Source of the DNA: an uncultured Planctomycetia bacterium
GTDB lineage: Bacteria > Omnitrophota > Gorgyraeia > Duberdicusellales > 4484-171
Reading direction: 5' to 3'
Length of the DNA stretch: 64,000 nucleotides
NCBI GenBank assembly: GCA_964629655.1
Contig: CAZVQU010000001.1
Coordinates: 292,056 to 356,055 of the forward strand
Below the pieces are notes generated by a model that saw only the letters and a program-made list of their open reading frames with translations, made no database searches and was not told the origin of the DNA. The position numbers and the translations under genes are program-made. Positions 1 to 64,000 of the stretch are shown here, piece by piece. The first letter of the stretch is position 1. Each line of letters starts with the position of its first letter.

Positions 1-761
1 CTTATGTTTAATATCGGTAATGCTTGTTCAAAATCTTCCGGCACTATCCTTATTCCTAATCTTAAACCCTTTGCTTGTTCTATTAAATTAGATATTACCT
101 TTTTCTCGGAAGGAATAGTGACAATTACCTCATCTATAAAGTATTTTTTAGCTACATGAAGAAAATCAGTTAATTTGCCTATTACCGGGGGCCCTTCCTT
201 TAACTTGCCCCCATTATCATCTAAGAAACCTATTGCCCGAAACCCCAGATAAGAATGCCTTTGTATCTCACCCCAGACTAATTTTCCTACCCTACCCACT
301 CCTACTATCAATACATTCCTATTGCGGTAACCTTGAGAAATAAGTCTCCTTAATAATAATCTTTTTATAACCCGCCAACTGGGTAAAAATATACAAAGAA
401 GGAAAAAACTTCTTAGGAAAATCTGGCGAGAAAAAAACTGATACTTAGCAAAAAATATTACTCCCGACATCAAAATACCTGTCCAAGAAATACTGATAAT
501 TGTCCGGGAGATTTCCTTGGGAATACTTAGACCTCTGTCAGTACTATAAAGCTCTCTTCTATTTAAGGAAATAATTAAAAATATAGCCCAAAGTATAAAT
601 ACAAAAGAATATTCCCGCAAATTAGGCAAATTAGCTTTGCCAATGAGAACATTTTGGAATAAATTGTAACGGGAAATATAGGCAAGAAAGAAACTTATTG
701 CTGTAAAAATTAGATCTATGAACACATAAAGGGAATAAACTCTCCGCACTGGTTTAATCAT
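1..761 (-). CDS. Initiating polyprenyl-phosphate sugar-1-phosphate transferase (WbaP/WcaJ/CpsE 'bacterial sugar transferase' family), N-terminal part. The CDS continues beyond the window start, so the C-terminal catalytic domain is outside.
   Basis: Not in the ORF track because it runs off the edge. A manual reverse-complement translation from the ATG at 761 gives MIKPVRRVYSLYVFIDLIFTAISFFLAYISRY..., with 4-5 predicted TM helices. These are followed by a Rossmann-like VLIVGVGRVGKLV ... IGFLDDN ... FIDEVIVTIP segment. That is the characteristic N-terminal membrane and CoA-binding-like region of long-form WbaP/ExoY-type priming transferases. No stop codon appears before position 1. Confidence 0.55.
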   Translation of the reverse strand, partial: MIKPVRRVYSLYVFIDLIFTAISFFLAYISRYNLFQNVLIGKANLPNLREYSFVFILWAIFLIISLNRRELYSTDRGLSIPKEISRTIISISWTGILMSGVIFFAKYQFFSRQIFLRSFFLLCIFLPSWRVIKRLLLRRLISQGYRNRNVLIVGVGRVGKLVWGEIQRHSYLGFRAIGFLDDNGGKLKEGPPVIGKLTDFLHVAKKYFIDEVIVTIPSEKKVISNLIEQAKGLRLGIRIVPEDFEQALPILNI

Positions 762-887
762 GATATAATAAAGATAATTCTAGCTATCCTCTCTCTCCCA
801 TGATACGGTCTACATATTATGCAGTGTACTATTTATCTTGAAAATACGCAAGGATTTCATTAACAAGTGAGATTTTTGAAAAGAGCT

Positions 888-1928
888 TTAAAATGCTTCG
901 TTTCTTGTCGACATTTTGGAAAGATATTCTGCAATATTGCCTGCCAACAAGCTATATCCCTTAGGACTATAATGGCTCACGAAATTAGTACCCAAAATAC
1001 CGTCTTCTCCCAATAATGATTTTTGAGAGATATAATTAATATCCTCGTCTGAACATAGCTTCTCTGTAAACTTAAGAAAAGAAGGGATATCACCTGGTAC
1101 AGCGGTTACAGCAAAAAAGACATTGTTTTCTTGACAAAATTGTTTCATACTCACTAAAGACTCCTTATATAATTCATATGCGAGTTTTAGTTCACTATCG
1201 GTTTTATCTCTTTTTGCAATATTTTTTGCATGGAAAAAACTGTATTTTCGTGGGAAATAGGCTTGATAAACATACCATAAATTTTTAGCTAGATGCGAGT
1301 GCCGTTTAAGAAATTTTTTTAGCCACCCATCATTAGATGTTATTATGCTATATCTTTTTTTTATATCAGCTATGTCCCCGCCAGGATCATTTGAAAAAAC
1401 TAAAACAATTACAATATCGGGATGATAAAGATGGTAAAACTTCTTTAATACCCTAGAGTAAATTCTGGTTGAGTATCCATTAACCCCGGTATTTATAACC
1501 TCCGATTCTATTCCCTTCTTCTCTAATATCTTCTCAAGCTGTTTAGGCCATGTTTGGAATAGCTTAACTCCAGCCCCGAAAGTCCACGAATCGCCAACAG
1601 CAAGAATTCTTTTTGTTCCTTCATCTGGGAAGTCGGTGAATTCGTGGTCACGTAGCCCCTGACTATTTGTTGAATAGAAAAGTTCGTGATCTTGTTTGTA
1701 GATACCTTCGAAATTATTTGTTAACTTATAGCCTAATTCATCATCCAGCATCGCAAAATTATCAAAATAATCTTCTGTGCTAATATATATTGGCTTAAAA
1801 AATGTGCAAAGAATCTCCAAAGAAACAATGGGAATAGTAATTACAAGCAATGTCATAGCAATATAAAGAGCTATTTTCTTCCTCACGGTCTTGTTTAAAT
1901 AAAAACTAACCTTATGAAAACTCTGCAT
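888..1928 (-). CDS. Membrane-anchored SGNH/GDSL-family hydrolase or acyl-esterase, likely for glycan O-acyl modification
   Basis: One N-terminal TM helix is followed by block I ILAVGDSWTFGAG (the GDS(W) nucleophile motif). There is a later SNDPGGD block, and a C-terminal FVSHYSPKGYSLLAGNIAEYL region resembling the SGNH block V (DxxH) region. Confidence 0.5.
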   Translation of the reverse strand: MQSFHKVSFYLNKTVRKKIALYIAMTLLVITIPIVSLEILCTFFKPIYISTEDYFDNFAMLDDELGYKLTNNFEGIYKQDHELFYSTNSQGLRDHEFTDFPDEGTKRILAVGDSWTFGAGVKLFQTWPKQLEKILEKKGIESEVINTGVNGYSTRIYSRVLKKFYHLYHPDIVIVLVFSNDPGGDIADIKKRYSIITSNDGWLKKFLKRHSHLAKNLWYVYQAYFPRKYSFFHAKNIAKRDKTDSELKLAYELYKESLVSMKQFCQENNVFFAVTAVPGDIPSFLKFTEKLCSDEDINYISQKSLLGEDGILGTNFVSHYSPKGYSLLAGNIAEYLSKMSTRNEAF

Positions 1929-1983
1929 AAATTACCTCTTTTGATATAAAGAAATGCTATTTGGGATGGTTTTACGAAAAAAC

Positions 1984-3069
1984 TTAATCATTGGAATAAC
2001 CAATGACTATCCTTAATACGGTATCTGAAGCACAAGGAGCTAAATATTCCCGGGGAGGGTTCCAACAACAGTCTTTACCTGTTACTAACTTCACAGCTTC
2101 AAAAATCCGCTGTGACTCTACTCCGCTTAAGATATTACTTCCGCACTCAATAGTCTCCGGACGCTCAGTAACATCACGAATTGTTACGTTGGGAACTTTA
2201 AAAATGCAACATTCTTCCTGAACTGTGCCGCTGTCGCTTAAAACACAAAAAGCGTTTCTTTCTAAGGTGATAAAATCAAGAAAACCCAAAGGTTCCAAAA
2301 AAGTTATTTTTTCTTTAACGGTCTTTAACCCAAAACTTTCAACTTTATCTCTAGTCCTGGGATGCAAACTACAGATAACAGGCATCTTGTAATATTTCTG
2401 AATTTTGCTTATCCCCTTAAACAAATTCACCAGTCTTTTCTTATCGTCAACATTCTCAGCTCTATGCGCTGTCAGCAAAAAATATTCCTTTTTATTTACT
2501 TTATACTTATCTAAAACTTTACGATTATTTATGGACTGGCAATAGTGTTGGATTACTTCATAGATAGGGTTGCCAATAACAAAGATATGAGAATTTTCTA
2601 TTCCTTCACGAATAAGGTTTTCTTTGCTCCGGCTTGTATAAGGCATCAGAATGCTGCTACTATGATCGATAACCCTACGGTTTATCTCTTCAGGAACACG
2701 ATCGTCATAACAGCGATTTCCTGCCTCCAGGTGATATACGGGAATCCCCAGACGCCTGGCAATAATACTAAGGAGGCCGCTATTAGTATCTCCCAAGATA
2801 AGAACTCGGTCGGGTTTTTCTTTGCGTAAAACTTTTTCTCCCTCAATAAACATCTTGCCTATTTGCTCTCCGAAGGCAGCTGCCTTGACTCCTAAAAAAT
2901 AATCCGGCTTTCTTAGTTTAAGTTGTTGGAAAAAAATATCGTTTAGGTTCAGATCAAAATTTTGCCCGGTATGAACAAGTATATGCTCAGATACCTTATC
3001 GAGCTTAGGAATAATACAGCTTAAGCGTATTATTTCTGGGCGTGTTCCTAATATAGTCAGAATTTTCAT
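1984..3069 (-). CDS. UDP-N-acetylglucosamine 2-epimerase, non-hydrolysing (WecB/FnlC/Cap5G-like)
   Basis: MKILTILGTRPEIIRL..., HLEAGNRCYDDRVPEEINRRVIDHSSS and the GT-B-like C-terminal half are typical of the Epimerase_2 family. It overlaps the upstream dehydratase gene by 4 nt (ATGA). Confidence 0.8.
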   Translation of the reverse strand: MKILTILGTRPEIIRLSCIIPKLDKVSEHILVHTGQNFDLNLNDIFFQQLKLRKPDYFLGVKAAAFGEQIGKMFIEGEKVLRKEKPDRVLILGDTNSGLLSIIARRLGIPVYHLEAGNRCYDDRVPEEINRRVIDHSSSILMPYTSRSKENLIREGIENSHIFVIGNPIYEVIQHYCQSINNRKVLDKYKVNKKEYFLLTAHRAENVDDKKRLVNLFKGISKIQKYYKMPVICSLHPRTRDKVESFGLKTVKEKITFLEPLGFLDFITLERNAFCVLSDSGTVQEECCIFKVPNVTIRDVTERPETIECGSNILSGVESQRIFEAVKLVTGKDCCWNPPREYLAPCASDTVLRIVIGYSND

Positions 3070-4115
3070 AATGAAACGGAAGGTTGAGAATCCTCAATCA
3101 TTAACTTATTTTTCTGTAAAATGCTTCTTACTTCCTCTAGCGACACAACACTATCAGCTGAATTGTACTCTTTATTGAGGACTGGCTTTTCTTCTTCTTT
3201 CCTCAATTCAGGAATAATCGGTAAAATCACATAATAGTCTCCACGGCTGACTACCCTATGGCATTCTTCCTCGGAAATAAGAATTTCATGGACTTTTTCT
3301 CCCGGACGAATACCAATATCTTTCTTATCAATACTGCGGCTGCCGATTAGTATATCTGCTACATCACTAATTTTTGCCGAAGATACACGAGGAATATAAG
3401 TTTCACCTTTTCTAGCCTGACCCACTGCGGCAAAAATAACATCTACAGCCTTATCCAAATTCATGAGAAAACGCGTCATCTCAAAGGTAGTAATAGTTAC
3501 CGGTCCGCCTGACAAAATCTGGTCACGGAACAGAGGAATAACTGAACCTCTTGAAGCTAAAACATTCCCATACCTTACGCAAATAAAACGCGTTTGCGGA
3601 CAATTAATATTAGCTTGGATAAAAACGCGCTCTTGCAAAGCCTTAGTCATCCCCATTACGTTCACCGGCTTACAAGCTTTATCTGTAGAAACTCCCACTA
3701 CTGTTTCTATAGGTAAGTTATTCTCTTTAATCGCCCGAACAATATTTGCCGGGCCGATGATATTGGTCATCACCGCCTCATATGGAAAATACTCACAGGT
3801 CGGAACTTGCTTTAAGGCCGCGGCATTAAATACTATATCAATATCTCTAAATGCCGAGGCAACGCTATGAAAATCCCGGACATCGCCTATATAGAATTCC
3901 ACTAACTGATCAAAATTATGATAAATTATCTCATCAGTGGCGAACTTTCTCTGCTTATAAAACATACGCATCTGATGCTGCTTAGCCTCATCACGAGAAA
4001 AGATTACTATTTTCTTCGGCTTTCCCATCTTTCCCTCAAGAAGCCTGCGGGTTAAAATCTTTCCCAGAGAACCTGTGCCACCGGCAATCAAAATTCTTTT
4101 ACCTTCAAAAATCAT
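3066..4115 (-). CDS. UDP-GlcNAc 4,6-dehydratase (5-epimerase), CapD/FnlA/PseB-type extended SDR
   Basis: The N-terminal KRILIAGGTGSLGKILTRRLL Rossmann motif, a YGxxK-type active-site region and a size of about 350 aa match the Polysacc_synt_2/CapD family. It sits between the RmlD-like reductase and the 2-epimerase, as in fnlABC/wbvBRD operons. Confidence 0.7.
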   Translation of the reverse strand: MIFEGKRILIAGGTGSLGKILTRRLLEGKMGKPKKIVIFSRDEAKQHQMRMFYKQRKFATDEIIYHNFDQLVEFYIGDVRDFHSVASAFRDIDIVFNAAALKQVPTCEYFPYEAVMTNIIGPANIVRAIKENNLPIETVVGVSTDKACKPVNVMGMTKALQERVFIQANINCPQTRFICVRYGNVLASRGSVIPLFRDQILSGGPVTITTFEMTRFLMNLDKAVDVIFAAVGQARKGETYIPRVSSAKISDVADILIGSRSIDKKDIGIRPGEKVHEILISEEECHRVVSRGDYYVILPIIPELRKEEEKPVLNKEYNSADSVVSLEEVRSILQKNKLMIEDSQPSVSL

Positions 4116-5011
4116 TTCTTTCTCCCTAATTGATCATAAAATGCTGAATCACTATACATATTAGTAATCATTTCTCTCCAAGAAAAAGGCTTGAAATTTG
4201 TTGCTTTTCGAAAACGTGTCGAATCTAAGCTGCAGTCACAGACAAATTTATCATAAGGTTCAATTTCAATATCCAGCTTGTATATTTCTTTTATAAGAGA
4301 CAATAAACTAAATTTATCAATTGGCTCGCTGGAAACATGATATAAACCTGATAGCTCCTTATGCTCCTTAATTACATTAAGGATAATATCACATAAGGCT
4401 TTAGTTGTAAACCCGCTAAAGACAGCCTTTGTATACCCTTTTACCTCCCCCTTTTTTTGAGATAAAAACCACTCCAATAAACTATGCTGTGAATTAAGCT
4501 CCCGGCCAATGATAGAAGTTCGCAAGGTTAAAGCTTTCGCAGAAACCACTTCTCCAAGAAATTTTGTCCTTCCATACAAATCCTCAGCATCTGAGGAGTC
4601 TTCTTCGATATATTGCCCTTTCTTTCCGGAAAAAACGCAATCAGTGCTGATATGAATCAGCCGGACACCCGACCTATTACAAATTTCCGCTAAACGATGA
4701 GGAAATAAAGCGTTAATTTCAATGGATTTCAAGAATTCGTTAGAAGCCGGTGATTGCTTAATAATTCCCACACAATTAAGAATAACCTGCGGCTTTACCC
4801 TATCTACAATCTCCTGAACGCTCTGAAAACAAGTTGCATCAACATTGTCAAGCGTCCGCTCCTGAACAAATAAATCATAATGTTTATAATAAGAAAACGG
4901 CCTACGAACAGTAATGTAAGTATCACAACTAGAACGAAACGTCTGCCAGGCCTTATGGCCTAACATTCCCGTACCGCCTAAAATCAATACTTTTACAGAC
5001 ATCTCATCCAC
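4112..5011 (-). CDS. RmlD-like sugar-nucleotide 4-keto reductase (FnlB/WbvR-type)
   Basis: VKVLILGGTGMLGHKA Rossmann motif, about 300 aa, RmlD substrate-binding-domain-like layout. It has a 4-nt overlap with the downstream gene. Confidence 0.6.
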   Translation of the reverse strand: MDEMSVKVLILGGTGMLGHKAWQTFRSSCDTYITVRRPFSYYKHYDLFVQERTLDNVDATCFQSVQEIVDRVKPQVILNCVGIIKQSPASNEFLKSIEINALFPHRLAEICNRSGVRLIHISTDCVFSGKKGQYIEEDSSDAEDLYGRTKFLGEVVSAKALTLRTSIIGRELNSQHSLLEWFLSQKKGEVKGYTKAVFSGFTTKALCDIILNVIKEHKELSGLYHVSSEPIDKFSLLSLIKEIYKLDIEIEPYDKFVCDCSLDSTRFRKATNFKPFSWREMITNMYSDSAFYDQLGRKK

Positions 5012-5943
5012 TCCACATACTCTTTAAGCCCTTCTTTTATGGAAATCTTAGGCTCATATCCCAACACCCTCTTGGCAAGATCAACGTCAGCTAAGCTATG
5101 CTTTACTTCTCCCTTACGCTCAGGGTGATGGACAACCTCTTCTAAAATTCCTGCGACATCCTGCACTATAGAAGCAAGCGCGTTAACTGTTAGACTCACA
5201 CCGCTTCCTATATTAAATGCCCCTCTTAAACCCTGTTCTTTTGCCGCCAGCAGGTTAGCTCCGGCTATATCGGCCACATTAACAAAGTCACGGGTTTGCT
5301 CTCCGTCTCCGTATATTGTTAAAGGTTCTTTTTTAAATAACCGTGTTACAAAAATAGGTATCACATTTCCGTAAGCATCATAGCGCTGATTCGGACCGTA
5401 AACATTAAAATAACGCAAAGCCACAATATCTATATCGTAAATTTTGGATAAACATAAACAGTGTTTCTCAGCCGCTAATTTACTTACCCCATAAAAAGAA
5501 TCAGGCGCAACCGGATGATTTTCATCAATAGGCAATTTCTTGGGCTCACCGTAAATTGCTGCTGATGAAGAATAAACAATTTTTTTAACTCCTGATCTAC
5601 GCGCTGCCTCAAGGATATTAAGTGTCCCTAAAACATTAACATCTGAATCAAATAAAGGATCTTCTAAAGATTTAACATTACCGATATTTGCGGCAAGATG
5701 AAACACCACCTCAACCCCATTCATTGCTTCTGAGGCTGCCTGCTTGTCTCGGATATCGCCCCGGATAACTTTAACTTGAGGAAAAGGCTTTAGATTCTCT
5801 TCGTAGCCGGTTGAAAAATTATCTAAAACAGTAACCTCATAAGAATCCTGTAAAAGAAGCTTAACAATATTAGAACCAATAAACCCTGCCCCACCTGTAA
5901 CCAATGCTTTTTTCCCTTTATGGTGATTTTCGCGTTCTTGCAT
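4993..5943 (-). CDS. NAD-dependent sugar-nucleotide epimerase (GalE/WbpP/Gne-like UDP-hexose or UDP-HexNAc 4-epimerase)
   Basis: KKALVTGGAGFIGSNIVKLLL..., YGVSKLAAE (YxxxK catalytic pair), about 316 aa extended SDR. Confidence 0.65.
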   Translation of the reverse strand: MQERENHHKGKKALVTGGAGFIGSNIVKLLLQDSYEVTVLDNFSTGYEENLKPFPQVKVIRGDIRDKQAASEAMNGVEVVFHLAANIGNVKSLEDPLFDSDVNVLGTLNILEAARRSGVKKIVYSSSAAIYGEPKKLPIDENHPVAPDSFYGVSKLAAEKHCLCLSKIYDIDIVALRYFNVYGPNQRYDAYGNVIPIFVTRLFKKEPLTIYGDGEQTRDFVNVADIAGANLLAAKEQGLRGAFNIGSGVSLTVNALASIVQDVAGILEEVVHHPERKGEVKHSLADVDLAKRVLGYEPKISIKEGLKEYVEWMRCL

Positions 5944-5968
5944 TATACTTTTTAAACCTCCTTATTTT

Positions 5969-7354
5969 TTAACGGATACCGCTAGAATTTTCCTGAATAT
6001 ATCGCGCAAAATGTCTAGCAAAACGGTCTGAGCCTTGCAGATTCCAATGTCCATCATATACCAACCAATGTCGTTTTATTCCCTTAGGTGACAAACCGTT
6101 AAAAACTTTATACCCATCATAATACAACATATTAAAACGCTTGGCAATCGTCTCGTATTCCATTTGGTGTTCTGTTTTTTCGCGTTTCAGCAACCCCGGC
6201 CTCGAAGGAATGGTAACCAGAATAGTCTGCTTATTATAATCTTGACACCATTTTACTATATGTTCTAATTTCTTTATTTTCTCTTCAAAGAGACTTTTTG
6301 AGTTGCGTATCCGTTTCTCTGATTCTTTCCGCATAACTATTCCATCATGCCACAGTATAAATGAGTGTACAATGTATGAATCAATGGGATAAAGTCGAAA
6401 TATGCAGGCCGATTTAATAAAAGGGTTAATAAAATTATCCATCTCAGCATCATCCGCGATACTCCAGTAACAACGTATCTTATCAAAGTAATTAAGTTCA
6501 AAATCATTAACGTCTTTAGGCATAGTTGGAAAAGTTTTATAGCCACCGCCTTTTTCAGTCATGTGAAAAATTGCAAAATTCCGATACAAATTATCTACAA
6601 AACCAGCGAATATCACACCGTCAAATTCATAATCAGGTATAATTTCTTCAAAAAAGACTTTATGCCAATTAGCTAATCCTCCCCCATCTACTGCAAACGA
6701 ATAAAATTCATAAGCCGGTTGTTCATTCGAATTAAGAATTTTCTCAATCTGTTCAGGCCAAGGTGCTTCTAGAAAGAATGCCGTTGTGAAAGAATCTCCG
6801 AATACGATGTACCGAATCATATTAGAGGATGACTTTTTAAATGTATAGTCTTTGCTAGAAATCCATCCTTGTTTATTTATATGAAAACGTTGGTCGTATA
6901 TAACTTTCCCTTTAATTACTCTAGCAACACGAGCAGAATCTCCTACCCATCGATACCCTCGGATACTATCAAACTTAGCGCAAGGCCTATTGAACATTTT
7001 CCTTTGATAAGATGTTTTGCTAAAACACGTGTAGCAATACATGAAAGCTTCTATAGAAAGGTAGCCAAAATTCAAAACAGTTAGGAATGTTAATATATGA
7101 ATTACAACTTTTGAGCGAATTTTCAGAAAAAAAAGTAATAATGCTATGCTTATATAAAAAACTCCTGCTGCACCAACAATCCTGTGAGTCAAACGCACAC
7201 CAGAGTGCTTGAAACAAACGAATAGCCAAAAAGCTCCTAACAGCAAAAAAAGAAAAGCAAAAGCCCACCTTATTTTGATAGATAACCCATTCTCTTTGGG
7301 CACCTTTCTAGAAACTTGATCTTTTCCTTCTTGCTCACTTTTCTCTACTTTCAT
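5969..7354 (-). CDS. Membrane-anchored SGNH-like acyltransferase/esterase (AlgJ/AlgX/DltD-like)
   Basis: Two N-terminal TM helices, then IVFGDSFTTAFF (GDS motif) and a C-terminal LVYDGHWNLQGSDRFARHF region. The DxHW-like motif is characteristic of AlgJ/AlgX-type polysaccharide O-acetyltransferases. Confidence 0.4.
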   Translation of the reverse strand: MKVEKSEQEGKDQVSRKVPKENGLSIKIRWAFAFLFLLLGAFWLFVCFKHSGVRLTHRIVGAAGVFYISIALLLFFLKIRSKVVIHILTFLTVLNFGYLSIEAFMYCYTCFSKTSYQRKMFNRPCAKFDSIRGYRWVGDSARVARVIKGKVIYDQRFHINKQGWISSKDYTFKKSSSNMIRYIVFGDSFTTAFFLEAPWPEQIEKILNSNEQPAYEFYSFAVDGGGLANWHKVFFEEIIPDYEFDGVIFAGFVDNLYRNFAIFHMTEKGGGYKTFPTMPKDVNDFELNYFDKIRCYWSIADDAEMDNFINPFIKSACIFRLYPIDSYIVHSFILWHDGIVMRKESEKRIRNSKSLFEEKIKKLEHIVKWCQDYNKQTILVTIPSRPGLLKREKTEHQMEYETIAKRFNMLYYDGYKVFNGLSPKGIKRHWLVYDGHWNLQGSDRFARHFARYIQENSSGIR

Positions 7355-7410
7355 TCTTAGCTACTTCCTTTTACTAGCTTAGCGCGCACTATACACTATG
7401 TTCAACATTA

Positions 7411-8202
7411 TCAAAACGACTTTGAGCTGCAAGCGGATTCTTTGTCACCACATTTCCTTAAGAAAATCTCTTTTACCAAAAGGCCTAAAAATTTTATGTT
7501 AATAACTGTATACCTCTTCCACATCCTTTTAGGCTCCTGAATAAATCTATAAAACCACTCCAATCCCAGCTTGCTTACCCAAAAAGGCGCTAATTGACAT
7601 TTACCGGCAATAACGTCAACGCATCCTCCTACCCCAATACATACTGGCACATTCATTTTATCCAAGTTTTTTGAAACAAAGTTTTCTTTCAGCGGACTGC
7701 TCATTGCTACAAGAAGAATATCCGGTTTTTTTTCTTTTATATCATAAATAACATCTTTATCGTTCTCAAAATCAAAATACCCATGATGATAACCTACAAT
7801 ATTTATTCCGGGATATTGAGCCTTGAGATTTTTAACAGCTTTAAACAAAATATCTTCCTCTGCACCTAAAAAATAAAGGCGGTATGGTTTATTTTGCGCA
7901 ACTTTCAAAAAATCAAATACAAGCCGGGTAGCGTTTACAGGCTCTTTAACCGGTTTTCTGAATAATCGCGCCGCATAATAAAGAACAAAGCTATCCATGG
8001 TCAGCAAGTCAGCGCTATTATAAATCTCCCTTAATCTCTGACTTTCATTCGCCAGCACTACTAATTCTGCAGCTATCGTAGAGACCATATGTGGCTCTTT
8101 TATGCTAATAAAATGCTCTATTTTTTTAATAGCTTGGGCTGTTGTGCAATTATTAAATTTTAGCCCTAAAAAATCAAACCGTTTTTCTTTTAAACTATCC
8201 AT
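7411..8202 (-). CDS. WecG/TagA/CpsF-family glycosyltransferase (GT26)
   Basis: The FDFLGLKF..., YFLGAEEDILFKAV...INIVGYHHGYF pattern and a size of about 260 aa are typical of GT26 (UDP-ManNAc/ManNAcA transferase family). Confidence 0.75.
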   Translation of the reverse strand: MDSLKEKRFDFLGLKFNNCTTAQAIKKIEHFISIKEPHMVSTIAAELVVLANESQRLREIYNSADLLTMDSFVLYYAARLFRKPVKEPVNATRLVFDFLKVAQNKPYRLYFLGAEEDILFKAVKNLKAQYPGINIVGYHHGYFDFENDKDVIYDIKEKKPDILLVAMSSPLKENFVSKNLDKMNVPVCIGVGGCVDVIAGKCQLAPFWVSKLGLEWFYRFIQEPKRMWKRYTVINIKFLGLLVKEIFLRKCGDKESACSSKSF

Positions 8203-8212
8203 TTTCTGATAA

Positions 8213-9082
8213 CTAAATAATAAAAATTTTGTTTCTCAAGGCAGCCTTCCAGATAAGAAACCTCTCATAAATATAAACAAAATATTTAAGAAAACCGTAG
8301 ATCAAATCATAAGGGCCGCGGTAACTAACGACAAAAATCAATACAATCGGACAGAATATAATCAATAATCTCCGAGGATAAAAAATAAACCCCTTAAGCC
8401 GAGGATGCTTTTTGTGCCTTTTTATAAAATCAACCTCGTTTACTGTGCGCTTGGCCCGATTAAGCAATCCTTCAATACTTAAACGCTTTTTTTTATGAGC
8501 CACTAACATATCAGCAGAAAAGTAGATCTTACCAACCTTTAAAACCCTATAAGCTAAGTCTCTATCTTCATGAGAGTATTCAAAAACTGGGTCAAAATAA
8601 TTTACCCTTTCTAAAATATCTCTACGATAAACTACATTACAACTCATAAACTGGCCGTCAACAAACTGATGAGTATTACAATCAGAAACTGTAACTTCAC
8701 CCTCTGACTCATAGTAAGTTTTACCGCTTACCCCAACGTATTCCCCAGTTTCTAAGACCTTTAAACCCTCCTCTATCCAATGTTTATCGGGCGCGCAGTC
8801 ACCGTCAGTAAAAAATATATACTCTCCTTTAGCTTTGCTTATCCCTAAATTACGTAACCTAGCAAGTCCGCAAGATGAGCTTTCAAAGAAATACTTAATT
8901 CTTTGATCGGAAAAAGATTTAATAATGCTGCTCGTTTTATCGGTTGAGTTATTATCAATGATTATTAACTCAAACTCCTCATAACTTTGCCTGAGTAAGG
9001 AACCAAGGAGGCTCCTAATAAATCTTTCCTCATTCTTTACAACAATGACAACGCTAATTTTCATTTTCCTCCTTCGAAACAA
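8213..9082 (-). CDS. Family 2 glycosyltransferase (GT-A)
   Basis: KISVVIVVKNEERFIRSLLGSLLRQSY..FELIIIDNNSTD and a DGD-containing FFTDGDC block; hydrophobic C-terminus. Confidence 0.7.
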   Translation of the reverse strand: MFRRRKMKISVVIVVKNEERFIRSLLGSLLRQSYEEFELIIIDNNSTDKTSSIIKSFSDQRIKYFFESSSCGLARLRNLGISKAKGEYIFFTDGDCAPDKHWIEEGLKVLETGEYVGVSGKTYYESEGEVTVSDCNTHQFVDGQFMSCNVVYRRDILERVNYFDPVFEYSHEDRDLAYRVLKVGKIYFSADMLVAHKKKRLSIEGLLNRAKRTVNEVDFIKRHKKHPRLKGFIFYPRRLLIIFCPIVLIFVVSYRGPYDLIYGFLKYFVYIYERFLIWKAALRNKIFII

Positions 9083-10149
9083 AAATAAGCTTTAAGCAAA
9101 GCTGCAGGGTCCATCTTAATGCTTGTTTCTAAAAAACAGGCGTGTGTACAAGCACAATTTTTTATTTTCTCAAACATATCCTGAGCATTAGGAGAATTTA
9201 AAACTTTTTTTAAATCATAATCCGTACTTCGTATATTTCCCACGGCTTTAGTTAACTCACATAATTTTACATCGCCGTTCGGCTCTAAAACCGCTAGGGC
9301 ATTTCCGGCCTGGCATTTAAAAGGAAGCTGTCTGCCTTCAAGAACGCTAGAATAGACCATGTAGAGATACCTCATTTTATTGGTCACCAAAGAACCAAAA
9401 ATTTTATTACTCATTCTCTTTTTGTTCCAAAAAGAATAAAAAGGCATCAATTGTTCTGAAAGGTCTCGCCATTGTTTGGCCGAAGGGGCTGCTAAATCTT
9501 GATCGTAAGGTTTACCCCGCACCGGAGATGGCCCGTGACTGTCAACCGATAACTCATTCTTAATGAATTCAGCCAACATAATCATCTCATTTATATTTAT
9601 GTTATTAACTACTGATATTATATTTACAGTTAAATTATCAAATTTCTCCCTTAAAGGAGCCAGCCTCTCTGTGGTCTTTATGACTTTTTCAAAACTTCCC
9701 TGGACACCTTTAATTTTATCATGCGTCTTTGCAAATCCATCCAGAGGCAAAGAAAGGATGAGTTCAGTATTTGGGCATTTAGCCAATATTTTATCTACAT
9801 AATAGCTTATCTTATCAGAATAGAAACCATTTGTCGGAAGGTGAATAAGGTTAACTCCGTTTTTCCGACAGAATATCTCACATATTTCCGGCAAATCATC
9901 TCTTAAAAACGGCTCCCCCCCGGATAAAAGTAATTTGCTAAACCTACCGAGAGAAAAAGACACTTTGGCAATCTCGTCTATGGTTAGTTCCGCAACATTA
10001 TTCATTGTACTTGCGTTCATATAATCCACATAGAAACATGTCTTACATCTAAAATTACACCGGTATGTTACTGAAAATATCAATTCATCTAACTTGTTTT
10101 TATGATGATAATATCTGGAAAAAGACTGCAGTAATCTAGACAGCTTCAC
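9061..10149 (-). CDS. Radical SAM enzyme with C-terminal SPASM/twitch-like Cys-rich domain
   Basis: CNFRCKTC (CxxxCxxC) near the N-terminus, LLSGGEP glycine-rich SAM motif, and a C-terminal cysteine cluster (CQAG...C..., CACTHAC). Confidence 0.7.
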   Translation of the reverse strand: MKLSRLLQSFSRYYHHKNKLDELIFSVTYRCNFRCKTCFYVDYMNASTMNNVAELTIDEIAKVSFSLGRFSKLLLSGGEPFLRDDLPEICEIFCRKNGVNLIHLPTNGFYSDKISYYVDKILAKCPNTELILSLPLDGFAKTHDKIKGVQGSFEKVIKTTERLAPLREKFDNLTVNIISVVNNININEMIMLAEFIKNELSVDSHGPSPVRGKPYDQDLAAPSAKQWRDLSEQLMPFYSFWNKKRMSNKIFGSLVTNKMRYLYMVYSSVLEGRQLPFKCQAGNALAVLEPNGDVKLCELTKAVGNIRSTDYDLKKVLNSPNAQDMFEKIKNCACTHACFLETSIKMDPAALLKAYFCFEGGK

Positions 10150-12442
10150 TCTTCACCTCCCGACCCCATATACAAGCTAAATTCTGTAAAAATATATCAG
10201 AATTATATCTTTCCTCTATTAACCTTTTATTAGCTTCGCCAATTTTTTCACACAAAAGAGTATTATTTAATAGAGACAATATTGCTTTTGATAGATTTTT
10301 TGTATCATTGGGCCTGACAAAAAGACAATTTTTATCCTGCTCCAGCATTTCAGCTAATGCCCCGACAGGAGTAGTTATCACCGGCAACCCAAAAGACATA
10401 GCTTCTAAAACTACCAATCCACAACCTTCCGAATAACTGGGAAATACAAATATATCAGCCTCTAAAAATCTTATAGACTTTTCTACCCCGGATACTTCGG
10501 GATATATTTTAACATAATCCTTAAGATTATTTTCCATGATGAAACTATTGATTTTTGAAAATCCAAAGTGAGGCTCTGGAATAAATATTACATTGCGTTC
10601 AATGTTTACAGGTTGCCCGCACAAAACGAATTCAACAGGATTTTTATATTTCTCCATAACATCAGGAATGGCTTTAACTAAATCCAGAGCTCCTTTAGCC
10701 TTAGAAATATAACCCATAAAAAGAATTCTTGACACTTTCTTTTTAGAAAAATTATTTTCATAGCCTTGTGGCATGTCGGGCAGTTTAGGTACGCAGTTGT
10801 ATACAAATGTAATTTTTTCCTCCCTAATAAATGTTGAAAACTGCTTTCTGAATTTATCAGCAAGTACAATTAATTTGTCGATACAACCTAATGTTAATTT
10901 GATGTATTTTTTAAAAACATTTTTTTGCATCTCGTAGAATAAATCAAAATTTCCCCCGTGAAAATGAACATAAATTTTTCTTTGAAAAAATTTACCGCTT
11001 ATAATAAATATGGAGTCACGAAGAAAACCAAATCTATTCTGAGCAAGCGGCATATATATAATATTAGGCCTGGATTGAACGATGAGCTGAATATATTTTA
11101 AAAAATTACCAAAATTATAACTTAGATTTGCAAAACTCAGCCTGCCTCTATTGGTAACGCTTGTGCTTTTTGATAATGGTAAAAAATCTATCTGAAAATC
11201 ACTCTTTAAATATTCAGATTGAATAATAGTCTCAGTAATCTTTGCTGTTCCTTCCTGAGGAGGAGGAAGATAACCAACTACCAAAATCCTAGATTTGTGT
11301 TCTAATAGCTTCTTAGTTCCTTCAGCAACAATCCTCTCGCCGATATCAGAAAAAATTACCTGCAGATTGTTTATAAAAATATCTTTGGTATACTTCTCGA
11401 GATAAGTCTTTCTATTTTTCTCTCCTATCTTTTTACGTAAATCTGAATCAGAAACTAAGATTTTTATCTTTTCAATTAACTGCTCAGGGTCTTTACTTTT
11501 TACTAAAAATCCGTTTTGGCCATCTACTATTGTTTCCGCTATAGCCCCCTTCCTTGTTGAAATAACCGGCAACCCTGCTGACATTGCTTCTAAAATAACT
11601 AGCGGCTGACCCTCGAAAGCATACGAAGTAGGTAGAAGAAAAATATCTGCCTTAGATAAAAGCTTAAACTTTTCTGCTTTACTCACAACTCCGATGAATT
11701 CAACATTTGCTTCAATGGCATTTTCTTTTATAATTCTTCTTACTTCTTTTTCATCTTGAATATTGCACCATTCTCCGGCAAATGTAAATTTGACATTTTT
11801 ATGAGTAGAAATAATCTGAGGAATTACTGCAAGGGTGTCAAATACACCTTTATCCTTAATAAAATTGCTGAGAAACAATATATTACAAACACCACCACTA
11901 TTCTTATGGCCATGGCTGTCAAGATAGTCATCGACTCCGTTCGGAACTACAAATATTCTTTCTTTCGGCACTAAACCTTTAAAAATATACTTTAAGCTTT
12001 CTCCTAATACAATAGCAGCAGAAATTCTTTCCAAGCTGAATTTAACTAATTTTTTCATTAAAAAATTTAACTTCTCATAGAAATCTTTAAAATAACCACC
12101 GTGCAAATGGACTACAATCCTTATACGCAAAAGCCGACAGGGAATTAAAAATAGAGAGTCACGTAGATAACCGAAGAAATTTTGAGAAATTGGTAAATAC
12201 ACCAGATCAGGTTTTACTTTTAAACAAATCCAAAGGGCCTTAAAAAAATGCTTAAATGCCAAAATTGTATTTACAGCGTCAAGTTTGCCCATGTTTCTTA
12301 TTTCTCTTTTATCAGTAGTATCCAAATGGATAGCTTCAAATTCATTTATTAAATGAGAGTCCAGCAGCATTTCAGTAACTACACTCATCCCCGTATAGGG
12401 TGGTGGTATCGGGCCAATAACAACTACTTTAAGCTTCTTCAT
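10136..12442 (-). CDS. Tandem-fused double GT4 (GT-B) glycosyltransferase
   Basis: Two complete GT4-like halves, each ending in an E-x7-E-type motif (EGQPLVILEAMSAGLPVIST and EGCGLVVLEAMSFGLPVITT); 768 aa. Confidence 0.75.
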   Translation of the reverse strand: MKKLKVVVIGPIPPPYTGMSVVTEMLLDSHLINEFEAIHLDTTDKREIRNMGKLDAVNTILAFKHFFKALWICLKVKPDLVYLPISQNFFGYLRDSLFLIPCRLLRIRIVVHLHGGYFKDFYEKLNFLMKKLVKFSLERISAAIVLGESLKYIFKGLVPKERIFVVPNGVDDYLDSHGHKNSGGVCNILFLSNFIKDKGVFDTLAVIPQIISTHKNVKFTFAGEWCNIQDEKEVRRIIKENAIEANVEFIGVVSKAEKFKLLSKADIFLLPTSYAFEGQPLVILEAMSAGLPVISTRKGAIAETIVDGQNGFLVKSKDPEQLIEKIKILVSDSDLRKKIGEKNRKTYLEKYTKDIFINNLQVIFSDIGERIVAEGTKKLLEHKSRILVVGYLPPPQEGTAKITETIIQSEYLKSDFQIDFLPLSKSTSVTNRGRLSFANLSYNFGNFLKYIQLIVQSRPNIIYMPLAQNRFGFLRDSIFIISGKFFQRKIYVHFHGGNFDLFYEMQKNVFKKYIKLTLGCIDKLIVLADKFRKQFSTFIREEKITFVYNCVPKLPDMPQGYENNFSKKKVSRILFMGYISKAKGALDLVKAIPDVMEKYKNPVEFVLCGQPVNIERNVIFIPEPHFGFSKINSFIMENNLKDYVKIYPEVSGVEKSIRFLEADIFVFPSYSEGCGLVVLEAMSFGLPVITTPVGALAEMLEQDKNCLFVRPNDTKNLSKAILSLLNNTLLCEKIGEANKRLIEERYNSDIFLQNLACIWGREVKSEAV

Positions 12443-12494
12443 CTTTCTTGTTTAATTTTTGTCTCTCTTGATTCACTTTTCCCTGACTTTGCCT

Positions 12495-13652
12495 TTACTC
12501 GCTATATATCCGCAAACTCTGATTGGCAATATTCTGCCAGGCCAATTTCTCGTTTACTAATTGAAGTGACCGCTCTCCATGTTTCTGAATTAAATCCGGG
12601 CTTTTTATATACTTCTCCATACTATGAGCCAACCCATCTACATCTCCACGCCTAAATTTTAATCCATTATTATATTCAAGAAGATACGAAACAGCTAAAT
12701 CATCACTTATAATCAAAGGTCTTGCCGCACCCAAAATATCTTTTACTCCTCCGAGCTTACCAGGCATTATCCCAATATCAGCCATAGAATACCACTTATA
12801 AAAATCAGACATTGGTTGCCACCCGGGAAGAATAACTCTACCACTATCTTTCAACTGACCAAAACTTTCATCTTGCGCAAATCTGCCTTCACCAATCATT
12901 AATAAAAATATATGTTTGTATTTTTTAGTTAAAATTTTAAAAGCGTTTATTAAATCTGCTAATGATTTACTCTTCTCAAACACTCCGGAAAATACAAAAA
13001 CTATATCCTCTTTGCCAATAGCATATTTTTTCCTTATCTTTTCCCGCTCTTGGCGAGAAAAAAATATTTTCTCATTATCTACACCTAAAGGAAGAAGTTG
13101 CATCTTCTCCTGCGGTATTCCGAAATACGAATTAAGGCAATATCGCGAATAAGGATTTACCGGAAGAAATACAAAATTTCTCCTTAACATCATTGGAATT
13201 ATTAGTTTTTTTATGAAGCCAAAAAAGTATATAAATTTATGAAACTTTTTCAAATCAAAATTACCATTATCTATGTGGCTATCAACAAATATCTTAACCC
13301 TATCTTTATTGGCAAAATTAGTTGCCAATAACTGCCATGTTGGCAGAACCCTGATATTATGCAAATGTATCACCTCTGGTTTAAAATCCTCAATTTCTTT
13401 TTTAAGGCCTAAATACCAATTCTGTTCTGTAGGAAATTGGATATACAGACTCTTCAGCCTCTTTATCTTTAACGACCGGTCATAGTAAGTGATATCCTTA
13501 TTACTACCCTTAATCGGTTTGCGTTTCTTTAAATAATGCTTACTGCATAATATGCGTACTTCATTGCCAAACCCCGCCTGATAAAAGGGAAGGTAATTCT
13601 CCTGATATCCCATGCCTTCCATAAACCAATTCATTATGTGTAAAATCTTCAT
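12495..13652 (-). CDS. GT4-family glycosyltransferase
   Basis: MKILHIMNWFMEGMGYQEN...; the 385 aa GT-B layout has a C-terminal nucleotide-sugar-binding region. Confidence 0.65.
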   Translation of the reverse strand: MKILHIMNWFMEGMGYQENYLPFYQAGFGNEVRILCSKHYLKKRKPIKGSNKDITYYDRSLKIKRLKSLYIQFPTEQNWYLGLKKEIEDFKPEVIHLHNIRVLPTWQLLATNFANKDRVKIFVDSHIDNGNFDLKKFHKFIYFFGFIKKLIIPMMLRRNFVFLPVNPYSRYCLNSYFGIPQEKMQLLPLGVDNEKIFFSRQEREKIRKKYAIGKEDIVFVFSGVFEKSKSLADLINAFKILTKKYKHIFLLMIGEGRFAQDESFGQLKDSGRVILPGWQPMSDFYKWYSMADIGIMPGKLGGVKDILGAARPLIISDDLAVSYLLEYNNGLKFRRGDVDGLAHSMEKYIKSPDLIQKHGERSLQLVNEKLAWQNIANQSLRIYSE

Positions 13653-13693
13653 GATTAATAAATTACAAAATTGCTATCAGTGGCTTTGTCGGC

Positions 13694-14419
13694 CTATCTC
13701 TTGATCAGTTCAATCGCCTTCTCGGCAAAACGCTTGCCAAGTATCCTGGATCCATCAACAGAGCAGTGAAGGCTATTTTTAATTTCCTTACCTTCCTTAT
13801 TTACGCCATCATTCAATTCATCGGTGTCTACCCAGACGCCGCGTGGGCTAGCTTCTGCAAATTCCACCTGAACTTTGCGCACCATCATCCAGTGAGGGTA
13901 TCTCTCATTATTCATTCCGAAATCGCTAATGCGGCCGATGACAAAGTTAATGTCATTGCGCCCCAAATCCTTACCGAGCTGATTAAGAAGCCCTTTCAAG
14001 CTGGTAGCATAGTCCACCATCTGACCATATCTTTTCATTGCGTCCGCCTCACCTTGCATCCAGATAAAGGTAACCGCCTTAACCTTCTTGCCCTTGATTG
14101 CAGCATTAACCTTAGTCATCAGACGACCATACAGCATACCGGATGCCCCCGGTTTATCGCCTTTCGCTGGTTTGTACCAACCTCCAATTGTGCGGCCGCC
14201 GTGAGCGTCCTTGACAACAATCACGTTGTCTTTGCCGAATTCTGCTTCCACAGCAGGCGTGAACGACGTATTGGGATTAAGACTCTCCATATTCGACTGC
14301 CCGGAGAGGATAAAAAGGTATTTTTCCTGCTCACCCCCGTTGGCGTACGAGATTAAAGCGATTGTGGCCAACACAATCATAAATAAATATTTCATCTCAT
14401 TCCTCTCTTTCCACGTCAT
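13694..14419 (-). CDS. Secreted SASA/SGNH-type carbohydrate esterase (sialate O-acetylesterase-like)
   Basis: Signal-peptide-like N-terminus (MKYLFMIVLATIALISYANG), then FILSGQSNMES, the GQSNM nucleophile block of the SASA/DUF303 esterase family. Confidence 0.5.
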   Translation of the reverse strand: MTWKERNEMKYLFMIVLATIALISYANGGEQEKYLFILSGQSNMESLNPNTSFTPAVEAEFGKDNVIVVKDAHGGRTIGGWYKPAKGDKPGASGMLYGRLMTKVNAAIKGKKVKAVTFIWMQGEADAMKRYGQMVDYATSLKGLLNQLGKDLGRNDINFVIGRISDFGMNNERYPHWMMVRKVQVEFAEASPRGVWVDTDELNDGVNKEGKEIKNSLHCSVDGSRILGKRFAEKAIELIKR

Positions 14420-14452
14420 TGAAAATTATTCTTTTAACAATTTGACAGCATA

Positions 14453-15409
14453 TCATATTGATTTATATTCTTCACAAAGACGGCAAGTAGAACACAAGTT
14501 TCTCCTTTCGTCCTTTGTTGTCCGCCCCTCCCATATTTGTGAAAGGCTATTCTTTTCCAAATTTCCCACAAATAAATCTTCATTATGATAAGGATTGAAT
14601 CGACAACTGCAAATTCTTGCATATCCATCCCAACTCACCAAACACTCAAACATTCGGAAACAAGGACGGCATCTATACCGCACAGAAGGAGCAAGGCTCA
14701 TGCCGTTTAGAAGATTCTTTTGTGTAATTACCCCACCCCAAACGTAGTATCTTGTTAAAAACTCAACCTTTTTCCTGTCAATAAAGGGCTCAACGTATTC
14801 CTTGTAATCCGGCAAACACAAAACCTCTTTTGTGGGTATATCGCTACGGAAAGCAAGGGTTATATCCGCAATATTGCCAAGATCTTTATTCGCAACAAGA
14901 AGGTTTTTTAATCCTACTAGTAGCTTATCATAGTCTTTACTTCGATATATCCGTTCAAACTTTTCTCTTTTCAAGGGAGCGGTTGAAATAATTATTTTAA
15001 GCCCACTATTGAGGATGATCTGAGGAGAGAATTTGTGCAAAAAAATTCCGTTTGTTCGTAAACAACCACTGGGAAAGTTAAAGGACTTTATTGTTTCAAT
15101 CCTTTTAGAAAATTTAGGATCAACTAAGGGGTCACCCACTAAAGACCCCAGTTGAATAAACTTTCCATCCATTTGTTTATATTCGGTTAGAGCTTTATTA
15201 AATATCTCATCAGACATAAAACCTGTTCCGCGTGTTTGATATTGATATGCGCAAAAAATACAGTTGGCATTACAAATATTGGTTGTTTCAAGATGCAATT
15301 TACCTGGTGGCCTTTTTTCAAGATACTGCCAAGGGGTAAATTTGGTTAGAGTGATAAAGTCTTTGATAACACGTTTCAAATTCAAAAATTTGTGGTTAAG
15401 TAATTTCAT
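14453..15409 (-). CDS. Radical SAM enzyme with SPASM-type C-terminal Cys cluster
   Basis: CNANCIFC (CxxxCxxC); C-terminal CRPCFRMFEC...CSCRF...CSTCRLC cysteine-rich region. Confidence 0.7.
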   Translation of the reverse strand: MKLLNHKFLNLKRVIKDFITLTKFTPWQYLEKRPPGKLHLETTNICNANCIFCAYQYQTRGTGFMSDEIFNKALTEYKQMDGKFIQLGSLVGDPLVDPKFSKRIETIKSFNFPSGCLRTNGIFLHKFSPQIILNSGLKIIISTAPLKREKFERIYRSKDYDKLLVGLKNLLVANKDLGNIADITLAFRSDIPTKEVLCLPDYKEYVEPFIDRKKVEFLTRYYVWGGVITQKNLLNGMSLAPSVRYRCRPCFRMFECLVSWDGYARICSCRFNPYHNEDLFVGNLEKNSLSQIWEGRTTKDERRNLCSTCRLCEEYKSI

Positions 15410-15452
15410 CTATTCTACCTACATTATTGTTTTATCTAACCGCATCGCTACG

Positions 15453-17090
15453 TTATTGAATAACTTCTTGTTGCGGTATTTCTAATAACCACCAATCAGG
15501 CGTTTCTCCATAATAAAGTTTTATACCCCTTAATTCTTTTTCGTGATTGCCCCAAGAAAATTTACTCAAAACTTTAAAACCATTTTCTTGCCAGATAGCA
15601 TCTAATTTTGTTCCAGTATCTTGGTAAACAACAATATAGCCAGCTTTCCATTCCTTAATATTCTTAAGTACGGAATGTATATCACGCCCCCAGAAATTAC
15701 GAGCATCTTGATAGTTTGATTCAGCAACAGCCCACCAGTCAGGAATAAAATGAATTCTCTTCTTTGCAGTTATATAAAGCAGTAACTGAAGCAAAGCGCG
15801 GTATCCGTCAAAAATCCTTTCAAGTGCCCCACCGGGATTATTGAAAGCCATAAGAATTCTTTCATTCGGCTTTACAGATACTAGGAAATCCTCCATAGCC
15901 TCTCTAAGCTTCTTAATAGAAAAAGGGTGAGCCTCAGGGACAACATCCAAAACCTTCTTCGTGTATGGAAAAGGAATAAGCAATGGCAGGGGTGAAACAA
16001 CAAGCCAGAAAGAAACAAGAACCAACGAATCTGGAGTTTTAAGCGTGTACATTGTAGCTAAACTAAACATCAGCATATGCATAGACTGCACATCGGCGAA
16101 CCGCGCAAAAGTTGAATTTATTACAAATATAGTTATACCGGCCAAAAATAAGACTGGAATCTGTCTGGTTATCAAATAAAGAATAATAAAAAACTGCGAA
16201 TATAATGCTAAAAAATATACTCTTGCCATAATGGTCTTTAAAGGATAGGTACGCGTATAGCGAGCAGTCTTTCTATGGATCCCTACAGTTTTCATTAAAT
16301 TTAAAGTAGAAAGTTTTATATTCTTGGAAACTAAACAAGGATAGAGATGTATTAGCAACTTCAAACCAGCCGGTAACAAAGCAAGAATAGGAAATAAGCT
16401 ATTACTATTAATTGCACTAACAAGAGAGATAATGCCAGCTATAAATACAACCGTAAAACTGCTAAGACTTGCTAAAAGCCAGGCTACAGCAACAATAATC
16501 CAACTCTCAGTAAATAAGCCATAAAGACCTAAAGGGAAAAAAAGCCAACCCAGAACATTGTAGTTTTGCAAAGCAAAAGTATTTGCATAGAAAGTCGTAC
16601 TAATTGCCGCAAGTGAGATGACAACTATGACCCAATAAAGGTCAGCTTGCTGTAGCCAGGCTAAATGCACGATAAGCCAGCCAAACATGCCAAATAAAAG
16701 AACACCCGCGCTAGCTTTCCAATAAGGACGCAAAGAAAACGACCAATAATAAAACCACCTTGATAAAGGATAATTACCAACCCCAATATAAGAACAAGTT
16801 TCTCTAGATCCATGTCTGGATAAAATTAAAGCAAAAATCCAGTAAGGCAAGTAGCCTAGTCCGGCATAGGGCATAAAATGATGGTAATCCTTATTGCCTT
16901 GTCTTATTAATATCCTGCAACTCCACAAGGCTTTCCCTAGACGTATTGGCGTTGCTACTAAAGCTGTCAAAGGATATAAAATTACCCTTAAGAAGCCAAA
17001 ATATCCAAATCGACTTATGAAATCAGCTAGTGATTTATTCATTTGCATTCTGGCATAAAAAATATCGCGAATTAGCGTATGTGATGACAC
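15453..17090 (-). CDS. Polytopic inner-membrane protein (about 10-12 TM) with a C-terminal soluble domain; possible Wzy-type polymerase or GT-C
   Basis: The first 370 aa are hydrophobic and the last 170 aa hydrophilic. No recognisable catalytic motif; the assignment rests on context only. Confidence 0.3.
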   Translation of the reverse strand: MSSHTLIRDIFYARMQMNKSLADFISRFGYFGFLRVILYPLTALVATPIRLGKALWSCRILIRQGNKDYHHFMPYAGLGYLPYWIFALILSRHGSRETCSYIGVGNYPLSRWFYYWSFSLRPYWKASAGVLLFGMFGWLIVHLAWLQQADLYWVIVVISLAAISTTFYANTFALQNYNVLGWLFFPLGLYGLFTESWIIVAVAWLLASLSSFTVVFIAGIISLVSAINSNSLFPILALLPAGLKLLIHLYPCLVSKNIKLSTLNLMKTVGIHRKTARYTRTYPLKTIMARVYFLALYSQFFIILYLITRQIPVLFLAGITIFVINSTFARFADVQSMHMLMFSLATMYTLKTPDSLVLVSFWLVVSPLPLLIPFPYTKKVLDVVPEAHPFSIKKLREAMEDFLVSVKPNERILMAFNNPGGALERIFDGYRALLQLLLYITAKKRIHFIPDWWAVAESNYQDARNFWGRDIHSVLKNIKEWKAGYIVVYQDTGTKLDAIWQENGFKVLSKFSWGNHEKELRGIKLYYGETPDWWLLEIPQQEVIQ

Positions 17091-17166
17091 CTGGCAAAAT
17101 ATGTTTTTTAGTCATTGTGGCATCTCGAAAACCAATCAAACCTCTTAGTAAACTTATTAAATACAC

Positions 17167-18846
17167 TCATTTTTGGACCCGACTATCAGATGATTTAGGA
17201 CAGAATGAAACCTTGAGGTTGCGTATTTTTATGGATTGCCCGGCACTCTTTATCCCTAGGGAATAAATATCATGTATGACAGAACGCCCATCCGCTAGCG
17301 AAACAAACGGACACCCATTTAATTTTATTACCCATTTCCCTTTTTCCTTTTCTACACATAAGACATGCCAAGCATTTTCTTTATAACTTCCTAAACGACG
17401 CCACCTCAGCCAACGGCACCACGTCAAATTGTAGCGTCCAATTATCTTCTGTAAAAGCATCGACAGACTGCGTTTAGTCTTAACCCATCCTACCCGCAAA
17501 TATATCTTGCTGTGTTCAAACCCTAATCGAATTCCCTCAACTGTATTTAAAGTGCTTATATCGTCACCCAAAACTATAAAAGCCGAACCCTTATCAGCCG
17601 ACTCAACAAAAATATCAAAAGAGATCCCTTGCAGAGAACCTTGATTAAAAAAAGAAAAATATATTTGAGGTGGGAATAAACTATCTGCGCTTTGACGGAG
17701 ACAGACAATTTCAGATTCTCCCTCACCTGCCGGCAACAAATTCACATCGCGCGGCTGGTCAGATACGATACGAAAAGAATACTTACTCCGGGCATCTCTA
17801 ATCCACCCTTGAGCTAACCCAACCACACCACCTTTATGACTAGGGCCCCTTCGAGGAATACCCATAAGAAAAACCCGCATGGGATTACGTCCTTGTTCTA
17901 TATCTTCTTTTGCTACTACAACTCCCTCTATGCGACCAGAGAAAGGTCCATCTAAGGGACTTCCACTTGGCAAGATAAAAGGATTTCCAGGGTGTTCCCG
18001 CCAATCTTTGAAATCTTTTGTAAACGCAAAGCCAATTGCATAAAATCCAGAATTATAATGGGCATTAAAAGCAAGCATGTATATTCCTTCCTCCTCTAAA
18101 ACAGTAATTCGCGGATTAGCAACCCTTTGTACAATCCAAGATTTAACCTGGTTAGCAGAAAAAATAGGACATCCTTTGTTTAACGGCTTAAAGTGCTCTC
18201 CATCTTTTGAAATAGCCCCAAATATCTGAATATAGCCAAAACTGGCTGATATGCCTTCAAATGTCAATAGATAACGACCGTCGAACATTTGTACTACATT
18301 TGTAACGGCCATTAATGTTCGCCCTTTTTTAGGAAAGTCTGCAAAATCAGCCTTTGTTAAAAGCGGTTTCGAGCCAACTCGCTCAAAATTGATGCCGTCC
18401 CTACTCAAGGCTAAACCAATCCCTTCATCTTTATAAATACCCCTTGCTCCTCGATAATAAAGTCGGTAAATACCCTCGTCATCCCGCACTACCCAGGGTG
18501 TAGTGGCTATAGGACTATCCCATGCATCTTTAGGGGGAATAAGTACAGGTCTTTCGGGTGAACGATGCCAAGTTCGGCCTTCATCATGGGATACGGCTCT
18601 GCCTATTCCTTGGCAAAGACCGCTTTTATGGCTGCCGGTATAATAAAGGACTAAGGCGCCTTTTTCTCGAAAGAGATAACCGCGACTGTCCACAAGCAAG
18701 GCCGGATCCCGAACACCAAATTCGTCCCATGCGCCTTTACTAGCACGCTTTAATACAACTTTAGGTCTATCAATCCACAACCCTTCCAAATTCTTTGGGC
18801 ATTCTAAATTTGATTTAATCAAAAATGGGGCCGACTGCCAATCCAT
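17167..18846 (-). CDS. Asp-box/BNR beta-propeller protein with C-terminal LamG/concanavalin-like domain (sialidase- or glycoside-hydrolase-like fold); cytoplasmic, with no signal peptide
   Basis: Perfect Asp-box SHDEGRTW, plus degenerate SRDGINF and SKDGEHF. C-terminal WHVLCVEKEKGKWVIKLNG is a LamG-like pattern. Confidence 0.4.
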   Translation of the reverse strand: MDWQSAPFLIKSNLECPKNLEGLWIDRPKVVLKRASKGAWDEFGVRDPALLVDSRGYLFREKGALVLYYTGSHKSGLCQGIGRAVSHDEGRTWHRSPERPVLIPPKDAWDSPIATTPWVVRDDEGIYRLYYRGARGIYKDEGIGLALSRDGINFERVGSKPLLTKADFADFPKKGRTLMAVTNVVQMFDGRYLLTFEGISASFGYIQIFGAISKDGEHFKPLNKGCPIFSANQVKSWIVQRVANPRITVLEEEGIYMLAFNAHYNSGFYAIGFAFTKDFKDWREHPGNPFILPSGSPLDGPFSGRIEGVVVAKEDIEQGRNPMRVFLMGIPRRGPSHKGGVVGLAQGWIRDARSKYSFRIVSDQPRDVNLLPAGEGESEIVCLRQSADSLFPPQIYFSFFNQGSLQGISFDIFVESADKGSAFIVLGDDISTLNTVEGIRLGFEHSKIYLRVGWVKTKRSLSMLLQKIIGRYNLTWCRWLRWRRLGSYKENAWHVLCVEKEKGKWVIKLNGCPFVSLADGRSVIHDIYSLGIKSAGQSIKIRNLKVSFCPKSSDSRVQK

Positions 18847-18916
18847 AATGCTCCTTATTATTCACCATCGTTTTCCATGCTAGGCTGCTTTCTCCCTGCG
18901 CGATTAATTAGTATTC

Positions 18917-20356
18917 TTAAATTGTTGACTCGCTTTTCAACAATTTAAAAATATTATAATTGTATTTCTTAAGATAAACTATCGGGATCGAGACAAAAAT
19001 CAAAAATAGAAATAACAAAACAGACAATAAAATACTAAGTATACGATAATCCATAATTAATAAAAGCGTAACCGCACAGCACCCTAATAAAAACTGAAAA
19101 ATAAAAATACTTAGCGGCAAACCAAAACTGTGCCTTTTCTCACTTACGATTACGGCCATTATATTCCTTGATAACATAGCAAGCATTGTTGCGATACTAG
19201 CTCCCACAATCCCCCATATCGGTATAAAAATAAAATTTAATAAAATATTTAAAATTGCACATATCAACACAATAAGCGACAATGCCCCTCTATTTTCCGA
19301 CATAATAGTGCCCAGTTGTGTAATCTGCAAAAACCCATAAAAAATAAAAGATATACTCAGTATTCCGATCACTTTATAACTACCATAATAAGCCACTGGA
19401 ACAATAACCTTAATCAAAGGTGCGCATAATGATACTAATATTGCTAAGGATAGGCCCAGGCCCAGAAATATTCTGGAAACAAAAATGAAAAGCTTCTTAT
19501 TATCAATATTTTTCATTGCAATCGGCCACCAAGCTGTACGAAATACTGTCGAATAAAAAAATAAAATAAAAGCACATCTATAGCCTAAGGAATAAATTCC
19601 TACGTATTCCAACCCCATAAAATATTTTATGCACCATCTATCGGTAATGTTAATTATAACTACGCCCAATGTCGAAGGAACTAATGGCAACCCGAATTTT
19701 AAAAGTTTTGGCCACCATTTAGTATGCAATTGAGACCAATTTAAATATCTCTTTATGCTTCGCCAGGCCAAAAAAAGAGCTACGACCGCAGAAACGCAAT
19801 AGCCGGTATAATATCCTAAAACTCCCATCTTGAAAAAAATGATTAATACTATGGCAACTGTTGCCAACAATACATTCCTGCTGGCCCTTATAGCTATATA
19901 CTTAATCGTTTGATGAGTATATCTTAATATTTCTATAAATTGGGATTGAAAGATGAAACAAAAAAATCCGATAAAAGCAATTAAAAAAAACCCTTTACTT
20001 AATTTACCGTCAAAAAAATAGATATTTAGTTTTGATGACAAAAATATTGCAAAACACATTACAATCACACTAATTATCAGCCGTAATTGTAGTATTGAAG
20101 TCACTAATTTTTTTTGCTCAAGCTTATCATTTTTTATTGAAAAAAAGAAATACGACTGTGATGATAGCAAACCGAAATTGCATAAAATTCCTATAAGCAT
20201 TATTATCGTGCCCATCATCTCTATTGTTCCATATTCATATGTTGTTAAATACCTTGTATAGACTGGTATTAATACAAAACTAATTAACATTGCAAATGCA
20301 TCGCCAACGCCGTAAACAAAAGAATCCTTTGCTAATTGCCTAATATTTTCTCTCAT
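18917..20356 (-). CDS. Wzx-type oligosaccharide flippase (MOP superfamily polysaccharide biosynthesis protein)
   Basis: About 12-14 TM helices, N-terminal ...AKDSFVYGVGDAFAMLISFVLIPVYTRYL... typical of Polysacc_synt/Wzx. Confidence 0.7.
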   Translation of the reverse strand: MRENIRQLAKDSFVYGVGDAFAMLISFVLIPVYTRYLTTYEYGTIEMMGTIIMLIGILCNFGLLSSQSYFFFSIKNDKLEQKKLVTSILQLRLIISVIVMCFAIFLSSKLNIYFFDGKLSKGFFLIAFIGFFCFIFQSQFIEILRYTHQTIKYIAIRASRNVLLATVAIVLIIFFKMGVLGYYTGYCVSAVVALFLAWRSIKRYLNWSQLHTKWWPKLLKFGLPLVPSTLGVVIINITDRWCIKYFMGLEYVGIYSLGYRCAFILFFYSTVFRTAWWPIAMKNIDNKKLFIFVSRIFLGLGLSLAILVSLCAPLIKVIVPVAYYGSYKVIGILSISFIFYGFLQITQLGTIMSENRGALSLIVLICAILNILLNFIFIPIWGIVGASIATMLAMLSRNIMAVIVSEKRHSFGLPLSIFIFQFLLGCCAVTLLLIMDYRILSILLSVLLFLFLIFVSIPIVYLKKYNYNIFKLLKSESTI

Positions 20357-20367
20357 CCTATAAAGTC

Positions 20368-21555
20368 TTATCTTTTCTGCTTTTTCCTTTTTTCATGAAT
20401 CCATCCTAATATACGGAAAGCCGGTAACAAAGGAAAAATAAAAAGCCATCGAAAGATTAAAGCTAAAACAGGTAAACAACATGTTTCATAGTTCCATATT
20501 TTTTTGATCCTTTTTCTATTATTAAAAATAAAAGCCTCTACCAATACAATTTCAAATTTTGTTAATTCTTCTTTCCAAGCCATTACTCTGCTTTTGTCGA
20601 CAACATCTCCGGTAATCTTTCGGGCTGTAATGACTTTGGAATTTTGATTAATAATAGTTGGCAATGTCATGTTGGGCGAAAAAGATATGCCAATAAATTT
20701 GCATATATTGCGCATAACATCTTCCGTATTAGTACAAAAATCTTCGTATCGTATAACTTTTACGCGTTCTAATCCATAGCTCGATAAATATGAAATCAGC
20801 ATTTCATAGATATTATTTATAATGCTAGCATCTTGCATTGTGTAGAATAATTTTTTAAAAAAATTATATTTCTTCCTCTTTTTAGCAAAAGTAAAATGCC
20901 CTTTTCTACTCGCCATCATTCCTTGGGGACTTCTTACTGTAAAAAGAACCTTTCCCCTTGGAAACATGCTGATAAAATCAGGTATATAATTATTCGGCAC
21001 CCGCGATTTTGAAGTAAGAGAAGCAGTCGGAGTGCTTTCTGAGTGAAATGCCCATGATTTTTTATCTTCTATACCACTTTTATCTTTTATCGCCTCTATC
21101 GCAGCTAATACAGTCTGTTGCATAATATTCTTTGGTGAAATTTTATTTTCTTGAGTAATTTTCTCTAAATTTTCCAACAACTGCCTGTGGTAAATATCAA
21201 AAGAGAAATGATCCTTCCAGTTTTCTATTCCTCTTAAATACCCACGAAGCTTTATCTTGCAAAAAGGTAGATCTATATATCCTTGTGGAATTGGAATATA
21301 TTCATTGTTGCAGTCAAAATTAAAAAGTTTCCTTTCCGTCTGTTGACCAATAAATTTGCTTCCTAAAATCCAATCCATTACCATATGTTTCCCAGAAGCG
21401 TATTTTCGTTGAGTTAATAAACGAAAATAAGGAATGTCCGGAAAAACAAACATCTCTTTATTGCCATCTAAAAGTTCACTGAACAACGTTCCGCCTGTCT
21501 TCATAGGTGTTGATATTAAAACTGCGTTTTCAAACCAATCACAACTATCTGTCAT
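20368..21555 (-). CDS. Sulfotransferase-family protein (Sulfotransfer_3-like), C-terminally membrane-anchored
   Basis: 5'-PSB-like ISTPMKTGGTLF, 3'-PB-like TVRSPQGMMAS, and VKVIRYEDFCTNTEDVMRNICKFIGISF matching the YEDLxxDPxxx...FLG hallmark; C-terminal TM helix. Confidence 0.5.
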   Translation of the reverse strand: MTDSCDWFENAVLISTPMKTGGTLFSELLDGNKEMFVFPDIPYFRLLTQRKYASGKHMVMDWILGSKFIGQQTERKLFNFDCNNEYIPIPQGYIDLPFCKIKLRGYLRGIENWKDHFSFDIYHRQLLENLEKITQENKISPKNIMQQTVLAAIEAIKDKSGIEDKKSWAFHSESTPTASLTSKSRVPNNYIPDFISMFPRGKVLFTVRSPQGMMASRKGHFTFAKKRKKYNFFKKLFYTMQDASIINNIYEMLISYLSSYGLERVKVIRYEDFCTNTEDVMRNICKFIGISFSPNMTLPTIINQNSKVITARKITGDVVDKSRVMAWKEELTKFEIVLVEAFIFNNRKRIKKIWNYETCCLPVLALIFRWLFIFPLLPAFRILGWIHEKRKKQKR

Positions 21556-21585
21556 TTTCTGCCTCTTTTACCCGACGGTGTTAAT

Positions 21586-22401
21586 TTAGCTTTCTAAATA
21601 TCCCCATCTTTTTAAATATCCCCCAAACCTCTCATTAACATCATCCAGAACTATTTTGGGTAAACCTTCTTTAAATCCTCCATACCCACCTTTACGAAAA
21701 TGAGTCTTAGGCATATCTTTTTTCCCTGACTCTTTTAATCTGCAGATCATATTATCTTTAACAACCTGTTTTGCTTTATCTTCATCAAAATCTATTCTCC
21801 ACCGGGTAAAAAGTCTTCGTAACTCACTAACTGGATCATCCCACAACATTTCATATTTTATTAATGGAACTCCGCTACTAACATATTCTTCTGCGTGATT
21901 CAACCAATTATAAAAGAGAGTCTTGTAAGACAAAAAGTATTCAAAGTAAAATGTTTCAATATCATCAAAAACACAATGCGGATGTAACCTTTTATAATAA
22001 TCCGTTTGTGAAAAATAATAGTAGGAAACAATGATATCCCTTATGTCACGTATAATATAAACTACAGAAATAAAATCCTTTCTAAAAGCCGTCATTGGAA
22101 ATAAATTATCATGGGTCATGGTTAGGGCTGTTTTACCAACATCTTTCCAAGGACCAATAATCTCTAAGTTGAAATAATCTGACAATAAAAAACAAAGCCA
22201 CTTATTGCCTGATTTTGGCAACCCCACAATTAATACTTTTCCGTTCTTTCTTTTTCTGAAATCTCGATTAACAGAATACCCATATAGGTTATATTTTTTT
22301 GTAAACGAAGGAGCGTAAGGCATTATGTATTTGCCTATGACAGGAATACGATTAAATAGCTGTTTAGTTTTTGACAATCTGTAGTATACTTCAAGTCTCA
22401 T
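21586..22401 (-). CDS. PAPS-dependent sulfotransferase
   Basis: GLPKSGNKWL (5'-PSB P-loop), IIRDIRDIIVSYYYF (3'-PB RxxRDxxxS), IKYEMLWDDPVSELRRLF (YEDL..DP block). Confidence 0.65.
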   Translation of the reverse strand: MRLEVYYRLSKTKQLFNRIPVIGKYIMPYAPSFTKKYNLYGYSVNRDFRKRKNGKVLIVGLPKSGNKWLCFLLSDYFNLEIIGPWKDVGKTALTMTHDNLFPMTAFRKDFISVVYIIRDIRDIIVSYYYFSQTDYYKRLHPHCVFDDIETFYFEYFLSYKTLFYNWLNHAEEYVSSGVPLIKYEMLWDDPVSELRRLFTRWRIDFDEDKAKQVVKDNMICRLKESGKKDMPKTHFRKGGYGGFKEGLPKIVLDDVNERFGGYLKRWGYLES

Positions 22402-22491
22402 TTCTTAACCCCCTTTTGTAGTATAATTCGAATCTAATTTCTTAGCCCCCTATTGAAGTTCTAGCTCGTTCCATAGAACTAGATTTTTTGA

Positions 22492-23469
22492 TCAGGTTTT
22501 TACCCGCCATAATTCCTTTAATATACTTCTATTTTGATCAGCAATTACACCAAATCCCAAAAAAAGTAGACTAAAAATGGCGAGCAATAAAGCTACTAAC
22601 GCCATGTATATGCTTACCTCTTTTATCAATAATCTGTAGATGCCATAACAAAAAAATAAAAAGCTGGTTGCCATTAGAAATAAACTAATTGCCCAGAAAT
22701 ATTTGATAGGCCGAGCTAAAAACATAAATTTTAAATGAGTTCTTAGCAACTTTGTTGTACGTGAACTAGATTTTCTCCTTATTTCTTTATTTCCTGACCT
22801 GTCTACATGCTTCTTCCATTCTAAATTTGCTGGAATCTCGCCTATCCTATAATTCAATGCATAAAGTTTTAACAATACCTCCAAATGAAACTCCTTGCCT
22901 CTTTCTCTTATATGAACTCCCTGGATAACTTCCCGCCAATATCCTCTTGTCATACCGGTATTCATGCTTATTCCTGGTACAAAAAATAATCTTATAAGGA
23001 AATTTCCTATTTTGCTTAACAAAATTCTTCTAAAAGGGACATTCTTGTATCCTCCTCCGCAAAGATTGGGAGATGCTACCACACAATCTAAACTAGGCTC
23101 CTGCTCAAATTTATTTACTATTTTATAAACAATATCCTCTCCCCAGCTCAGATCAATTTCGGTAGTTACAATTATATCTCCGGTTGCTTTTTCAATGCCC
23201 TTCTTCAAGGCATACCCCCTTCCATGATTGTAAGGATAGGTAATCAGAACTATATCCTCTCTATCCTTAACTATATTTCTTACTACATTGAAGCTTTCAT
23301 CCTTACTACCATCATCTACAAGAATAAGCTCCCAGGGATACTTGAGATTCGACAATAGATTAACAAATTTCTTAACAGTATCCTCAATAATGGACTGCTC
23401 ATTGTAATAAGGGCAAACTACTGAAATTTTTTTTATCTTGTGTTTATTTAATTCTAATATTTCTGGCAT
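22492..23469 (-). CDS. GtrB/ArnC/DPM1-like GT2 polyprenol-phosphate glycosyltransferase
   Basis: KISVVCPYYNEQSII..., ELILVDDGSKD, C-terminal two TM helices (FWAISLFLMATSFLFF... and ALVALLLAIFSLLFLGFGVI). Confidence 0.7.
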   Translation of the reverse strand: MPEILELNKHKIKKISVVCPYYNEQSIIEDTVKKFVNLLSNLKYPWELILVDDGSKDESFNVVRNIVKDREDIVLITYPYNHGRGYALKKGIEKATGDIIVTTEIDLSWGEDIVYKIVNKFEQEPSLDCVVASPNLCGGGYKNVPFRRILLSKIGNFLIRLFFVPGISMNTGMTRGYWREVIQGVHIRERGKEFHLEVLLKLYALNYRIGEIPANLEWKKHVDRSGNKEIRRKSSSRTTKLLRTHLKFMFLARPIKYFWAISLFLMATSFLFFCYGIYRLLIKEVSIYMALVALLLAIFSLLFLGFGVIADQNRSILKELWRVKT

Positions 23470-25078
23470 GTTTCCTCCGCTTTTTTTTAGAGCTTCTGCT
23501 ATCGCTAATAGGGTTTTTAAAAATACTAGACATCAAACGTAATCCCATTTTTGCCTTACGCCGAAATTCAGACCACTGCTTAATCTTTAAAATTTCTCTT
23601 ATGATATACCCTGGGCGAAAATAATAGCGACGAACCGCTTCATTTCTAAAGCTAATGAGTTCACCCAAGTGGAGATTTTCTTCATACACCTCTGGTATGC
23701 AAAAATTTGCTGTAGGCCTTAAGGCAAATTCCCTCCAGTAGTCATAGCTAATTATTCCTTTGCTCAAGGCCTCAGTGTACATCTCTGTGCCTGGATAAGG
23801 AATAGTAATAGAAAATTCAGTATAGTCAGCATCCAAGTCAAGGGCAAAATCGATGCTCCTCTTTATATCCTTAACAGTTTCGCCTTTGTTCCCAATCATA
23901 AAATAGGTAAGGACAGAAAAACCCTTTTTCTTTGCTAAACGGACTGCCCCACTTGCTTGATCAGTTGTGATATTTTTTTCCATTAATCCAAGTATCCGAT
24001 TCACCCCTGATTCAATACCATAATGAATTCTTAAGCAACCACTTCTTTTCATCAAGTCTAGAAGTTCAGGATCTGTTGAATTTACTCTATCTCTTATTGA
24101 CCAAGTAAGTTTTATTTTTCGTGTGATAAGTCCTTGACATATATCCTTCGTGCGTTTTTTTGACCAAGTAAAAGTATCGTCGTAAATCTCGACTTCTTTT
24201 ATTCCAAGGTCATGTATTCTTTCAAACTCTTTAATTACATTCTCAGCAGATCGACATAGCATCTTCTGGTAATTCATTTTGCAAAAAATACATTTATGCG
24301 GACAACCTCGGCTGGTAAGCATTGTGGTTACAAAATTAGACTTGCCAATTACAGAGGTATAACAGCTTAAAGGCAAAAGTGACCTATCCGGAATAGGTAA
24401 ATCGTCAAGATTCTTTTGAATAAAAAACCTCTGTTCTCCATTTTTTACCCCATATTTCTTAAAATGTAATCCGGGTAAATCATTATCAATCTTGTAATTA
24501 GCAAACATATTACATAAATACGTGAACGGTATTTCACCATCGCCAACTATTATGCTATCAACATGCTCAGCAGAAAGTGTTTCTTCAAGATAAATATTCA
24601 CATGAGGCCCACCATAGCAGATATGAACCTCAGGCATAAGATTTTTAATCAGGCGTCCTAAATGGAATGCCGGATACCACCAATCTGTCCAGGCTGAAAT
24701 CCCAACAACATCTGGTCTATGCACCTCCACTTCTTGGATACATTCCTCAAGATTAAACCCTTGGGCCTGAGCATCCAATACTCTCACCTGGTGAGGAGTT
24801 TTTTCTTTCAATAAGGTTGCGATATATAAAAGCCCCAAAGGTGGTTTGAAACCAATACTTTCCCCATGTTTGCTCATATGAGAGAGTAATGATCTTACCC
24901 CTCCAATATTAGGAGGCTGAATTAACATCACACGAATCGGCCTTGTTGCTGTTTTCCATTCGGATTTAAGGCATGCCTGATGTTCTCTGCTTCTAAATGA
25001 TACTGGATCCAGGTTCATCTTTGATATTTCCTTTCTATATTTATGAATTGTAAGTAATGCTACAAGCTTTACTGACAA
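23444..25078 (-). CDS. Cobalamin-binding (class B) radical SAM enzyme
   Basis: N-terminal B12-binding-like Rossmann region (IRVMLIQPP...LGLLYIATLLKE), then TSRGCPHKCIFC (CxxxCxxC). Confidence 0.75.
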   Translation of the reverse strand: MSVKLVALLTIHKYRKEISKMNLDPVSFRSREHQACLKSEWKTATRPIRVMLIQPPNIGGVRSLLSHMSKHGESIGFKPPLGLLYIATLLKEKTPHQVRVLDAQAQGFNLEECIQEVEVHRPDVVGISAWTDWWYPAFHLGRLIKNLMPEVHICYGGPHVNIYLEETLSAEHVDSIIVGDGEIPFTYLCNMFANYKIDNDLPGLHFKKYGVKNGEQRFFIQKNLDDLPIPDRSLLPLSCYTSVIGKSNFVTTMLTSRGCPHKCIFCKMNYQKMLCRSAENVIKEFERIHDLGIKEVEIYDDTFTWSKKRTKDICQGLITRKIKLTWSIRDRVNSTDPELLDLMKRSGCLRIHYGIESGVNRILGLMEKNITTDQASGAVRLAKKKGFSVLTYFMIGNKGETVKDIKRSIDFALDLDADYTEFSITIPYPGTEMYTEALSKGIISYDYWREFALRPTANFCIPEVYEENLHLGELISFRNEAVRRYYFRPGYIIREILKIKQWSEFRRKAKMGLRLMSSIFKNPISDSRSSKKKRRKHARNIRIK

Positions 25079-25084
25079 TATATA

Positions 25085-26503
25085 CTATCTAATTGCAGTT
25101 CTAATAAAAGCATATATAGCCATTATAAAGCGTCTAACATCTTTTAATGATCGCAATCTCCTCAGATGAGCCCAAACAATCTTCGGACGCAAATAAAACT
25201 TTTTAAAAGCTAATTTAGAAAAATGAGTGAGATCTTTTCTCGTAAACCCTTGAGGAACGAAATTTATCGTTAAATTATTCATTTTATTCCAATCTAAATT
25301 AACTTTTCCATGTTGCGCTGCCATCTGATACACCTCTGTGCCTGGATAAGGAGTAAGAAATGTCTGCTGAAAATAATCTAAATCGGCATCAAGAATAAAC
25401 TCTAGCGTTTCTTCAAGCGTCTCTTTAGTCTCCCCCACGTACCCAAAAATAAAATTACCTCGTGTCATGATATCCGCTTCTTTCGTCCACTTTAGCGCCC
25501 GACTTATCTGATCAATAGTAATATATTTTTTCATAGTCCCCAAAATTTTAGGACTACCACTTTCAATCCCATATTCTATTTGCCAACACCCAGCTTTCCT
25601 CATCAATTGCAGCATTTCTGGACTAACCATATTTACTCGCGCGCAACAACTCCAACTTATATTGTATTCTTTTTCAATGAGAATTTGACAGATTTGCCTT
25701 AGCCTTTTTGGGTCAGTTACAAAATTGTCATCGTAAATAAGTAATTCTTTGATACCATGGTTAGTCATCAAATGTTCAATCATTCGAATAACATAATTAG
25801 CACTATAAGCTCTGAACTTTTTCCCAAAAACACTCGTATCGCAAAACGTACAACTTCCTGGACAACCTCTAGAGGTTAAAACAGCAGTAGATTTATCTGA
25901 AGTAGTTCCTATTATAGACATATGATAAGGATTGGTAAGTGATGGCAATAAGTCCCATGCTGGAAAGGGCAAAAAATCCATATCTACTTCGGATTCTCTA
26001 ATATTTGTTCTGAAAATATTATCATTTTTACGGAAAATAATCCCTTTGACCTCCGCCAAATCTCTTTTTTTATCTACTAAGCAATCTAAGAGTTCGATAA
26101 AAGTTTCTTCTCCCTCCCCAATAACACCAATATCAAATTGAGGAAATAACTCAAAAGTTTCTTCAGGCACAGCAGTAATATGAGAACCTCCAATAATTAT
26201 TTTTAAATCCGGATTAGATAACTTGATGGATTTACCAACTTCAGCGGCTGCATGAACTGAAGAAGTGGTAGCTGTAACCCCTACTAGGTCAGGATGTTGA
26301 GCAAAAATATACTCAGCTGTAGACTTTAGAGACAGTTTCTGTGCATAAGCATCAATAACAGATACGGAATGACCTTGTTGTCTAGCTACTGCAGCTAGCA
26401 GTAAGAGTCCTAGCGGCGGGCTAACACTATCTACCGCAGAAAGATCCCAGTCACCGTATAAACCATCAAAAGATAAAGAAGGATTAACTAAACAAATATT
26501 CAT
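25085..26503 (-). CDS. Cobalamin-binding (class B) radical SAM enzyme
   Basis: N-terminal B12-binding-like region (MNICLVNPSL...PPLGLLLLAAVARQQGH), TSRGCPGSCTFC radical SAM motif. Confidence 0.75.
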   Translation of the reverse strand: MNICLVNPSLSFDGLYGDWDLSAVDSVSPPLGLLLLAAVARQQGHSVSVIDAYAQKLSLKSTAEYIFAQHPDLVGVTATTSSVHAAAEVGKSIKLSNPDLKIIIGGSHITAVPEETFELFPQFDIGVIGEGEETFIELLDCLVDKKRDLAEVKGIIFRKNDNIFRTNIRESEVDMDFLPFPAWDLLPSLTNPYHMSIIGTTSDKSTAVLTSRGCPGSCTFCDTSVFGKKFRAYSANYVIRMIEHLMTNHGIKELLIYDDNFVTDPKRLRQICQILIEKEYNISWSCCARVNMVSPEMLQLMRKAGCWQIEYGIESGSPKILGTMKKYITIDQISRALKWTKEADIMTRGNFIFGYVGETKETLEETLEFILDADLDYFQQTFLTPYPGTEVYQMAAQHGKVNLDWNKMNNLTINFVPQGFTRKDLTHFSKLAFKKFYLRPKIVWAHLRRLRSLKDVRRFIMAIYAFIRTAIR

Positions 26504-26518
26504 ATCCTGCGCTTAGTG

Positions 26519-27610
26519 TCAAAAACCTTTTAATATCTCCGTAATTCTTAACGCTGTCTTACCATCCCATTTATCAGGAACAATTCCTTTTTTGACCTTT
26601 CCTCTCAAAATATCTGTAATAACATCTGGTAACATATCAATTTCTTCATCCTTTATTAAAACATTCGTTCCTAACTCAATCGTTACCGGTCTCTCTGTGT
26701 TATTCCTTAATGTAAAACAAGGTTTACCAAGCGCTGTTGTTTCTTCCTGCAATCCACCACTATCAGTTACAACTGCAACAGCATCTTTCCATAAAAATAA
26801 TGATTCCAAATAGGAAAGTGGCTCTAAAGAATATATAGTAGGAGGCGTATCTAATTGAAACTCCTCCAAATTATTTCTGGTACGTGGATGGATGGAAAAA
26901 ATTATAGGGGCGATCTTGGAAACACTTTCTAGAACCCGCAAAAGTTTACTGAGTTTATTTTTGTCATCTACATTAGCAGGCCGATGTAAAGTTAAATAAA
27001 TATACTTTCCTAACTTTTTTTTCAATGGTGCTGAAGAAAAATTAAAATGAGAACTTTTCAATCTGTCTAAACCAAAAATAAGTGAATCGATCATAGTATT
27101 GCCAACAAAAAATATGTTATTAGGGTTCTTACCCTCTTTAATAAGGTTCTCTACGCCAGCTTTCTCAGTTACAAAAAGAAAATCTGCAATACTATCAGTT
27201 ACTCTTCTGTTAATTTCCTCAGGCATACTAATATCGAAACTTCTCAATCCGGCTTCAATATGAGCTACCTTTATCCCAAGTTTCTTTGCGGTAATAGCGC
27301 TGGCTATAGTTGAATTAACATCCCCAACAACGATAACCAAATCCGGAGCTATTTTCTTTAATACTTTTTCTAAAGAAATTATAATCTTCGCAATCTGCTC
27401 AGCATGGCTACTGCTTCCCACCTTTAAATAATAGTGAGGTTTTGGTATCTCTAAGTCATCAAAAAATACCTTGCTCATATTGTCGTCGTAATGCTGGCCA
27501 GTATTCACAATTATGGCTTTAAACGCTTTTGTTTCATTAATTGCCCTTACAATAGGGGCGATTTTCATAAAATTAGGCCTTGCCCCGCCGATAAAAACTA
27601 AAGTCCTCAT
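26519..27610 (-). CDS. UDP-N-acetylglucosamine 2-epimerase, non-hydrolysing (WecB-like), second copy
   Basis: MRTLVFIGGARPNFMKIAPIV..., HIEAGLRSFD, EEINRRVTD. Divergent from the copy at 1984..3069. Confidence 0.8.
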   Translation of the reverse strand: MRTLVFIGGARPNFMKIAPIVRAINETKAFKAIIVNTGQHYDDNMSKVFFDDLEIPKPHYYLKVGSSSHAEQIAKIIISLEKVLKKIAPDLVIVVGDVNSTIASAITAKKLGIKVAHIEAGLRSFDISMPEEINRRVTDSIADFLFVTEKAGVENLIKEGKNPNNIFFVGNTMIDSLIFGLDRLKSSHFNFSSAPLKKKLGKYIYLTLHRPANVDDKNKLSKLLRVLESVSKIAPIIFSIHPRTRNNLEEFQLDTPPTIYSLEPLSYLESLFLWKDAVAVVTDSGGLQEETTALGKPCFTLRNNTERPVTIELGTNVLIKDEEIDMLPDVITDILRGKVKKGIVPDKWDGKTALRITEILKGF

Positions 27611-27630
27611 AAAATATCTATTTAATTAAA

Positions 27631-29520
27631 TTAATTCTTTTCTTGGTCGATAAATGTCCTGAACCAAAGCTCGATCGACAAAAGAGAGTATATCTTATTT
27701 GCTCGCACATAATCATACAGAGTATCTCTCGACCATCGAAAATGAGAATCTAATAACTTTTTGATGTATCGAACATTAAATATTCCTCTCTCTTTTATTC
27801 TCTTGCTAGTTAATATATCAAAAACAAAATCTCGCAACTCTTTTTTGAACCAACCTGCTATAGGAGTGGGGAAACCCATTTTAGGGTGTTTATAAAATTC
27901 TTTAGGAAAAACATCTTTCATCATGGCTTTAGTCAAATATTTCAGCTCATTATTGTATAGCTTATAGCGATAGGGAATTCGCGCGGAAAGCTCAACCATC
28001 TCATTATCACACATCGGCATTCTACTCTCTATAGAATGAGCCATTCCTACCTTGTCTTCCTGTATAAAGAGAGTGGGTAGGTAGGTTTTTAAATAAAGGT
28101 AGAGTGTCTGTTCAGTGCAAGAAAAATTCTTGCCCTTTAAATATTTATCTTCTAAATTCTGCGCAGGAGAATAGCCTTGGACTTGCTTCAAAAATTCAGG
28201 AGTGAAAAGCTTGCTTCTTTGTCGTTTATTAAACATGACAAAAAGTCCATATTTAACCTCGTCAAACAGTAAGGGGCAAAAGGAAAAATAAAGAACTTTC
28301 CAAATCTCATCCGGCCTATTTTTCCAAAAGAATCGCAAAAAGCTTGAAAAATCATTCTTCAAAAGATCTTTATAAAAAGAAGCTTTGTATACCTGGTATC
28401 CAGCAAATAACTCATCTCCCCCGTGACCGGTTAAAACTACTTTTACATGTTTTGATATTTCCTTGGCAACAATATAGTGAGGAAACGCTCCAGAACCCAA
28501 TGTTGGCTCATCCAAATGATACATAACCTTTTCGATATTTTCCCTGAAATCTTTCGCGGTTATTTGAATTTCAGTATTTTGTGTATCAGAGAATTTTTCG
28601 AAAGTTTTGGTAATATTTCTCTCATCATATCTTTTACCCTCAGCAAAATACCCAGTAAAAGTTTTTAAAGGGTAATCTAAAAAATGCGGAGCAGAAAAGG
28701 CTACGCTTGAAGAGTCAAACCCTCCACTTAAACAACTTCCTATTTCCACATCGCTAACCAGATGCCGCCTTACTGATCTTTTAAAAGTATCTTTATAAAT
28801 TTCTGAAGCTTCGTTGATATCGCTAAAAGAATATCGATTATTAAAGTCCAGATCCCAATATCTCTTAAATTCCAAACAACCATTATGAATTTTTAAAAAA
28901 TAACCAGGAAGAAGCTTGTAAATATCTTTAAAAAATGTTTTTTCGTCAATGGTATTTTGAAAAGTTGTAAAGTCTACAATAGTATGCAAATTAGGAGCTC
29001 TCTCGACAGACGGATAAAGCAAAATGGCCTTAATTTCCGATGCCCATACAAATACGCCATCTTTATGCCAGTAATAGAGCGGTTTCATGCCAATTCTGTC
29101 GCGGACAAGATAAAGTAAATTTTTATTTCGATCATAAAGAGATATGGCAAACATCCCGCTTAAGCGTGTAAATACGTTCTCGCCCCACTCTTCATATCCA
29201 TGAATAATCACTTCGGTATCAGATTCTGTAGAAAACTTATGTCCATCTTTAATAAGAATCTTCCTTAGCTCCTGGTAATTATAGATTTCACCATTATAAG
29301 CTATTACAATCGATGCATCCTCATTAAACATAGGCTGTCTACCTTTCTCTAAGTCAATGATAGCCAAACGCCTATGCCCTATTAAACAATGACTATCTTC
29401 GTATGCGCCTTCACCATCTGGGCCTCTATGCTTCAGTAAATCCGACATCTTCCTTAAAACGATTTTATCGTTTCGGCCAATTAATCTGCTGGATTTAAAT
29501 ATTCCTACTATGCCACACAT
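27631..29520 (-). CDS. Asparagine synthase (glutamine-hydrolysing)-family amidotransferase (WbpS/AsnB-like)
   Basis: N-terminal MCGIVGIF (Ntn Cys2 glutaminase), SGGFDSS PP-loop ATP pyrophosphatase motif (CLSGGFDSSSVA), 629 aa. Confidence 0.8.
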   Translation of the reverse strand: MCGIVGIFKSSRLIGRNDKIVLRKMSDLLKHRGPDGEGAYEDSHCLIGHRRLAIIDLEKGRQPMFNEDASIVIAYNGEIYNYQELRKILIKDGHKFSTESDTEVIIHGYEEWGENVFTRLSGMFAISLYDRNKNLLYLVRDRIGMKPLYYWHKDGVFVWASEIKAILLYPSVERAPNLHTIVDFTTFQNTIDEKTFFKDIYKLLPGYFLKIHNGCLEFKRYWDLDFNNRYSFSDINEASEIYKDTFKRSVRRHLVSDVEIGSCLSGGFDSSSVAFSAPHFLDYPLKTFTGYFAEGKRYDERNITKTFEKFSDTQNTEIQITAKDFRENIEKVMYHLDEPTLGSGAFPHYIVAKEISKHVKVVLTGHGGDELFAGYQVYKASFYKDLLKNDFSSFLRFFWKNRPDEIWKVLYFSFCPLLFDEVKYGLFVMFNKRQRSKLFTPEFLKQVQGYSPAQNLEDKYLKGKNFSCTEQTLYLYLKTYLPTLFIQEDKVGMAHSIESRMPMCDNEMVELSARIPYRYKLYNNELKYLTKAMMKDVFPKEFYKHPKMGFPTPIAGWFKKELRDFVFDILTSKRIKERGIFNVRYIKKLLDSHFRWSRDTLYDYVRANKIYSLLSIELWFRTFIDQEKN

Positions 29521-29591
29521 AAGAACTTAAGATAAAAATTTCCGCTTTCTCTCATTAGGGGGGTTAAACTCTTCAATTAAAAATAAGACGT

Positions 29592-30638
29592 TTAGTTTCT
29601 GCTTACTTTTTTTCCAAAGTAAACAAAAATCGAATCCCAGGACCAGCCGAGAAAAAAAATAAAAAGTGGTATGGCCCATATAAACAGTCTTTGAATAAAC
29701 CAATATTGAAAATAAATACATGCTAAAAAAAGTAAACCAATCGGTATAACAATTAAAATAGTGAAAAACATCGCTTGCTTAAGCCTCTGGCTATGCGGTA
29801 TAAACAAATTAATGACTATTCCCGGCAATAACAAATAAAATATTCTCCGCCCGGTAAGATTGCCGAATATACCCTTTAGTACAGAAATTACTCCTTTATG
29901 AATATACTCAAAAGTGTTATGTCCCATATGCAGATGTTTATGATTAGATAGCGACCAGAGCAACAGCGGTAAAGCAAACAATATTGCCATGCCGTAATGT
30001 TTCAGATGTTTCAAGAACATAACCCCAACTGTTTTATCCTTTCTGGATAGTAAAAGATGAAAAATATAAGAAAAAAATAACATAAATACGCTAAAAGGAT
30101 GAAATAGAATAGCTACAAAAATAAATACCGAGATAAGAATTCTTTTAATGGGTGGCGGCTTTACGCATTCAAAAATATACTGCATCACCAAAAATATTGC
30201 TATACTTAATGTGGCAAGAACACTATAGGGACGTATTTCAAACGCGTGACGAATTAAAGTATAGTTGGAAGCGAAAACGCTAAAGGTTATAAGATAAGCC
30301 CATGGCGTTTTAAAATACTTCCGGCATAACATATAAAGCAAGTAAAAACCCAAAAGCGTTATTATAATATGGGGAATTGCTAATCCCCATATATTTTCGC
30401 CAAACCATTGATAAAAAGGGTAAATCAATAGATAATCACCAAGGCCCTGCATTATTCCTACGGAAGAAGCAATCGCTGCCGAAAAAGATCCTTTCATGCT
30501 ATGTACCTGAGCCATCTCATCTTGCCATAAAGGACATATTCGCCGTTGATACCTTAGATGCATACCCCATATCGTAATTAATATAATAAAACTCATGGTA
30601 ACTATACGAAAATTATTTTGCCGTAAATAACGAATCAT
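29592..30638 (-). CDS. GT-C-fold (ArnT/PMT-like) integral membrane glycosyltransferase, short form
   Basis: About 9 TM helices. The first extracytoplasmic loop has PLWQDEMAQVHSM, resembling the ArnT/PMT DE motif region. Confidence 0.35.
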   Translation of the reverse strand: MIRYLRQNNFRIVTMSFIILITIWGMHLRYQRRICPLWQDEMAQVHSMKGSFSAAIASSVGIMQGLGDYLLIYPFYQWFGENIWGLAIPHIIITLLGFYLLYMLCRKYFKTPWAYLITFSVFASNYTLIRHAFEIRPYSVLATLSIAIFLVMQYIFECVKPPPIKRILISVFIFVAILFHPFSVFMLFFSYIFHLLLSRKDKTVGVMFLKHLKHYGMAILFALPLLLWSLSNHKHLHMGHNTFEYIHKGVISVLKGIFGNLTGRRIFYLLLPGIVINLFIPHSQRLKQAMFFTILIVIPIGLLFLACIYFQYWFIQRLFIWAIPLFIFFLGWSWDSIFVYFGKKVSRN

Positions 30639-30665
30639 CCAGCGCCTCCTTATTTTAAATAACCT

Positions 30666-31799
30666 CTACCAACCCGACTTTATTAGTTTTACAATATATT
30701 CTCGATCTTCCGGCGAAACCCACCAGCCACACGGTATACATAGCTCCGTACTCTGAAATTTAGAAACGTTCGCTAGCTCCTCTTTTGAATCTTGAAAACA
30801 TGTATAGATATCATTACGAACATGCAAAAGGCTGTTATGCACCCCGTACTCAGTCAACTTACGAGAAAGGCCGTCACGCCTTTCGGCAAAAAGCATAAAA
30901 ACCCACCATGCCGGTTCAATATCTTGCGTAATATCCGGCAAAGTAACACCGGGGGTACCTTTTAAATTCTCTAAATAAAAATTTGCATTATCTTTATGCT
31001 TACTAACAATGGCATCAATGTGTTTAAGTTGTTCTATGCCAATAGCAGCAGCTAAATTATTCATATGCATCTTATATCCGGCCTCAATAACATCGCAACC
31101 CCAACGGCTCCCACGCCAATTCCCCGCCGCATCCTTGGTAGCTTCTCTATCTATGCCGAACCATTTAAGCTTACAGCCGCGACGGTAATTATTTTCATCT
31201 AGAAAAGAAAGCGCGCCTCCATCACCAGTCGTAAGATGTTTAATGGCCTGAAAACTAAAACAAGTAAAATCTGAGATGGAACCGATACTCCTACCCTTAT
31301 ACTTTGCTCCAAAAGCCTGTGCAGCATCCTCAATAATTTTAATATTATATCTTCTACCAATAGTTTTGATTTTATCTAAATCCGCTGGAATACCTGCCCA
31401 ATCAACAAAAAGAATCGCCTTTGTTTTTTCGGTGATTAACTTTTCTATTTTTTCGGCATCAATATTACCGGTTTTAGGGTTAATATCACACCACACCGGT
31501 TTTGCAAAAAGATTATTTATCGGGGTATTAGTTGCCACACAAGTCATTGGGGTAGTTATCACCTCTGTTCCAGGACCAACCCCGGCAATATTTAATGCAA
31601 TAGTTAACGCGCTAGCGCAACTATTTGTAGCCATAGTCAACTGGTTCTCAAACTTATTTTTAAGCTGTTTCTCAAACTCTGTAACCTGGATTCCTTCGTT
31701 AATGAAACCGGAAAAAAGAACATTTTTCATCGGTTCCATAACGTCTGCCGGCATATGAACCTTAAAAAGAGGTATATTCATTATCATTTTATTCATCAT
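30666..31799 (-). CDS. DegT/DnrJ/EryC1/StrS-family PLP-dependent sugar aminotransferase
   Basis: Fold-type I AT layout; SFQAIKHLTTGDGG with the Schiff-base lysine; 377 aa. Confidence 0.8.
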   Translation of the reverse strand: MMNKMIMNIPLFKVHMPADVMEPMKNVLFSGFINEGIQVTEFEKQLKNKFENQLTMATNSCASALTIALNIAGVGPGTEVITTPMTCVATNTPINNLFAKPVWCDINPKTGNIDAEKIEKLITEKTKAILFVDWAGIPADLDKIKTIGRRYNIKIIEDAAQAFGAKYKGRSIGSISDFTCFSFQAIKHLTTGDGGALSFLDENNYRRGCKLKWFGIDREATKDAAGNWRGSRWGCDVIEAGYKMHMNNLAAAIGIEQLKHIDAIVSKHKDNANFYLENLKGTPGVTLPDITQDIEPAWWVFMLFAERRDGLSRKLTEYGVHNSLLHVRNDIYTCFQDSKEELANVSKFQSTELCIPCGWWVSPEDREYIVKLIKSGW

Positions 31800-31813
31800 T
31801 ACTTATCCTTTTT

Positions 31814-32767
31814 TTAAAAAGTATCGGCCTCTAGAAAAGAAAACTCCTGCATTCCCGTTTTACTAAATAACAACTTTTTATTTAGAAGTTTATACATAAT
31901 TAAGGAATCTCTTTTTATCCTCGAGTTAGAAAATTTTGAAAAACTGTTTTTAACAATCTTCTTGTCCACTCTTAAGCAATTAATATTCGCTATGCGAGAA
32001 ACGTGACTTAATAGAAGAGTTAAATAACTACTATTATTTTCTTTGGAAGCGTATTCAACTATATCAATAACTTTCCCGGGTGGTTGATTAATAACTTTAC
32101 AGCGAATATATGCTTTTATTTCTTGACCTTCTTCTATAACTAAAAATAGCCTTTTATCTTCATTAAAATGGGAAAACTGCATAATCCAATCTCTGAATCC
32201 TCTTACTGCCGGGCCAAAATAATCTTTAAAATAATCACCATAAATATCCATTACCGATAAAATATCCTTTTCAAAATTGAATCTTCTTACCTTTATCTTC
32301 TTGCTAGAAAGCTCTACTGGTTTTTTCTTCTTTGGCTTAAGCAGATAACGCTCTTTTTCAATTCCGATAAATCCTAATTTTTTGTAAAAATCAGGGATTT
32401 TAGTCAATAAAGTCAATAAACAAACCTTTTCCTTTCTAAGATTATGAATAACTTTCTTTAATAATTTTAAGCAATACCCTTTATTTCTATATTCAGGAAA
32501 AGTACAAATTGCTCCTAACCCGACGACTGATAACTTATCTCCGTAATAATGGATCTTCTGTCTAAACAAATGAACATGGCTTATCAACTTATTTTCTTTC
32601 GTTAATATATAAGTATTCCTCCTGGCATAAGAGATATCTCCCAATATCCTTTTCAAGAAATATACCCTGTTTACTCTCGGAAAACACCTTTGAAGCATAT
32701 CAAAAACAGCACCTACTTCATTGCTGTTTCTAGGATGTCTTATCTGATAATCCTTGCTCACTTGCAC
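31814..32767 (-). CDS. GNAT-family N-acetyltransferase with extra C-terminal domain
   Basis: LGAICTFPEYRNKGYCLKLLKKVI matches the GNAT motif A (R/QxxGxG/A) acetyl-CoA-binding region. Confidence 0.5.
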   Translation of the reverse strand: MQVSKDYQIRHPRNSNEVGAVFDMLQRCFPRVNRVYFLKRILGDISYARRNTYILTKENKLISHVHLFRQKIHYYGDKLSVVGLGAICTFPEYRNKGYCLKLLKKVIHNLRKEKVCLLTLLTKIPDFYKKLGFIGIEKERYLLKPKKKKPVELSSKKIKVRRFNFEKDILSVMDIYGDYFKDYFGPAVRGFRDWIMQFSHFNEDKRLFLVIEEGQEIKAYIRCKVINQPPGKVIDIVEYASKENNSSYLTLLLSHVSRIANINCLRVDKKIVKNSFSKFSNSRIKRDSLIMYKLLNKKLLFSKTGMQEFSFLEADTF

Positions 32768-34202
32768 TGCCCTCTAATCTTTCGTGAATAAAGTTTTTCA
32801 TATACCCATACCACTCTTTACTATTCTTACCCTGGCTTATGAATTCACTGCAAAGCTTACCCATCTCAATACTGTCATGAATATCATTATTTAAGAACAA
32901 ACCCTGCCGGCCAAGTGAATAGAGATTGGGGTACTTTTCAATAATACCTAAAATATGATTAAGCTTCTTGTCAAAGTTTAAATCATATACAGGATAAATA
33001 TCCCGAGCCTTCAAAGAGAAATAATCAATAGTATGGCTTTCCTCAATTCCTAAGCGCTTTAAGTCATTTAAAGCTAATCGGAAAAATTCCTCTTCCGGCA
33101 TATTCCAAGTTTCATCGCCACAATTACAAGCAATATCCAAAGAAATAACAGTCTTACCCGGCGGTGAAGATTCGGCATTAAGATTCTTTTGTTCGCTTAA
33201 ACGGTTGAAGCGAAAACAGGAATCTAATAAGTAAAACCAATGAACATCTGAAAAATAATCCTTATCCAATACCACATAAATAATCCTAATATCCCTGTAT
33301 TTAAGCTGCTTCGACAAATCCTTAAGCCTATCATCCTTCTGATTTATCGAAATATATTCACATAAATACTTCAAAGGAATGCTCGAAACCAAATAATCAA
33401 ACTCTTTATTTATCTCCTGCCCATTACGCTCAAAACAAATATTCTTCAAAGTACTCCCTTCTGCGCTTATATGCTTAATTTTTGTATTGAGAAAAATACT
33501 GTTGTTTTCAGCCCGTAGAATTTCCTCCTGCATCTTCTCAAAAAGAGTTCCAATTCCAAAACGCGGATATAAATCATAATATTCTTTAACTCCGCCCTCA
33601 AGCGTAGAATCCCCTATTCCCAACACTTTTAAGATGATTTTTAATAGATTCAATCTTAACAATTTTTGCTGGGCAAGTTTACGAGAAAGCTTAAAACCCG
33701 GCACCCCCCACATTTTTTCAGAATAATTGCCGAATGCTAAACGGTACAAGGTATGCCCGAAAGCGTCTATTCCCCAATCTTGAAAAGTTTGAAATTCTCT
33801 ATTTTTTGCAAAAACCCTTCTTATCCTTACAGACATATAATCAATAAAAATCTTGAAAGACAACAAAGGATTTATTTTTAAAAGCGCCTCTTTAATATTT
33901 AAAGGATATTCTAAATTCTTTCCGTCTAAGATTAACCGGGATCTACGCCTGACTTTATGGCAATCGTCTCCAATTAACCCCTTAACCAACGCAACGATTT
34001 CTTCCTTTTTGATATGGAAAGCATGCGGGCCATAATCAACGATATAATCTTTTATTTTAAAACTTGCTGAAGCGCCGCCAACACAATTAGCGCGTTCGAT
34101 TATCGAAACTTGATAACCGGCTTGAGAAAGATAATAAGCTGCTCCTAACCCGGCCGGGCCCGCGCCCAGTACGATTACTCTCTTTCTTTCTTGCATTCCC
34201 AT
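32730..34202 (-). CDS. FAD-dependent oxidoreductase, UDP-galactopyranose-mutase (Glf)-like fold
   Basis: KRVIVLGAGPAGLGAAYYL (GxGxxG), IIERANCVGGASASF...DYGPHAFH resembles the Glf ExRxxxGGN...GxHxFH region; 490 aa. Confidence 0.45.
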   Translation of the reverse strand: MGMQERKRVIVLGAGPAGLGAAYYLSQAGYQVSIIERANCVGGASASFKIKDYIVDYGPHAFHIKKEEIVALVKGLIGDDCHKVRRRSRLILDGKNLEYPLNIKEALLKINPLLSFKIFIDYMSVRIRRVFAKNREFQTFQDWGIDAFGHTLYRLAFGNYSEKMWGVPGFKLSRKLAQQKLLRLNLLKIILKVLGIGDSTLEGGVKEYYDLYPRFGIGTLFEKMQEEILRAENNSIFLNTKIKHISAEGSTLKNICFERNGQEINKEFDYLVSSIPLKYLCEYISINQKDDRLKDLSKQLKYRDIRIIYVVLDKDYFSDVHWFYLLDSCFRFNRLSEQKNLNAESSPPGKTVISLDIACNCGDETWNMPEEEFFRLALNDLKRLGIEESHTIDYFSLKARDIYPVYDLNFDKKLNHILGIIEKYPNLYSLGRQGLFLNNDIHDSIEMGKLCSEFISQGKNSKEWYGYMKNFIHERLEGSASEQGLSDKTS

Positions 34203-35935
34203 TTTAATCCATCCTTGTATTTATAAACCATTCCAAACAAACACCAAAAAGGGATTGCCCAATGAGGAAGTTCTAAAATCACCATGAAATTGCTAACAGT
34301 CATCCAGTATAACAAAACAGAAGTTAAAAAAATACCTTTAATATTACGAGTCCTGATAAATGCTACAACCATCTTGATGAACAGACCTACTACCGCAATA
34401 ATAAATAATATACCGCCAATTCCTGCTCTATATATCATGTGGATATAAGCATTATGCGGTTCAACCCAACCTACTCTTGTTTTCCAGCTTTCATCAAATC
34501 TTGATATTTCTAATTTCTTGGAACGAAATGGTTTGCCAAAATCTAAACCAAATATTTTTCTTTCTCTAAACAATTCCTCAAGCATATCCTGCCACATAAA
34601 CAAACGATAAAGAATATTTCCCAAATACATATTAGTGGGAACTATAACATTGTCGCCTTGAACCTGCCGGGAAATCGCATACTTCTCAGCAATCCAATCA
34701 ATCAGTTCTTTTTTATCAACTGTCTTAAGCTTACCTGCGGAAAATTCCTTTTCTTGAAACGGCTCTTTGTAAAGAATAAATTCTTTATCTTCAACTGCAG
34801 GATTAGTGGTAAAACTATATTGCCCATCATCACTATTGCTTGAAACAATACGCTCCTTAACTCCGCTTGCGGCCAGCTCAACCAGCCTACCCTTATCTAT
34901 ATTTTGGAGAATGCTTCTGACCTCTTCCTCATCCAGAAATTTAGCTTTAGATTCTGCGACAGGTTTAGGTTGAAGTTGAGGTTCAGGTTCGGGTTGGGGT
35001 CCAGATGGAGGTTGAGGTGAAACGTCAGTCGCGGACCAAAGCCAATAAGAATCATTCCTCTGATATACTCTTACTTTCGGATCAGCAAAACTAAAATATT
35101 TCTCTCTCGCTTTAATTCTCTCTACCTGCGCTTTATATGACCTAAAAATCGCTTTAATATCAACTAAGGATCTGGCAGCTGCTTTATTACCGCTAATACT
35201 CCAAAAGGCTATCACCAGTAATACAAAAAGAAACAGTAAGATTATTCTTTTGTGCATCGCCTTCAGATTAAGAAAATACCACACAATAACAACGGATAAA
35301 AATGTGTAGCCCACAAGGCTGCTCACTAACACATTTCTCCCTCCAAGAAGCGTAATAAGAAGATTAGTATAACAAATAACAACAAACGAAATGATTAAAA
35401 TGTATCTTAATTTTCTGCGTTTTATCTCCATGAAAAGCAATAATGTCAGCATGAGATATCCAAAGTAAAATGTCTTATAGCCCTGCCTTAAAAAAACAGT
35501 GATGATCAAAAGAGACAGTATTGTGTATCTTACGAACCTATTTTTAAAAAATTTGCTATCATAAAAATAATACCCGATAACTATAAATAACGGATAATAG
35601 AAAAGTGCCGCGTTCCTGAAAGCCAAGGGTCCCCATTCAAAATAACCGTAAAATGCCTTAAATAAAACGAACAGCATGTAAGCAAATAAAAGATAGTGCC
35701 AACGATTCAACTGTATTGGAGAATTTTTCCATTTTATAAAAAACATAATGATACAAAATCCGAGAAGCATTTCACCAACAAATATTGGAAAGTTTAGGAA
35801 AGGAAATTGTATATTTAATTCAGCAAAATTAGACCAAAAAATAGAGTAGCAATAACAAAAAACGCCAAGTATGGATAATACTGTCCAATCAATAATTCTA
35901 TTTATATTTACATTTTTTCCGCCCAGTTTTTCCAT
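34175..35935 (-). CDS. O-antigen ligase/polymerase-family membrane protein (Wzy_C domain) with Pro-rich periplasmic linker
   Basis: N- and C-terminal TM blocks flank a soluble loop. HNAYIHMIYRAGIGG matches the Wzy_C HNxxLxxxxExG motif. PQPPSGPQPEPEPQLQPKP linker. Confidence 0.5.
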   Translation of the reverse strand: MEKLGGKNVNINRIIDWTVLSILGVFCYCYSIFWSNFAELNIQFPFLNFPIFVGEMLLGFCIIMFFIKWKNSPIQLNRWHYLLFAYMLFVLFKAFYGYFEWGPLAFRNAALFYYPLFIVIGYYFYDSKFFKNRFVRYTILSLLIITVFLRQGYKTFYFGYLMLTLLLFMEIKRRKLRYILIISFVVICYTNLLITLLGGRNVLVSSLVGYTFLSVVIVWYFLNLKAMHKRIILLFLFVLLVIAFWSISGNKAAARSLVDIKAIFRSYKAQVERIKAREKYFSFADPKVRVYQRNDSYWLWSATDVSPQPPSGPQPEPEPQLQPKPVAESKAKFLDEEEVRSILQNIDKGRLVELAASGVKERIVSSNSDDGQYSFTTNPAVEDKEFILYKEPFQEKEFSAGKLKTVDKKELIDWIAEKYAISRQVQGDNVIVPTNMYLGNILYRLFMWQDMLEELFRERKIFGLDFGKPFRSKKLEISRFDESWKTRVGWVEPHNAYIHMIYRAGIGGILFIIAVVGLFIKMVVAFIRTRNIKGIFLTSVLLYWMTVSNFMVILELPHWAIPFWCLFGMVYKYKDGLKWECKKERE

Positions 35936-35978
35936 CGTAATTCACTCCTTCTTTTTTAAATCTGAATCCGCGTTAAAA

Positions 35979-36743
35979 TTACCCCAAACCTATTAGCGTA
36001 AGAACGTTTTTGCAGAATACTCGTAATAACTTTTTTATAAATAACCCCAATCCAACATATTTTCGCCGATAAAATTCACAGGGAACCAAATGATTCCTTT
36101 TAATCTTTGTCAATATACCCCTCGTAAGACTACTATTATTTTCCCTGTGTATAGCCAAAGGTTTATCAATGAACCCTATTTTATAAATACGAGCTATCCT
36201 TAACCAGTAATCATAGTCCTCTACCGCTTTTAACCGTATATCCTCATCAAACATTCCTATTTTATCGATAACTTCACGCCTTATCAAGACCGTAGAAGCA
36301 GCAATAGGGCAGAGCGATAAAAACAATTCCTTAAAAATAAATCCTTGTTTACTATTGTGAGGCACTAATTTTTCTTTAATTCCATCCTTCAACAGGCATT
36401 GTGTATATACAAGGCCTGTTTCTTTATCTTTGGACATTTTATCCACCTGCAATTTTAATTTTTCCGGCATCCATATATCATCATCGTCACAAAAAGCCAA
36501 ATATTCTCCTTTTGCTTTATTCATCCCATAATTTCTAGGGACAGCAGGTCTGTGACTGTGAGAAATTTCATAGTATTTCAGCCGTGAATCGTCAAATGCT
36601 CCTACTGTCATTCTGGTATCATTACAATAGCCGTCCGAGACAACTATTGCTTCTAAGTCAGAGTAGGTTTGATTAAGTACCGACTGTATCGTGTCCTTTA
36701 TTATCTTAGCGCGATTGTATGTCGGTATAATTACGGAAACCAA
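35979..36743 (-). CDS. Family 2 glycosyltransferase
   Basis: MVSVIIPTYNRAKIIKDTIQSVLNQTY...EAIVVSDG, DDDD block (FCDDDDIW). Confidence 0.7.
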   Translation of the reverse strand: MVSVIIPTYNRAKIIKDTIQSVLNQTYSDLEAIVVSDGYCNDTRMTVGAFDDSRLKYYEISHSHRPAVPRNYGMNKAKGEYLAFCDDDDIWMPEKLKLQVDKMSKDKETGLVYTQCLLKDGIKEKLVPHNSKQGFIFKELFLSLCPIAASTVLIRREVIDKIGMFDEDIRLKAVEDYDYWLRIARIYKIGFIDKPLAIHRENNSSLTRGILTKIKRNHLVPCEFYRRKYVGLGLFIKKLLRVFCKNVLTLIGLG

Positions 36744-36755
36744 TCTAGCTCCTTT

Positions 36756-38717
36756 CTATGCAAGTAGCCTCTCCCATCTATGTAGCGAATCATCAAAACA
36801 CCAATATTTCAAAATAAATTCTTTAATTTCTAAGAAGTTTTCTATCTTACTGTTACCCAGAGACTCTTCAACCGCCGACCTTAACTCCTCAGCGTTCCTC
36901 ACTTTTGAATAATATTTCTCAAATCCCTGTAACGGACTCATAAACATACTGTTATTAAAAACAGGCGTTATAACTTTACATCCAGTCATTAAAGCTTCCA
37001 AAGCAACGGTAGAATTGCCAACTATCACAACCTTAGCAGCCTCAAGTAAATCTTTCAACGACCTATCCTTAACTATCCGGCCGCGGTTGCTAATATCCAT
37101 GTTCACCTCATCTAATGTCTGTTTAAAAGGCAAACAAGGATGTTCTCTCAGCCAAACTTTAAACGCTGAAGGCTGAGGAAATGCTTCATAAAATAAAGAA
37201 ATTAATGCCTGGTCTTCTATTTTCTTTCCCCACCCCACAAGAAGCACTACATTCTTCTTTCTGGGAAAATCTTGTCTATTGAGATATTCATTTAAATATA
37301 AATATCGTATAGCTTCGACTTTTATAGCACGAGGATACCCATAATCTTTCATAACTTTCAATGGAACATCTCCATTACAAGCTAAAGCATCAGGCAGAGG
37401 CAACGAATCCATTTCACTCCGGTGATGAGAATAAGGAAAGAAATTTTTCGGTACAGAGCTATGTATAAAAGCTATTGTTTTTGTCCGCGGAGACACTATC
37501 TGTTTAGCGGAGCATAAAGCTTTCTCCCAAGCCTGCATTTCAGCATAATAAATACATTGATCAATTCCAGAGAAATAAGAAAACATGCTTTTAAACAACT
37601 CAAGATGTAAAATCCCCCTTACACCCACACCGCCCACAAAAGAATCACGCATTAATTTCTTAAGAAAAAAAGTTGACTCCGGGAGAGACAAATTCTTACA
37701 AAGAGTATCTTTGGAAGTTAATCTCTCTACCTTTAAGAAAATTAATGTTTGGCGTAACCATAAGAAAAATACTCTCAGCAATATTTTCAAAGACAAAAAT
37801 TCATAAAAAAGAAAATTTACCTCTCCGTTTCTCTGAAATTTCTCAGCCAGCATAACCGCATCAGCATAATTTTTTCTATACAAGTAATTATACATCCATA
37901 TCCATATAATTTTCTTATCCATCTTAAGAATCTTATCCTGGAGCCAAGGGGTATACTTATTCTTCAATACACCTTTCGTGGCCGCCTGTTCATCTACGGA
38001 CGGAAAATAACTAACAAACAAAATTGTCTTTTTAGGATTAGGGATTCTTGATTTAACAGGCCCCATAATCCATCTTGCTCTAAACGCACGGAAAGTGTAA
38101 ATAGCCAAATTTGCTAATCCTTTAAAAGCAGAGTTGAATATGGCGACATGGTTAAAATAAGGCTTTGCGCTTTGGTTAAATAAATTCCATCTCCGATAGA
38201 ACGGTTTAATGCTTAAGCCTTTAGTGGAGTTGCGGTTGCAAACCTTCTCCAACGCGGAGCAAAATAAAGAGTCCACAAAAGAAAAAATACATAAATCGAA
38301 AGCCCCTGATAGTATAATATTATCTATAGCTTGTAACTGGGCAATACGAAAAAAAATATCTGTTTTTAGAGAATTTTTCTCAGACAACAAAGAAAACCAC
38401 CAGGCGCTAACCCCGCTTCCCGGAAGAAAAAACCAATCTCTTATGGTTTTACCGCCTACAATAGACTTACCAAGAACAGACGACCACTCAGGAAGCCTCT
38501 CTCGTAATGTATCAACCTCTGAATCTACTAATTTAGCAGTTTCCTCGACCTTTACACTATCAGCGCCGATTGATTGGCAGAAACCTTTTATATCGCAAAT
38601 CAATTTTTGATTAGGCGTTAAAGGAAACAATACAATAGAGGCGGATTTTAACCGGCTTATTCTCTTTTGCAATAGCTTTACATTAATTTTCTGGTCAAAG
38701 GCTATTAAAACTCTCAT
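36756..38717 (-). CDS. Large GT-B-like capsule-biosynthesis-type protein (possible KpsC/KpsS/LpsZ 'Capsule_synth'-like or other retaining transferase)
   Basis: 653 aa with no TM. C-terminal ...KVVIVGNSTVALEALMTGCKVITP resembles the nucleotide-sugar-binding end of Capsule_synth/GT-B enzymes. Weak. Confidence 0.3.
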   Translation of the reverse strand: MRVLIAFDQKINVKLLQKRISRLKSASIVLFPLTPNQKLICDIKGFCQSIGADSVKVEETAKLVDSEVDTLRERLPEWSSVLGKSIVGGKTIRDWFFLPGSGVSAWWFSLLSEKNSLKTDIFFRIAQLQAIDNIILSGAFDLCIFSFVDSLFCSALEKVCNRNSTKGLSIKPFYRRWNLFNQSAKPYFNHVAIFNSAFKGLANLAIYTFRAFRARWIMGPVKSRIPNPKKTILFVSYFPSVDEQAATKGVLKNKYTPWLQDKILKMDKKIIWIWMYNYLYRKNYADAVMLAEKFQRNGEVNFLFYEFLSLKILLRVFFLWLRQTLIFLKVERLTSKDTLCKNLSLPESTFFLKKLMRDSFVGGVGVRGILHLELFKSMFSYFSGIDQCIYYAEMQAWEKALCSAKQIVSPRTKTIAFIHSSVPKNFFPYSHHRSEMDSLPLPDALACNGDVPLKVMKDYGYPRAIKVEAIRYLYLNEYLNRQDFPRKKNVVLLVGWGKKIEDQALISLFYEAFPQPSAFKVWLREHPCLPFKQTLDEVNMDISNRGRIVKDRSLKDLLEAAKVVIVGNSTVALEALMTGCKVITPVFNNSMFMSPLQGFEKYYSKVRNAEELRSAVEESLGNSKIENFLEIKEFILKYWCFDDSLHRWERLLA

Positions 38718-38749
38718 TATTTTTAAATTTTAATATTAACTAAAACTAC

Positions 38750-39499
38750 TCACAAACATCCGTTGGAAGCATACAGATAACACGAATGCTCTTTGGAAGC
38801 TTTTTCCATATTTAATTTGCCTCCGGCGCCTAACAATATAGGCAAACCGCCCGCAACATCCCAAAGCATTATGTCCTTTTCGTAATAAACATCGGATCTC
38901 CCTATTGCTACATACGCTATTGATAACGCGGCCGAACCTAAAAACCGAATCTTCTTATAAGAACGTACGTCTTCTATAAACTTTTGGATGCCGTCAGAAG
39001 AAAAATCTGTGTTTACCGGAAATCCGCTGCATAAAACAGCCTTGCTCTTCTGGGCGGTATTGCTCACTTTTACAGAAACATCATTAAGCCAAGCGCCAAT
39101 ATCCGCGATACCCGTGAATAACTCGAATCTGTTGAAATCATAAACAGCGCCCAATACAGGTGTATCTTTCTGCCAAAGGCCTATAGAAATACAGGAAAGA
39201 GGAATCCCCCGCTTATAATTTAAAGTACCGTCTAAAGGGTCAACAATCCAAGTGAATTCCTGATCAGCTCCTGAAATCAATCCACTCTCTTCGGAAAGAA
39301 TTGAAAAATTAGATTTTTTTTTCAAACAATCAAAAATAATCCGTTCAGATTCGGTGTCAGCCGCGATCTTGATATCCCGTCCAAGCTCCGCGTTAACCCT
39401 TTTACTTAATTGTTTATGTTCTGAAAGAAACGCCCCGGCCGAACAAACAGCCTCTTTAGCTATCTCTAACCAAGTTTTAACACCGGTTTCAGGCAACAT
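38750..39499 (-). CDS. Inositol-monophosphatase-superfamily phosphatase (IMPase/CysQ-like; possibly PAP 3'-nucleotidase)
   Basis: WIVDPLDGTLNY (metal-binding DPxDGT motif) plus the upstream EE and WxD blocks; 249 aa. Confidence 0.65.
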   Translation of the reverse strand: MLPETGVKTWLEIAKEAVCSAGAFLSEHKQLSKRVNAELGRDIKIAADTESERIIFDCLKKKSNFSILSEESGLISGADQEFTWIVDPLDGTLNYKRGIPLSCISIGLWQKDTPVLGAVYDFNRFELFTGIADIGAWLNDVSVKVSNTAQKSKAVLCSGFPVNTDFSSDGIQKFIEDVRSYKKIRFLGSAALSIAYVAIGRSDVYYEKDIMLWDVAGGLPILLGAGGKLNMEKASKEHSCYLYASNGCL

Positions 39500-40424
39500 T
39501 CTCTATCTCCTTAAGCCCGGATATTAAATTGTTAACTGCTTTAATTTCCATAGACTTCCGACACTCCGCGGTATACGAGCCTACATGAGGTGTCAAGATA
39601 ACTTGAGGATATTTTCTCAGAAGCCCGGAATAGGGCTCACAGTTAAAAGTATCTATCCAAGCTCCTTTAATTTTCCCCTCCTCTAATGCCCGCGCTAAGG
39701 CTTCTTCATTGACCGAACTTCCCCGGGCAGCATTTAATAAAAAAGTCCCTTTTTTAATAAGCTCAAATTCATCTTTGCCGATAATCTCGCCCGCGCCGCT
39801 GGAATGAACTGTAATTACGTCTGCCTGAGAAAGCGCCTTATTAAGCGGAAATACTTCAATTCCCTCTATGTTTTCCTGTAAGTTAGGGTCAACAGCAATA
39901 ACATTGGCACCAAAACCCTTCAGTAGCTCGGCAACCCTTCTGCCAATGCGGCCAAAACCAACGATTGCGACTGTCTTGCCTTTAATCTGGACACCAATCC
40001 TCTTTTTCCACTCACCTTGATGTAAATCTTTATCCATCTGAGGAATCATCCTCAACAAACTAAGTAAAGCTCCTAAGGTTAACTCGGCAACAGCATCAAC
40101 CGGGGCACGGGGAGTTGAATATACTTTAATCCCCAAATCCTTCGCGGCTTCTAAATCAACATTTGACATGCCCGACCCGCAACGGGAAATTACCTTTAAT
40201 TTTGTTTTTCCCAAAACATCACGGCTAAGCGGCTCCAACCCGGCAATAAGCCCTGTTACCTTATCCGACAAAAGTTCCAACAGTTCCTCTTTGGTTAATC
40301 TACGCTTATAAGGATTTTCAATAATTTCACAGCCTTCTCCCGCCAAATAAATCAAAGGAGCCCGATCCTGAACCCCGAATGTAGAAGGTCCTAACAAAAC
40401 TTTTACGCCTCCTAGCTGCTTCAT
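39489..40424 (-). CDS. D-isomer-specific 2-hydroxyacid dehydrogenase (SerA/GyaR-like)
   Basis: TVAIVGFGRIGRRVAELLKGFGANVIAVD (GxGxxGxxxA NAD site), catalytic LTPHVGSYT. Confidence 0.75.
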   Translation of the reverse strand: MKQLGGVKVLLGPSTFGVQDRAPLIYLAGEGCEIIENPYKRRLTKEELLELLSDKVTGLIAGLEPLSRDVLGKTKLKVISRCGSGMSNVDLEAAKDLGIKVYSTPRAPVDAVAELTLGALLSLLRMIPQMDKDLHQGEWKKRIGVQIKGKTVAIVGFGRIGRRVAELLKGFGANVIAVDPNLQENIEGIEVFPLNKALSQADVITVHSSGAGEIIGKDEFELIKKGTFLLNAARGSSVNEEALARALEEGKIKGAWIDTFNCEPYSGLLRKYPQVILTPHVGSYTAECRKSMEIKAVNNLISGLKEIENVA

Positions 40425-40454
40425 TTCTTTCTCCCTATTAATCCGCTAAAAAAC

Positions 40455-41375
40455 CTACTCTTCAATTAATCTCTGTTCTCGATAATATTTGACCCACTCA
40501 TTGAAATGATTTACCCCCATCAAAAGCCCTTCGGCGTCACATAAATTACAGGGAGGAAAATTACGATTTTCTTTAGCAAGATTGATTCGAACTTTCTTTA
40601 AAATATCATTATTCCAAATTTCCAAAATTGAATCGCTATTAACATTTCCAACAATTAGCTTCCTACCCCAATCATGAGTGCATAGAAGAACCCGCCCTTC
40701 ATAGTCAACGAAGGTTTGATAAAAAGGGTGGTGACAAGCCCGTTTAGCCGGTTTTTCAACCGCGTTTATGCCAATATCTTTATTTTCCAATGTCCCAGCC
40801 CGATTAGTAAGCGTAATGCCATAATGTCCTTCCGGCGACAACCACCGCGCTCTCAGAACAACCCGATTATCTCCTAACCCTGTTTGCCTCTTTAAGTTAT
40901 TAAAATGCTCCTTCTGATGAGGGCCGTCGTACATGCTAATACAGATTGCGTCAAGCCCAGCAGCGAACAAATCAAGGAGCCTTTCCGAAGTTAACAAGTC
41001 TCCGTTAGTTATAACTTCTACACGCGCCCCAGGACAGTAATGCTTAGAGAGGGCGATAAGTTTTCCAATGTTTTCATGAAGTAACGGTTCGCTGAAAGCT
41101 GAATAGTGAATAATCCCATCAAAATCTACCCTTTTAAGATCTTTCATAATCTTCTCATAAAGTTCTACAGGCATATACTTGTTAGTATTAGGAAAAATCT
41201 TGGGGTCGTTTCGGGGACAAAAAATACACTTGCGATTGCATAATCCTGAAATATCAAACTCGATTATCGAAAATAACGGAGGTATATTGGCGGCTGCTTT
41301 TCCCTGTTGATAAATATCCAGCAATCTGCTCTTTCTGCCTATATCGGGATCAAAAAATCTACATTTTTTCTCCAT
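40455..41375 (-). CDS. Radical SAM enzyme with SPASM/twitch-like C-terminal Cys cluster
   Basis: CNRKCIFC (CxxxCxxC); C-terminal CHHPFYQ...CTHDW...CNLC cysteines. Confidence 0.65.
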   Translation of the reverse strand: MEKKCRFFDPDIGRKSRLLDIYQQGKAAANIPPLFSIIEFDISGLCNRKCIFCPRNDPKIFPNTNKYMPVELYEKIMKDLKRVDFDGIIHYSAFSEPLLHENIGKLIALSKHYCPGARVEVITNGDLLTSERLLDLFAAGLDAICISMYDGPHQKEHFNNLKRQTGLGDNRVVLRARWLSPEGHYGITLTNRAGTLENKDIGINAVEKPAKRACHHPFYQTFVDYEGRVLLCTHDWGRKLIVGNVNSDSILEIWNNDILKKVRINLAKENRNFPPCNLCDAEGLLMGVNHFNEWVKYYREQRLIEE

Positions 41376-42917
41376 TTAGCTATTTCCTTTCTCAGATATA
41401 CGTTTAAAATCCCATTTTGATTCTTTTTCAGTAATACGATAGAATATTCGTTTCAAGATGTTAAAAACGCTATTGGCTAAAAAGGTTTCCCCTTCGGCTA
41501 TTCTTATCAATCCGTAGTAAATTTTGGGGAGCTTAAAATATAATTGAAAAGTCCGGAATAGGCCTCGAAGTTCTTTGTTGGAAATTTGATTAAGGTCAAG
41601 GCACGATTCCGCTCTATAAACATTTTCATACTCTTTTTCTTTAATAGGGTCGAAAAGTTTTTCTTTTATACACAAATCTCTCAGCTCAGTGCCTCGATAA
41701 GGATGGAAAAAAGTAAGAGTAGTAGTCGTTGGCTTTGCCTGCCTGTTGAGTTCTATAGTTTCAAATATCTCCTTTCTCGTTTCGTAAGGTATGCCGATCA
41801 TGTCAAAGGTTGAACTGCGTATTTTATATTTACGCGCTAAGCCGATTACCCGGACAACCTGCTCATTCTTATAATTTCTTCCCAAAACATTTCTTCTTAC
41901 CTTTGGGCTGCCGGATTCTAACCCTACGCATATGTTGCGACATCCTGCTTCAACAATTTTAGAGAATTGTTCTTCTTTTATGAGTTCAGGATGTAAATTT
42001 ATAGTAAAGGGGAGACCAACGTGTTTCTTGTAAAGCTTGCAAAAATTCTCAGCTACTTCATGTTTGTGGAGGGGGAAAAGATCATCAAAAAACATATTAA
42101 AATTCAGATTGTATTTTTCCTTGAAGAATGCCATCTCCTGAACCAATAACTCGGTTCTTTTTATTCTATAATATTCGCCTTTATCTTTATAAATCTGAGA
42201 CTTGGCGCGATTTGCACAATATTTACAAGGAAACAAACATCCGCGGGTCATTCCAAAATGGCCTATTCTGTATATTTTACCGGCTAATGGTTTTAAAATG
42301 TGGCGTTCATCAAAAATGCTCCAATCCGGACGTAGAATCTTATTAATGTCAAGCAATGGCCTTACTTCATTTTTGTAAATTTTTCCGTTTTCTTTAATCC
42401 ATAAATTCTTTATATCCTTAATGTCTCTTTTTTGCTCTATATTATTGCAGAGCTCCGTTAAGGCCTCTTCTCCTTCGCCTCTGCACACGATATCCACGCA
42501 ATCCTCGGCAATCACCTCCTCAGGAGCAAAGGTAGCGGTTGGCCCACCTACCACCGTTACGATATCTTTATATTTTTTTCTAATTTCTCTCAACAATTCT
42601 AAGCTAAAGCTGTAATTGGGGTCGACAACGCTAGCGGCAATTATATCAGGTTTGAATAACTCTATTTCACGTTCAAACTCAACAACAGGATCCGCGTCTC
42701 TCTCTACTAATCCGTATTTTTTTAAATCCGGATTACGTACCTGTAAAGCTGAAGCACGTAACTCTTCGTCGTTCTGAATATTGCCGCATTTAATAAACGT
42801 CGTGTCGAACAACTTGACCTGGTGGCCGTCTCTCTTTAGATACGCTGATAGATAACAAACGCCAACCGGTACGCGCGTTATCATTACTTTGTTGGGATAT
42901 AAAAAAAGAACTCTCAT
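41376..42917 (-). CDS. Cobalamin-binding (class B) radical SAM enzyme
   Basis: N-terminal B12-binding-like region (MRVLFLYPNKVMITRVPVGVCYLSAYLKRDGHQV), GMTRGCLFPCKYC radical SAM motif; 513 aa. Confidence 0.75.
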   Translation of the reverse strand: MRVLFLYPNKVMITRVPVGVCYLSAYLKRDGHQVKLFDTTFIKCGNIQNDEELRASALQVRNPDLKKYGLVERDADPVVEFEREIELFKPDIIAASVVDPNYSFSLELLREIRKKYKDIVTVVGGPTATFAPEEVIAEDCVDIVCRGEGEEALTELCNNIEQKRDIKDIKNLWIKENGKIYKNEVRPLLDINKILRPDWSIFDERHILKPLAGKIYRIGHFGMTRGCLFPCKYCANRAKSQIYKDKGEYYRIKRTELLVQEMAFFKEKYNLNFNMFFDDLFPLHKHEVAENFCKLYKKHVGLPFTINLHPELIKEEQFSKIVEAGCRNICVGLESGSPKVRRNVLGRNYKNEQVVRVIGLARKYKIRSSTFDMIGIPYETRKEIFETIELNRQAKPTTTTLTFFHPYRGTELRDLCIKEKLFDPIKEKEYENVYRAESCLDLNQISNKELRGLFRTFQLYFKLPKIYYGLIRIAEGETFLANSVFNILKRIFYRITEKESKWDFKRISEKGNS

Positions 42918-43996
42918 CTTAATGTTGCCTCCTCTTCTTCACCTTTCTTGCTATCTAAATTAGAAATATTATAAGCGTTACGCCATTGAGCATCAGCATA
43001 ATAAATGCGATAGACGAGTTTCATAGTCTCCAAAGCATCTTTACTGCCGCCGGACTTAATTTTTGTTCCTTTTGCTATAACATCAGCAAATTCGTAAATC
43101 TCATCCCGCCAAGAATTATCCTCTAGGTATGATATGACCTCCTCCTGTAAAGTGCCTACGGCAGAATCACACCTTCTCCCAACAGCAAGCTTCTCGCCGC
43201 CGTAACTTTTAGAACCGCTAAGAATGCCTCGCAGTTCCAGATACCCTTCAGTTAAAGTTATGTGCAGAGTAAACCGATGCTGCCACTGGGTGGCGGTAGA
43301 GTGCAGCATTGCAATTCGGCCCTTAGTGTCTCGCATGAGGGCAAAAGCGTTATCCTCTACATCGTGATGCCAATAATTATTAGAAACATAACTTTTCACC
43401 TCCAAAAACTCTCCACAAAACAACCTCATCAAATCAACCATATGAATACCCTGGTCAAGCAATATCCCTCCGCCGGAAAATTTGCGTTCGGCGCGCCACT
43501 CTCCGGTAAAAGGAATCATTGTGCTTTTACCGTAAACACCGCGTAGGTTAACAATTTCACCGAGCTCACCGGACTTAACTATTCGCAAAGCTTCCCGTAC
43601 AGAGTTGTGATAACGATGGTTAAATCCGTACTTTAGCAACAAGCCCGCACGCTTTTTCTCAACTTCTATTACCCGTTCAACGTCGGAAACATTTCGTCCC
43701 GGGGGCTTTTCACAAAATACATGCAGACCGCGCTCTAAGGCAGCAATAGTAACATCGGCTGCCAGATAATTCGGCAAGGAAACAAATAAAATGTCCAATG
43801 GTTGCTCTAAGAGCTGACGATAGTCAGAAAAACAATGCACTCCATCAGGCCTAACGCCGTGCTCGAGAAATTCCCGGTCACAGACTGCTACGGTCTGTAA
43901 TCCCGGGTGTTGGTCTATATAATGGCGGCGGCGCTTACCTACCACCCCAAATCCGGCAATTCCAACTTTTAATTTCTCTTTGTTTCTCATAGCCAT
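42914..43996 (-). CDS. Gfo/Idh/MocA-family NAD(P)-dependent oxidoreductase (sugar or sugar-nucleotide dehydrogenase)
   Basis: LKVGIAGFGVVGKRR..., EKP motif region (HVFCEKPPG), about 360 aa. Confidence 0.7.
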   Translation of the reverse strand: MAMRNKEKLKVGIAGFGVVGKRRRHYIDQHPGLQTVAVCDREFLEHGVRPDGVHCFSDYRQLLEQPLDILFVSLPNYLAADVTIAALERGLHVFCEKPPGRNVSDVERVIEVEKKRAGLLLKYGFNHRYHNSVREALRIVKSGELGEIVNLRGVYGKSTMIPFTGEWRAERKFSGGGILLDQGIHMVDLMRLFCGEFLEVKSYVSNNYWHHDVEDNAFALMRDTKGRIAMLHSTATQWQHRFTLHITLTEGYLELRGILSGSKSYGGEKLAVGRRCDSAVGTLQEEVISYLEDNSWRDEIYEFADVIAKGTKIKSGGSKDALETMKLVYRIYYADAQWRNAYNISNLDSKKGEEEEATLR

Positions 43997-44015
43997 CCTC
44001 CCCTATTAAGCACCT

Positions 44016-45236
44016 TTATGAAGATGATAAAGATAAAATAAATTGACTGATACGTTCGCATGCTTTACCATCCAAACGCGGATAAATCAGGCTCTTTAAT
44101 TGCCTACGCTTCATTTGATATTGGTCATTTCCTCTAATAAAAATATCTCCTATATAATCAAGCACTTCGGGCCAATTACGAGCTTTTGGCCCAGGAAGGT
44201 CATTATCATAGTCAACAAAAAAGCCATGCTCTTTTCGATAACCTTCATAATCAAACTTAGCGAAAACAAAAGGTTTATCATAAATCAAGAAGTCAGCAAA
44301 AAGAGATGAATAATCGGTAATGAGAAGGTCGGTTTTGCTAAGAATCTTGTTTATTTCATCGCCGGAATAACTAAAACTTTTTATATTATTGTAACCGTTG
44401 AAGTTGGGAATTTTTTGTCGCTTTGGCGTATTGGGATGAAAACCAATAGCAATGATTGCCTTAATTTCTTCTAATAACTGATCTAACGCTTTCAAATCAA
44501 AACCAAACTTGAATATGCTAAACATAGAGTCACTTCTCCATGTAGGCAGCAAAAAAAGGCGCCTCCTGCCAGTCGCACAAAAGGCTGCATAATCTTTGTC
44601 TCGATTCAAAGCAACATTGTCGCTGCCAGGATCAAGGAGAAGGTCGGTTTTGGGAGTGCCTGTTGGAATGATTCTATCGTCGCTGATTTTGTAGTGGTGT
44701 TTGGTTGCGGCAAAAGTAAATTTCGATGATGTTATCGCGTAGTCGGGCTTAATCAGATAAGCATATGAATTGCGCAAATAGTTATAGATTTTCCAGAAAA
44801 GAGAACAGCGTAACGACAAACTCATATCCTTTATAGGGTAAATAGCGTGATCTAAGTTAATCATTATGCCTCCCCGGGAGACAAATTCATTCACGTCTCT
44901 AATGCCATGGGTAACAATGAAATATTTAGCCCTTAAAGTTATCAGCATTCCCCTCAGGCTATAGGCATAATAAGCGTCGATATTGTCTTCTCGCAGCTTA
45001 AGGCTCAGGCTGTAATCTTTAGTTATCCATACCGCGCGAATATCAGAATAGTTATTTTTCACATAAAAATATAAATGCTTACTGTTTCCTCTGAACTTTC
45101 TGCCGTTCCAGCATCCAAAAAGCCAAATTTTTGAATCTCTGGGAAAGAAACCGGAGAAAAAATACAAAATATAAGAAAGCATTTGCAGGAATATACAAAA
45201 TAGAGTAATTATGTATTTTTTTGTTATTAACAGCAT
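44016..45236 (-). CDS. CDP-glycerol (or related CDP/CMP-alcohol) glycerophosphotransferase, TagB/TagF family
   Basis: N-terminal TM, KIWLFGCWNGRKFRGNSKHLYFYV (the TagB/TagF W.FG...NSKYLY signature) and C-terminal LLITDYSSLFADFLIYDKPFVF (ITDYSS block). Confidence 0.7.
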   Translation of the reverse strand: MLLITKKYIITLFCIFLQMLSYILYFFSGFFPRDSKIWLFGCWNGRKFRGNSKHLYFYVKNNYSDIRAVWITKDYSLSLKLREDNIDAYYAYSLRGMLITLRAKYFIVTHGIRDVNEFVSRGGIMINLDHAIYPIKDMSLSLRCSLFWKIYNYLRNSYAYLIKPDYAITSSKFTFAATKHHYKISDDRIIPTGTPKTDLLLDPGSDNVALNRDKDYAAFCATGRRRLFLLPTWRSDSMFSIFKFGFDLKALDQLLEEIKAIIAIGFHPNTPKRQKIPNFNGYNNIKSFSYSGDEINKILSKTDLLITDYSSLFADFLIYDKPFVFAKFDYEGYRKEHGFFVDYDNDLPGPKARNWPEVLDYIGDIFIRGNDQYQMKRRQLKSLIYPRLDGKACERISQFILSLSSS

Positions 45237-45292
45237 GCTTTAAATATTAAAATATCTTTACTATCGTTTCAAATTTGTTTTGCTTCATATCC

Positions 45293-46084
45293 TTAACAAT
45301 TTACATCCTTGTAATTTGCTATCAGGCTATCGTTCTCCATAAAACGTTCTACTCTTTTTAAATCTTCTAAAGTATCTACGCTATAAGTTTCGGACTCTGT
45401 GGGGACCATCTTAACCCTGTATCCATTCCCCAAAACCCTTAACATATCTATAGATTCAATCACTTCAAGCGGTGTCGAAGGAAGATTATTAAACTTAATT
45501 AAAAAATCCCTGCGAAAAGGATCTATGGAAATCTGTTTATTCATAGGTATTTCCTTCGAGTATTTTTTTCGTGAAGGAATAGGCTCTCTTGAAAAATAAA
45601 GCGCGAAATTATCTTTATCAACCACAACCTTAACAGCGTTAGGATCCTGATGCTCTTTGAGAGACCTTATCGGCGCCATAAGGTTTACAACTACCACAGC
45701 ATCGTTTTCTAACATAGGCTTGACTGCTTGATTTATCATTTCCGGATAAACCATAGGCTCATCTCCTTGAACCATTACTACTATATCTATCCTTTCTTTC
45801 GTAGCCTCTTCTATTTTTAACATAGCTTCAGCGGTTCTATCGGAGGCCCGCTGATGTGTATCTTTAGTCATCACCACTTTCATATTATTCTGAATACAAT
45901 ACTCCTCTATCTCTCTATCGCAGGTAGCAATATAAACATCACAAAGCATACCTGCCATTTTACTTCTAAAATAGACATGCTCAATCATAGGAATCCCGCA
46001 GATCTTAGCAAGAGGCTTGCCGGGAAACCGCATTGAAGCCATTCGAGCAGGAATAATGCCGATTATATTCATTTTATCTTTCAT
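45293..46084 (-). CDS. kdsB: 3-deoxy-manno-octulosonate cytidylyltransferase homologue (CMP-Kdo synthetase family, KdsB/KpsU-like)
   Basis: IGIIPARMASMRFPGKPL, VMVQGDEPMV, NAVKVVVDKDNFALYFSREPIP, VLGNGYRV and VDTLEDLKRVE all line up with the conserved blocks of E. coli KdsB (IIPARYASTRLPGKPL / VQGDEPM / NAVKVV..ALYFSR..IP / YGYR / VDTPEDLERV). Confidence 0.8.
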   Translation of the reverse strand: MKDKMNIIGIIPARMASMRFPGKPLAKICGIPMIEHVYFRSKMAGMLCDVYIATCDREIEEYCIQNNMKVVMTKDTHQRASDRTAEAMLKIEEATKERIDIVVMVQGDEPMVYPEMINQAVKPMLENDAVVVVNLMAPIRSLKEHQDPNAVKVVVDKDNFALYFSREPIPSRKKYSKEIPMNKQISIDPFRRDFLIKFNNLPSTPLEVIESIDMLRVLGNGYRVKMVPTESETYSVDTLEDLKRVERFMENDSLIANYKDVNC

Positions 46085-46091
46085 GCCATAA

Positions 46092-47033
46092 CTATTCCCA
46101 GGAATCCTTTCTTGCCCAATCTACCGATTTAAAAGCACGAAGTATTCCCTGTAAATAAGAAATAATCCTGCCTCTACCTTTAAAGGCGGGGATTTTTAAA
46201 ACAGGTTTACTTAAACCTGCGATTATTGACTCGATTCTTTTTTTCTTCTCACAGCTTAATCGCCCTTTTTGGCAAAAATAACTTACAAGTTCTGTTGCAA
46301 AATCATACTTTTTGTACGCCACCGACGCTATAATTGGCGGGCCAATATGGGTAGGAACTGAATTCGCGCCAATGTAGTCTTTAAAGTATATAGCATCGGC
46401 AAAGATGATCTGTCCTCTACCCTTCTGATGACGCAAATTTCTTTTCCAATAGGCCGGCCTTAAATCAAATAAGCTAAAACCGGCACCTCTCAAATAAGAA
46501 TCAACATCAGCAAACAATGGTTGTTCTTTGTAAAGCTCGGAAAATCCAACTTCAACTTCTAAGCCACAGACATTATCCAAAACTTTAGCGCCGCCCTTCA
46601 AAATATTCAACTCATAACCGTCAGTGTCAATTTTGATGAAATCAGCTTTATCAGCTAAGGGAGTATTATCTAAACTATTAGCATCCATAAAGACTTCCCT
46701 CAATGAATCAAAACGTTCACTGAAAGGAAATCTATTAAAAAATTCGGGATCGAGCCTCAGGCAAGATGCGTTCTTGTTATTTGGGGCTACAAAAAATTTT
46801 AACCGGCAAGGTTTTTCGGCTAGGCAATAATTATAATAGGTAACATTCTTACGTTTTTTTGCGTCAGTTAAATTTCTGAATTCTTCCTCGCTCGGCTCAA
46901 AACCTATTACAGATAAACGGTCGCCCAACATGCTCCATTTTTGATCAAAACCGCCCGCGGCGCCAATGTCAATAAATACAAATTTTTCTAAATTTAACAA
47001 ATCATAAAGTTCTTTTAATTTTTTGCTGCTCAT
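46092..47033 (-). CDS. FkbM-family SAM-dependent methyltransferase
   Basis: FVFIDIGAAGGFDQ matches the FkbM DIGAN.G SAM-binding motif; 313 aa. Confidence 0.6.
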   Translation of the reverse strand: MSSKKLKELYDLLNLEKFVFIDIGAAGGFDQKWSMLGDRLSVIGFEPSEEEFRNLTDAKKRKNVTYYNYCLAEKPCRLKFFVAPNNKNASCLRLDPEFFNRFPFSERFDSLREVFMDANSLDNTPLADKADFIKIDTDGYELNILKGGAKVLDNVCGLEVEVGFSELYKEQPLFADVDSYLRGAGFSLFDLRPAYWKRNLRHQKGRGQIIFADAIYFKDYIGANSVPTHIGPPIIASVAYKKYDFATELVSYFCQKGRLSCEKKKRIESIIAGLSKPVLKIPAFKGRGRIISYLQGILRAFKSVDWARKDSWE

Positions 47034-47036
47034 TCT

Positions 47037-47819
47037 TTACCCCCGGATTTTGGCTGTTACTTTTGCTAACTCTTCTTTGCATTTAGCTCCTAAAAAAAGA
47101 GCGTCGAAGCTAAAAGCGACAAACTTGTAGCCTCTATCTACGTATTCTAAAACTTTTTTATAGTCTGGAGGGACAGAATGAATCCCCATTGGTTTATTAA
47201 GCTTATTACAGATTTCCTCATATCTTCGCAGAGCTGCCTTTACTTCCGGACGCTCAAATTCTCCCGGGTACCCCAAAGAAGCAGATAAATCATAGGGCCC
47301 TATTATGCTTGCGTCAACCCCATCTGTATCCAAGATTTGTTCCAGATTGTCTATTGCTTTTATATGTTCAATCTGGACTATTACAATGCTACCAGAATCA
47401 ACCCACTTTTTATATTCTTCAAATTTCAAACCATATCCTTGAGCCCTGGCTAAACCCACACCTCGATTACCTATAGGAGGATATTTTACAGAGTTTACAG
47501 CTCTGATAGCCTCCTCCTTTGTGTTTATCATAGGCACAATTACACCGCGCGCGCCAGCATCCATAACCCTTTTTATAAGATTAGGGTCATTCTCACCAAC
47601 CCTAACCATAGGGATAACCCCGGCTAAGTCTACAACCTGGATAATATTCTTAGCCTCAGCTAAGGTAATTGCCGAATGTTCCATATCTACACAAAGCCAG
47701 TCAAATCCAAGTTTTGCCATAATTTCGGCTATGCAAGTATCACCAATGGTTATCCAAGACCCAATAGTTAACTTCCCTGAGCTTAGACACTGTTTGAGAT
47801 TTTTATTTACACTCGACAT
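47037..47819 (-). CDS. HpcH/HpaI-family class II (metal-dependent) pyruvate aldolase
   Basis: TIGSWITIGDTCIAEIMAKLGFDWLCVDMEHS...VMPMVRV...PMINTKEEA TIM-barrel pattern typical of HpcH/HpaI/citrate-lyase-beta family. Confidence 0.65.
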   Translation of the reverse strand: MSSVNKNLKQCLSSGKLTIGSWITIGDTCIAEIMAKLGFDWLCVDMEHSAITLAEAKNIIQVVDLAGVIPMVRVGENDPNLIKRVMDAGARGVIVPMINTKEEAIRAVNSVKYPPIGNRGVGLARAQGYGLKFEEYKKWVDSGSIVIVQIEHIKAIDNLEQILDTDGVDASIIGPYDLSASLGYPGEFERPEVKAALRRYEEICNKLNKPMGIHSVPPDYKKVLEYVDRGYKFVAFSFDALFLGAKCKEELAKVTAKIRG

Positions 47820-47877
47820 AATCTTACTCCCCCTACTTTTAAAGATTAAATAACTTTCATCAAAATTAAACAGGTAT

Positions 47878-48639
47878 TTATAAAAATATATCTATGGGCA
47901 AATTAAATTCGGTTTTAATACTTTGTTCTTCTCTATCGATAATAGGTGTTCTTTTTTGAATATAAAATACAGCAAAAATTAACTTCTTAAATAGTGTTAC
48001 AGCGGTCTTTGGAGAAAGGCCCCAATATCCATACGCGCCGACTAATTGAGGGGAAGGCTTTAGCCCTTCTATCATTCCAAGAACATCTTTAAAATTGAAT
48101 ACTACATAATTAGCGATTTCGCAATTACTCTTTTTCCCTGAGAAATCAATATGCTGATAACTTTCTCTTATGTCATTGATCCCTCTTTCTTTTGTAATCC
48201 TCAATGAAATAATAAAATACCCTCCAGGCTTTACCCTATCCCAACAATAATTAATTATTTTGCCAGTCTCTATATTCCAATCAGCGCAGCTCAATGAGGC
48301 CACCACATCATAACTTTTGTTTAATTTCTGTTTTAAAATATCACCGGCAATAAACTTTACCGGCATTGATAATTTCTGATTATTCCGGGCCCACTCGATG
48401 GCATTTTTATTAATGTCAATGCCGGTATAAGAATCGAAAATAAACTTCTCGCTCAATGCCGCTCCCAGTCCCCCGCAGGCACATCCGACATCCAAAATAT
48501 CACCAAATGTTTTTCTGAAACCCGCGATTTTATTGAATACCCATCTCTCGGAAGGATAAAATTCCTCCCATTTCTGCCTATGGGAGCTGAAAAAATCCTG
48601 AATCTGCTGTGACTTATATTCAATATTCTTGTTGCCCAT
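47878..48639 (-). CDS. Class I SAM-dependent methyltransferase
   Basis: ILDVGCACGGLGAAL (motif I GxGxG). Confidence 0.6.
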   Translation of the reverse strand: MGNKNIEYKSQQIQDFFSSHRQKWEEFYPSERWVFNKIAGFRKTFGDILDVGCACGGLGAALSEKFIFDSYTGIDINKNAIEWARNNQKLSMPVKFIAGDILKQKLNKSYDVVASLSCADWNIETGKIINYCWDRVKPGGYFIISLRITKERGINDIRESYQHIDFSGKKSNCEIANYVVFNFKDVLGMIEGLKPSPQLVGAYGYWGLSPKTAVTLFKKLIFAVFYIQKRTPIIDREEQSIKTEFNLPIDIFL

Positions 48640-48694
48640 TTAAAATGTCCTCTTCCCTTTATCTATCATTACCGTAAAGGATACATCCATACTA

Positions 48695-49579
48695 TTATAT
48701 AAATTTTCTTTTAAAATCTGCAAAGACTTCCCGATATAAAGTAGTATCTCTCTCCAAGATAACTCCCCAAAATCCCTCGAAATCTATCTCTCTCATAAAC
48801 ATTCTCAGAAATCCGCTTAGAAAAGGTATCCAGCGGGGATACTGATAATAAATTTGCTCATGGATAATCTTCCACCCTGTATAATTCATAAGCAGTTTCC
48901 AATCTTCCGGATTCAATTCAAAGATATGTTCATTCTCTACTACCTTATGACTCTTTTTCCTCTTACGCATAGAAGACAACCCAACACGGCTTTTTCGCAA
49001 ATAAGGCACTGTTACTGCTATTCTGTTACACTTTAGATTCTTGCCTAATCGCTTAAGAAAATCTATCGGGTTATGCAGATGCTCTATTATCTGAAAAAGA
49101 ATAACCAAATCAATCTTCCTATCCCCTAATGTAAAATCCTCCCCATTACACAAAACGGCCTTATGTCCCTGAGCTTTAATTTTTTCTACTGAAATTGAGT
49201 CGCAGTTAACGCTGATGGAATCAATATTGAATACGCCATCAGTAAGCCCTTCGAGATACCGCAGGTGCGTACGCGCTGAATCTCCAATATCCACAATGGT
49301 CAACTCACCGGCAGGAAATCCTTTCAGCGCCTTAAGCATTAAAGAACATTGAAAGGCGTGCTGGATGCGTAGTTTAGTCTCCCAGAAGCTGTTGAAATCC
49401 AGAGGACAAGAGTATTGGTTGGAGATATCCGGCTTTATCCTCTGCAGTTTTCTTATGATTTCTCTATAGTTATTCTGAAACAAGGTCAATCGAAGAGAGA
49501 ATTTGGCTATCCCCTGAATAAAAGCTTTGATATCAACACCAATTGTTCTTAGAATTTTTTTGACGATTAATTTAAGCAT
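48695..49579 (-). CDS. Class I SAM-dependent methyltransferase (probable)
   Basis: LTIVDIGDSARTHL (motif I-like), DLVILFQIIEHLHNP (typical post-motif II/III EH block). Confidence 0.5.
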   Translation of the reverse strand: MLKLIVKKILRTIGVDIKAFIQGIAKFSLRLTLFQNNYREIIRKLQRIKPDISNQYSCPLDFNSFWETKLRIQHAFQCSLMLKALKGFPAGELTIVDIGDSARTHLRYLEGLTDGVFNIDSISVNCDSISVEKIKAQGHKAVLCNGEDFTLGDRKIDLVILFQIIEHLHNPIDFLKRLGKNLKCNRIAVTVPYLRKSRVGLSSMRKRKKSHKVVENEHIFELNPEDWKLLMNYTGWKIIHEQIYYQYPRWIPFLSGFLRMFMREIDFEGFWGVILERDTTLYREVFADFKRKFI

Positions 49580-49616
49580 AATTTGTTAATCCAAACTAAT
49601 AAAACACAAACGCGGC

Positions 49617-50696
49617 TTATTTGCATTGGGCCTTCTTATGAATTGATTTAAAAGCCGAAATAAAATCTCGCATTTGTTCTGCCGGTCCAGCTGTAATTCT
49701 TATGAGGCCTTTTATAGGCGCTGTGGAAAAAGGCCCGCTAATATAAAATTTTTTCTCTTTTAGCAATTTCACCATTTGTTCTCTATCAACTTCTACGGGC
49801 AACTTTGCAAACAAAAAGTTAGTACAAGTTTGGAAAGTTATAACTCCTAACTCCTCTAACTCTTTCGATAAATACTTTATGCCTTCCTTAACGCCCTGGA
49901 CATAATTATTCATAATTTCTAAATGCTCCAAAAGATACTTACCAAATTTTGCTGAAATACCGGTAATTTCATGAGTAAGCTTGGCTTTATACAATTGGCT
50001 AATCTTATCTTTATTACTTATCAAGTACCCTATCCTTAAAGCTGCGACTCCGAACGCTTTGGAAAAAGTTCGCACAATAATCAAGTTGTCAAATTCATTA
50101 ATATACGGCAACATCGTTTCTTCATGAAAATGGTAATAAGCCTCATCAATAATAACTAAAGCCTGATTATCTTTTGCAACTTTAAGTATCTGAAGGAGTT
50201 CTGACTCAGGTAAAGCAGTACCCGTATGATTAGGATTTGCGATAACCACTAATTTTGTCTTATGACCAATAGCATTAAGCACGCTCTCTAAAGGTAACGA
50301 AAAATCTTCGCCGTAAAATACTTCTTTGATTACCCCTCCAAACATAGCGCAATATACTGAATACATCGCGTATGTTGGGGGAAAAACCAACACTTCGTCT
50401 CCCTGCTCCAGATAAACTTCATATATAGCCCTTATGCCTGTATCTGAACCGCTGGTTAAGAGTACTTGATTTCTATCTACATTCATCCATCCGGAAAGCT
50501 TTTCGTAAAACGGCTCCAACTCCGGATAAGCAACAACCTCTTCGGGACTTATACTTTGCCATATTTTTTTCAAATGTTCCTCGGGAAAAGAAACAGTCCG
50601 CTCATTCCTATCTAGCCTAACTACTCTTCCGATTCTATTCACAGAAACAGGCGCTGTCCTAAATAAACGTTTCATATTTTCTTTTGGCTCAATCAT
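49617..50696 (-). CDS. Class II (HisC/CobD-like) PLP-dependent aminotransferase or decarboxylase
   Basis: RLDRNERTVSFPE..., TFSKAFGVAALRIGYLISN matches the HisC-type TxSKxFxLAGxRxGY lysine block. Confidence 0.6.
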   Translation of the reverse strand: MIEPKENMKRLFRTAPVSVNRIGRVVRLDRNERTVSFPEEHLKKIWQSISPEEVVAYPELEPFYEKLSGWMNVDRNQVLLTSGSDTGIRAIYEVYLEQGDEVLVFPPTYAMYSVYCAMFGGVIKEVFYGEDFSLPLESVLNAIGHKTKLVVIANPNHTGTALPESELLQILKVAKDNQALVIIDEAYYHFHEETMLPYINEFDNLIIVRTFSKAFGVAALRIGYLISNKDKISQLYKAKLTHEITGISAKFGKYLLEHLEIMNNYVQGVKEGIKYLSKELEELGVITFQTCTNFLFAKLPVEVDREQMVKLLKEKKFYISGPFSTAPIKGLIRITAGPAEQMRDFISAFKSIHKKAQCK

Positions 50697-50709
50697 AGTT
50701 TAAACCTTC

Positions 50710-51408
50710 TTATTGGCCTCTCATAAAAATCTCTGCCAACTTAAAGTCACCCTCGCTATCAATATCAACCGAACGCCCCTCAGGCATAATATAGGCAAAA
50801 GTTCCCTGTCCGTGGAAGCTTTTTCTTTCTAATATGTAATTGCAAAAAGCCACATATATCGCGCCGTTTAACGCGTAAAAATCAGGAACTTGCTGCCTGT
50901 TATTATTAACCGCCTCCTTCCGTATAAAATCTCTCATGCATCCATCATCCGGCAAAGTATTTACCCAATAGGGATGGTGAGTTACCTTAGATACAGAAAT
51001 AACTGCACGAGCATTTTTTAAAAATAGCAGCTTTATTGCCTTATCAATATCTTCCGGCGCCCTCAATGGAGAAGTAGGCTGAAGTAGGATTAATAAATCG
51101 TAAAGCTCACCGATATTTCTAAACCAGTTAATCGCGTGCAGCACCACATCTATCCCTTGAACCTCATCAGTAGCTAATTCCTTTGGTCTTAAAAAAGGGG
51201 TTTCCGCGCCATATTTTGCTGAAATTTCTGTAATTTCCTCACTATCGGTAGAAACAATAACTCTATCCAGATATTTACTTTTTTTCGCTTCTTCTATGGT
51301 CCATGCAATTAACGGCTTCCCCAATAACGGCCTTACATTCTTATAAGGCAACCTCTTACTTCCGCCGCGTGCGGGAATCAAAGCTAAAATTTTTTTATTT
51401 TTATACAT
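50710..51408 (-). CDS. CMP-nonulosonic acid synthetase (N-acylneuraminate cytidylyltransferase family; NeuA/LegF/PseF-like)
   Basis: ILALIPARGGSKRLPYKNVRPLLGKPLIAWTIE is the hallmark CTP_transf_3 NeuA motif; 232 aa. Confidence 0.8.
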   Translation of the reverse strand: MYKNKKILALIPARGGSKRLPYKNVRPLLGKPLIAWTIEEAKKSKYLDRVIVSTDSEEITEISAKYGAETPFLRPKELATDEVQGIDVVLHAINWFRNIGELYDLLILLQPTSPLRAPEDIDKAIKLLFLKNARAVISVSKVTHHPYWVNTLPDDGCMRDFIRKEAVNNNRQQVPDFYALNGAIYVAFCNYILERKSFHGQGTFAYIMPEGRSVDIDSEGDFKLAEIFMRGQ

Positions 51409-51420
51409 ACATAGTAAGTT

Positions 51421-52494
51421 TTATAATGACCGAAATTTATCCATTGCTTCCTTGTATTCCTCCCACTGTCCAACATCTATATAAGATTTTTCTGACACAG
51501 GGTACGTTCCAACGCTTTCTCCCCTATCCAAGAGTAGTTGGATTAAATCAGTCATGTCAAAACATCCTTTATCGGGAATAAAATCAAGACATTTTTTAGA
51601 CAATATATATACCCCCGTATTTATGGTGAAATCAAATTCCGGCTTTTCCTGAATTTCTTTCATTCTCCCCTGTTTTTCAAAATGGATAATGCCATAAGGG
51701 ACTCTATAGTGCTGGATAGAGCCAATAATGGTCAGAATATTATTATTTTTACTATGAAAATTCAGCAAATCTCTATAATCTGCATCTACAATAATGTCGC
51801 TGTTAGAAACTATAAAAGTTTCCTTCATGCAAGATGGTAATAATTTTAGACTGCCTGCTGTCCCTAAAAATTCTTTTTCCTGAATATACTCTACCTTATA
51901 ATCCTTCTCTATACCTTCTAAGTAAATCTTGATCATCTCACCCTTGTAATTTAAAGTAATATAAAATGAGTCAACACCATACTGTCTAAATTTATCTATT
52001 ATCATTTTGATAATCGGCTTATCACCCAATGGAATAAGAGATTTGGGAAATATTTTTGTGAAAGGTCCTAACCGCTCGCCCTTGCCGCCAGCCATTATAA
52101 CGACAGGGGTATCAATCTTTTTGTGAAAAAATGTATCCTTTCCAAATATATCTTTCCAAAACAAAACGTCTACGATTCTTCTTCTTTCGTCTAATACGGG
52201 AATAACCTCAATAGTCTTATCCAACATTAATCTTCTCGCATCATCGTTCACATAATCACCCTCTACAACAAAAACTGGATTTTTGTTAAAGCATTTGGCG
52301 ATACTTTCTTTTAAGTCACCGGTTTGTAAAATCCTTCGTCTTATGTCACCGTCAGTAAGTGAACCGGTCAAAAAGTTATCCTCGTCGCAAACAAACAGCG
52401 TTGCCATTCCAGCCTTATCAATTCTCTTTAGAGCTTCTTTTATCGAAGCTTGCGGACTAATTTTTATTTTTGTAATTACATCTTCCATGTTCAC
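51421..52494 (-). CDS. CBS-pair + sugar-phosphate nucleotidyltransferase (PtmE-like NTP:hexosamine-1-phosphate nucleotidyltransferase)
   Basis: N-terminal tandem CBS domains (VCDEDNFLTGSLTDGDIRRRIL ... IPVLDERRRIVDVL), then VVIMAGGKGERLGPFTKIFPKSLIPLG (the GxGxRL NTP-transferase motif). Confidence 0.7.
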   Translation of the reverse strand: MNMEDVITKIKISPQASIKEALKRIDKAGMATLFVCDEDNFLTGSLTDGDIRRRILQTGDLKESIAKCFNKNPVFVVEGDYVNDDARRLMLDKTIEVIPVLDERRRIVDVLFWKDIFGKDTFFHKKIDTPVVIMAGGKGERLGPFTKIFPKSLIPLGDKPIIKMIIDKFRQYGVDSFYITLNYKGEMIKIYLEGIEKDYKVEYIQEKEFLGTAGSLKLLPSCMKETFIVSNSDIIVDADYRDLLNFHSKNNNILTIIGSIQHYRVPYGIIHFEKQGRMKEIQEKPEFDFTINTGVYILSKKCLDFIPDKGCFDMTDLIQLLLDRGESVGTYPVSEKSYIDVGQWEEYKEAMDKFRSL

Positions 52495-52495
52495 A

Positions 52496-53617
52496 TTAAT
52501 CCTCTAAGCTTTTATAAATAGGATCTTTTAGCCTCCACTCACCATTAGCATCCTTTTTGAATAAATCACGGTTGTAATGCTTATCGACGATTGCCCAGAA
52601 TTCTTTAGCCGAGTAGCCCAAAAAATTTATAAAATCGTTCACCACTTTTGGGTCAAGATCATGGTCATGTTTTTTCACTAACCGGATACCTTTTTCTCTT
52701 GTAATTAATCCATATCTAATGAATTTAGCTGCATAATCTGTCGCAGTTGCGTGGCCAAACTTTGGGTATTTCAACCATGGATGAACCAAGTAGGCTCGAC
52801 TGTCTACTTGATCAAAATCCTCAATATGATGTGTTCTTCTCCACTCATGGGTTAAACTCTTAAATCCTCTGCTTTTTGCAAAACCATAATTTCCATAGCT
52901 ATTCCATTGCACAAAATAGCTTAAGTATATCGGTTCAATCTTATTAATATCTTGGCTTGAAACATATTTACAGAGTTCCAAGTTATTAATAATGATGTTG
53001 TCATCTATGAGTTCTTCCCAGGGTATATCAGAAGCTACACCGTTAGATATCTGTTCTTTTGCAGAAAAGGTTTCCTCCTGCTGTTCTCCTCCATATTCAT
53101 AGGTAACATTCTCTCCATACACCAGTAAAGGTATAGAAAACTTTACCGCCATATGTATAGGAAAGGTGTAAATTAATCTGTCTATATACCAAGTGGGTTG
53201 CCCATATCTCTCAAACGTTTTTCTCATTATATGTTTTTGGGCTTTTATATTGGGTTTAAGACTTATGATTTCACAATCAAACTCTTCAGAAATATTTCTT
53301 ATATTATGCAGGCCGGCTTTGGTCATAGGAAAATTATCTTCCACAGTAACCAGCAAAGGATTCATACCCATAAGCTCTTTCATCACATGGACTTGAAAAT
53401 GGCTATCTTTCCCCCCACTTACTGCTATTAAACAATCGTGTTTGCCTGAATCTTTTCTTCTATACTTATCACAAATCTTCTCCAGCTCTTTTCGTCTCTT
53501 GCCCCAATCGATATCCTTTCTTCTTCCATATGAACGACAGGGTTGACAAACTCCTTCCTCATCAAAAGTAATCCCCGGTCTTGTATCGGGCATTACGCAT
53601 TTCTTGCAATATTTCAC
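52496..53617 (-). CDS. N-acetyl-sugar amidotransferase (PP-loop ATPase; WbuX/PseA/LegA-like)
   Basis: N-terminal Cys-x2-Cys ... Cys-x2-Cys zinc ribbon (CKKCVMPDT...CQPCRSY), then LIAVSGGKDSHF (SGGxDS PP-loop). Confidence 0.7.
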   Translation of the reverse strand: MKYCKKCVMPDTRPGITFDEEGVCQPCRSYGRRKDIDWGKRRKELEKICDKYRRKDSGKHDCLIAVSGGKDSHFQVHVMKELMGMNPLLVTVEDNFPMTKAGLHNIRNISEEFDCEIISLKPNIKAQKHIMRKTFERYGQPTWYIDRLIYTFPIHMAVKFSIPLLVYGENVTYEYGGEQQEETFSAKEQISNGVASDIPWEELIDDNIIINNLELCKYVSSQDINKIEPIYLSYFVQWNSYGNYGFAKSRGFKSLTHEWRRTHHIEDFDQVDSRAYLVHPWLKYPKFGHATATDYAAKFIRYGLITREKGIRLVKKHDHDLDPKVVNDFINFLGYSAKEFWAIVDKHYNRDLFKKDANGEWRLKDPIYKSLED

Positions 53618-53671
53618 AATACTACCTCCTACAGCTTTAGATCCAAGAATCTACACCTAGCATTAGCTAAA

Positions 53672-54829
53672 TTATATATCATAAAATTTTTTCCGTATAA
53701 TATTAGTTATATTGTAGCGTTTAAGAATATTTTTAATTCTGACGGCGGCATTTCCATCACCGTATAGGTTCTTAATGTTTTTAAGCCTTCTCTGAAAATA
53801 TTTAGAGTATATTTTTTTGAAAGCATCGGTAAGTGCGTCTTTCGTAGGCGCACAATCAATTACGCTTTTTGCTTTAATTCTTCCTTTTTGTCTGTCTCCG
53901 ATATTTACTGTGGCAATTTTAAAACTTGGAGCCTCACCAATACCACTTGATGAGTTACCTACAACCGCATCAACAAATTGCATGGTGGACAGATAATTAA
54001 GCTGCCCCATAGAAGTAAAAGCAGTCGCTTTTTGAGGGTTTTTCTTTACATATTCATCGATCAATTGATTAATTTTCCTGCCTCCTGAATCAGCATTTGC
54101 TTTTGTAAAAACTATATTGGTATTTTTTAATCCATTCAGTACATTCAATATTTTCTTAAATTGGGTACCCGATGTATTGTTTTCCAAAGTAACAGGATGA
54201 AAAGTAACCAAAATATTAAATCTATTAAATTTTAAATTCAACCTTTTTTCTAGCTCTTTTTTCGACAAAAAATCCTGATTTTTTATATTATCTAAACTTA
54301 ACGAACCTACACGAAAAACTCGACTGGGATCCTCACCTAGCTGGATAACTCTCCTCCTATACTTCTCTGTAGAAGTAAAATGTAACTGGCTCATTTTAGT
54401 TATGGAGTGGCGAAAGGCATCGTCAATAGCACCTTCAGTCAACTCACCTCCGCAAATATGAGCAATAGGAATTCTTTGTATGTGAGCCGCTACGGCTGCA
54501 CTAAAAATTTCAAATCTATCGCCTAAAATAACCACCATATCCGGCTTTAGTTTTAAGTAGGCTTTAGAGATTCTAACTAGAGCATGAGCCATGGATTTAG
54601 TAATACCTATATTGCTATCTGAACTTAAAACTATACTTACTTTTTTATCGATTTTAAAACCGTCCTGGATAATTTCTTGATATGTTAAGCCAAATTCACT
54701 AGATAAGTGAGTTCCAGTTACAACTAACTGTAATTTTAAACCGCGATCTTCCTTAATCTCTTTAATCAATGGCCGCAAAATCCCATATTCAGCCCGAGAA
54801 CCTGTGACTACACAAATCTTCCTACTCAT
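53672..54829 (-). CDS. neuC: UDP-N-acetylglucosamine 2-epimerase, hydrolysing (NeuC/LegG-like)
   Basis: ICVVTGSRAEYGILRPL..., ILGDRFEIFSAAVAAHIQRIPIAHICGGELTEG (the GDRxE ... HIxGGE NeuC pattern); 4-nt overlap with the neuB-like gene. Confidence 0.8.
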   Translation of the reverse strand: MSRKICVVTGSRAEYGILRPLIKEIKEDRGLKLQLVVTGTHLSSEFGLTYQEIIQDGFKIDKKVSIVLSSDSNIGITKSMAHALVRISKAYLKLKPDMVVILGDRFEIFSAAVAAHIQRIPIAHICGGELTEGAIDDAFRHSITKMSQLHFTSTEKYRRRVIQLGEDPSRVFRVGSLSLDNIKNQDFLSKKELEKRLNLKFNRFNILVTFHPVTLENNTSGTQFKKILNVLNGLKNTNIVFTKANADSGGRKINQLIDEYVKKNPQKATAFTSMGQLNYLSTMQFVDAVVGNSSSGIGEAPSFKIATVNIGDRQKGRIKAKSVIDCAPTKDALTDAFKKIYSKYFQRRLKNIKNLYGDGNAAVRIKNILKRYNITNIIRKKFYDI

Positions 54830-55830
54830 AGTTCTATTGGTTGATCCACCAAGAAATCTTTCTTGGCAGTTTTTCCTATTACCTTATCCCACTCCATGGG
54901 ATTTATACCTTTTCCCGGCCTTTTTGTAATAATGTTTTCTTCGGTGAAAATATCTCCTTCTTTTATATTTTTTGCTGCTATTATACTTTTTCTGACTATA
55001 GGCCTATTTTTAAGCTCTGAGGGCGAAGTTTCTTTTACCCCATCACCTAGCGCCATTTCAACGTTTCGTATACCCACTATCATAGTCTTCAATTCATCGG
55101 GTTCTAATGATATTTTATGGTCGGGTCCTTCCATGTTTCTATCCAGTGTAAAATGTTTTTCTATAACTCTTGCACCTAAAGCCACGGCAGCAATAGGCAT
55201 TTCTATACCAAGAGTATGGTCAGAATACCCCACAGCCACTTTAAAGGTTTCTCCTATTGTAACCATTGCTCTTAAATTTACATCTTTACAGGGAGTTGGA
55301 TATTCTGTGTTGCACTGTAAAATAGTTATTTTTGCCTTTTCAGTTCCTGCTTTTATTAAAATATCTAATGCATTCTCTATCTCTTTCAAATCTGCCATGC
55401 CCGTCGACATTATGATTTCTTTCCCCAAACTTCCGACCTTTCTTAAAAGGGGAAGATTGGTTATTTCTCCTGATGGAACTTTAAAAATCTTAAGCCCGAG
55501 TCCGTTAAGCATGTCTACACTTTCCAGATCAAATGGGGAAGACAAAAATATAATACCTTTTTTCTCACAGTAGTTGAAAAGTTCTTCGTGAACTTGAGCA
55601 GTTAATTCCAACTTTTTTACCATCTCTAGCTGGGACTCCTCCCTATTGGTCGTCATTTGCTGATACTCAGCTTTTGGCGCGTATCTACTTATAGCCTTTC
55701 CGCTTTTAAACGACTGAAACTTTATAGCATCTGCCTTGGCTTCCAAGGCAACATCAACCATTTTTTTCGCTATTTCGGCATTGCCATTATGACTGATGCC
55801 TGCCTCCGCTATAATAAAAACTTTTTTCAT
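54826..55830 (-). CDS. neuB: Nonulosonic acid synthase (N-acetylneuraminate synthase family; NeuB/LegI/PseI-like)
   Basis: KVFIIAEAGISHNGNAEIAKKMVDVALEAKADAIKFQSF (the IIAEAG.NHNG NeuB signature); C-terminal SAF/antifreeze-like domain. Confidence 0.85.
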   Translation of the reverse strand: MKKVFIIAEAGISHNGNAEIAKKMVDVALEAKADAIKFQSFKSGKAISRYAPKAEYQQMTTNREESQLEMVKKLELTAQVHEELFNYCEKKGIIFLSSPFDLESVDMLNGLGLKIFKVPSGEITNLPLLRKVGSLGKEIIMSTGMADLKEIENALDILIKAGTEKAKITILQCNTEYPTPCKDVNLRAMVTIGETFKVAVGYSDHTLGIEMPIAAVALGARVIEKHFTLDRNMEGPDHKISLEPDELKTMIVGIRNVEMALGDGVKETSPSELKNRPIVRKSIIAAKNIKEGDIFTEENIITKRPGKGINPMEWDKVIGKTAKKDFLVDQPIEL

Positions 55831-55930
55831 TTTGAGTTACCTATAAAGTGCGTTAAACGTACAAGTTTAGCCCTTTCATTCTATAACTATGCAGGATTGA
55901 GCCGAACTGTAGGGACTTGGAATCGGGCAA

Positions 55931-55949
55931 TTTTCAAACAGTTTGAAAA
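55931..55949. promoter_or_regulatory. Perfect 19-bp palindrome in the 255-bp neuB-upstream intergenic gap; candidate operator or regulator binding site
   Basis: ttttcaaac a gtttgaaaa: 9-bp perfect inverted arms around a single central base. It lies about 100-120 bp upstream of the neuB-like start at 55830, in the only intergenic gap over 130 bp in the window. Confidence 0.3.
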
Positions 55950-56085
55950 ATTTTTCCTAAGATCTACCTCCTTTCCTGAAGCGTAAGATTTAGTCTGGAT
56001 ATTTTGCCCCCTCATATTCCATTCTCCTTTTCTGCATACTAAATTACCTTATACTTACCCATTGAAAAAGCTCCAACATTTATTC

Positions 56086-56736
56086 CTAAAATATTGTCAT
56101 AGACTTGTTCTTAATGTCGGGGAAAAAGAAAGAACGATTAGCTATATTTTGATCAACAGTACCCCCTGCTTTTATCTTGTTTTCAGAACCAATGCTCATA
56201 TTAGGCAAAATATTGCTTGAGGTTCCAAAAAAGTTATTATTATCTATTCTCGCATGGCCGGCAACTCGCACATTGGGAGAAAAAACGTTATTACTGCCAA
56301 TACTGCAACCATGAGCTACGGTAGTGTGGTAGTTTAATATATTGAAATCGCCTATGCTTACATTAGGTCCCACTATACAGTAAGGAGCTATTATATTCCC
56401 CAACCCAATATTTGTATTTGCACCTACTAAGACAGTATGATGTATAAGGTTAATGAACTCTGCGTTTTTTTTATTTAAAATATCTATAACCTTATTTCTT
56501 ATTTCTTGAATTCCGATAGCTATTATTACGTAGTCGTTCGGACCCAGTGTATATGTCCTTTCATCTCCAAGCAAAGGTTTCTCGAACTTATATTTTTTAA
56601 AATCCTTACTGCTGATGCTTAAATATCCTTTAATTTGATACTGATACAAGCTAAGATTATGCTGTCGATTATTATTTATATATTCTGTTACTTCAGCAGC
56701 TAATCCCCCAGTTCCAACGATAATAATATCTTTCAA
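56086..56736 (-). CDS. PglD/NeuD/LegH-family hexapeptide-repeat sugar N-acyltransferase
   Basis: N-terminal Rossmann-like MKDIIIVGTGGLAAEVTEYI, then left-handed beta-helix hexapeptide repeats (IGLGNIIAPYCIVGPNVSIGDFNILNYHTTV...). Confidence 0.7.
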   Translation of the reverse strand: MKDIIIVGTGGLAAEVTEYINNNRQHNLSLYQYQIKGYLSISSKDFKKYKFEKPLLGDERTYTLGPNDYVIIAIGIQEIRNKVIDILNKKNAEFINLIHHTVLVGANTNIGLGNIIAPYCIVGPNVSIGDFNILNYHTTVAHGCSIGSNNVFSPNVRVAGHARIDNNNFFGTSSNILPNMSIGSENKIKAGGTVDQNIANRSFFFPDIKNKSMTIF

Positions 56737-56840
56737 CCTCTTCCTCCTTAATATTTAATCGTATAGTAAAAGCCTGACCCCAAACACTAACTTAGCTATT
56801 ATCAATCCTCAAATATTTCCTTTAATTCAATAGAAAATAA

Positions 56841-57548
56841 TTATAACATAACTCCGCCAAGATATACCGTCTGACCGGTAATAAAGCTACTTTCGTCCTT
56901 AATAAAAAAATCGATAACGTTTGCAATGTCTATATACTTTCCTGTCCTCTTTATTGCTTGAAGGTTAATAACTTTCTCGATCGCCTCCTTTGGGAATATT
57001 TGCAACATATCCGTACCAATTACGGCTGGACCGATAGCATTGCAGGTAATATCAAAAGGAGCAAATTCTTTAGCAAAAATCTGGGTTAACTTATCAATAG
57101 CGGCTTTCGAAGCAGCGTATGCAGATTCTCCTTCAAGTTTTAACGGCACCGCCCCCGAAGTAAAATTAACTATCCGTCCATATTTTCGCTTAGACATAAT
57201 TTTTGCAGCCTCTCTGCAAAAAAGGAATGTTCCAAAAGTATTGGTCTTGAAAACTTCCTCAATTGTGGAATAAGGAGTCAGTATGCTATGATTAAAAGAA
57301 GCTGTACCCGCGTTATTGATTAAGATGTCAAGCCTACGATATTTCCGCCTAATATCGTTGAACATCGTCACTACCTCTTTCTCATTCTTGATGTCTAAGC
57401 AAAAATGTCTATAGCAGTCGGATTCTATATTGCTCTCATGCCTGCTGCAACCTATTATCATATATCCACGTTCAAGATAGTGTTCCACAAGGTATCTTCC
57501 AATCCCTCTGCTGGTACCAGTAACAAGCATTATCTTTTTTTCTTTCAT
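56841..57548 (-). CDS. Short-chain dehydrogenase/reductase, FabG-like 3-oxoacyl-ACP reductase
   Basis: IMLVTGTSRGIGRYL (TGxxxGIG), NNAG, YAASKAA (YxxxK). Confidence 0.8.
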   Translation of the reverse strand: MKEKKIMLVTGTSRGIGRYLVEHYLERGYMIIGCSRHESNIESDCYRHFCLDIKNEKEVVTMFNDIRRKYRRLDILINNAGTASFNHSILTPYSTIEEVFKTNTFGTFLFCREAAKIMSKRKYGRIVNFTSGAVPLKLEGESAYAASKAAIDKLTQIFAKEFAPFDITCNAIGPAVIGTDMLQIFPKEAIEKVINLQAIKRTGKYIDIANVIDFFIKDESSFITGQTVYLGGVML

Positions 57549-57841
57549 TTTTTTGCCTTTTCTAATAGGACCATAATATAATCTACGAACGAACCAACGC
57601 TTCTAAAAGGGCTATCCTTATATGAAAAAACTTTTTCATCGGCAATAGCAGTGTTTACCAAAAATTCATCTGCAATCTTCTGCTCTACGTCAGTAATAAA
57701 TGTGACAAAGGCCATTGAATCAAAAATTCCTTGGCTACCAAACAATTCCATCTTTTCTGAAATGTCTTCATTTTGATTACTCTGCAATGCAGACACCTCT
57801 CTAATGCTTTCAAAAATTATCTCCTTTATTTTTTTACGCAT
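57545..57841 (-). CDS. Acyl carrier protein
   Basis: 98 aa, acidic. GIFDSMAFVTF carries the phosphopantetheine-attachment Ser in a D-S-(L/M) context. It overlaps the FabG-like gene by 4 nt and is flanked by the FabH-like gene. Confidence 0.6.
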   Translation of the reverse strand: MRKKIKEIIFESIREVSALQSNQNEDISEKMELFGSQGIFDSMAFVTFITDVEQKIADEFLVNTAIADEKVFSYKDSPFRSVGSFVDYIMVLLEKAKK

Positions 57842-57872
57842 ATTTTACTCTCTTGCTCAAACGTCTCTTCTT

Positions 57873-58856
57873 TTATAATCGAATTAACGTCGTCCCCCAT
57901 GATAATCCACCACCAAAAACAACTAACATAATTAAATCATTACTCGCTGCTTTTTTACTCTTAATTAGCTCGTCTAGCCCTATTAATGTTGATGCCGCTG
58001 CAGTATTTCCATACTTGTCAACGTTTACAACAAACTTATCATAATCAAAGTCTAACCGTGCAGACAACTCTTTAATGATGTTTATATTTGCCTGATGGGG
58101 AATTATAAATTTAATTTGTTCTTTTCTGATTCCCGTTACCGTTAAAATTTCGTTGACAACCTCTACCCCTTTATTAATAGCAAATTCATACACCTGTTTC
58201 CCATACATCCTAAAATAAAAATCATTATGATTCTTGATCCGATAACCGGGCAACATCGTTCCTCCACCCGGAACCTGTATTGTATCAGCGCCCGAACCAT
58301 CGCTATGTAATATAGAATGAATTATTCCGGAATCCATACCACTTGCGGCTGATAAAAGAACTGCACCTGCACCATCGCCAAAGTAAGGATAGGTAGAAAA
58401 ATCTTTTGGGTTTAAATAGCGGGAATATATTTCTGCTCCTACTACTAATACATTTTTGCAAAAGCCTGCCCTAATCATTGAGTCAGCGCCATATAATGCA
58501 AAAATTCCGCCACTACATACGGAGTTAATGTCAAAAGCAAAAGCATTAATTGCCCCTATTAAATGCTGGACTCGAGTTGCAGTTGCAGGCTGTATTCTAT
58601 CTGGAGAGGAAGTTGCAAGAATAATTGCCTCAATTTCACAAGGTTTGATAGGAGCCTTCTCGAGACAGCTTTTTGCTGCCAGAAACGCCAAATCGGATGT
58701 AGATTGATTTTCTTCTGCAAACCTACGAACTTTCACCCCTGTTTTTTGTTCAATTAAAGGAATGCTTATTTTAGGAAAGTTAGTGAGTTCATCGTTTGCA
58801 ACGACATTTTCTGGGACATAACTTCCAGTTGATACAATCTTTGATCTAATTGACAT
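57873..58856 (-). CDS. 3-oxoacyl-ACP synthase III (FabH/KAS III-like)
   Basis: IVSTGSYVPENVV..., active-site Cys in AFDINSVCSGGIFAL, C-terminal H/N region (IPHQANINII...); 327 aa. Confidence 0.8.
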   Translation of the reverse strand: MSIRSKIVSTGSYVPENVVANDELTNFPKISIPLIEQKTGVKVRRFAEENQSTSDLAFLAAKSCLEKAPIKPCEIEAIILATSSPDRIQPATATRVQHLIGAINAFAFDINSVCSGGIFALYGADSMIRAGFCKNVLVVGAEIYSRYLNPKDFSTYPYFGDGAGAVLLSAASGMDSGIIHSILHSDGSGADTIQVPGGGTMLPGYRIKNHNDFYFRMYGKQVYEFAINKGVEVVNEILTVTGIRKEQIKFIIPHQANINIIKELSARLDFDYDKFVVNVDKYGNTAAASTLIGLDELIKSKKAASNDLIMLVVFGGGLSWGTTLIRL

Positions 58857-59997
58857 ATCTAAAATCCTTGCTTGCTTTTGTTGCCACCTCTTCTATTGTC
58901 TTGCAGACACAATATATATCATCTTTGGTGTTACGTGTAGAACTTGGTAAGCATAAACCTCCGGCATAAATAGAGTAAGCATTTTTGTACTCGTCCTTTT
59001 TATATATCTTATAAGGTATAAATTCTACTACCGGCATAAAAATTCTTCGTGTGGGAACACCTTTTCTTTTTAGTGCGATTTGCAAGTTTCCTATCTCTAT
59101 TCCTCTATCAAAAGCAATGCATGTAAACCAATAACTACTCTCTGCATCCTGGAATTCTTCTTGAAAATGAATGTTATCTATATTCCCAAGTTCACTCCGG
59201 TATATATGATTGAACACCCTCTTTTTATTTAGAAACTTGTCGATTTTTTCCATCTGAGCGAGGCCTAAAGCAGCTTCAATATTCGTCATCCTATAATTAA
59301 AACCTACTTCGGAATAATAATATCTATTTGATTTACTTCGCGCCTGATTTGCTAAAAACTTTATGTGCTCTAAGCCTCTGGCATCCTCGCCTACTACCAT
59401 TCCGCCACCGCCAGTTGTGACTATCTTATTGCCGTTAAAGCTAAAACATCCGTAATCCCCAAAAGTCCCCATATTCTTTCTTCTATACTTAGCGCCCAAA
59501 CTTTCTGCGGCGTCTTCTATTACATAAAGATTATGGCGCTTAGCAATATCCATTATTATATCCATCTGGCAAGGATTGCCGTAAAGATGGACCGGTATTA
59601 TTGCTTTTGTCTTTTTGGTTATTGCTTTCTCCATCTTCTCCGGGTCAATATTCCAAGTAGCACTATCAACATCTACAAAAACTGGTTTCGCACCAACATG
59701 CACAACAGCATTAGCAGTTGCAACAAATGTTAAAACAGGAACAATTACCTCATCCTGAGAACCTATCCCGAGTTCGTATAAAGCCATAAGAAGAGCTGCT
59801 GTTCCGCTTTGGGTAGAAACAGCTTTTTTTGCCCCTAAATAGCTCCTGACCTTTTCCTCAAACTCCGAAACATATGGTCCTGCCGTAGAAACATATCCGT
59901 CATCAATGGCTCTATTCAAATACTCTTTCTCCAAACCATCAACATTTGGTGCATCCAAATGTATTTCTCTCTGCTTTGTGTCCAACTTTTTTAACAT
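58846..59997 (-). CDS. DegT/DnrJ/EryC1-family PLP-dependent sugar aminotransferase (LegC/PseC-like)
   Basis: STQSGTAALLMAL..., DAAESLGAKY, CFSFNGNKIVTTGGGG (Schiff-base Lys). Confidence 0.8.
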   Translation of the reverse strand: MLKKLDTKQREIHLDAPNVDGLEKEYLNRAIDDGYVSTAGPYVSEFEEKVRSYLGAKKAVSTQSGTAALLMALYELGIGSQDEVIVPVLTFVATANAVVHVGAKPVFVDVDSATWNIDPEKMEKAITKKTKAIIPVHLYGNPCQMDIIMDIAKRHNLYVIEDAAESLGAKYRRKNMGTFGDYGCFSFNGNKIVTTGGGGMVVGEDARGLEHIKFLANQARSKSNRYYYSEVGFNYRMTNIEAALGLAQMEKIDKFLNKKRVFNHIYRSELGNIDNIHFQEEFQDAESSYWFTCIAFDRGIEIGNLQIALKRKGVPTRRIFMPVVEFIPYKIYKKDEYKNAYSIYAGGLCLPSSTRNTKDDIYCVCKTIEEVATKASKDFRYVN

Positions 59998-60025
59998 ATC
60001 ATTTTACGTTTAATATTTTTTAAAA

Positions 60026-61465
60026 TTACTTCCCCTTAATTAAGATCTTTAATAGTATCAAGGCAGTCCGCATTTTCCTCCTAAATGACCTGCAATACTT
60101 GATATCCTGTCTTACGACAGGGAATACATAAATTAATCTAAAAATTCTATTAGGAGGTAATTTAATCAGCTTCTTAATTAAAGGCTCTAACCACTTATGC
60201 TTCACTAATAGATAAAAGAAATAATGTATGTTTATCAGTTCTGCTGCCTGCTTCAATTTTAGAGGCATTAAGACTCTGTCGCCAACGTAATAGATTTGAA
60301 ATCCAGTATCGGACTCAGAAAAATCATAATCTGGCAACAAAAAACCGGCATCCTTGGCATACTCATTGATTTCGGTTCTTGGATATGGTTGTAGAATAGT
60401 GACTCTGGCCATCTCAGGCTTAAACAACCTATTTAGTTCTACTGTTTTCATAGCAGTAGAAACGGTTTCATGAGGAACGCCGATAATATTAGCTATCTGA
60501 ACTCGTATCTTATATTTATTAAATAATCGCCCCCCCCCTACAATCTGCTTATCTGTCATATCTCTCTTCAAAATATTCTTCCTGATCCATTCATCTCCAT
60601 GCTCAATTGCAAAATCAATTCTATCGCACTTAGCTTCCTTCATTTTTTTAACCATCTCTTCATCAACTAAATCAATGCGTACGTTACACAGAAAAGGAAT
60701 ATCTATTTCCTGTTTATACCGATCTAAAAAAGTCATAAACCATTCCCTGTTGACATTAAGAGTGTCGGTAATAATCTGAAGCCATTTCATTCCATACTTA
60801 TCCCGAACATACTTAATCTCCGCAATTGCTTTGTCTACATCTAGGCAACGGATGTATTGACCTTTACCGGCATACATTTTCTTTAAGGCATTATTAAAAC
60901 AATAGGTACAACTAAAAGGGCAGCCTCTTACAAGGAATATGCTTTTAGTTGGTTCATCTCGTAATTCGAGATATTTGTCATAGTATAACTCTCTATCATA
61001 TATAGGTAACTCATTTATATCAACCAAATCACATAAATCGTTTTTATATATATTTCCATTCCTCTTTACCCACAAATTCTTAATATTAGTAAAATCGTGC
61101 CCCCTGTCAATACGGTTAGCCAACTCCAAAAAAGCATATTCTCCTTCACCGATGCATATTGCATCTAAGCACCTTTGCTTAATGACTTCCGGAAAAAAAG
61201 TAGGATGTGGACCGCCCATTATAATAAAAGCATCTGAAAATTTTCTTAATTCAACAGCCCAATTCAAAGCAAGTTTATTGTTAGCAGTCATTGTCGAAAA
61301 AGCAATAATATTAGGCTTGTAATCCAACACATCTTGGACAATATTTTTGCTTTTTGACTGGATAAACATTTCACATTGATGGCCTCCCTTTTTTAATACC
61401 GCTGAGAGAGCCATCGCTCCAAACCTAGTCCTTATTTCTCGTTGCACAAATGCGATCCTCGCCAT
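60026..61465 (-). CDS. Cobalamin-binding (class B) radical SAM enzyme
   Basis: N-terminal B12-binding-like region (MARIAFVQREIRTRFGAMALSAVLKKGGHQ), LVRGCPFSCTYC radical SAM motif; 479 aa. Confidence 0.7.
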   Translation of the reverse strand: MARIAFVQREIRTRFGAMALSAVLKKGGHQCEMFIQSKSKNIVQDVLDYKPNIIAFSTMTANNKLALNWAVELRKFSDAFIIMGGPHPTFFPEVIKQRCLDAICIGEGEYAFLELANRIDRGHDFTNIKNLWVKRNGNIYKNDLCDLVDINELPIYDRELYYDKYLELRDEPTKSIFLVRGCPFSCTYCFNNALKKMYAGKGQYIRCLDVDKAIAEIKYVRDKYGMKWLQIITDTLNVNREWFMTFLDRYKQEIDIPFLCNVRIDLVDEEMVKKMKEAKCDRIDFAIEHGDEWIRKNILKRDMTDKQIVGGGRLFNKYKIRVQIANIIGVPHETVSTAMKTVELNRLFKPEMARVTILQPYPRTEINEYAKDAGFLLPDYDFSESDTGFQIYYVGDRVLMPLKLKQAAELINIHYFFYLLVKHKWLEPLIKKLIKLPPNRIFRLIYVFPVVRQDIKYCRSFRRKMRTALILLKILIKGK

Positions 61466-61532
61466 CTATATATTCCCCTTATTTAGTTATTTTTCTTACT
61501 ATCTAGTACTAAAGATACTCAACAATGCCCCT

Positions 61533-62531
61533 CTATATATTATAAATATCCGACTTATAGAGATTCATGCTTCCTTTGCCCTTAAACCATTCTATTGTTT
61601 CTTTCAACCCTTGATCCAAAGTGTAAACTGGCTTCCACCTTGTTAGTTCTTTTATTTTCTTATTACTTCCCAGCAGCCTTTCCACTTCACTGTTCTTCGG
61701 CCTAATCCTTGCATCATCCGTAATAATTTTGGTATTACAATTCATATTCTTAATAATTGTTTTGGCAAGGTCTCCTATGGATATTTCAGTCTGGGTCGCA
61801 ATGTTTACCTCTTCGCCAATTGTCTTATCTGACTTTGCGATATCTATGAAACCATCTACAACATCTTTGACAAACACCAAATCTCGTGTGGGTGTAAGTG
61901 AGCCGAGTTGAATCTCCTTTTTTCCAGATAACACCTGGGTTATAATCGTAGGAATTATTGCTCTTGCAGACTGACGAGGCCCGTAAGTATTAAATGGTCT
62001 AGCGATCACTATGGGCAGATTAAAGCTCCTGTAAAATGACTCTGCAACATAATCAGCTCCGATCTTTGTTGCCGAATAGGGTGATTGAGCCTGCTTAGGA
62101 TGTTTTTCATCAATGGGAACATACTGTGCTGTCCCATACACCTCAGATGTTGAAGTAACTAATACCTTCTTTACTCCATAGTCTCTAGCTGCGTGTAAAA
62201 CATTAAGTGTTCCTTTTATATTCGTATCAACATAGCTATCAGAAGAAACGTAACTAAAAGGGATTCCTATTAAAGCCGCCAAATGAAATATAATATCTAT
62301 GCCTTCTATCGCTTTTTTAACTCTATTGAAATCTCTTATATCGCCTGTGAAAACTTCTATCTTATTCAAACTTTCCTTAGGCAAACTTTCAAGCCAACCC
62401 CAGGAATTGAATGAATTGTAATAAGCAAAAGCTCTTATCTCGCACTCTTCCAGCAATAATCTTTCAACGAGATGGCTTCCAATAAATCCATCCGCGCCTG
62501 TTATTAGTATTTTCTTTTTTCTAATATCCAT
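61533..62531 (-). CDS. NAD-dependent sugar-nucleotide 4,6-dehydratase (extended SDR; LegB/RmlB-like)
   Basis: KKILITGADGFIGSHLVERLL (GxxGxxG), YSATKIGADY (YxxxK), 332 aa. Confidence 0.65.
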   Translation of the reverse strand: MDIRKKKILITGADGFIGSHLVERLLLEECEIRAFAYYNSFNSWGWLESLPKESLNKIEVFTGDIRDFNRVKKAIEGIDIIFHLAALIGIPFSYVSSDSYVDTNIKGTLNVLHAARDYGVKKVLVTSTSEVYGTAQYVPIDEKHPKQAQSPYSATKIGADYVAESFYRSFNLPIVIARPFNTYGPRQSARAIIPTIITQVLSGKKEIQLGSLTPTRDLVFVKDVVDGFIDIAKSDKTIGEEVNIATQTEISIGDLAKTIIKNMNCNTKIITDDARIRPKNSEVERLLGSNKKIKELTRWKPVYTLDQGLKETIEWFKGKGSMNLYKSDIYNI

Positions 62532-62544
62532 TGCATAACTTTTC

Positions 62545-63978
62545 TTAATGGACAGATAATGTCAACTCATACAAATTGCTACGTAACCTTTCCAAAGCCT
62601 TATCATCATCAAAAGTATCATATTCCCGAATCTCTTGTTCGCTGATTACATCCCTGCATTTAAATTTTCCGTTTAGAATATTATCTATCTGTTTAAAAAG
62701 AAGACTTTTATCCTTCAATACTATTACATCTTTATACTTTTTGGCAAAAGGGTGGCAGTTATTATTATTAAGATCAAAATATAGAGCATCTTTACCGCAA
62801 ATCAAAGCTATCGTAGAGGGACTATTTAAACCCATATTTATACAAACATCGGATACGGCAATAATTTCTTCAATGCCCCATTCTAAAGGGCTAAGATAAT
62901 TAAAATTATCAAAACTGGTGAGTTGATCCCAAATTTTTTTAAATTGGCCGTAATAGCTGTCGGTTATCCTTTCGGCGTAGGTCATTTCTTTTTTTGCCTT
63001 CAATAATACATTGATTTCTTTATTCTTTTTACAAAATTCACTTATCAACATCAAATATTCAAGAATGGAAGATTGCGTAAAAAGAGAGTAATCAGCAAAA
63101 GATGTATCAAAAAACGTTACTATTTTTTTGCCCCTTTTAAAATTAGCTATTCTGGCAATGGTACTTTCCTTATTTTTTACTGCTTTACTATACTCGTTCT
63201 TAAAAATACATCCTATGCTAATTTTTTTATCAACAAAATAATTTTCTGAATGATAGTCGTAATGGATATCACCCCATATAAAATAAATATTATGAGCGAT
63301 AAAAGCGTAATCCGTTGTTTTATAAACAGTCAGATCGCTCCAGTGAAAAATTACATTTTGCGTACCATACTTATTTAAAATAATTGTTTCGGCAATATCA
63401 TCATAATCAATGAAGGAAATATTACATCCGATTCTGTATCTGTTTAGAAAAACTTCCAGGGAAAAAGTCCGTTTAAAAAAATAGAGAAATTTATAGAATA
63501 GGTAACTTTGTTTCGTGAAAAGAAGCTTTGAATATAAAAATAAAGGAGTAAGAAAATACAAACCTAAAACTTTTAAAAAGTTGCTCCTAATATTAAAAGG
63601 GATATTGCACGCAGATACAGTATGAAACCCTCTTTCCTTGGCAGCATTAAATACTCTATTCCTTATGGTGTTCTTATTGTAGAATTGGTAAAGCAAAATA
63701 TCGTCGTTCGTAAAATATTTACCATCGATGAGAATATCGTCTCGGTCGACTTTGCGATGGAATCCGGCACAGGACTCTGTTGATAATTTAAAATATGGCC
63801 GCGCTTTTCCAACAACGACTCCTCTTCTTACAAGCTCTTTTATTAACCATGCCCAATAATAAAGAAAGAAAAAGATATTTGTAAAATTGTTGAAAAAGAT
63901 AACCTTGACGTGCCCTGTAAATTGATGCTTAAATTTATCAACAACATATCGATTAATCCTATCGTCCTTTAGTATCAA
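62545..63978 (-). CDS. Hypothetical soluble protein, possible GT-B-like transferase. The start is uncertain: the track start is a TTG and the frame stays open to the window edge at 64000.
   Basis: 477 aa with no TM. C-terminal ...GLNSPSTIALICGKDALYF weakly resembles the C-terminal motif of 36756..38717. There is no in-frame stop between 63978 and 64000 on the minus strand. Confidence 0.3.
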   Translation of the reverse strand: MILKDDRINRYVVDKFKHQFTGHVKVIFFNNFTNIFFFLYYWAWLIKELVRRGVVVGKARPYFKLSTESCAGFHRKVDRDDILIDGKYFTNDDILLYQFYNKNTIRNRVFNAAKERGFHTVSACNIPFNIRSNFLKVLGLYFLTPLFLYSKLLFTKQSYLFYKFLYFFKRTFSLEVFLNRYRIGCNISFIDYDDIAETIILNKYGTQNVIFHWSDLTVYKTTDYAFIAHNIYFIWGDIHYDYHSENYFVDKKISIGCIFKNEYSKAVKNKESTIARIANFKRGKKIVTFFDTSFADYSLFTQSSILEYLMLISEFCKKNKEINVLLKAKKEMTYAERITDSYYGQFKKIWDQLTSFDNFNYLSPLEWGIEEIIAVSDVCINMGLNSPSTIALICGKDALYFDLNNNNCHPFAKKYKDVIVLKDKSLLFKQIDNILNGKFKCRDVISEQEIREYDTFDDDKALERLRSNLYELTLSVH

Positions 63979-64000
63979 TGTACTTTCTTTACCAAGATTT

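What the first reader, a model, noticed from the sequence alone, without database searches (positions are those of the whole stretch)
38750..49579. KdsB/KpsU-like cytidylyltransferase + TagF-like transferase + HpcH aldolase + 2-hydroxyacid dehydrogenase + phosphatase: possible non-canonical ulosonic/sugar-acid branch
A bona fide KdsB homologue (45293..46084; all conserved KdsB blocks visible) sits next to a TagB/TagF-type glycerophosphotransferase (44016..45236). KdsA, KdsC and KdsD homologues are absent from the window.

The same block instead carries an HpcH/HpaI class-II pyruvate aldolase, which in reverse could condense pyruvate with an aldose to a 3-deoxy-2-ulosonic acid. It also carries a D-2-hydroxyacid dehydrogenase, an IMPase-type phosphatase, a Gfo/Idh/MocA oxidoreductase, an FkbM and two SAM methyltransferases, and two radical SAMs.

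One reading is that the locus makes and CMP-activates a Kdo-like or smaller 2-keto/2-hydroxy acid by an aldolase route. It then installs it as an O-methylated phosphodiester or ketosidic substituent. That route is not a textbook pathway.
Basis: partly seen in the sequence, partly recalled or inferred. Interest (0 to 1): 0.7.

Follow-up and report, generated by a model that had tools for sequence, protein, structure and literature searches.

The report
Aldolase-fed CMP-sugar-acid cassette in glycan locus
Inside a very long surface-polysaccharide gene array sits a cassette, shared by bacteria and archaea but never studied, that probably builds a Kdo-like sugar acid with a pyruvate aldolase instead of the textbook synthase, activates it with CTP and attaches it to a surface glycan.

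Summary

The KdsB-like enzyme is not an ordinary LPS KdsB. It belongs to a separate subfamily (NCBIfam NF009905). Members are 53-73% identical to it, against bit scores of about 120-140 for solved KdsBs. The subfamily also occurs in archaea, CPR bacteria, Firmicutes and Chloroflexota.

In 82 related loci an HpcH aldolase lies within 2.5 kb of this gene in 63. Recurrent partners are a phosphatase (HAD or IMPase), a PGDH-like 2-hydroxyacid dehydrogenase, a 4-epimerase-like SDR or a Gfo oxidoreductase, sometimes a GmhA-like isomerase, methyltransferases, and a ~600-aa TIGR04326 protein. It models as a GT-B fold with a sialyltransferase-type HP motif.

This mirrors the Kdo route (KdsD/A/C/B plus transferase), with a class-II aldolase in place of KdsA. 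The aldolase reading is therefore supported by comparative genomics only.

The TagF-like gene is an occasional add-on, not a core partner. The product, the role of the 2-HADH and the TagF donor are unknown. I found no paper describing this cassette.

The parts
47037..47819 (-). HpcH/HpaI-family class-II (metal-dependent) pyruvate aldolase. Proposed to carry out the C-C condensation step, as the functional analogue of KdsA or NeuB.
   Evidence: PF03328, 2.7e-33. Below the cut-offs of HpaI, GarL and RhmA. Best PDB match is YfaU (2vws), 1.5e-44, with H48, R73, E151 and D177 aligned. A homologue lies within 2.5 kb of the KdsB-like gene in 63 of 82 loci.
45293..46084 (-). KdsB-like CTP:ulosonate cytidylyltransferase of the NF009905/PRK13368 subfamily.
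   Evidence: PF02348, 2.2e-48. NF009905 scores 301 bits, above the 255 cut-off. Metagenome relatives are 65-73% identical, against 117-140 bits to solved KdsBs. Catalytic R14, K23, D108 and D237 are kept. The canonical motifs RHxGIYxYR and LEQLR are replaced by KQxxIxPFRR and IDMLR.
38750..39499 (-). IMPase-family sugar-phosphate phosphatase. Proposed analogue of KdsC; in the more common cassette type a HAD phosphatase takes its place.
   Evidence: PF00459, 2.5e-45. Matches no equivalog. Overlaps the 2-HADH gene by 11 nt. IMPase homologues sit in the cassettes of L085, L088, L090, L060 and L081.
39489..40424 (-). D-2-hydroxyacid dehydrogenase resembling short-form 3-phosphoglycerate dehydrogenases. 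Its role is unresolved. It could supply hydroxypyruvate as the nucleophile, or act on the 2-oxo group.
   Evidence: PF02826/PF00389. TIGR01327 scores 206 bits, below the 454 cut-off. Best PDB match is 1wwk, a PGDH, 1.9e-48. Present in 39 of 82 loci.
42914..43996 (-). Gfo/Idh/MocA NAD(P) oxidoreductase. Proposed to oxidise a sugar hydroxyl to a ketone as a tailoring step, possibly paired with the aminotransferase.
   Evidence: PF01408/PF22725. 79% identical to the homologue in L085, 57-58% in L088 and L090, 70% in L037.
49617..50696 (-). Class I/II PLP enzyme (HisC/CobD-like).
   Evidence: PF00155, 3.5e-46. hisC model scores 240 bits, below the 276.55 cut-off. 62% identical homologue inside the L085 cassette; also present in L088.
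36756..38717 (-). TIGR04326-family protein with a GT-B fold. Proposed transferase for the CMP-ulosonate.
44016..45236 (-). TagB/TagF-type phosphotransferase (Glyphos_transf), an accessory member of the cassette. Its donor is unknown.
   Evidence: PF04464, 9.3e-56. TarF model scores 95 bits, below the 550 cut-off. H130 and H267 align with the TagF catalytic histidines. Homologues 52-59% identical lie inside cassettes in L088 and L090, but beside PK or APS-kinase genes in L087, L089 and L091.
46092..47033 (-). FkbM-family methyltransferase (tailoring).
   Evidence: PF05050, 8.2e-15. 62% identical homologue in L085. Other FkbM families (f19, f39) recur in the cassettes.
47878..48639 (-). Class-I SAM methyltransferase (tailoring).
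   Evidence: PF13847/PF13649/PF08241. 55% identical homologue in L085.
48695..49579 (-). Methyltransf_23-type SAM methyltransferase (tailoring).
   Evidence: PF13489, 1.4e-8. Homologues (family f32) directly follow the KdsB-like gene in L043 and L073.
41376..42917 (-). B12-binding radical SAM enzyme. A class-B methyltransferase type, possibly a C-methylase (tailoring).
   Evidence: PF02310 + PF04055. B12-rSAM genes lie inside or beside the cassette in about ten loci.
40455..41375 (-). Radical SAM/SPASM enzyme. Tailoring role with unknown chemistry.
   Evidence: PF04055 + PF13186. 61% identical homologue in L085. Family f44 occurs in L073 and L075.
35979..36743 (-). GT2 glycosyltransferase that follows the TIGR04326 gene in conserved order.
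   Evidence: PF00535, 1e-27. The order TIGR04326 then GT2 is seen in L085, L086 and L088, with 53-58% identity in L085 and L086.
34175..35935 (-). Polytopic protein with a weak Wzy_C match. Candidate repeat-unit polymerase or ligase.
   Evidence: PF04932, 2.4e-4, below the cut-off. A weak Wzy_C gene holds the same position in L085.

Best explanation
The block, properly about 36756-50696, is one variant of a widespread and uncharacterised cassette. I propose that it makes a CMP-activated 2-ulosonic (Kdo-like) sugar acid by an aldolase route and adds it to a Wzx/Wzy-type surface polysaccharide.

**Proposed steps. All are inferred from homology and gene neighbourhood; none is shown biochemically.**
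1. An aldose phosphate is supplied. In sister cassettes a GmhA-like SIS isomerase does this. The window has no such gene, so the supply would come from central metabolism.
2. The class-II HpcH aldolase (47037-47819) condenses pyruvate, or hydroxypyruvate made by the PGDH-like 2-HADH, with that aldehyde. This gives a 2-keto(-3-deoxy) sugar acid phosphate. The aldolase thus stands in for the PEP-dependent synthases KdsA and NeuB.
3. The IMPase-family phosphatase (38750-39499) removes the phosphate, as KdsC does.
4. The KdsB-like enzyme (45293-46084) forms the CMP-ketoside from CTP.
5. Tailoring follows: Gfo oxidoreductase plus class-I/II aminotransferase, two radical SAM enzymes, and FkbM plus two SAM methyltransferases.
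6. The TIGR04326 GT-B protein (36756-38717) transfers the residue. The GT2 and the Wzy-like protein extend or polymerise the glycan.
7. The TagF-like enzyme is an optional extra. It either adds a phosphodiester-linked group from a donor made elsewhere or is a second CMP-dependent transferase.
For: **The cytidylyltransferase is a separate, conserved subfamily.**
- It passes NF009905 at 301 bits against a cut-off of 255.
- Metagenome relatives are 65-73% identical. Solved KdsBs score only 117-140 bits.
- Catalytic residues are intact, but two motifs conserved in the canonical KdsBs aligned here are replaced and are invariant in their new form across the subfamily.

**It does not track LPS.** The subfamily occurs in Methanoregula, Hadarchaeum, Thermoplasmatales, Woesearchaeota, CPR bacteria, Syntrophomonadaceae, Oscillospiraceae and Dehalococcoidales.

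**Gene neighbourhood in 82 loci.**
- HpcH aldolase: 68 of 82 within 9 kb, 63 within 2.5 kb.
- 4-epimerase-like SDR: 63.
- HAD phosphatase: 46; IMPase: 3.
- 2-HADH: 39.
- PF04199 hydrolase: 21.

**Closest cassettes.**
- L085 has almost the same gene set as the window, at 49-79% identity, plus a SIS_2 gene.
- L088 and L090 also carry SIS_2, IMPase, 2-HADH, Gfo and the TagF-like gene. L090 carries a clear TIGR04326 gene (473 bits); in L088 an unscanned 613-aa protein with no Pfam hit holds that position.
- The SIS protein is GmhA-like: 130 bits against a cut-off of 209.

**The aldolase looks active and sugar-related.** Its catalytic residues are in place and its best solved relative is the 2-keto-3-deoxy-sugar aldolase YfaU.

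**The TIGR04326 protein looks like a CMP-sugar transferase.**
- It models confidently as GT-B.
- Its C-terminus matches the domain of the genetically validated Tannerella Pse/Leg transferases (PMC5420450).
- It keeps an HP motif.
- A weak Capsule_synth (KpsC/KpsS) family also recurs upstream of the aldolase in other loci.

**Operon-like packing** of the window genes.
Against: - There is no biochemical or chemical evidence. No product is known for any member of the cassette.
- The aldehyde partner is unidentified, and the window itself lacks the isomerase.
- The 2-HADH has no necessary place in the scheme. If it reduced the 2-oxo group it would destroy the anomeric centre that CMP activation needs.
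- In 14 of the 77 loci with at least 1.5 kb of upstream sequence, no aldolase lies within 2.5 kb.
- Identities of the aldolase and the cytidylyltransferase to the window proteins do not correlate across loci (Spearman 0.20, p = 0.11).
- That the replaced motifs contact Kdo rests on my recollection of the KdsB structure papers, not on a tool result.
- The source genome could not be inspected for kdsA, kdsC, kdsD or waaA.
Confidence: 0.5

Rival explanations
1. Side-chain acid. The aldolase, 2-HADH, phosphatase and O-methyltransferases build a reduced, O-methylated 3-deoxy-aldonic acid. An example is the 2-methoxy-4,5,6-trihydroxyhexanoyl group on the Treponema denticola flagellin nonulosonic acid. 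This acid would acylate the legionaminic-type sugar encoded next door. The KdsB-like enzyme would merely be a second nonulosonic-acid cytidylyltransferase.
For: - The T. denticola glycan is formally pyruvate plus glyceraldehyde, reduced at C2 and then O-methylated (structure quoted in PMC13439194).
- The window cassette abuts a Leg-type pathway: NeuB, NeuC-like, PtmE-like, PseF-like and WbuX genes.
- Methyltransferases are almost always present in the cassettes.
- This reading gives the 2-HADH a clear role.
Against: - NeuB lies within 9 kb in only 13 of 82 loci.
- The cassette contains no carboxylate-activating enzyme (ligase, ACP or CoA-transferase).
- The tight aldolase-cytidylyltransferase adjacency and the dedicated GT-B transferase are left unexplained.
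- The window already has a PseF/NeuA-type cytidylyltransferase at 50710-51408.
- Whether T. denticola carries this cassette could not be checked. Kurniyati 2017 is not held.
Confidence: 0.15
2. TagF-centred phosphodiester decoration. The KdsB-like enzyme makes a cytidine-linked donor that the TagF-like enzyme uses. The result would be a phosphodiester-linked or teichoic-acid-like substituent.
For: - The TagF-like protein keeps both catalytic histidines.
- No TagD, TarI or IspD-type CDP-alditol synthase is in the window.
- In the window, L088 and L090, the only cytidylyltransferase near the TagF-like gene is the KdsB-like one.
Against: - The TagF-like gene is absent from the 80 genome loci that carry the cytidylyltransferase.
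- Its relatives also stand without the cassette, beside pyruvate-kinase and APS-kinase genes (L089, L091) or a phosphonate-like gene set (L087).
- CTP_transf_3 enzymes make CMP-ketosides, not CDP-type pyrophosphate donors (established knowledge of KdsB and NeuA).
Confidence: 0.12
3. Ordinary CMP-Kdo supply. The gene is a KpsU-like second kdsB that activates Kdo made by a canonical KdsD/KdsA/KdsC pathway elsewhere in the genome. The aldolase and the other genes would be unrelated neighbours.
For: - The protein just passes the kdsB equivalog TIGR00466 (159.3 against 155.2) and keeps all catalytic residues.
- Public sources name its relatives CMP-Kdo synthetase.
- The source genome could not be examined.
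Against: - The subfamily is separate from solved KdsB and KpsU.
- It occurs in archaea and in monoderm bacteria.
- It is adjacent to the aldolase in 63 of 82 loci.
- The window has no KpsC/KpsS genes; other loci show only a weak match to that family.
- His184 is replaced by Gln, and EQ by DM, in motifs conserved in the canonical KdsBs aligned here.
Confidence: 0.08

Closest known systems
Canonical CMP-Kdo pathway: KdsD (SIS isomerase), KdsA (PEP-dependent Kdo8P synthase), KdsC (HAD phosphatase), KdsB, then WaaA or KpsC/KpsS transferases
   Same: The logic and order are the same: isomerase, C3 + Cn condensation, dephosphorylation, CTP activation by a homologous CTP_transf_3 enzyme, then transfer by a CMP-sugar-dependent transferase.
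   Different: - The condensing enzyme is a non-homologous class-II pyruvate aldolase, not a DAHP_synth_1 enzyme.
- The phosphatase is an IMPase here, or a different HAD subfamily in other cassettes.
- The isomerase, where present, is GmhA-like rather than KdsD-like.
- The cytidylyltransferase is a separate subfamily with changed motifs that I recall as sugar-contacting.
- The cassette also occurs in organisms without LPS.
Nonulosonic acid pathways (NeuB/NeuA, Pse, Leg), including the Tannerella Pse/Leg transferases of the BFO_1060 family
   Same: - Both produce a CMP-activated alpha-keto sugar acid.
- Both often lie in the same loci.
- Both are heavily tailored by methyl, acyl and amino groups.
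- The C-terminus of the transferase shares a domain and an HP motif with the BFO_1060 family.
   Different: - Most cassettes have no NeuB-type synthase.
- They have no UDP/GDP-HexNAc dehydratase, aminotransferase and acetyltransferase series.
- The aldolase uses pyruvate, not PEP.
Reversible pyruvate aldolases used to make ulosonic acids in vitro: Kdo aldolase (EC 4.1.2.23), sialic acid aldolase NanA, YfaU/RhmA, and hydroxyketoacid aldolases of the HpcH family
   Same: The chemistry is the same: pyruvate or hydroxypyruvate plus an aldose gives a 2-keto(-3-deoxy) sugar acid. YfaU is the best solved relative of the window aldolase.
   Different: The known enzymes are catabolic or are used as synthetic tools. 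Here the aldolase would work biosynthetically, coupled to a cytidylyltransferase.
TagF/TarF/TarL teichoic acid phosphotransferases and TagF-like capsule polymerases
   Same: The Glyphos_transf domain and both catalytic histidines are present.
   Different: - It is a short, single-domain protein of 406 aa.
- It scores far below the TarF and TarL cut-offs.
- No CDP-alditol synthase lies nearby.
- It belongs to a subfamily found beside PK and APS-kinase genes or inside this cassette.

Membership tests
KdsB / CMP-Kdo synthetase (EC 2.7.7.38) | CTP_transf_3 domain and the catalytic Arg/Lys loop, the QGDEP aspartate and the C-terminal VDT aspartate | tested here: met
   PF02348, 2.2e-48. R14, K23, D108 and D237 align with the KdsB residues.
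KdsB / CMP-Kdo synthetase (EC 2.7.7.38) | Scores above the curated equivalog cut-offs | tested here: inconclusive
   TIGR00466 scores 159.3 against 155.2, a bare pass. NF003948 scores 186 against 281, a fail. The subfamily model NF009905 scores 301 against 255, a pass.
KdsB / CMP-Kdo synthetase (EC 2.7.7.38) | The conserved C-terminal-domain motifs RHxGIYxYR and LEQLR. I recall these as Kdo-contacting; that assignment was not verified here. | tested here: not met
   They are replaced by (N)KQISIDPFRR and IDMLR. K183, Q184, D213 and M214 are invariant in 31 subfamily members.
KdsB / CMP-Kdo synthetase (EC 2.7.7.38) | Association with kdsA, kdsC, kdsD, waaA and LPS-bearing organisms | tested here: not met
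   None of these genes is in the window (Pfam scans of 54 ORFs). The subfamily occurs in archaea, CPR bacteria, Firmicutes and Chloroflexota. The rest of the source genome was not available.
KdsB / CMP-Kdo synthetase (EC 2.7.7.38) | CTP-dependent activation of Kdo | not testable with these tools
   This needs an enzyme assay.
HpcH/HpaI class-II aldolases | PF03328 TIM barrel with the metal-binding Glu and Asp and the catalytic Arg and His | tested here: met
   PF03328, 2.7e-33. H48, R73, E151 and D177 align with the corresponding YfaU residues. Their catalytic and metal-binding role is recalled from the YfaU literature.
HpaI, GarL and RhmA (characterised aromatic-catabolic and sugar-acid aldolases) | Score above the equivalog cut-off | tested here: not met
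   HpaI scores 193 against 368.8, GarL 171.5 against 406.75 and RhmA 160.5 against 441.
TagB/TagF CDP-glycerol glycerophosphotransferases | Glyphos_transf domain with the two catalytic histidines | tested here: met
   PF04464, 9.3e-56. H130 and H267 align with TagF H444 and H584. The TagF residue numbers are from memory.
TagB/TagF CDP-glycerol glycerophosphotransferases | A cognate CDP-glycerol or CDP-ribitol synthase (TagD, TarI/J) in the locus, and equivalog-level similarity | tested here: not met
   The window has no PF01467 or IspD-type gene. TarF scores 95 against 550 and TarL 73 against 1000.
TIGR04326 surface carbohydrate biosynthesis protein | Full-length match above the cut-off | tested here: inconclusive
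   The window protein scores 233.9 against 250. Homologues 35-47% identical are named TIGR04326 by JGI. The L090 homologue scores 473.
CMP-sugar (sialyl- or Kdo-type) GT-B transferases | GT-B fold with an HP motif in the nucleotide-binding domain | tested here: met
D-3-phosphoglycerate dehydrogenase (SerA) | Equivalog score | tested here: not met
   TIGR01327 scores 205.7 against 454. The closest structure is the short PGDH 1wwk.

The most novel reading that the evidence does not exclude
The cassette makes a sugar acid that is neither Kdo nor a known nonulosonic acid. One possibility is a higher-carbon (C10) 3-deoxy- or 3-hydroxy-2-ulosonic acid. It would form by aldol addition of pyruvate or hydroxypyruvate to a heptose 7-phosphate supplied by the GmhA-like isomerase, followed by amination and methylation. 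Bacteria and archaea would share this sugar acid as a new class of CMP-activated surface sugar. In some lineages the TagF-like enzyme would have been recruited to use a CMP-ketoside donor.
Probability: 0.2. Interest if true: 0.85.

Novelty: new variant of a known kind. Interest (0 to 1): 0.6.

Why it matters
Every established route to a CMP-activated ulosonic acid (Kdo, Kdn, Neu5Ac, Pse, Leg and their relatives) uses a PEP-dependent synthase of the KdsA or NeuB type.

A conserved cassette that instead pairs a pyruvate aldolase with its own cytidylyltransferase and transferase would be a third biosynthetic logic for this class of sugar. Carriers include archaea and monoderm bacteria.

- It would give gene candidates for the unassigned alpha-keto-acid sugars that DMB and CMP-sugar surveys keep finding. 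One example is the CMP-linked C10 ulosonic acids in the SugarBase preprint.
- It would correct the routine annotation of this subfamily as 'CMP-Kdo synthetase'.
- It would supply new enzymes for making ulosonic acids.

The cassette is small enough to reconstitute in vitro.

Tried and rejected
**Searches that found nothing or were uninformative.**
- A genome-contig scan with the single KdsB-like protein found nothing. It worked only with alignment A1.
- A metagenome-contig scan with the TagF-like protein found nothing. Contexts were obtained through the search for homologous proteins and the look-up of encoding contigs instead.
- The source organism was not identified. Exact-sequence look-ups return unnamed NCBI and Logan records. 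The closest named relatives of cassette proteins are Omnitrophota, Scalindua, Nitrospirae and Deltaproteobacteria MAGs. The genome-wide check for kdsA, kdsC and kdsD could therefore not be done.
- Literature: no paper holds HpcH together with pseudaminic. One irrelevant paper holds HpcH with cytidylyltransferase. Nothing useful turned up for TIGR04326 or LIC13510. A broad five-term search was uninformative. Kurniyati 2017 (PMC5182079) is not held.
- The correlation of aldolase and cytidylyltransferase identities across loci is weak (rho 0.20) and was not used as evidence.

**Ideas considered and rejected.**
- An inositol or aminocyclitol reading (IMPase, IolG-like Gfo, aminotransferase, BtrN-like rSAM, and a DHQS-like gene in some loci). 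It does not explain the invariant aldolase-cytidylyltransferase pair, and the window has no inositol-phosphate synthase.
- A phosphonate reading (a Fom3-like B12-rSAM plus a cytidylyltransferase). The window has no PEP mutase or phosphonopyruvate decarboxylase; only locus L087 shows such a set.
- The pyruvate-kinase genes beside some cassettes as a pyruvate supply for the aldolase. They are fused or adjacent to sulfate-activation enzymes, so they more probably serve those enzymes.

Full report
**Setting**

The whole 64-kb window is a single array of minus-strand genes with a GC content of about 0.36. Pfam and NCBIfam scans of all 54 ORFs of at least 100 aa show a very large surface-polysaccharide locus. 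It contains:
- a Wzx-type flippase and a Wzy-like protein;
- several GT2 and GT4 glycosyltransferases and a WecG/TagA-family glycosyltransferase;
- two sulfotransferases;
- a legionaminic-acid-type nonulosonic acid pathway at about 50.7-62.5 kb (NeuB, a NeuC-like epimerase, a PtmE-like CBS-nucleotidyltransferase, a PseF/NeuA-like cytidylyltransferase, a WbuX amidotransferase, DegT, a PglD-like acyltransferase, and KASIII plus an SDR);
- many radical SAM genes.

**The observation**

They are packed like an operon, with gaps from -11 to +58 nt. No KdsA, KdsC or KdsD homologue is in the window (the Pfam scans above). Catalytic residues are in place in three key enzymes:
- the cytidylyltransferase (R14, K23, D108, D237);
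- the aldolase (H48, R73, E151, D177, aligned to YfaU);
- the TagF-like enzyme (H130, H267, aligned to the TagF histidines).

**What the 'KdsB' is**

It is a member of the NCBIfam subfamily NF009905/PRK13368 (301 bits against a cut-off of 255). It only marginally matches the kdsB equivalog TIGR00466 and fails NF003948. Thousands of metagenome proteins are 65-73% identical to it. Solved KdsB and KpsU structures score only 117-140 bits.

In an alignment of 31 members (A1), two motifs conserved in the canonical KdsBs aligned here, RHxGIYxYR and LEQLR, are replaced by KQxxIxPFRR and IDMLR. The replacements are invariant or nearly so. I recall these motifs as lining the Kdo site, but that is memory, not a result obtained here.

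A scan of one genome per species with A1 returned more than 590 relatives. The best 80 (53-68% identity) include the following groups, which have no LPS, alongside many diderm bacteria:
- archaea: Methanoregula, Hadarchaeum, Thermoplasmatales, Woesearchaeota, Methanomicrobiales;
- CPR bacteria;
- Syntrophomonadaceae and Oscillospiraceae;
- Dehalococcoidales.

**Conserved neighbourhood**

I ran tblastn of the window proteins and of family representatives against these loci, and clustered the ORFs of the loci. The cytidylyltransferase has one dominant partner, the HpcH aldolase. It is present in 68 of 82 loci and lies within 2.5 kb in 63, usually immediately upstream.

Two types of cassette emerge.
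- **Type A (common):** a PGDH-like 2-HADH, a ~290-aa SDR that resembles nucleotide-sugar 4-epimerases, a PF04199 'cyclase' hydrolase, a HAD phosphatase and a ~600-aa TIGR04326 protein.
- **Type B (rarer, and the window's type):** a Gfo/Idh/MocA oxidoreductase, a GmhA-like SIS_2 isomerase (130 bits against a cut-off of 209), an IMPase, the 2-HADH and TIGR04326. A class-I/II aminotransferase, FkbM, an rSAM-SPASM enzyme and a TagF-like gene are often present too.

Locus L085 has almost the window's gene set at 49-79% identity, plus the isomerase. L088 and L090 are further examples. Methyltransferases, hexapeptide acyltransferases and B12-radical SAM genes are frequent additions.

The aldolase and cytidylyltransferase of a type-A locus (L086) are as similar to the window's proteins (68-69%) as those of the type-B locus L085. 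The two core enzymes therefore probably do the same thing in both types.

**The missing transferase**

It matches TIGR04326 at 233.9 bits against a cut-off of 250. Its C-terminus matches the BFO_1060 domain. That domain belongs to the Tannerella Pse/Leg-derivative transferases, which were validated by knock-out (PMC5420450).

TIGR04326, a GT2 and a Wzy-like gene follow one another in the same order in L085. TIGR04326 and the GT2 also follow one another in L086. In L088 an unscanned 613-aa protein with no Pfam hit stands before the GT2 in the TIGR04326 position.

**Mechanism proposed**

The conserved set parallels the Kdo pathway step for step:

| Kdo pathway | Cassette counterpart |
|---|---|
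| KdsD (isomerase) | GmhA-like SIS_2 protein (absent from the window) |
| KdsA (PEP-dependent synthase) | HpcH class-II aldolase, non-homologous |
| KdsC (phosphatase) | IMPase or HAD phosphatase |
| KdsB (cytidylyltransferase) | KdsB-like enzyme |
| WaaA or KpsC/KpsS (transferase) | TIGR04326 GT-B protein |

I therefore propose an aldolase-dependent route to a CMP-activated 2-ulosonic acid. The acid would be tailored by oxidation and amination (Gfo plus aminotransferase) and by O- or C-methylation (FkbM, two SAM methyltransferases, a B12-rSAM). It would then be incorporated into a Wzy-type glycan.

Every step is inferred from homology and context. The acceptor aldehyde, the carbon number of the product and the role of the 2-HADH are unknown. 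The 2-HADH might supply hydroxypyruvate as the nucleophile; this idea rests on the known promiscuity of HpcH aldolases (for example the PDB entry 6r62, a 'hydroxyketoacid aldolase'). I put confidence at 0.5.

**The TagF-like gene**

It looks functional, but it is not a core partner. It is absent from the 80 genome loci. It has its own subfamily at 48-59% identity. I examined five contexts of these relatives:
- two lie inside type-B cassettes (L088, L090);
- three stand beside pyruvate-kinase and APS-kinase or sulfurylase genes, or beside a phosphonate-like gene set, without the cassette (L087, L089, L091).

No CDP-alditol synthase accompanies it in the window. Its donor remains open.

**Rivals**

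1. The aldolase, 2-HADH, phosphatase and methyltransferases could make a reduced, methylated 3-deoxy-aldonic acyl group like that on the Treponema denticola flagellin sugar (PMC13439194). This explains the 2-HADH. It does not explain the cytidylyltransferase adjacency, the absence of NeuB from most loci, or the lack of an acyl-activating enzyme.
2. A TagF-centred phosphodiester pathway.
3. An ordinary KpsU-type supply of CMP-Kdo.

The evidence against the second and third is given in their entries. None of the three is excluded by experiment.

**Novelty**

I found no paper that describes this cassette. Untargeted surveys do report CMP-linked ulosonic acids of unknown origin (SugarBase preprint). 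I class the finding as a new variant of a known kind, namely CMP-ulosonic acid biosynthesis. It is of moderate to high interest and directly testable in vitro.

Noticed in passing
window 50710-62531: Next to the cassette lies a legionaminic-acid-type nonulosonic acid pathway. It comprises a PseF/NeuA-like cytidylyltransferase (168 bits, below the PseF cut-off), a PtmE-like CBS-nucleotidyltransferase, a WbuX amidotransferase (acetimidoyl group), a NeuC-like epimerase, NeuB, a PglD-like acyltransferase, an SDR plus KASIII (probably a 3-hydroxyacyl N-substituent), DegT, a B12-rSAM and a 4,6-dehydratase.
   Followed up: partly
window 60026-61465, 41376-42917, 25085-26503, 23444-25078; also 40455-41375, 14453-15409, 9061-10149: One polysaccharide locus holds four B12-binding radical SAM genes and three radical SAM/SPASM genes. 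That is an unusually high density. It suggests several C-methylations or other radical modifications of sugars.
   Followed up: no
window 20368-22401: Two adjacent sulfotransferase genes. No ATP sulfurylase or APS kinase is in the window. In related loci (L086, L087, L089, L090) the sulfate-activation genes sit next to the cassette or to the TagF-like gene.
   Followed up: partly
L086 5845-8028; L089 7483-9000; L090 5816-8893; L091 6095-7108: Pyruvate-kinase domains are fused or adjacent to ATP sulfurylase or APS kinase, beside the TagF-like gene or the aldolase-cytidylyltransferase pair. The L090 protein is a full pyruvate kinase (406 bits, above its cut-off). The purpose is unexplained; ATP regeneration for sulfate activation or pyruvate supply are two possibilities.
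   Followed up: partly
L087 1-7078: Beside a 59% identical TagF-like gene lies a set reminiscent of cytidylylated phosphonate (fosfomycin-type) chemistry: a TPP enzyme, an Fe-ADH, two B12-rSAM genes, a small nucleotidyltransferase and an APS-kinase-like gene. This hints that the TagF subfamily may transfer unusual phospho or phosphono groups.
   Followed up: no
L037 13787-14854; L066 7970-9115: Some type-B cassettes carry a 3-dehydroquinate-synthase-like sugar-phosphate cyclase next to a short-chain dehydrogenase. Its role beside an aldolase that could make a DAHP-like acid is unexplained.
   Followed up: no
window 13694-14419: A SASA-family (sialate O-acetylesterase-like) gene sits inside the biosynthetic locus.
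   Followed up: no
window 1984-3069, 26519-27610, 53672-54829: Three UDP-GlcNAc 2-epimerase-family genes in one window. This implies several separate ManNAc-type or hydrolysing-epimerase branches.
   Followed up: no
window 5969-7354, 15453-17090, 17167-18846, 29592-30638, 62545-63978: Five sizeable ORFs (348-559 aa) have no significant Pfam or NCBIfam family. Only weak matches were seen, below the cut-offs: PMT_2 for 29592-30638 and a mannobiose-phosphorylase-like hit for 17167-18846.
   Followed up: partly
window 32730-34202 and 31814-32767: A flavin amine-oxidase/UDP-galactopyranose-mutase-like protein and a GNAT acetyltransferase lie just downstream of the Wzy-like gene. The two ORFs overlap by 38 nt.
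   Followed up: no

Follow-up and report, generated by a model that had tools for sequence, protein, structure and literature searches.

Positions 50710-62531 of the window (the whole 64-kb stretch of DNA analyzed here) likely constitute one minus-strand operon whose enzymes follow the Campylobacter-type nucleotide-sugar route to a CMP-legionaminic acid, with acylation from a private acyl carrier protein (ACP) taking the place of the customary N-acetylation, which depends on acetyl-CoA. We give this reading a probability of roughly 0.6. The legionaminic set carries its own fatty-acid-type toolkit, with which it would probably place a 3-hydroxybutanoyl group instead of an acetyl group on the sugar. 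[quoted passage not shown] Every open reading frame that a first-pass annotation had called here was found where it had been placed, on the minus strand. The LegC and KAS III genes overlap by 11 nt, and the ACP/SDR and NeuC/NeuB pairs overlap by 4 nt each. The remaining intergenic gaps are mostly 1-67 nt, which is operon-like spacing, with wider gaps flanking the PglD-like gene (104 nt on the SDR side and 255 nt on the other).

The first-pass annotation had likened the module to the Campylobacter legionaminic acid route, and profile searches bear this out. The first step of the route is represented by a LegB-type NAD-dependent nucleotide-GlcNAc 4,6-dehydratase (61533-62531), which scores 500.8 bits against TIGR04180 (cut-off 475). 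The LegC-family DegT aminotransferase (58846-59997) scores 416.7 bits against TIGR04181, its top match among all families and 3 bits under the cut-off of 420; its predicted product is a 4-amino-4,6-dideoxy-GlcNAc nucleotide sugar. Curated cut-offs are exceeded by both the NeuB-type nonulosonate synthase (LegI equivalent; 54826-55830; TIGR03569, 497.5 versus 399.65 bits) and the NeuC-type hydrolyzing 2-epimerase (LegG equivalent; 53672-54829; TIGR03568, 490.2 versus 235.9 bits). The same is true of a WbuX/PseA-type N-acetyl sugar amidotransferase (52496-53617; TIGR03573, 368.6 versus 203.2 bits), whose PP-loop motif, SGGKDS, is at residue 67; the window yielded no HisH/HisF-type partner that could supply it with ammonia. 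The PtmE-like protein (51421-52494) joins a CBS region (PF00571, residues 5-56) to a sugar-1-phosphate nucleotidyltransferase (PF00483, residues 132-354) and has homologs in L088, L097, and L102, all related nonulosonate loci. The CMP-nonulosonate synthetase (50710-51408) belongs to the LegF/NeuA/PseF family (PF02348, CTP_transf_3, 88.8 bits). Its score against the PseF model TIGR03584 is below the cut-off (167.9 versus 205.7 bits), and its identity to the L088 and L102 cytidylyltransferases is 45-46%. The two DegT aminotransferases counted in the first-pass annotation reduce to one, LegC. The nearest further aminotransferase, just beyond the range (49617-50696), is a class I/II (HisC-like) protein and not a DegT enzyme, and another DegT lies 20 kb away, at 30666-31799. 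The first-pass reading of the module as a legionaminic pathway with an embedded acyl-supply set is supported overall.

Next to LegC is a FabH-type KAS III (57873-58856) of a subfamily found in glycan and PHA loci. It exceeds the cut-offs of NF006829 (330 versus 249 bits) and TIGR00747 (302 versus 292.1 bits), and its top PDB matches are true FabH enzymes (1e-65 to 6e-62). The Cys-His-Asn triad expected of such a protein is intact, with C114, H254, and N284 invariant across 35 subfamily members. A small open reading frame with an Asp-Ser motif lies directly downstream of the KAS III relative in 65 of 70 genome loci, and the neighbors identified in these loci are glycosyltransferases, deacetylases, aminotransferases, N-acyltransferases, or PhaC-like synthases. 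A PhaC-like synthase follows the KAS III-ACP pair in 28 of 61 relatives; the canonical PhaC monomer is 3-hydroxybutyryl. This coupling, along with the presence of a single KAS III and a single reductase, suggests that a C4 chain is made.

FabH primer choice differs among species, and because the primer specificity of KAS III cannot be read from its sequence, the chain might not be a C4 group. An unlikely but credible alternative thus retains the architecture and ACP delivery and changes the acyl group, through another KAS III primer (propionyl, branched, or longer) or a role of KAS III mainly as a loader. An insertion of about 14 residues in the KAS III, which aligns to a gap in the best PDB FabH (2ebd) and contains the subfamily-invariant residues G198, G199, and P203, would be consistent with this alternative. 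So would the class B (cobalamin-type) radical SAM enzyme encoded between LegB and LegC (60026-61465; PF02310 B12-binding and PF04055), which may modify the chain or the sugar, by methylation or in another way. This enzyme has a CPFSCTYC motif at residue 182, and its best PDB matches are AprD4 (2.9e-11) and CysS (4.9e-8); its matches to NCBIfam subfamilies are all far under cut-off, and its closest relative is a paralog in the window (41376-42917, 33% identity). C-Methylation or AprD4-like sugar chemistry is a possible role, and the enzyme could alter the final product. However, no orthologs of it were found in the approximately 170 loci compared, which offer no comparative support for modification of the acyl group, and the gene is conserved with neither cassette. 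A related cassette in Flavobacterium psychrophilum does make a C6 3,5-dihydroxyhexanoyl group (PMC6519341), but it has two synthases, whereas the range analyzed here encodes a single condensing enzyme and a single reductase. These differences, and the coupling of KAS III relatives to PhaC-like synthases, favor 3-hydroxybutanoyl.

The enzyme proposed to use this acyl group is a PglD/NeuD-like left-handed beta-helix N-acyltransferase (56086-56736). Of the profiles suggested for the pathway in the first-pass annotation, the NeuD model, TIGR03570, is the one whose cut-off is not reached (134.1 bits, cut-off 160.8), whereas those for NeuB, NeuC, and WbuX are exceeded. The protein matches PF17836 (PglD_N, 29.6 versus 23.4) and PF00132. 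Its best PDB match is PglD (1.9e-17), and His142 aligns with the His of the PglD EHEC motif, which we take to be the catalytic His. It is the sole LegH equivalent in the module, and a scan of the window open reading frames of at least 150 aa revealed no further transferase of the hexapeptide or LegH type. An unbiased metagenome scan with the PglD-like clade gave 48 evaluable loci. An ACP together with a KAS III or an AMP-ligase is present within 6 kb in 40 of these; a recognizable ACP is carried by 39 of the 48, and an SDR by 40; each of the eight loci lacking acyl-supply genes has an upstream flank of less than 2.4 kb. The expectation that the NeuD-like enzyme groups with ACP users, checked in this way by gene neighborhood, holds for every relative with enough flank. 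The closest relatives (42-47% identity) reside in nonulosonate loci with an ACP, an AMP-ligase, and an SDR, as in Pseudoalteromonas sp. A25 (L088). Locus L102 has the order LegB-LegC-NeuC-NeuB-KASIII-ACP-SDR-PglD-PtmE-NeuA, and a Butyricimonas homolog (32% identical) adjoins ACP-KASIII-SDR-KASIII. The neighborhoods of the clade suggest that the PglD-like enzyme uses the private ACP as its acyl donor and the sugar 4-amine, which later becomes N7, as its acceptor.

Alternatively, the PglD-like protein could be an ordinary acetyl-CoA-dependent LegH, with the KAS III, ACP, and SDR making an acyl substituent for some other target within the 64-kb glycan locus; an O-acyl group, a different amino sugar, and a lipid anchor are examples. 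The window is rich in other sugar-modifying genes, including at least one further DegT/amino-sugar set, and elsewhere the KAS III-ACP module pairs with unrelated acyltransferases (GNAT, AAC(3)-like, and PhaC-like). The 104-nt spacing between the SDR and PglD-like genes would also be compatible with separate functions. We nevertheless consider this arrangement improbable. The trio fills the interval from LegC to the PglD-like gene, and LegC overlaps KAS III; no alternative candidate acyltransferase is adjacent; and the PglD-like clade stands beside ACP-based supply genes in every sufficiently flanked locus, other nonulosonate loci included.

The FabG-like SDR (56841-57548) contains TGTSRGIG along with S131, Y144, and K148, and its top PDB matches are mostly FabG (1e-33 to 1e-29). 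In NCBIfam it is closest to FabG models, without reaching any of their cut-offs (TIGR01830, 152 versus 297.75 bits). Because the SDR and the PglD-like protein both score below equivalog cut-offs, family membership does not define the substrate of either. ElaC of Acinetobacter baumannii, whose substrate is CMP-8-keto-Leg, is likewise an SDR that is structurally near fatty-acid ketoacyl reductases (PMC13656337), and the window SDR might similarly reduce a keto-nonulosonate and change the stereochemistry of the sugar, for example by 8-epimerization. This function is very unlikely given the genomic context. The SDR and ACP genes overlap, and SDR orthologs (50-54% identity) come after KAS III-ACP in loci without nonulosonate genes (L004 and L005/L074) and after a window-type ACP in L141. 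Moreover, ElaA/ElaB partners were not identified beside the SDR. The SDR is better described as a probable 3-oxoacyl-ACP reductase that yields 3-hydroxybutanoyl-ACP.

The 98-aa carrier (57545-57841) appears to be a divergent private ACP, identified at the profile level, with a predicted phosphopantetheine site at Ser42. As a single sequence, it has no match in Pfam, NCBIfam, or the PDB. D41-S42 is invariant in 30 small open reading frames downstream of KAS III relatives, of which 21 match PF00550. A profile of this family matches ACPs in the PDB at 4e-10, with the Asp-Ser falling on the ACP Asp-Ser-Leu motif, and so the modifiable Ser expected of an ACP is accounted for. The profile of the carrier's own subgroup matches 2lki at 8e-4 and 2l4b at 8e-3, and hhalign relates this subgroup to the PF00550-positive group with 91% probability (E 1e-6). 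A four-helix AlphaFold2 model places Ser42 where helix 2 begins; its pLDDT is only 63, and its Foldseek ACP matches are not significant (E 0.9). In keeping with the dedicated ACP postulated in the first-pass annotation, the trio is locus-specific: the loci in which KAS III-carrier relatives occur are of the polysaccharide or PhaC type and lack the housekeeping fab-operon arrangement. Although the KAS III exceeds FabH model cut-offs, there is a negligible chance that the trio represents the organism's housekeeping fab genes, located here by accident, given that there are no fabD, fabF, fabZ, fabI, or acc genes in the vicinity, that the ACP has diverged too far to match PF00550, and that the closest KAS III relatives are likewise accompanied by a small ACP of their own in glycan or PhaC-type loci.

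These analyses allow us to propose a pathway. The PtmE-like enzyme would supply a GDP-sugar, which LegB would dehydrate and LegC would aminate at C4; the enzyme families themselves are observed, and GDP rather than UDP is the presumed nucleotide. Ser42 of the carrier would be phosphopantetheinylated by AcpS and loaded with malonate by FabD, both presumably housekeeping enzymes; genes for FabD and a phosphopantetheinyl transferase are absent from the window. KAS III would then join acetyl-CoA and malonyl-ACP to give acetoacetyl-ACP, and the SDR would reduce it to 3-hydroxybutanoyl-ACP. The chain would halt at C4 because a dehydratase, an enoyl reductase, and an elongating synthase are not encoded nearby. 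Once the PglD-like enzyme had passed the hydroxyacyl group from the carrier to the 4-amine, NeuC would hydrolyze and 2-epimerize the sugar, NeuB would condense it with phosphoenolpyruvate, and the cytidylyltransferase would activate it, the former 4-amine now being N7. Finally, WbuX would convert the 5-N-acetyl group to 5-N-acetimidoyl. The scheme assigns no step to the B12-radical SAM enzyme. The most likely product predicted from these sequences is CMP-Leg5Am7(3-hydroxybutanoyl), in which N7 carries a 3-hydroxybutanoyl group derived from acyl-ACP and N5 an acetimidoyl group.

Two known systems bear on this proposal. A. baumannii makes Leg5Ac7Hb with an lga set in which the only change is a swapped gene pair, lgaH/I for lgaD/E; the set as listed contains no ACP gene, so a private ACP is not required for this sugar (PMC6586298). 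The wfpC-G genes of F. psychrophilum encode two ketoacyl synthases, an ACP, a ketoreductase, and a PglD homolog, for which N-acylation of a 4-amino sugar was predicted; the same acyl-ACP logic had thus been predicted earlier for the same type of sugar (PMC6519341). Acyl toolkits have already been predicted in other glycan loci, which makes the present set a useful variant rather than a new type of system.

The window contains about 57 genes in one long run, all on the minus strand, with an even G+C content of about 36%. Nearly all of its assignable ORFs encode proteins of glycan synthesis: glycosyltransferases, a flippase, sulfotransferases, sugar-nucleotide enzymes, and many radical SAM proteins. 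Every ORF named for the legionaminic acid module in the first-pass annotation is present where it had been placed. In gene order, the module (all on the minus strand) starts with an NAD-dependent LegB 4,6-dehydratase (61533-62531; TIGR04180, 500.8 bits, above the cut-off of 475), followed by a cobalamin-type radical SAM protein (60026-61465; PF02310, 55.5, and PF04055, 58.4; CPFSCTYC at residue 182) and the DegT 4-aminotransferase LegC (58846-59997). The latter scores 416.7 against the TIGR04181 cut-off of 420, and this LegC model is its best family by a wide margin (the PseC model scores 267.9). Next are the FabH-type KAS III (57873-58856; NF006829, 330 with a cut-off of 249; TIGR00747, 302 with a cut-off of 292.1), a 98-aa small protein that is ACP-like at the profile level (57545-57841), a FabG-like SDR that matches FabG models below cut-off (56841-57548; TIGR01830, 152.2 versus 297.75), and a PglD/NeuD-like hexapeptide transferase (56086-56736) that scores 134.1, below the cut-off of 160.8, with the NeuD/PglB/VioB model TIGR03570. 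The module continues with a PEP-condensing NeuB synthase of the LegI type (54826-55830; TIGR03569, 497.5, above the cut-off of 399.65), a hydrolysing NeuC 2-epimerase of the LegG type (53672-54829; TIGR03568, 490.2, above the cut-off of 235.9), a WbuX amidotransferase (52496-53617; TIGR03573, 368.6 with a cut-off of 203.2; PP-loop SGGKDS at residue 67), and a PtmE-like CBS and nucleotidyltransferase protein (51421-52494; PF00571 and PF00483). It closes with a CTP_transf_3 cytidylyltransferase (50710-51408) that reaches the PF02348 threshold and for which the PseF model TIGR03584, the sole specific model, scores below its cut-off (167.9 versus 205.7). Two DegT aminotransferases had been expected in this range, but LegC is the only one; the aminotransferase just downstream of the module (49617-50696) is a HisC-like class I/II enzyme and not a DegT protein.

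Gene spacing in the module is operon-like. The LegC and KAS III genes overlap by 11 nt, and the genes for the small protein and the SDR overlap by 4 nt. The largest gap, 255 nt between the PglD-like gene and neuB (55831-56085), contains only a 42-aa ORF (56015-55887), which is called on Logan contigs too; the gap has no match in Rfam, and neither promoter nor terminator signals rise above chance there. The Rfam search of the whole window likewise gave no match, and promoter and terminator scans of 49500-64000 stayed at chance level. On its upstream side, LegB is separated by 13 nt from a 477-aa ORF (62545-63978, minus strand) of the same run of genes. Searches of Pfam, NCBIfam, and the PDB gave no match for this ORF, whose product is not markedly hydrophobic and could be a nonulosonate transferase or another novel enzyme.

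Other parts of the window carry further sugar-modifying genes. Directly downstream of the legionaminic acid module, the stretch 38750-50696 (minus strand) is possibly a second ulosonic acid or CMP-sugar module. Encoded there are an HpcH/HpaI aldolase (47037-47819), a KdsB-like cytidylyltransferase that scores above its cut-off (45293-46084), and the class I/II aminotransferase at 49617-50696, along with three methyltransferases, a TagF-like transferase, a GFO/IDH/MocA oxidoreductase, a B12-radical SAM protein, a SPASM radical SAM protein, a D-2-hydroxyacid dehydrogenase, and an IMPase-like protein. Two adjacent sulfotransferase-domain genes by the flippase (20368-22401, minus strand) suggest a sulfated glycan. 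At 1984-5943 (minus strand), a Polysacc_synt_2 dehydratase (FnlA/CapE-like), an RmlD-like reductase, a UDP-GlcNAc 2-epimerase, and a further epimerase/dehydratase form a set of families typical of UDP-6-deoxy-L-HexNAc synthesis.

The KAS III and the FabG-like SDR retain the catalytic residues of their families. Over its full length, KAS III can be aligned with FabH enzymes of solved structure (1e-65 to 6e-62). The Cys-His-Asn triad that a decarboxylating condensing enzyme requires is intact (C114, H254, N284); these residues are invariant in 35 subfamily members and align to solved FabH, which bears out the FabH-like assignment made at first pass. The subfamily also has an insertion of about 14 residues with invariant Gly198, Gly199, and Pro203, where the best aligned FabH in the PDB, 2ebd, has a gap. 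The SDR contains the cofactor motif TGxxxGxG together with Ser131, Tyr144, and Lys148, and its best solved relatives in the PDB are mostly FabG.

The 98-aa protein alone has no match in Pfam, NCBIfam, or the PDB (phmmer), a large protein search returned only itself and one relative at 82%, and its hhalign comparison with E. coli AcpP alone was not significant. Because it is unrecognized singly, small ORFs directly downstream of KAS III relatives were gathered from 80 genome loci. A small ORF with an Asp-Ser motif directly follows the KAS III relative at 65 of the 70 loci with enough flank, and Asp41-Ser42 is the sole invariant pair in an alignment of 30 small ORFs with the window protein. The profile of the 30-ORF family finds solved ACPs in the PDB at 4e-10, placing this Asp-Ser on the phosphopantetheine Asp-Ser-Leu motif, and 21 of the 30 small ORFs match PF00550 singly. 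The profile of the window protein's own subgroup of about 100 aa reaches 8e-4 against an ACP-like NMR structure, and hhalign relates this subgroup to the PF00550-positive group with 91% probability. An AlphaFold2 model made without an alignment, with a weak pLDDT of 63, has four helices, the second long one (43-60) coming right after Ser42; a Foldseek search with this model ranks ACPs at the top, at a nonsignificant E value of 0.9. Because of the profiles from the small ORFs downstream of KAS III relatives, we accept the 98-aa protein as a divergent carrier protein, with Ser42 as its predicted phosphopantetheine site. A serine predicted to be modifiable, as the original ACP assignment needs, is in place.

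The best solved relative of the PglD-like enzyme is PglD (1.9e-17), and His142 aligns with the His of the PglD 'EHEC' motif, which we take to be the catalytic His. Its sequence relatives share at most 48% identity with it. Metagenomes were scanned with an alignment of these relatives, and loci were picked by sequence alone, regardless of context; the 48 loci counted have 3.5 kb or more of flanking sequence on one side. An ACP and either a KAS III or an AMP-ligase lie within 6 kb of the PglD-like gene in 40 of the 48 loci, and an SDR does so in 40 of 48. The remaining eight all have less than 2.4 kb upstream, the usual site of the cassette. Gene neighbourhood in relatives' loci favours a grouping of the NeuD-like enzyme with acyl-ACP users, a check suggested in the first-pass annotation. 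These neighbourhoods argue strongly that enzymes of this clade would draw their acyl group from a carrier protein, as is likewise the case for LpxA and LpxD, which are LbH enzymes that use acyl-ACP. Plasmid sequences searched by tblastn with the PglD-like protein yielded no member of the clade, all matches being at most 30% identical.

The closest relatives of the PglD-like enzyme (42-47% identity) reside in nonulosonate loci. In the cultured Pseudoalteromonas sp. A25 (L088), the order is dehydratase-DegT-PglD-like-ACP-AMP-ligase-SDR, followed farther along by NeuB-cytidylyltransferase-CBS-NTP-transferase, making this organism a tractable system for ACP-dependent N-acylation. The segment L088:10001-14492 (AP021846.1) encodes the PglD-like enzyme, an 85-aa carrier protein (GLDSLG), an AMP-binding ligase, an SDR, a GNAT protein, and a PIG-L deacetylase, and the metagenome loci L089-L094 and L097 have a sister arrangement inside a nonulosonate locus. 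Another locus, L102, reads LegB-LegC-NeuC-NeuB-KAS III-ACP-SDR-PglD-like-PtmE-like-NeuA-like; its KAS III is just 27% identical to that of the window. Two supply modules, de novo condensation and ligase loading, may serve one transferase subclade in nonulosonate loci. The window itself appears to be a mosaic, as its KAS III-ACP-SDR genes are nearest to deacetylase-type polysaccharide loci and its PglD-like gene nearest to ligase-type nonulosonate loci. More distant homologs include one in Butyricimonas, in the order PglD-like-ACP-KAS III-SDR-KAS III, and one in a Weeksellaceae MAG, where the order is PglD-like-glyoxalase-(526-aa protein, weak match to a NIF domain)-ACP. In the Bacteroidota loci L171:6001-8852 and L170:6001-11965, PglD-like homologs lie by a Glyoxalase_4 protein, a protein of about 526 aa with a weak NIF/HAD-type match, and an ORF of about 73 aa. 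The protein of about 526 aa is possibly FkbH-like, and the L170/L171 gene set would be compatible with sugar N-acylation from acyl-ACP donors of the glyceroyl or hydroxymalonyl type.

The B12-radical SAM protein at 60026-61465, between LegB and LegC, is assigned to class B by its domains (an N-terminal B12-binding domain) and its CxxxCxxC cluster motif; no subfamily model reaches its cut-off. AprD4 is a sugar diol dehydratase and CysS is a C-methylase, and the weak PDB likeness of the window protein to both of them does not discriminate between dehydratase and methylase. The first-pass annotation had suggested that this enzyme modifies the acyl group or the sugar. That suggestion is unsupported: no ortholog lies by any related cassette among the loci collected, and the nearest relative is a paralog in the same window. 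We consider it unlikely that the radical SAM enzyme acts on the ACP-bound hydroxyacyl group or the nucleotide sugar, by C-methylation or AprD4-like deoxygenation, and that the PglD-like clade at the same time represents general acyl-ACP-dependent amino-sugar N-acyltransferases. Under this joint reading, interchangeable modules (KAS III/ketoreductase, AMP-ligase/ketoreductase, and a possible FkbH-like type suggested by a weak NIF-domain match) would specify the non-acetyl N-acyl groups of nonulosonic acids. If the radical SAM part were true, the product would be an undescribed legionaminic acid derivative, such as a branched or methylated 7-N-hydroxyacyl-5-N-acetimidoyl form. Seven radical SAM genes are present in the window (9061-10149, 14453-15409, 23444-26503, 40455-42917, and 60026-61465, minus strand), four of them with B12-binding domains; these four form two paralog pairs with 33-35% identity. 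Seven such genes are unusual for a polysaccharide locus and hint at an anaerobic host and at extensive C-methylation or deoxygenation of glycans.

The reading that we prefer, in which KAS III, the ACP, and the SDR form a private acyl supply, is consistent with the contexts of KAS III relatives. Relatives with 43-68% identity lie in accessory loci with their own small ACP. At the loci of the closest relatives (L004, L005/L074, L006, and L007), the gene after KAS III-ACP(-SDR) encodes a weak GNAT-like protein, joined in L004 and L005/L074 by a polysaccharide deacetylase. L086 has the order KAS III-ACP-WbmS-like deacetylase-hexapeptide transferase, adjoining a dehydratase and a DegT protein, and Lacrimispora genomes have the order KAS III-ACP-GNAT. 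In 28 of 61 loci, KAS III and the small ACP are followed in order by a PhaC-like synthase (PF07167, 160-173 bits), often with an SDR after it. KAS III in these PhaC-type loci is 48-55% identical to that of the window, and the MAGs are mostly Syntrophales, Desulfobacterales, and Thiocapsa/Chromatiaceae (for example, L011:9992-13903, L039:9974-12990, and L066:10001-13754, with 25 further genome loci). Going by this order, hydroxyacyl groups may reach a PHA-synthase-like enzyme by way of an ACP; no publication on natural KAS III-ACP-PhaC operons turned up in literature searches. Given these accessory-locus contexts, the KAS III-ACP module is therefore likely a portable supplier of a short hydroxyacyl thioester, and the PhaC link fits a C4 3-hydroxybutyryl unit. 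The possibility that the trio represents housekeeping fab genes is rejected on context, as the window has no other fab genes and the relatives, each with a private ACP, belong to glycan or PhaC-type loci. An ElaC-like reading of the SDR, in which it acts on the sugar, is also rejected on context; the 8-epimerisation set of Acinetobacter includes an SDR that resembles ketoacyl reductases and has the sugar itself as its substrate (PMC13656337).

The enzyme families and motifs are evident in the encoded proteins, and from them we infer a route, down to its substrates, its chain length, the choice between GDP and UDP, and the sequence in which the late steps take place. LegB and LegC would generate a 4-amino-4,6-dideoxy-GlcNAc nucleotide sugar. 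The private ACP would be primed by housekeeping AcpS and malonylated by housekeeping FabD; neither FabD nor a phosphopantetheinyl transferase was found in the window. KAS III would then give the private ACP an acetoacetyl unit, which the SDR would reduce, and the PglD-like enzyme would transfer the resulting 3-hydroxybutanoyl group to the 4-amine of the sugar. NeuC, NeuB, and the cytidylyltransferase would carry this sugar on to the CMP-nonulosonate, in which the acylated nitrogen becomes N7, and WbuX would convert the 5-N-acetyl group to acetimidoyl. HisH/HisF-like WbuY/WbuZ partners adjoin WbuX-type genes in some O-antigen loci and are not universally required; the Campylobacter PseA/PtmG-type loci are not known to have them. 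No such ammonia-supplying partner for WbuX was found among the scanned window ORFs of at least 150 aa. Two features alone, the match to the LegB model and the presence of a PtmE-like CBS-nucleotidyltransferase, lead us to infer that the intermediates may be GDP- rather than UDP-linked and that the product may have D-glycero-D-galacto stereochemistry. The legionaminic acid route itself is already established. Apart from the DegT count and the role of the radical SAM protein, the sequence analysis supports the first-pass reading of the module as a predicted legionaminic acid pathway with an embedded acyl-building set.

The N-acyl groups on surface nonulosonic acids of bacteria differ (acetyl, acetimidoyl, 3-hydroxybutanoyl, glyceroyl, and others), and they determine antigenicity and how the host interacts with the cell. 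For the non-acetyl groups, most of the genes have yet to be assigned, and the window and its relatives offer a concrete assignment that can be tested. Judged from gene order, the PglD-like clade seems nearly always to be accompanied by a private carrier protein together with an enzyme that either builds or loads the acyl group. This clade-level link between PglD-like transferases and private carrier proteins is directly testable and is the main value of the analysis. If confirmed, it would make N-acyl groups predictable from sequence for capsule, O-antigen, and flagellin-glycan typing and would provide enzymes for making modified sialic-acid mimics. The general picture is unchanged, because ACP-based sugar acylation has already been predicted elsewhere.

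The legionaminic acid pathway of Campylobacter jejuni, reportedly described by Schoenhofen et al. in 2009, proceeds through LegB, LegC, LegH, LegG, LegI, and LegF, with PtmE and a PtmG/PseA-type amidotransferase. The window matches it in its predicted dehydratase, aminotransferase, LbH N-acyltransferase, 2-epimerase, synthase, and CMP-synthetase families and in their logical order, and it also has the CBS-nucleotidyltransferase and a WbuX-type amidotransferase. In contrast to C. jejuni, the place of LegH is taken by a PglD-like enzyme of a clade that travels with ACP-based acyl-supply genes. The window adds KAS III, an ACP, and a ketoreductase beside this enzyme and a B12-radical SAM gene between LegB and LegC. 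LpxA and LpxD of lipid A synthesis use ACP as the donor of a 3-hydroxyacyl group for a nucleotide sugar and share the hexapeptide-repeat fold, with weak matches to the hexapeptide region of the window enzyme. However, only this repeat region matches, whereas the window enzyme has the PglD N-terminal domain and a conserved His142 that aligns to PglD. The L088, L089-L094, and L097 loci share NeuB, the cytidylyltransferase, the CBS-NTP-transferase, and a small carrier protein with a (D/S)S-L motif with the window. In these loci, the acyl group is loaded by an adenylate-forming ligase rather than made by a condensing enzyme, and L088 and L089 have a 4,6-dehydratase of the Polysacc_synt_2 type, unlike that of the window.

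Similar products and gene sets are known from other bacteria. Fatty-acid-type genes have been noted in enterobacterial flagellin glycosylation islands, and none of the publications found in literature searches places a KAS III/ACP/ketoreductase set within a legionaminic acid locus. Pse5Am7Gra of Tannerella forsythia resembles the predicted product as a nonulosonate with a 5-N-acetimidoyl and a 7-N-hydroxyacyl group, but it has pseudaminic stereochemistry and a glyceroyl group and is without gene assignment; its authors call the genetic basis of the substitutions a 'major challenge' (PMC5378307). The lgaABCHIFG capsule genes of Acinetobacter baumannii direct Leg5Ac7R, in which acetyl or 3-hydroxybutanoyl takes the place of R (PMC6586298). 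The latter form, Leg5Ac7Hb, is a known sugar of Acinetobacter capsules and, as a legionaminic acid that bears 3-hydroxybutanoyl on N7, is the kind of sugar predicted for the window, but acylation in A. baumannii is set by lgaH/I swapped for lgaD/E, and the set lists no ACP, KAS III, or ketoreductase (PMC6586298). The wfpC-wfpG genes for the O-polysaccharide of Flavobacterium psychrophilum encode two ketoacyl-ACP synthases, an ACP, a ketoreductase, and a PglD homolog, and they are predicted, not shown, to N-acylate the 4-amine of a 2-acetamido-4-amino-2,4,6-trideoxyhexose nucleotide sugar (Qui2NAc4N) (PMC6519341). The window has this layout, with a PglD homolog, ACP, KAS, and ketoreductase adjacent to one another in the company of a dehydratase and an aminotransferase for a 4-amino sugar, and both systems would act on the same type of intermediate with a locus-encoded acyl supply. 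The F. psychrophilum sugar stays a hexose (Qui2NAc4NR) and its acyl group is a C6 3,5-dihydroxyhexanoyl made with two synthases (PMC6519341), whereas the window, likened here by gene content, has a single synthase and would carry the acylated sugar on to a nonulosonic acid.
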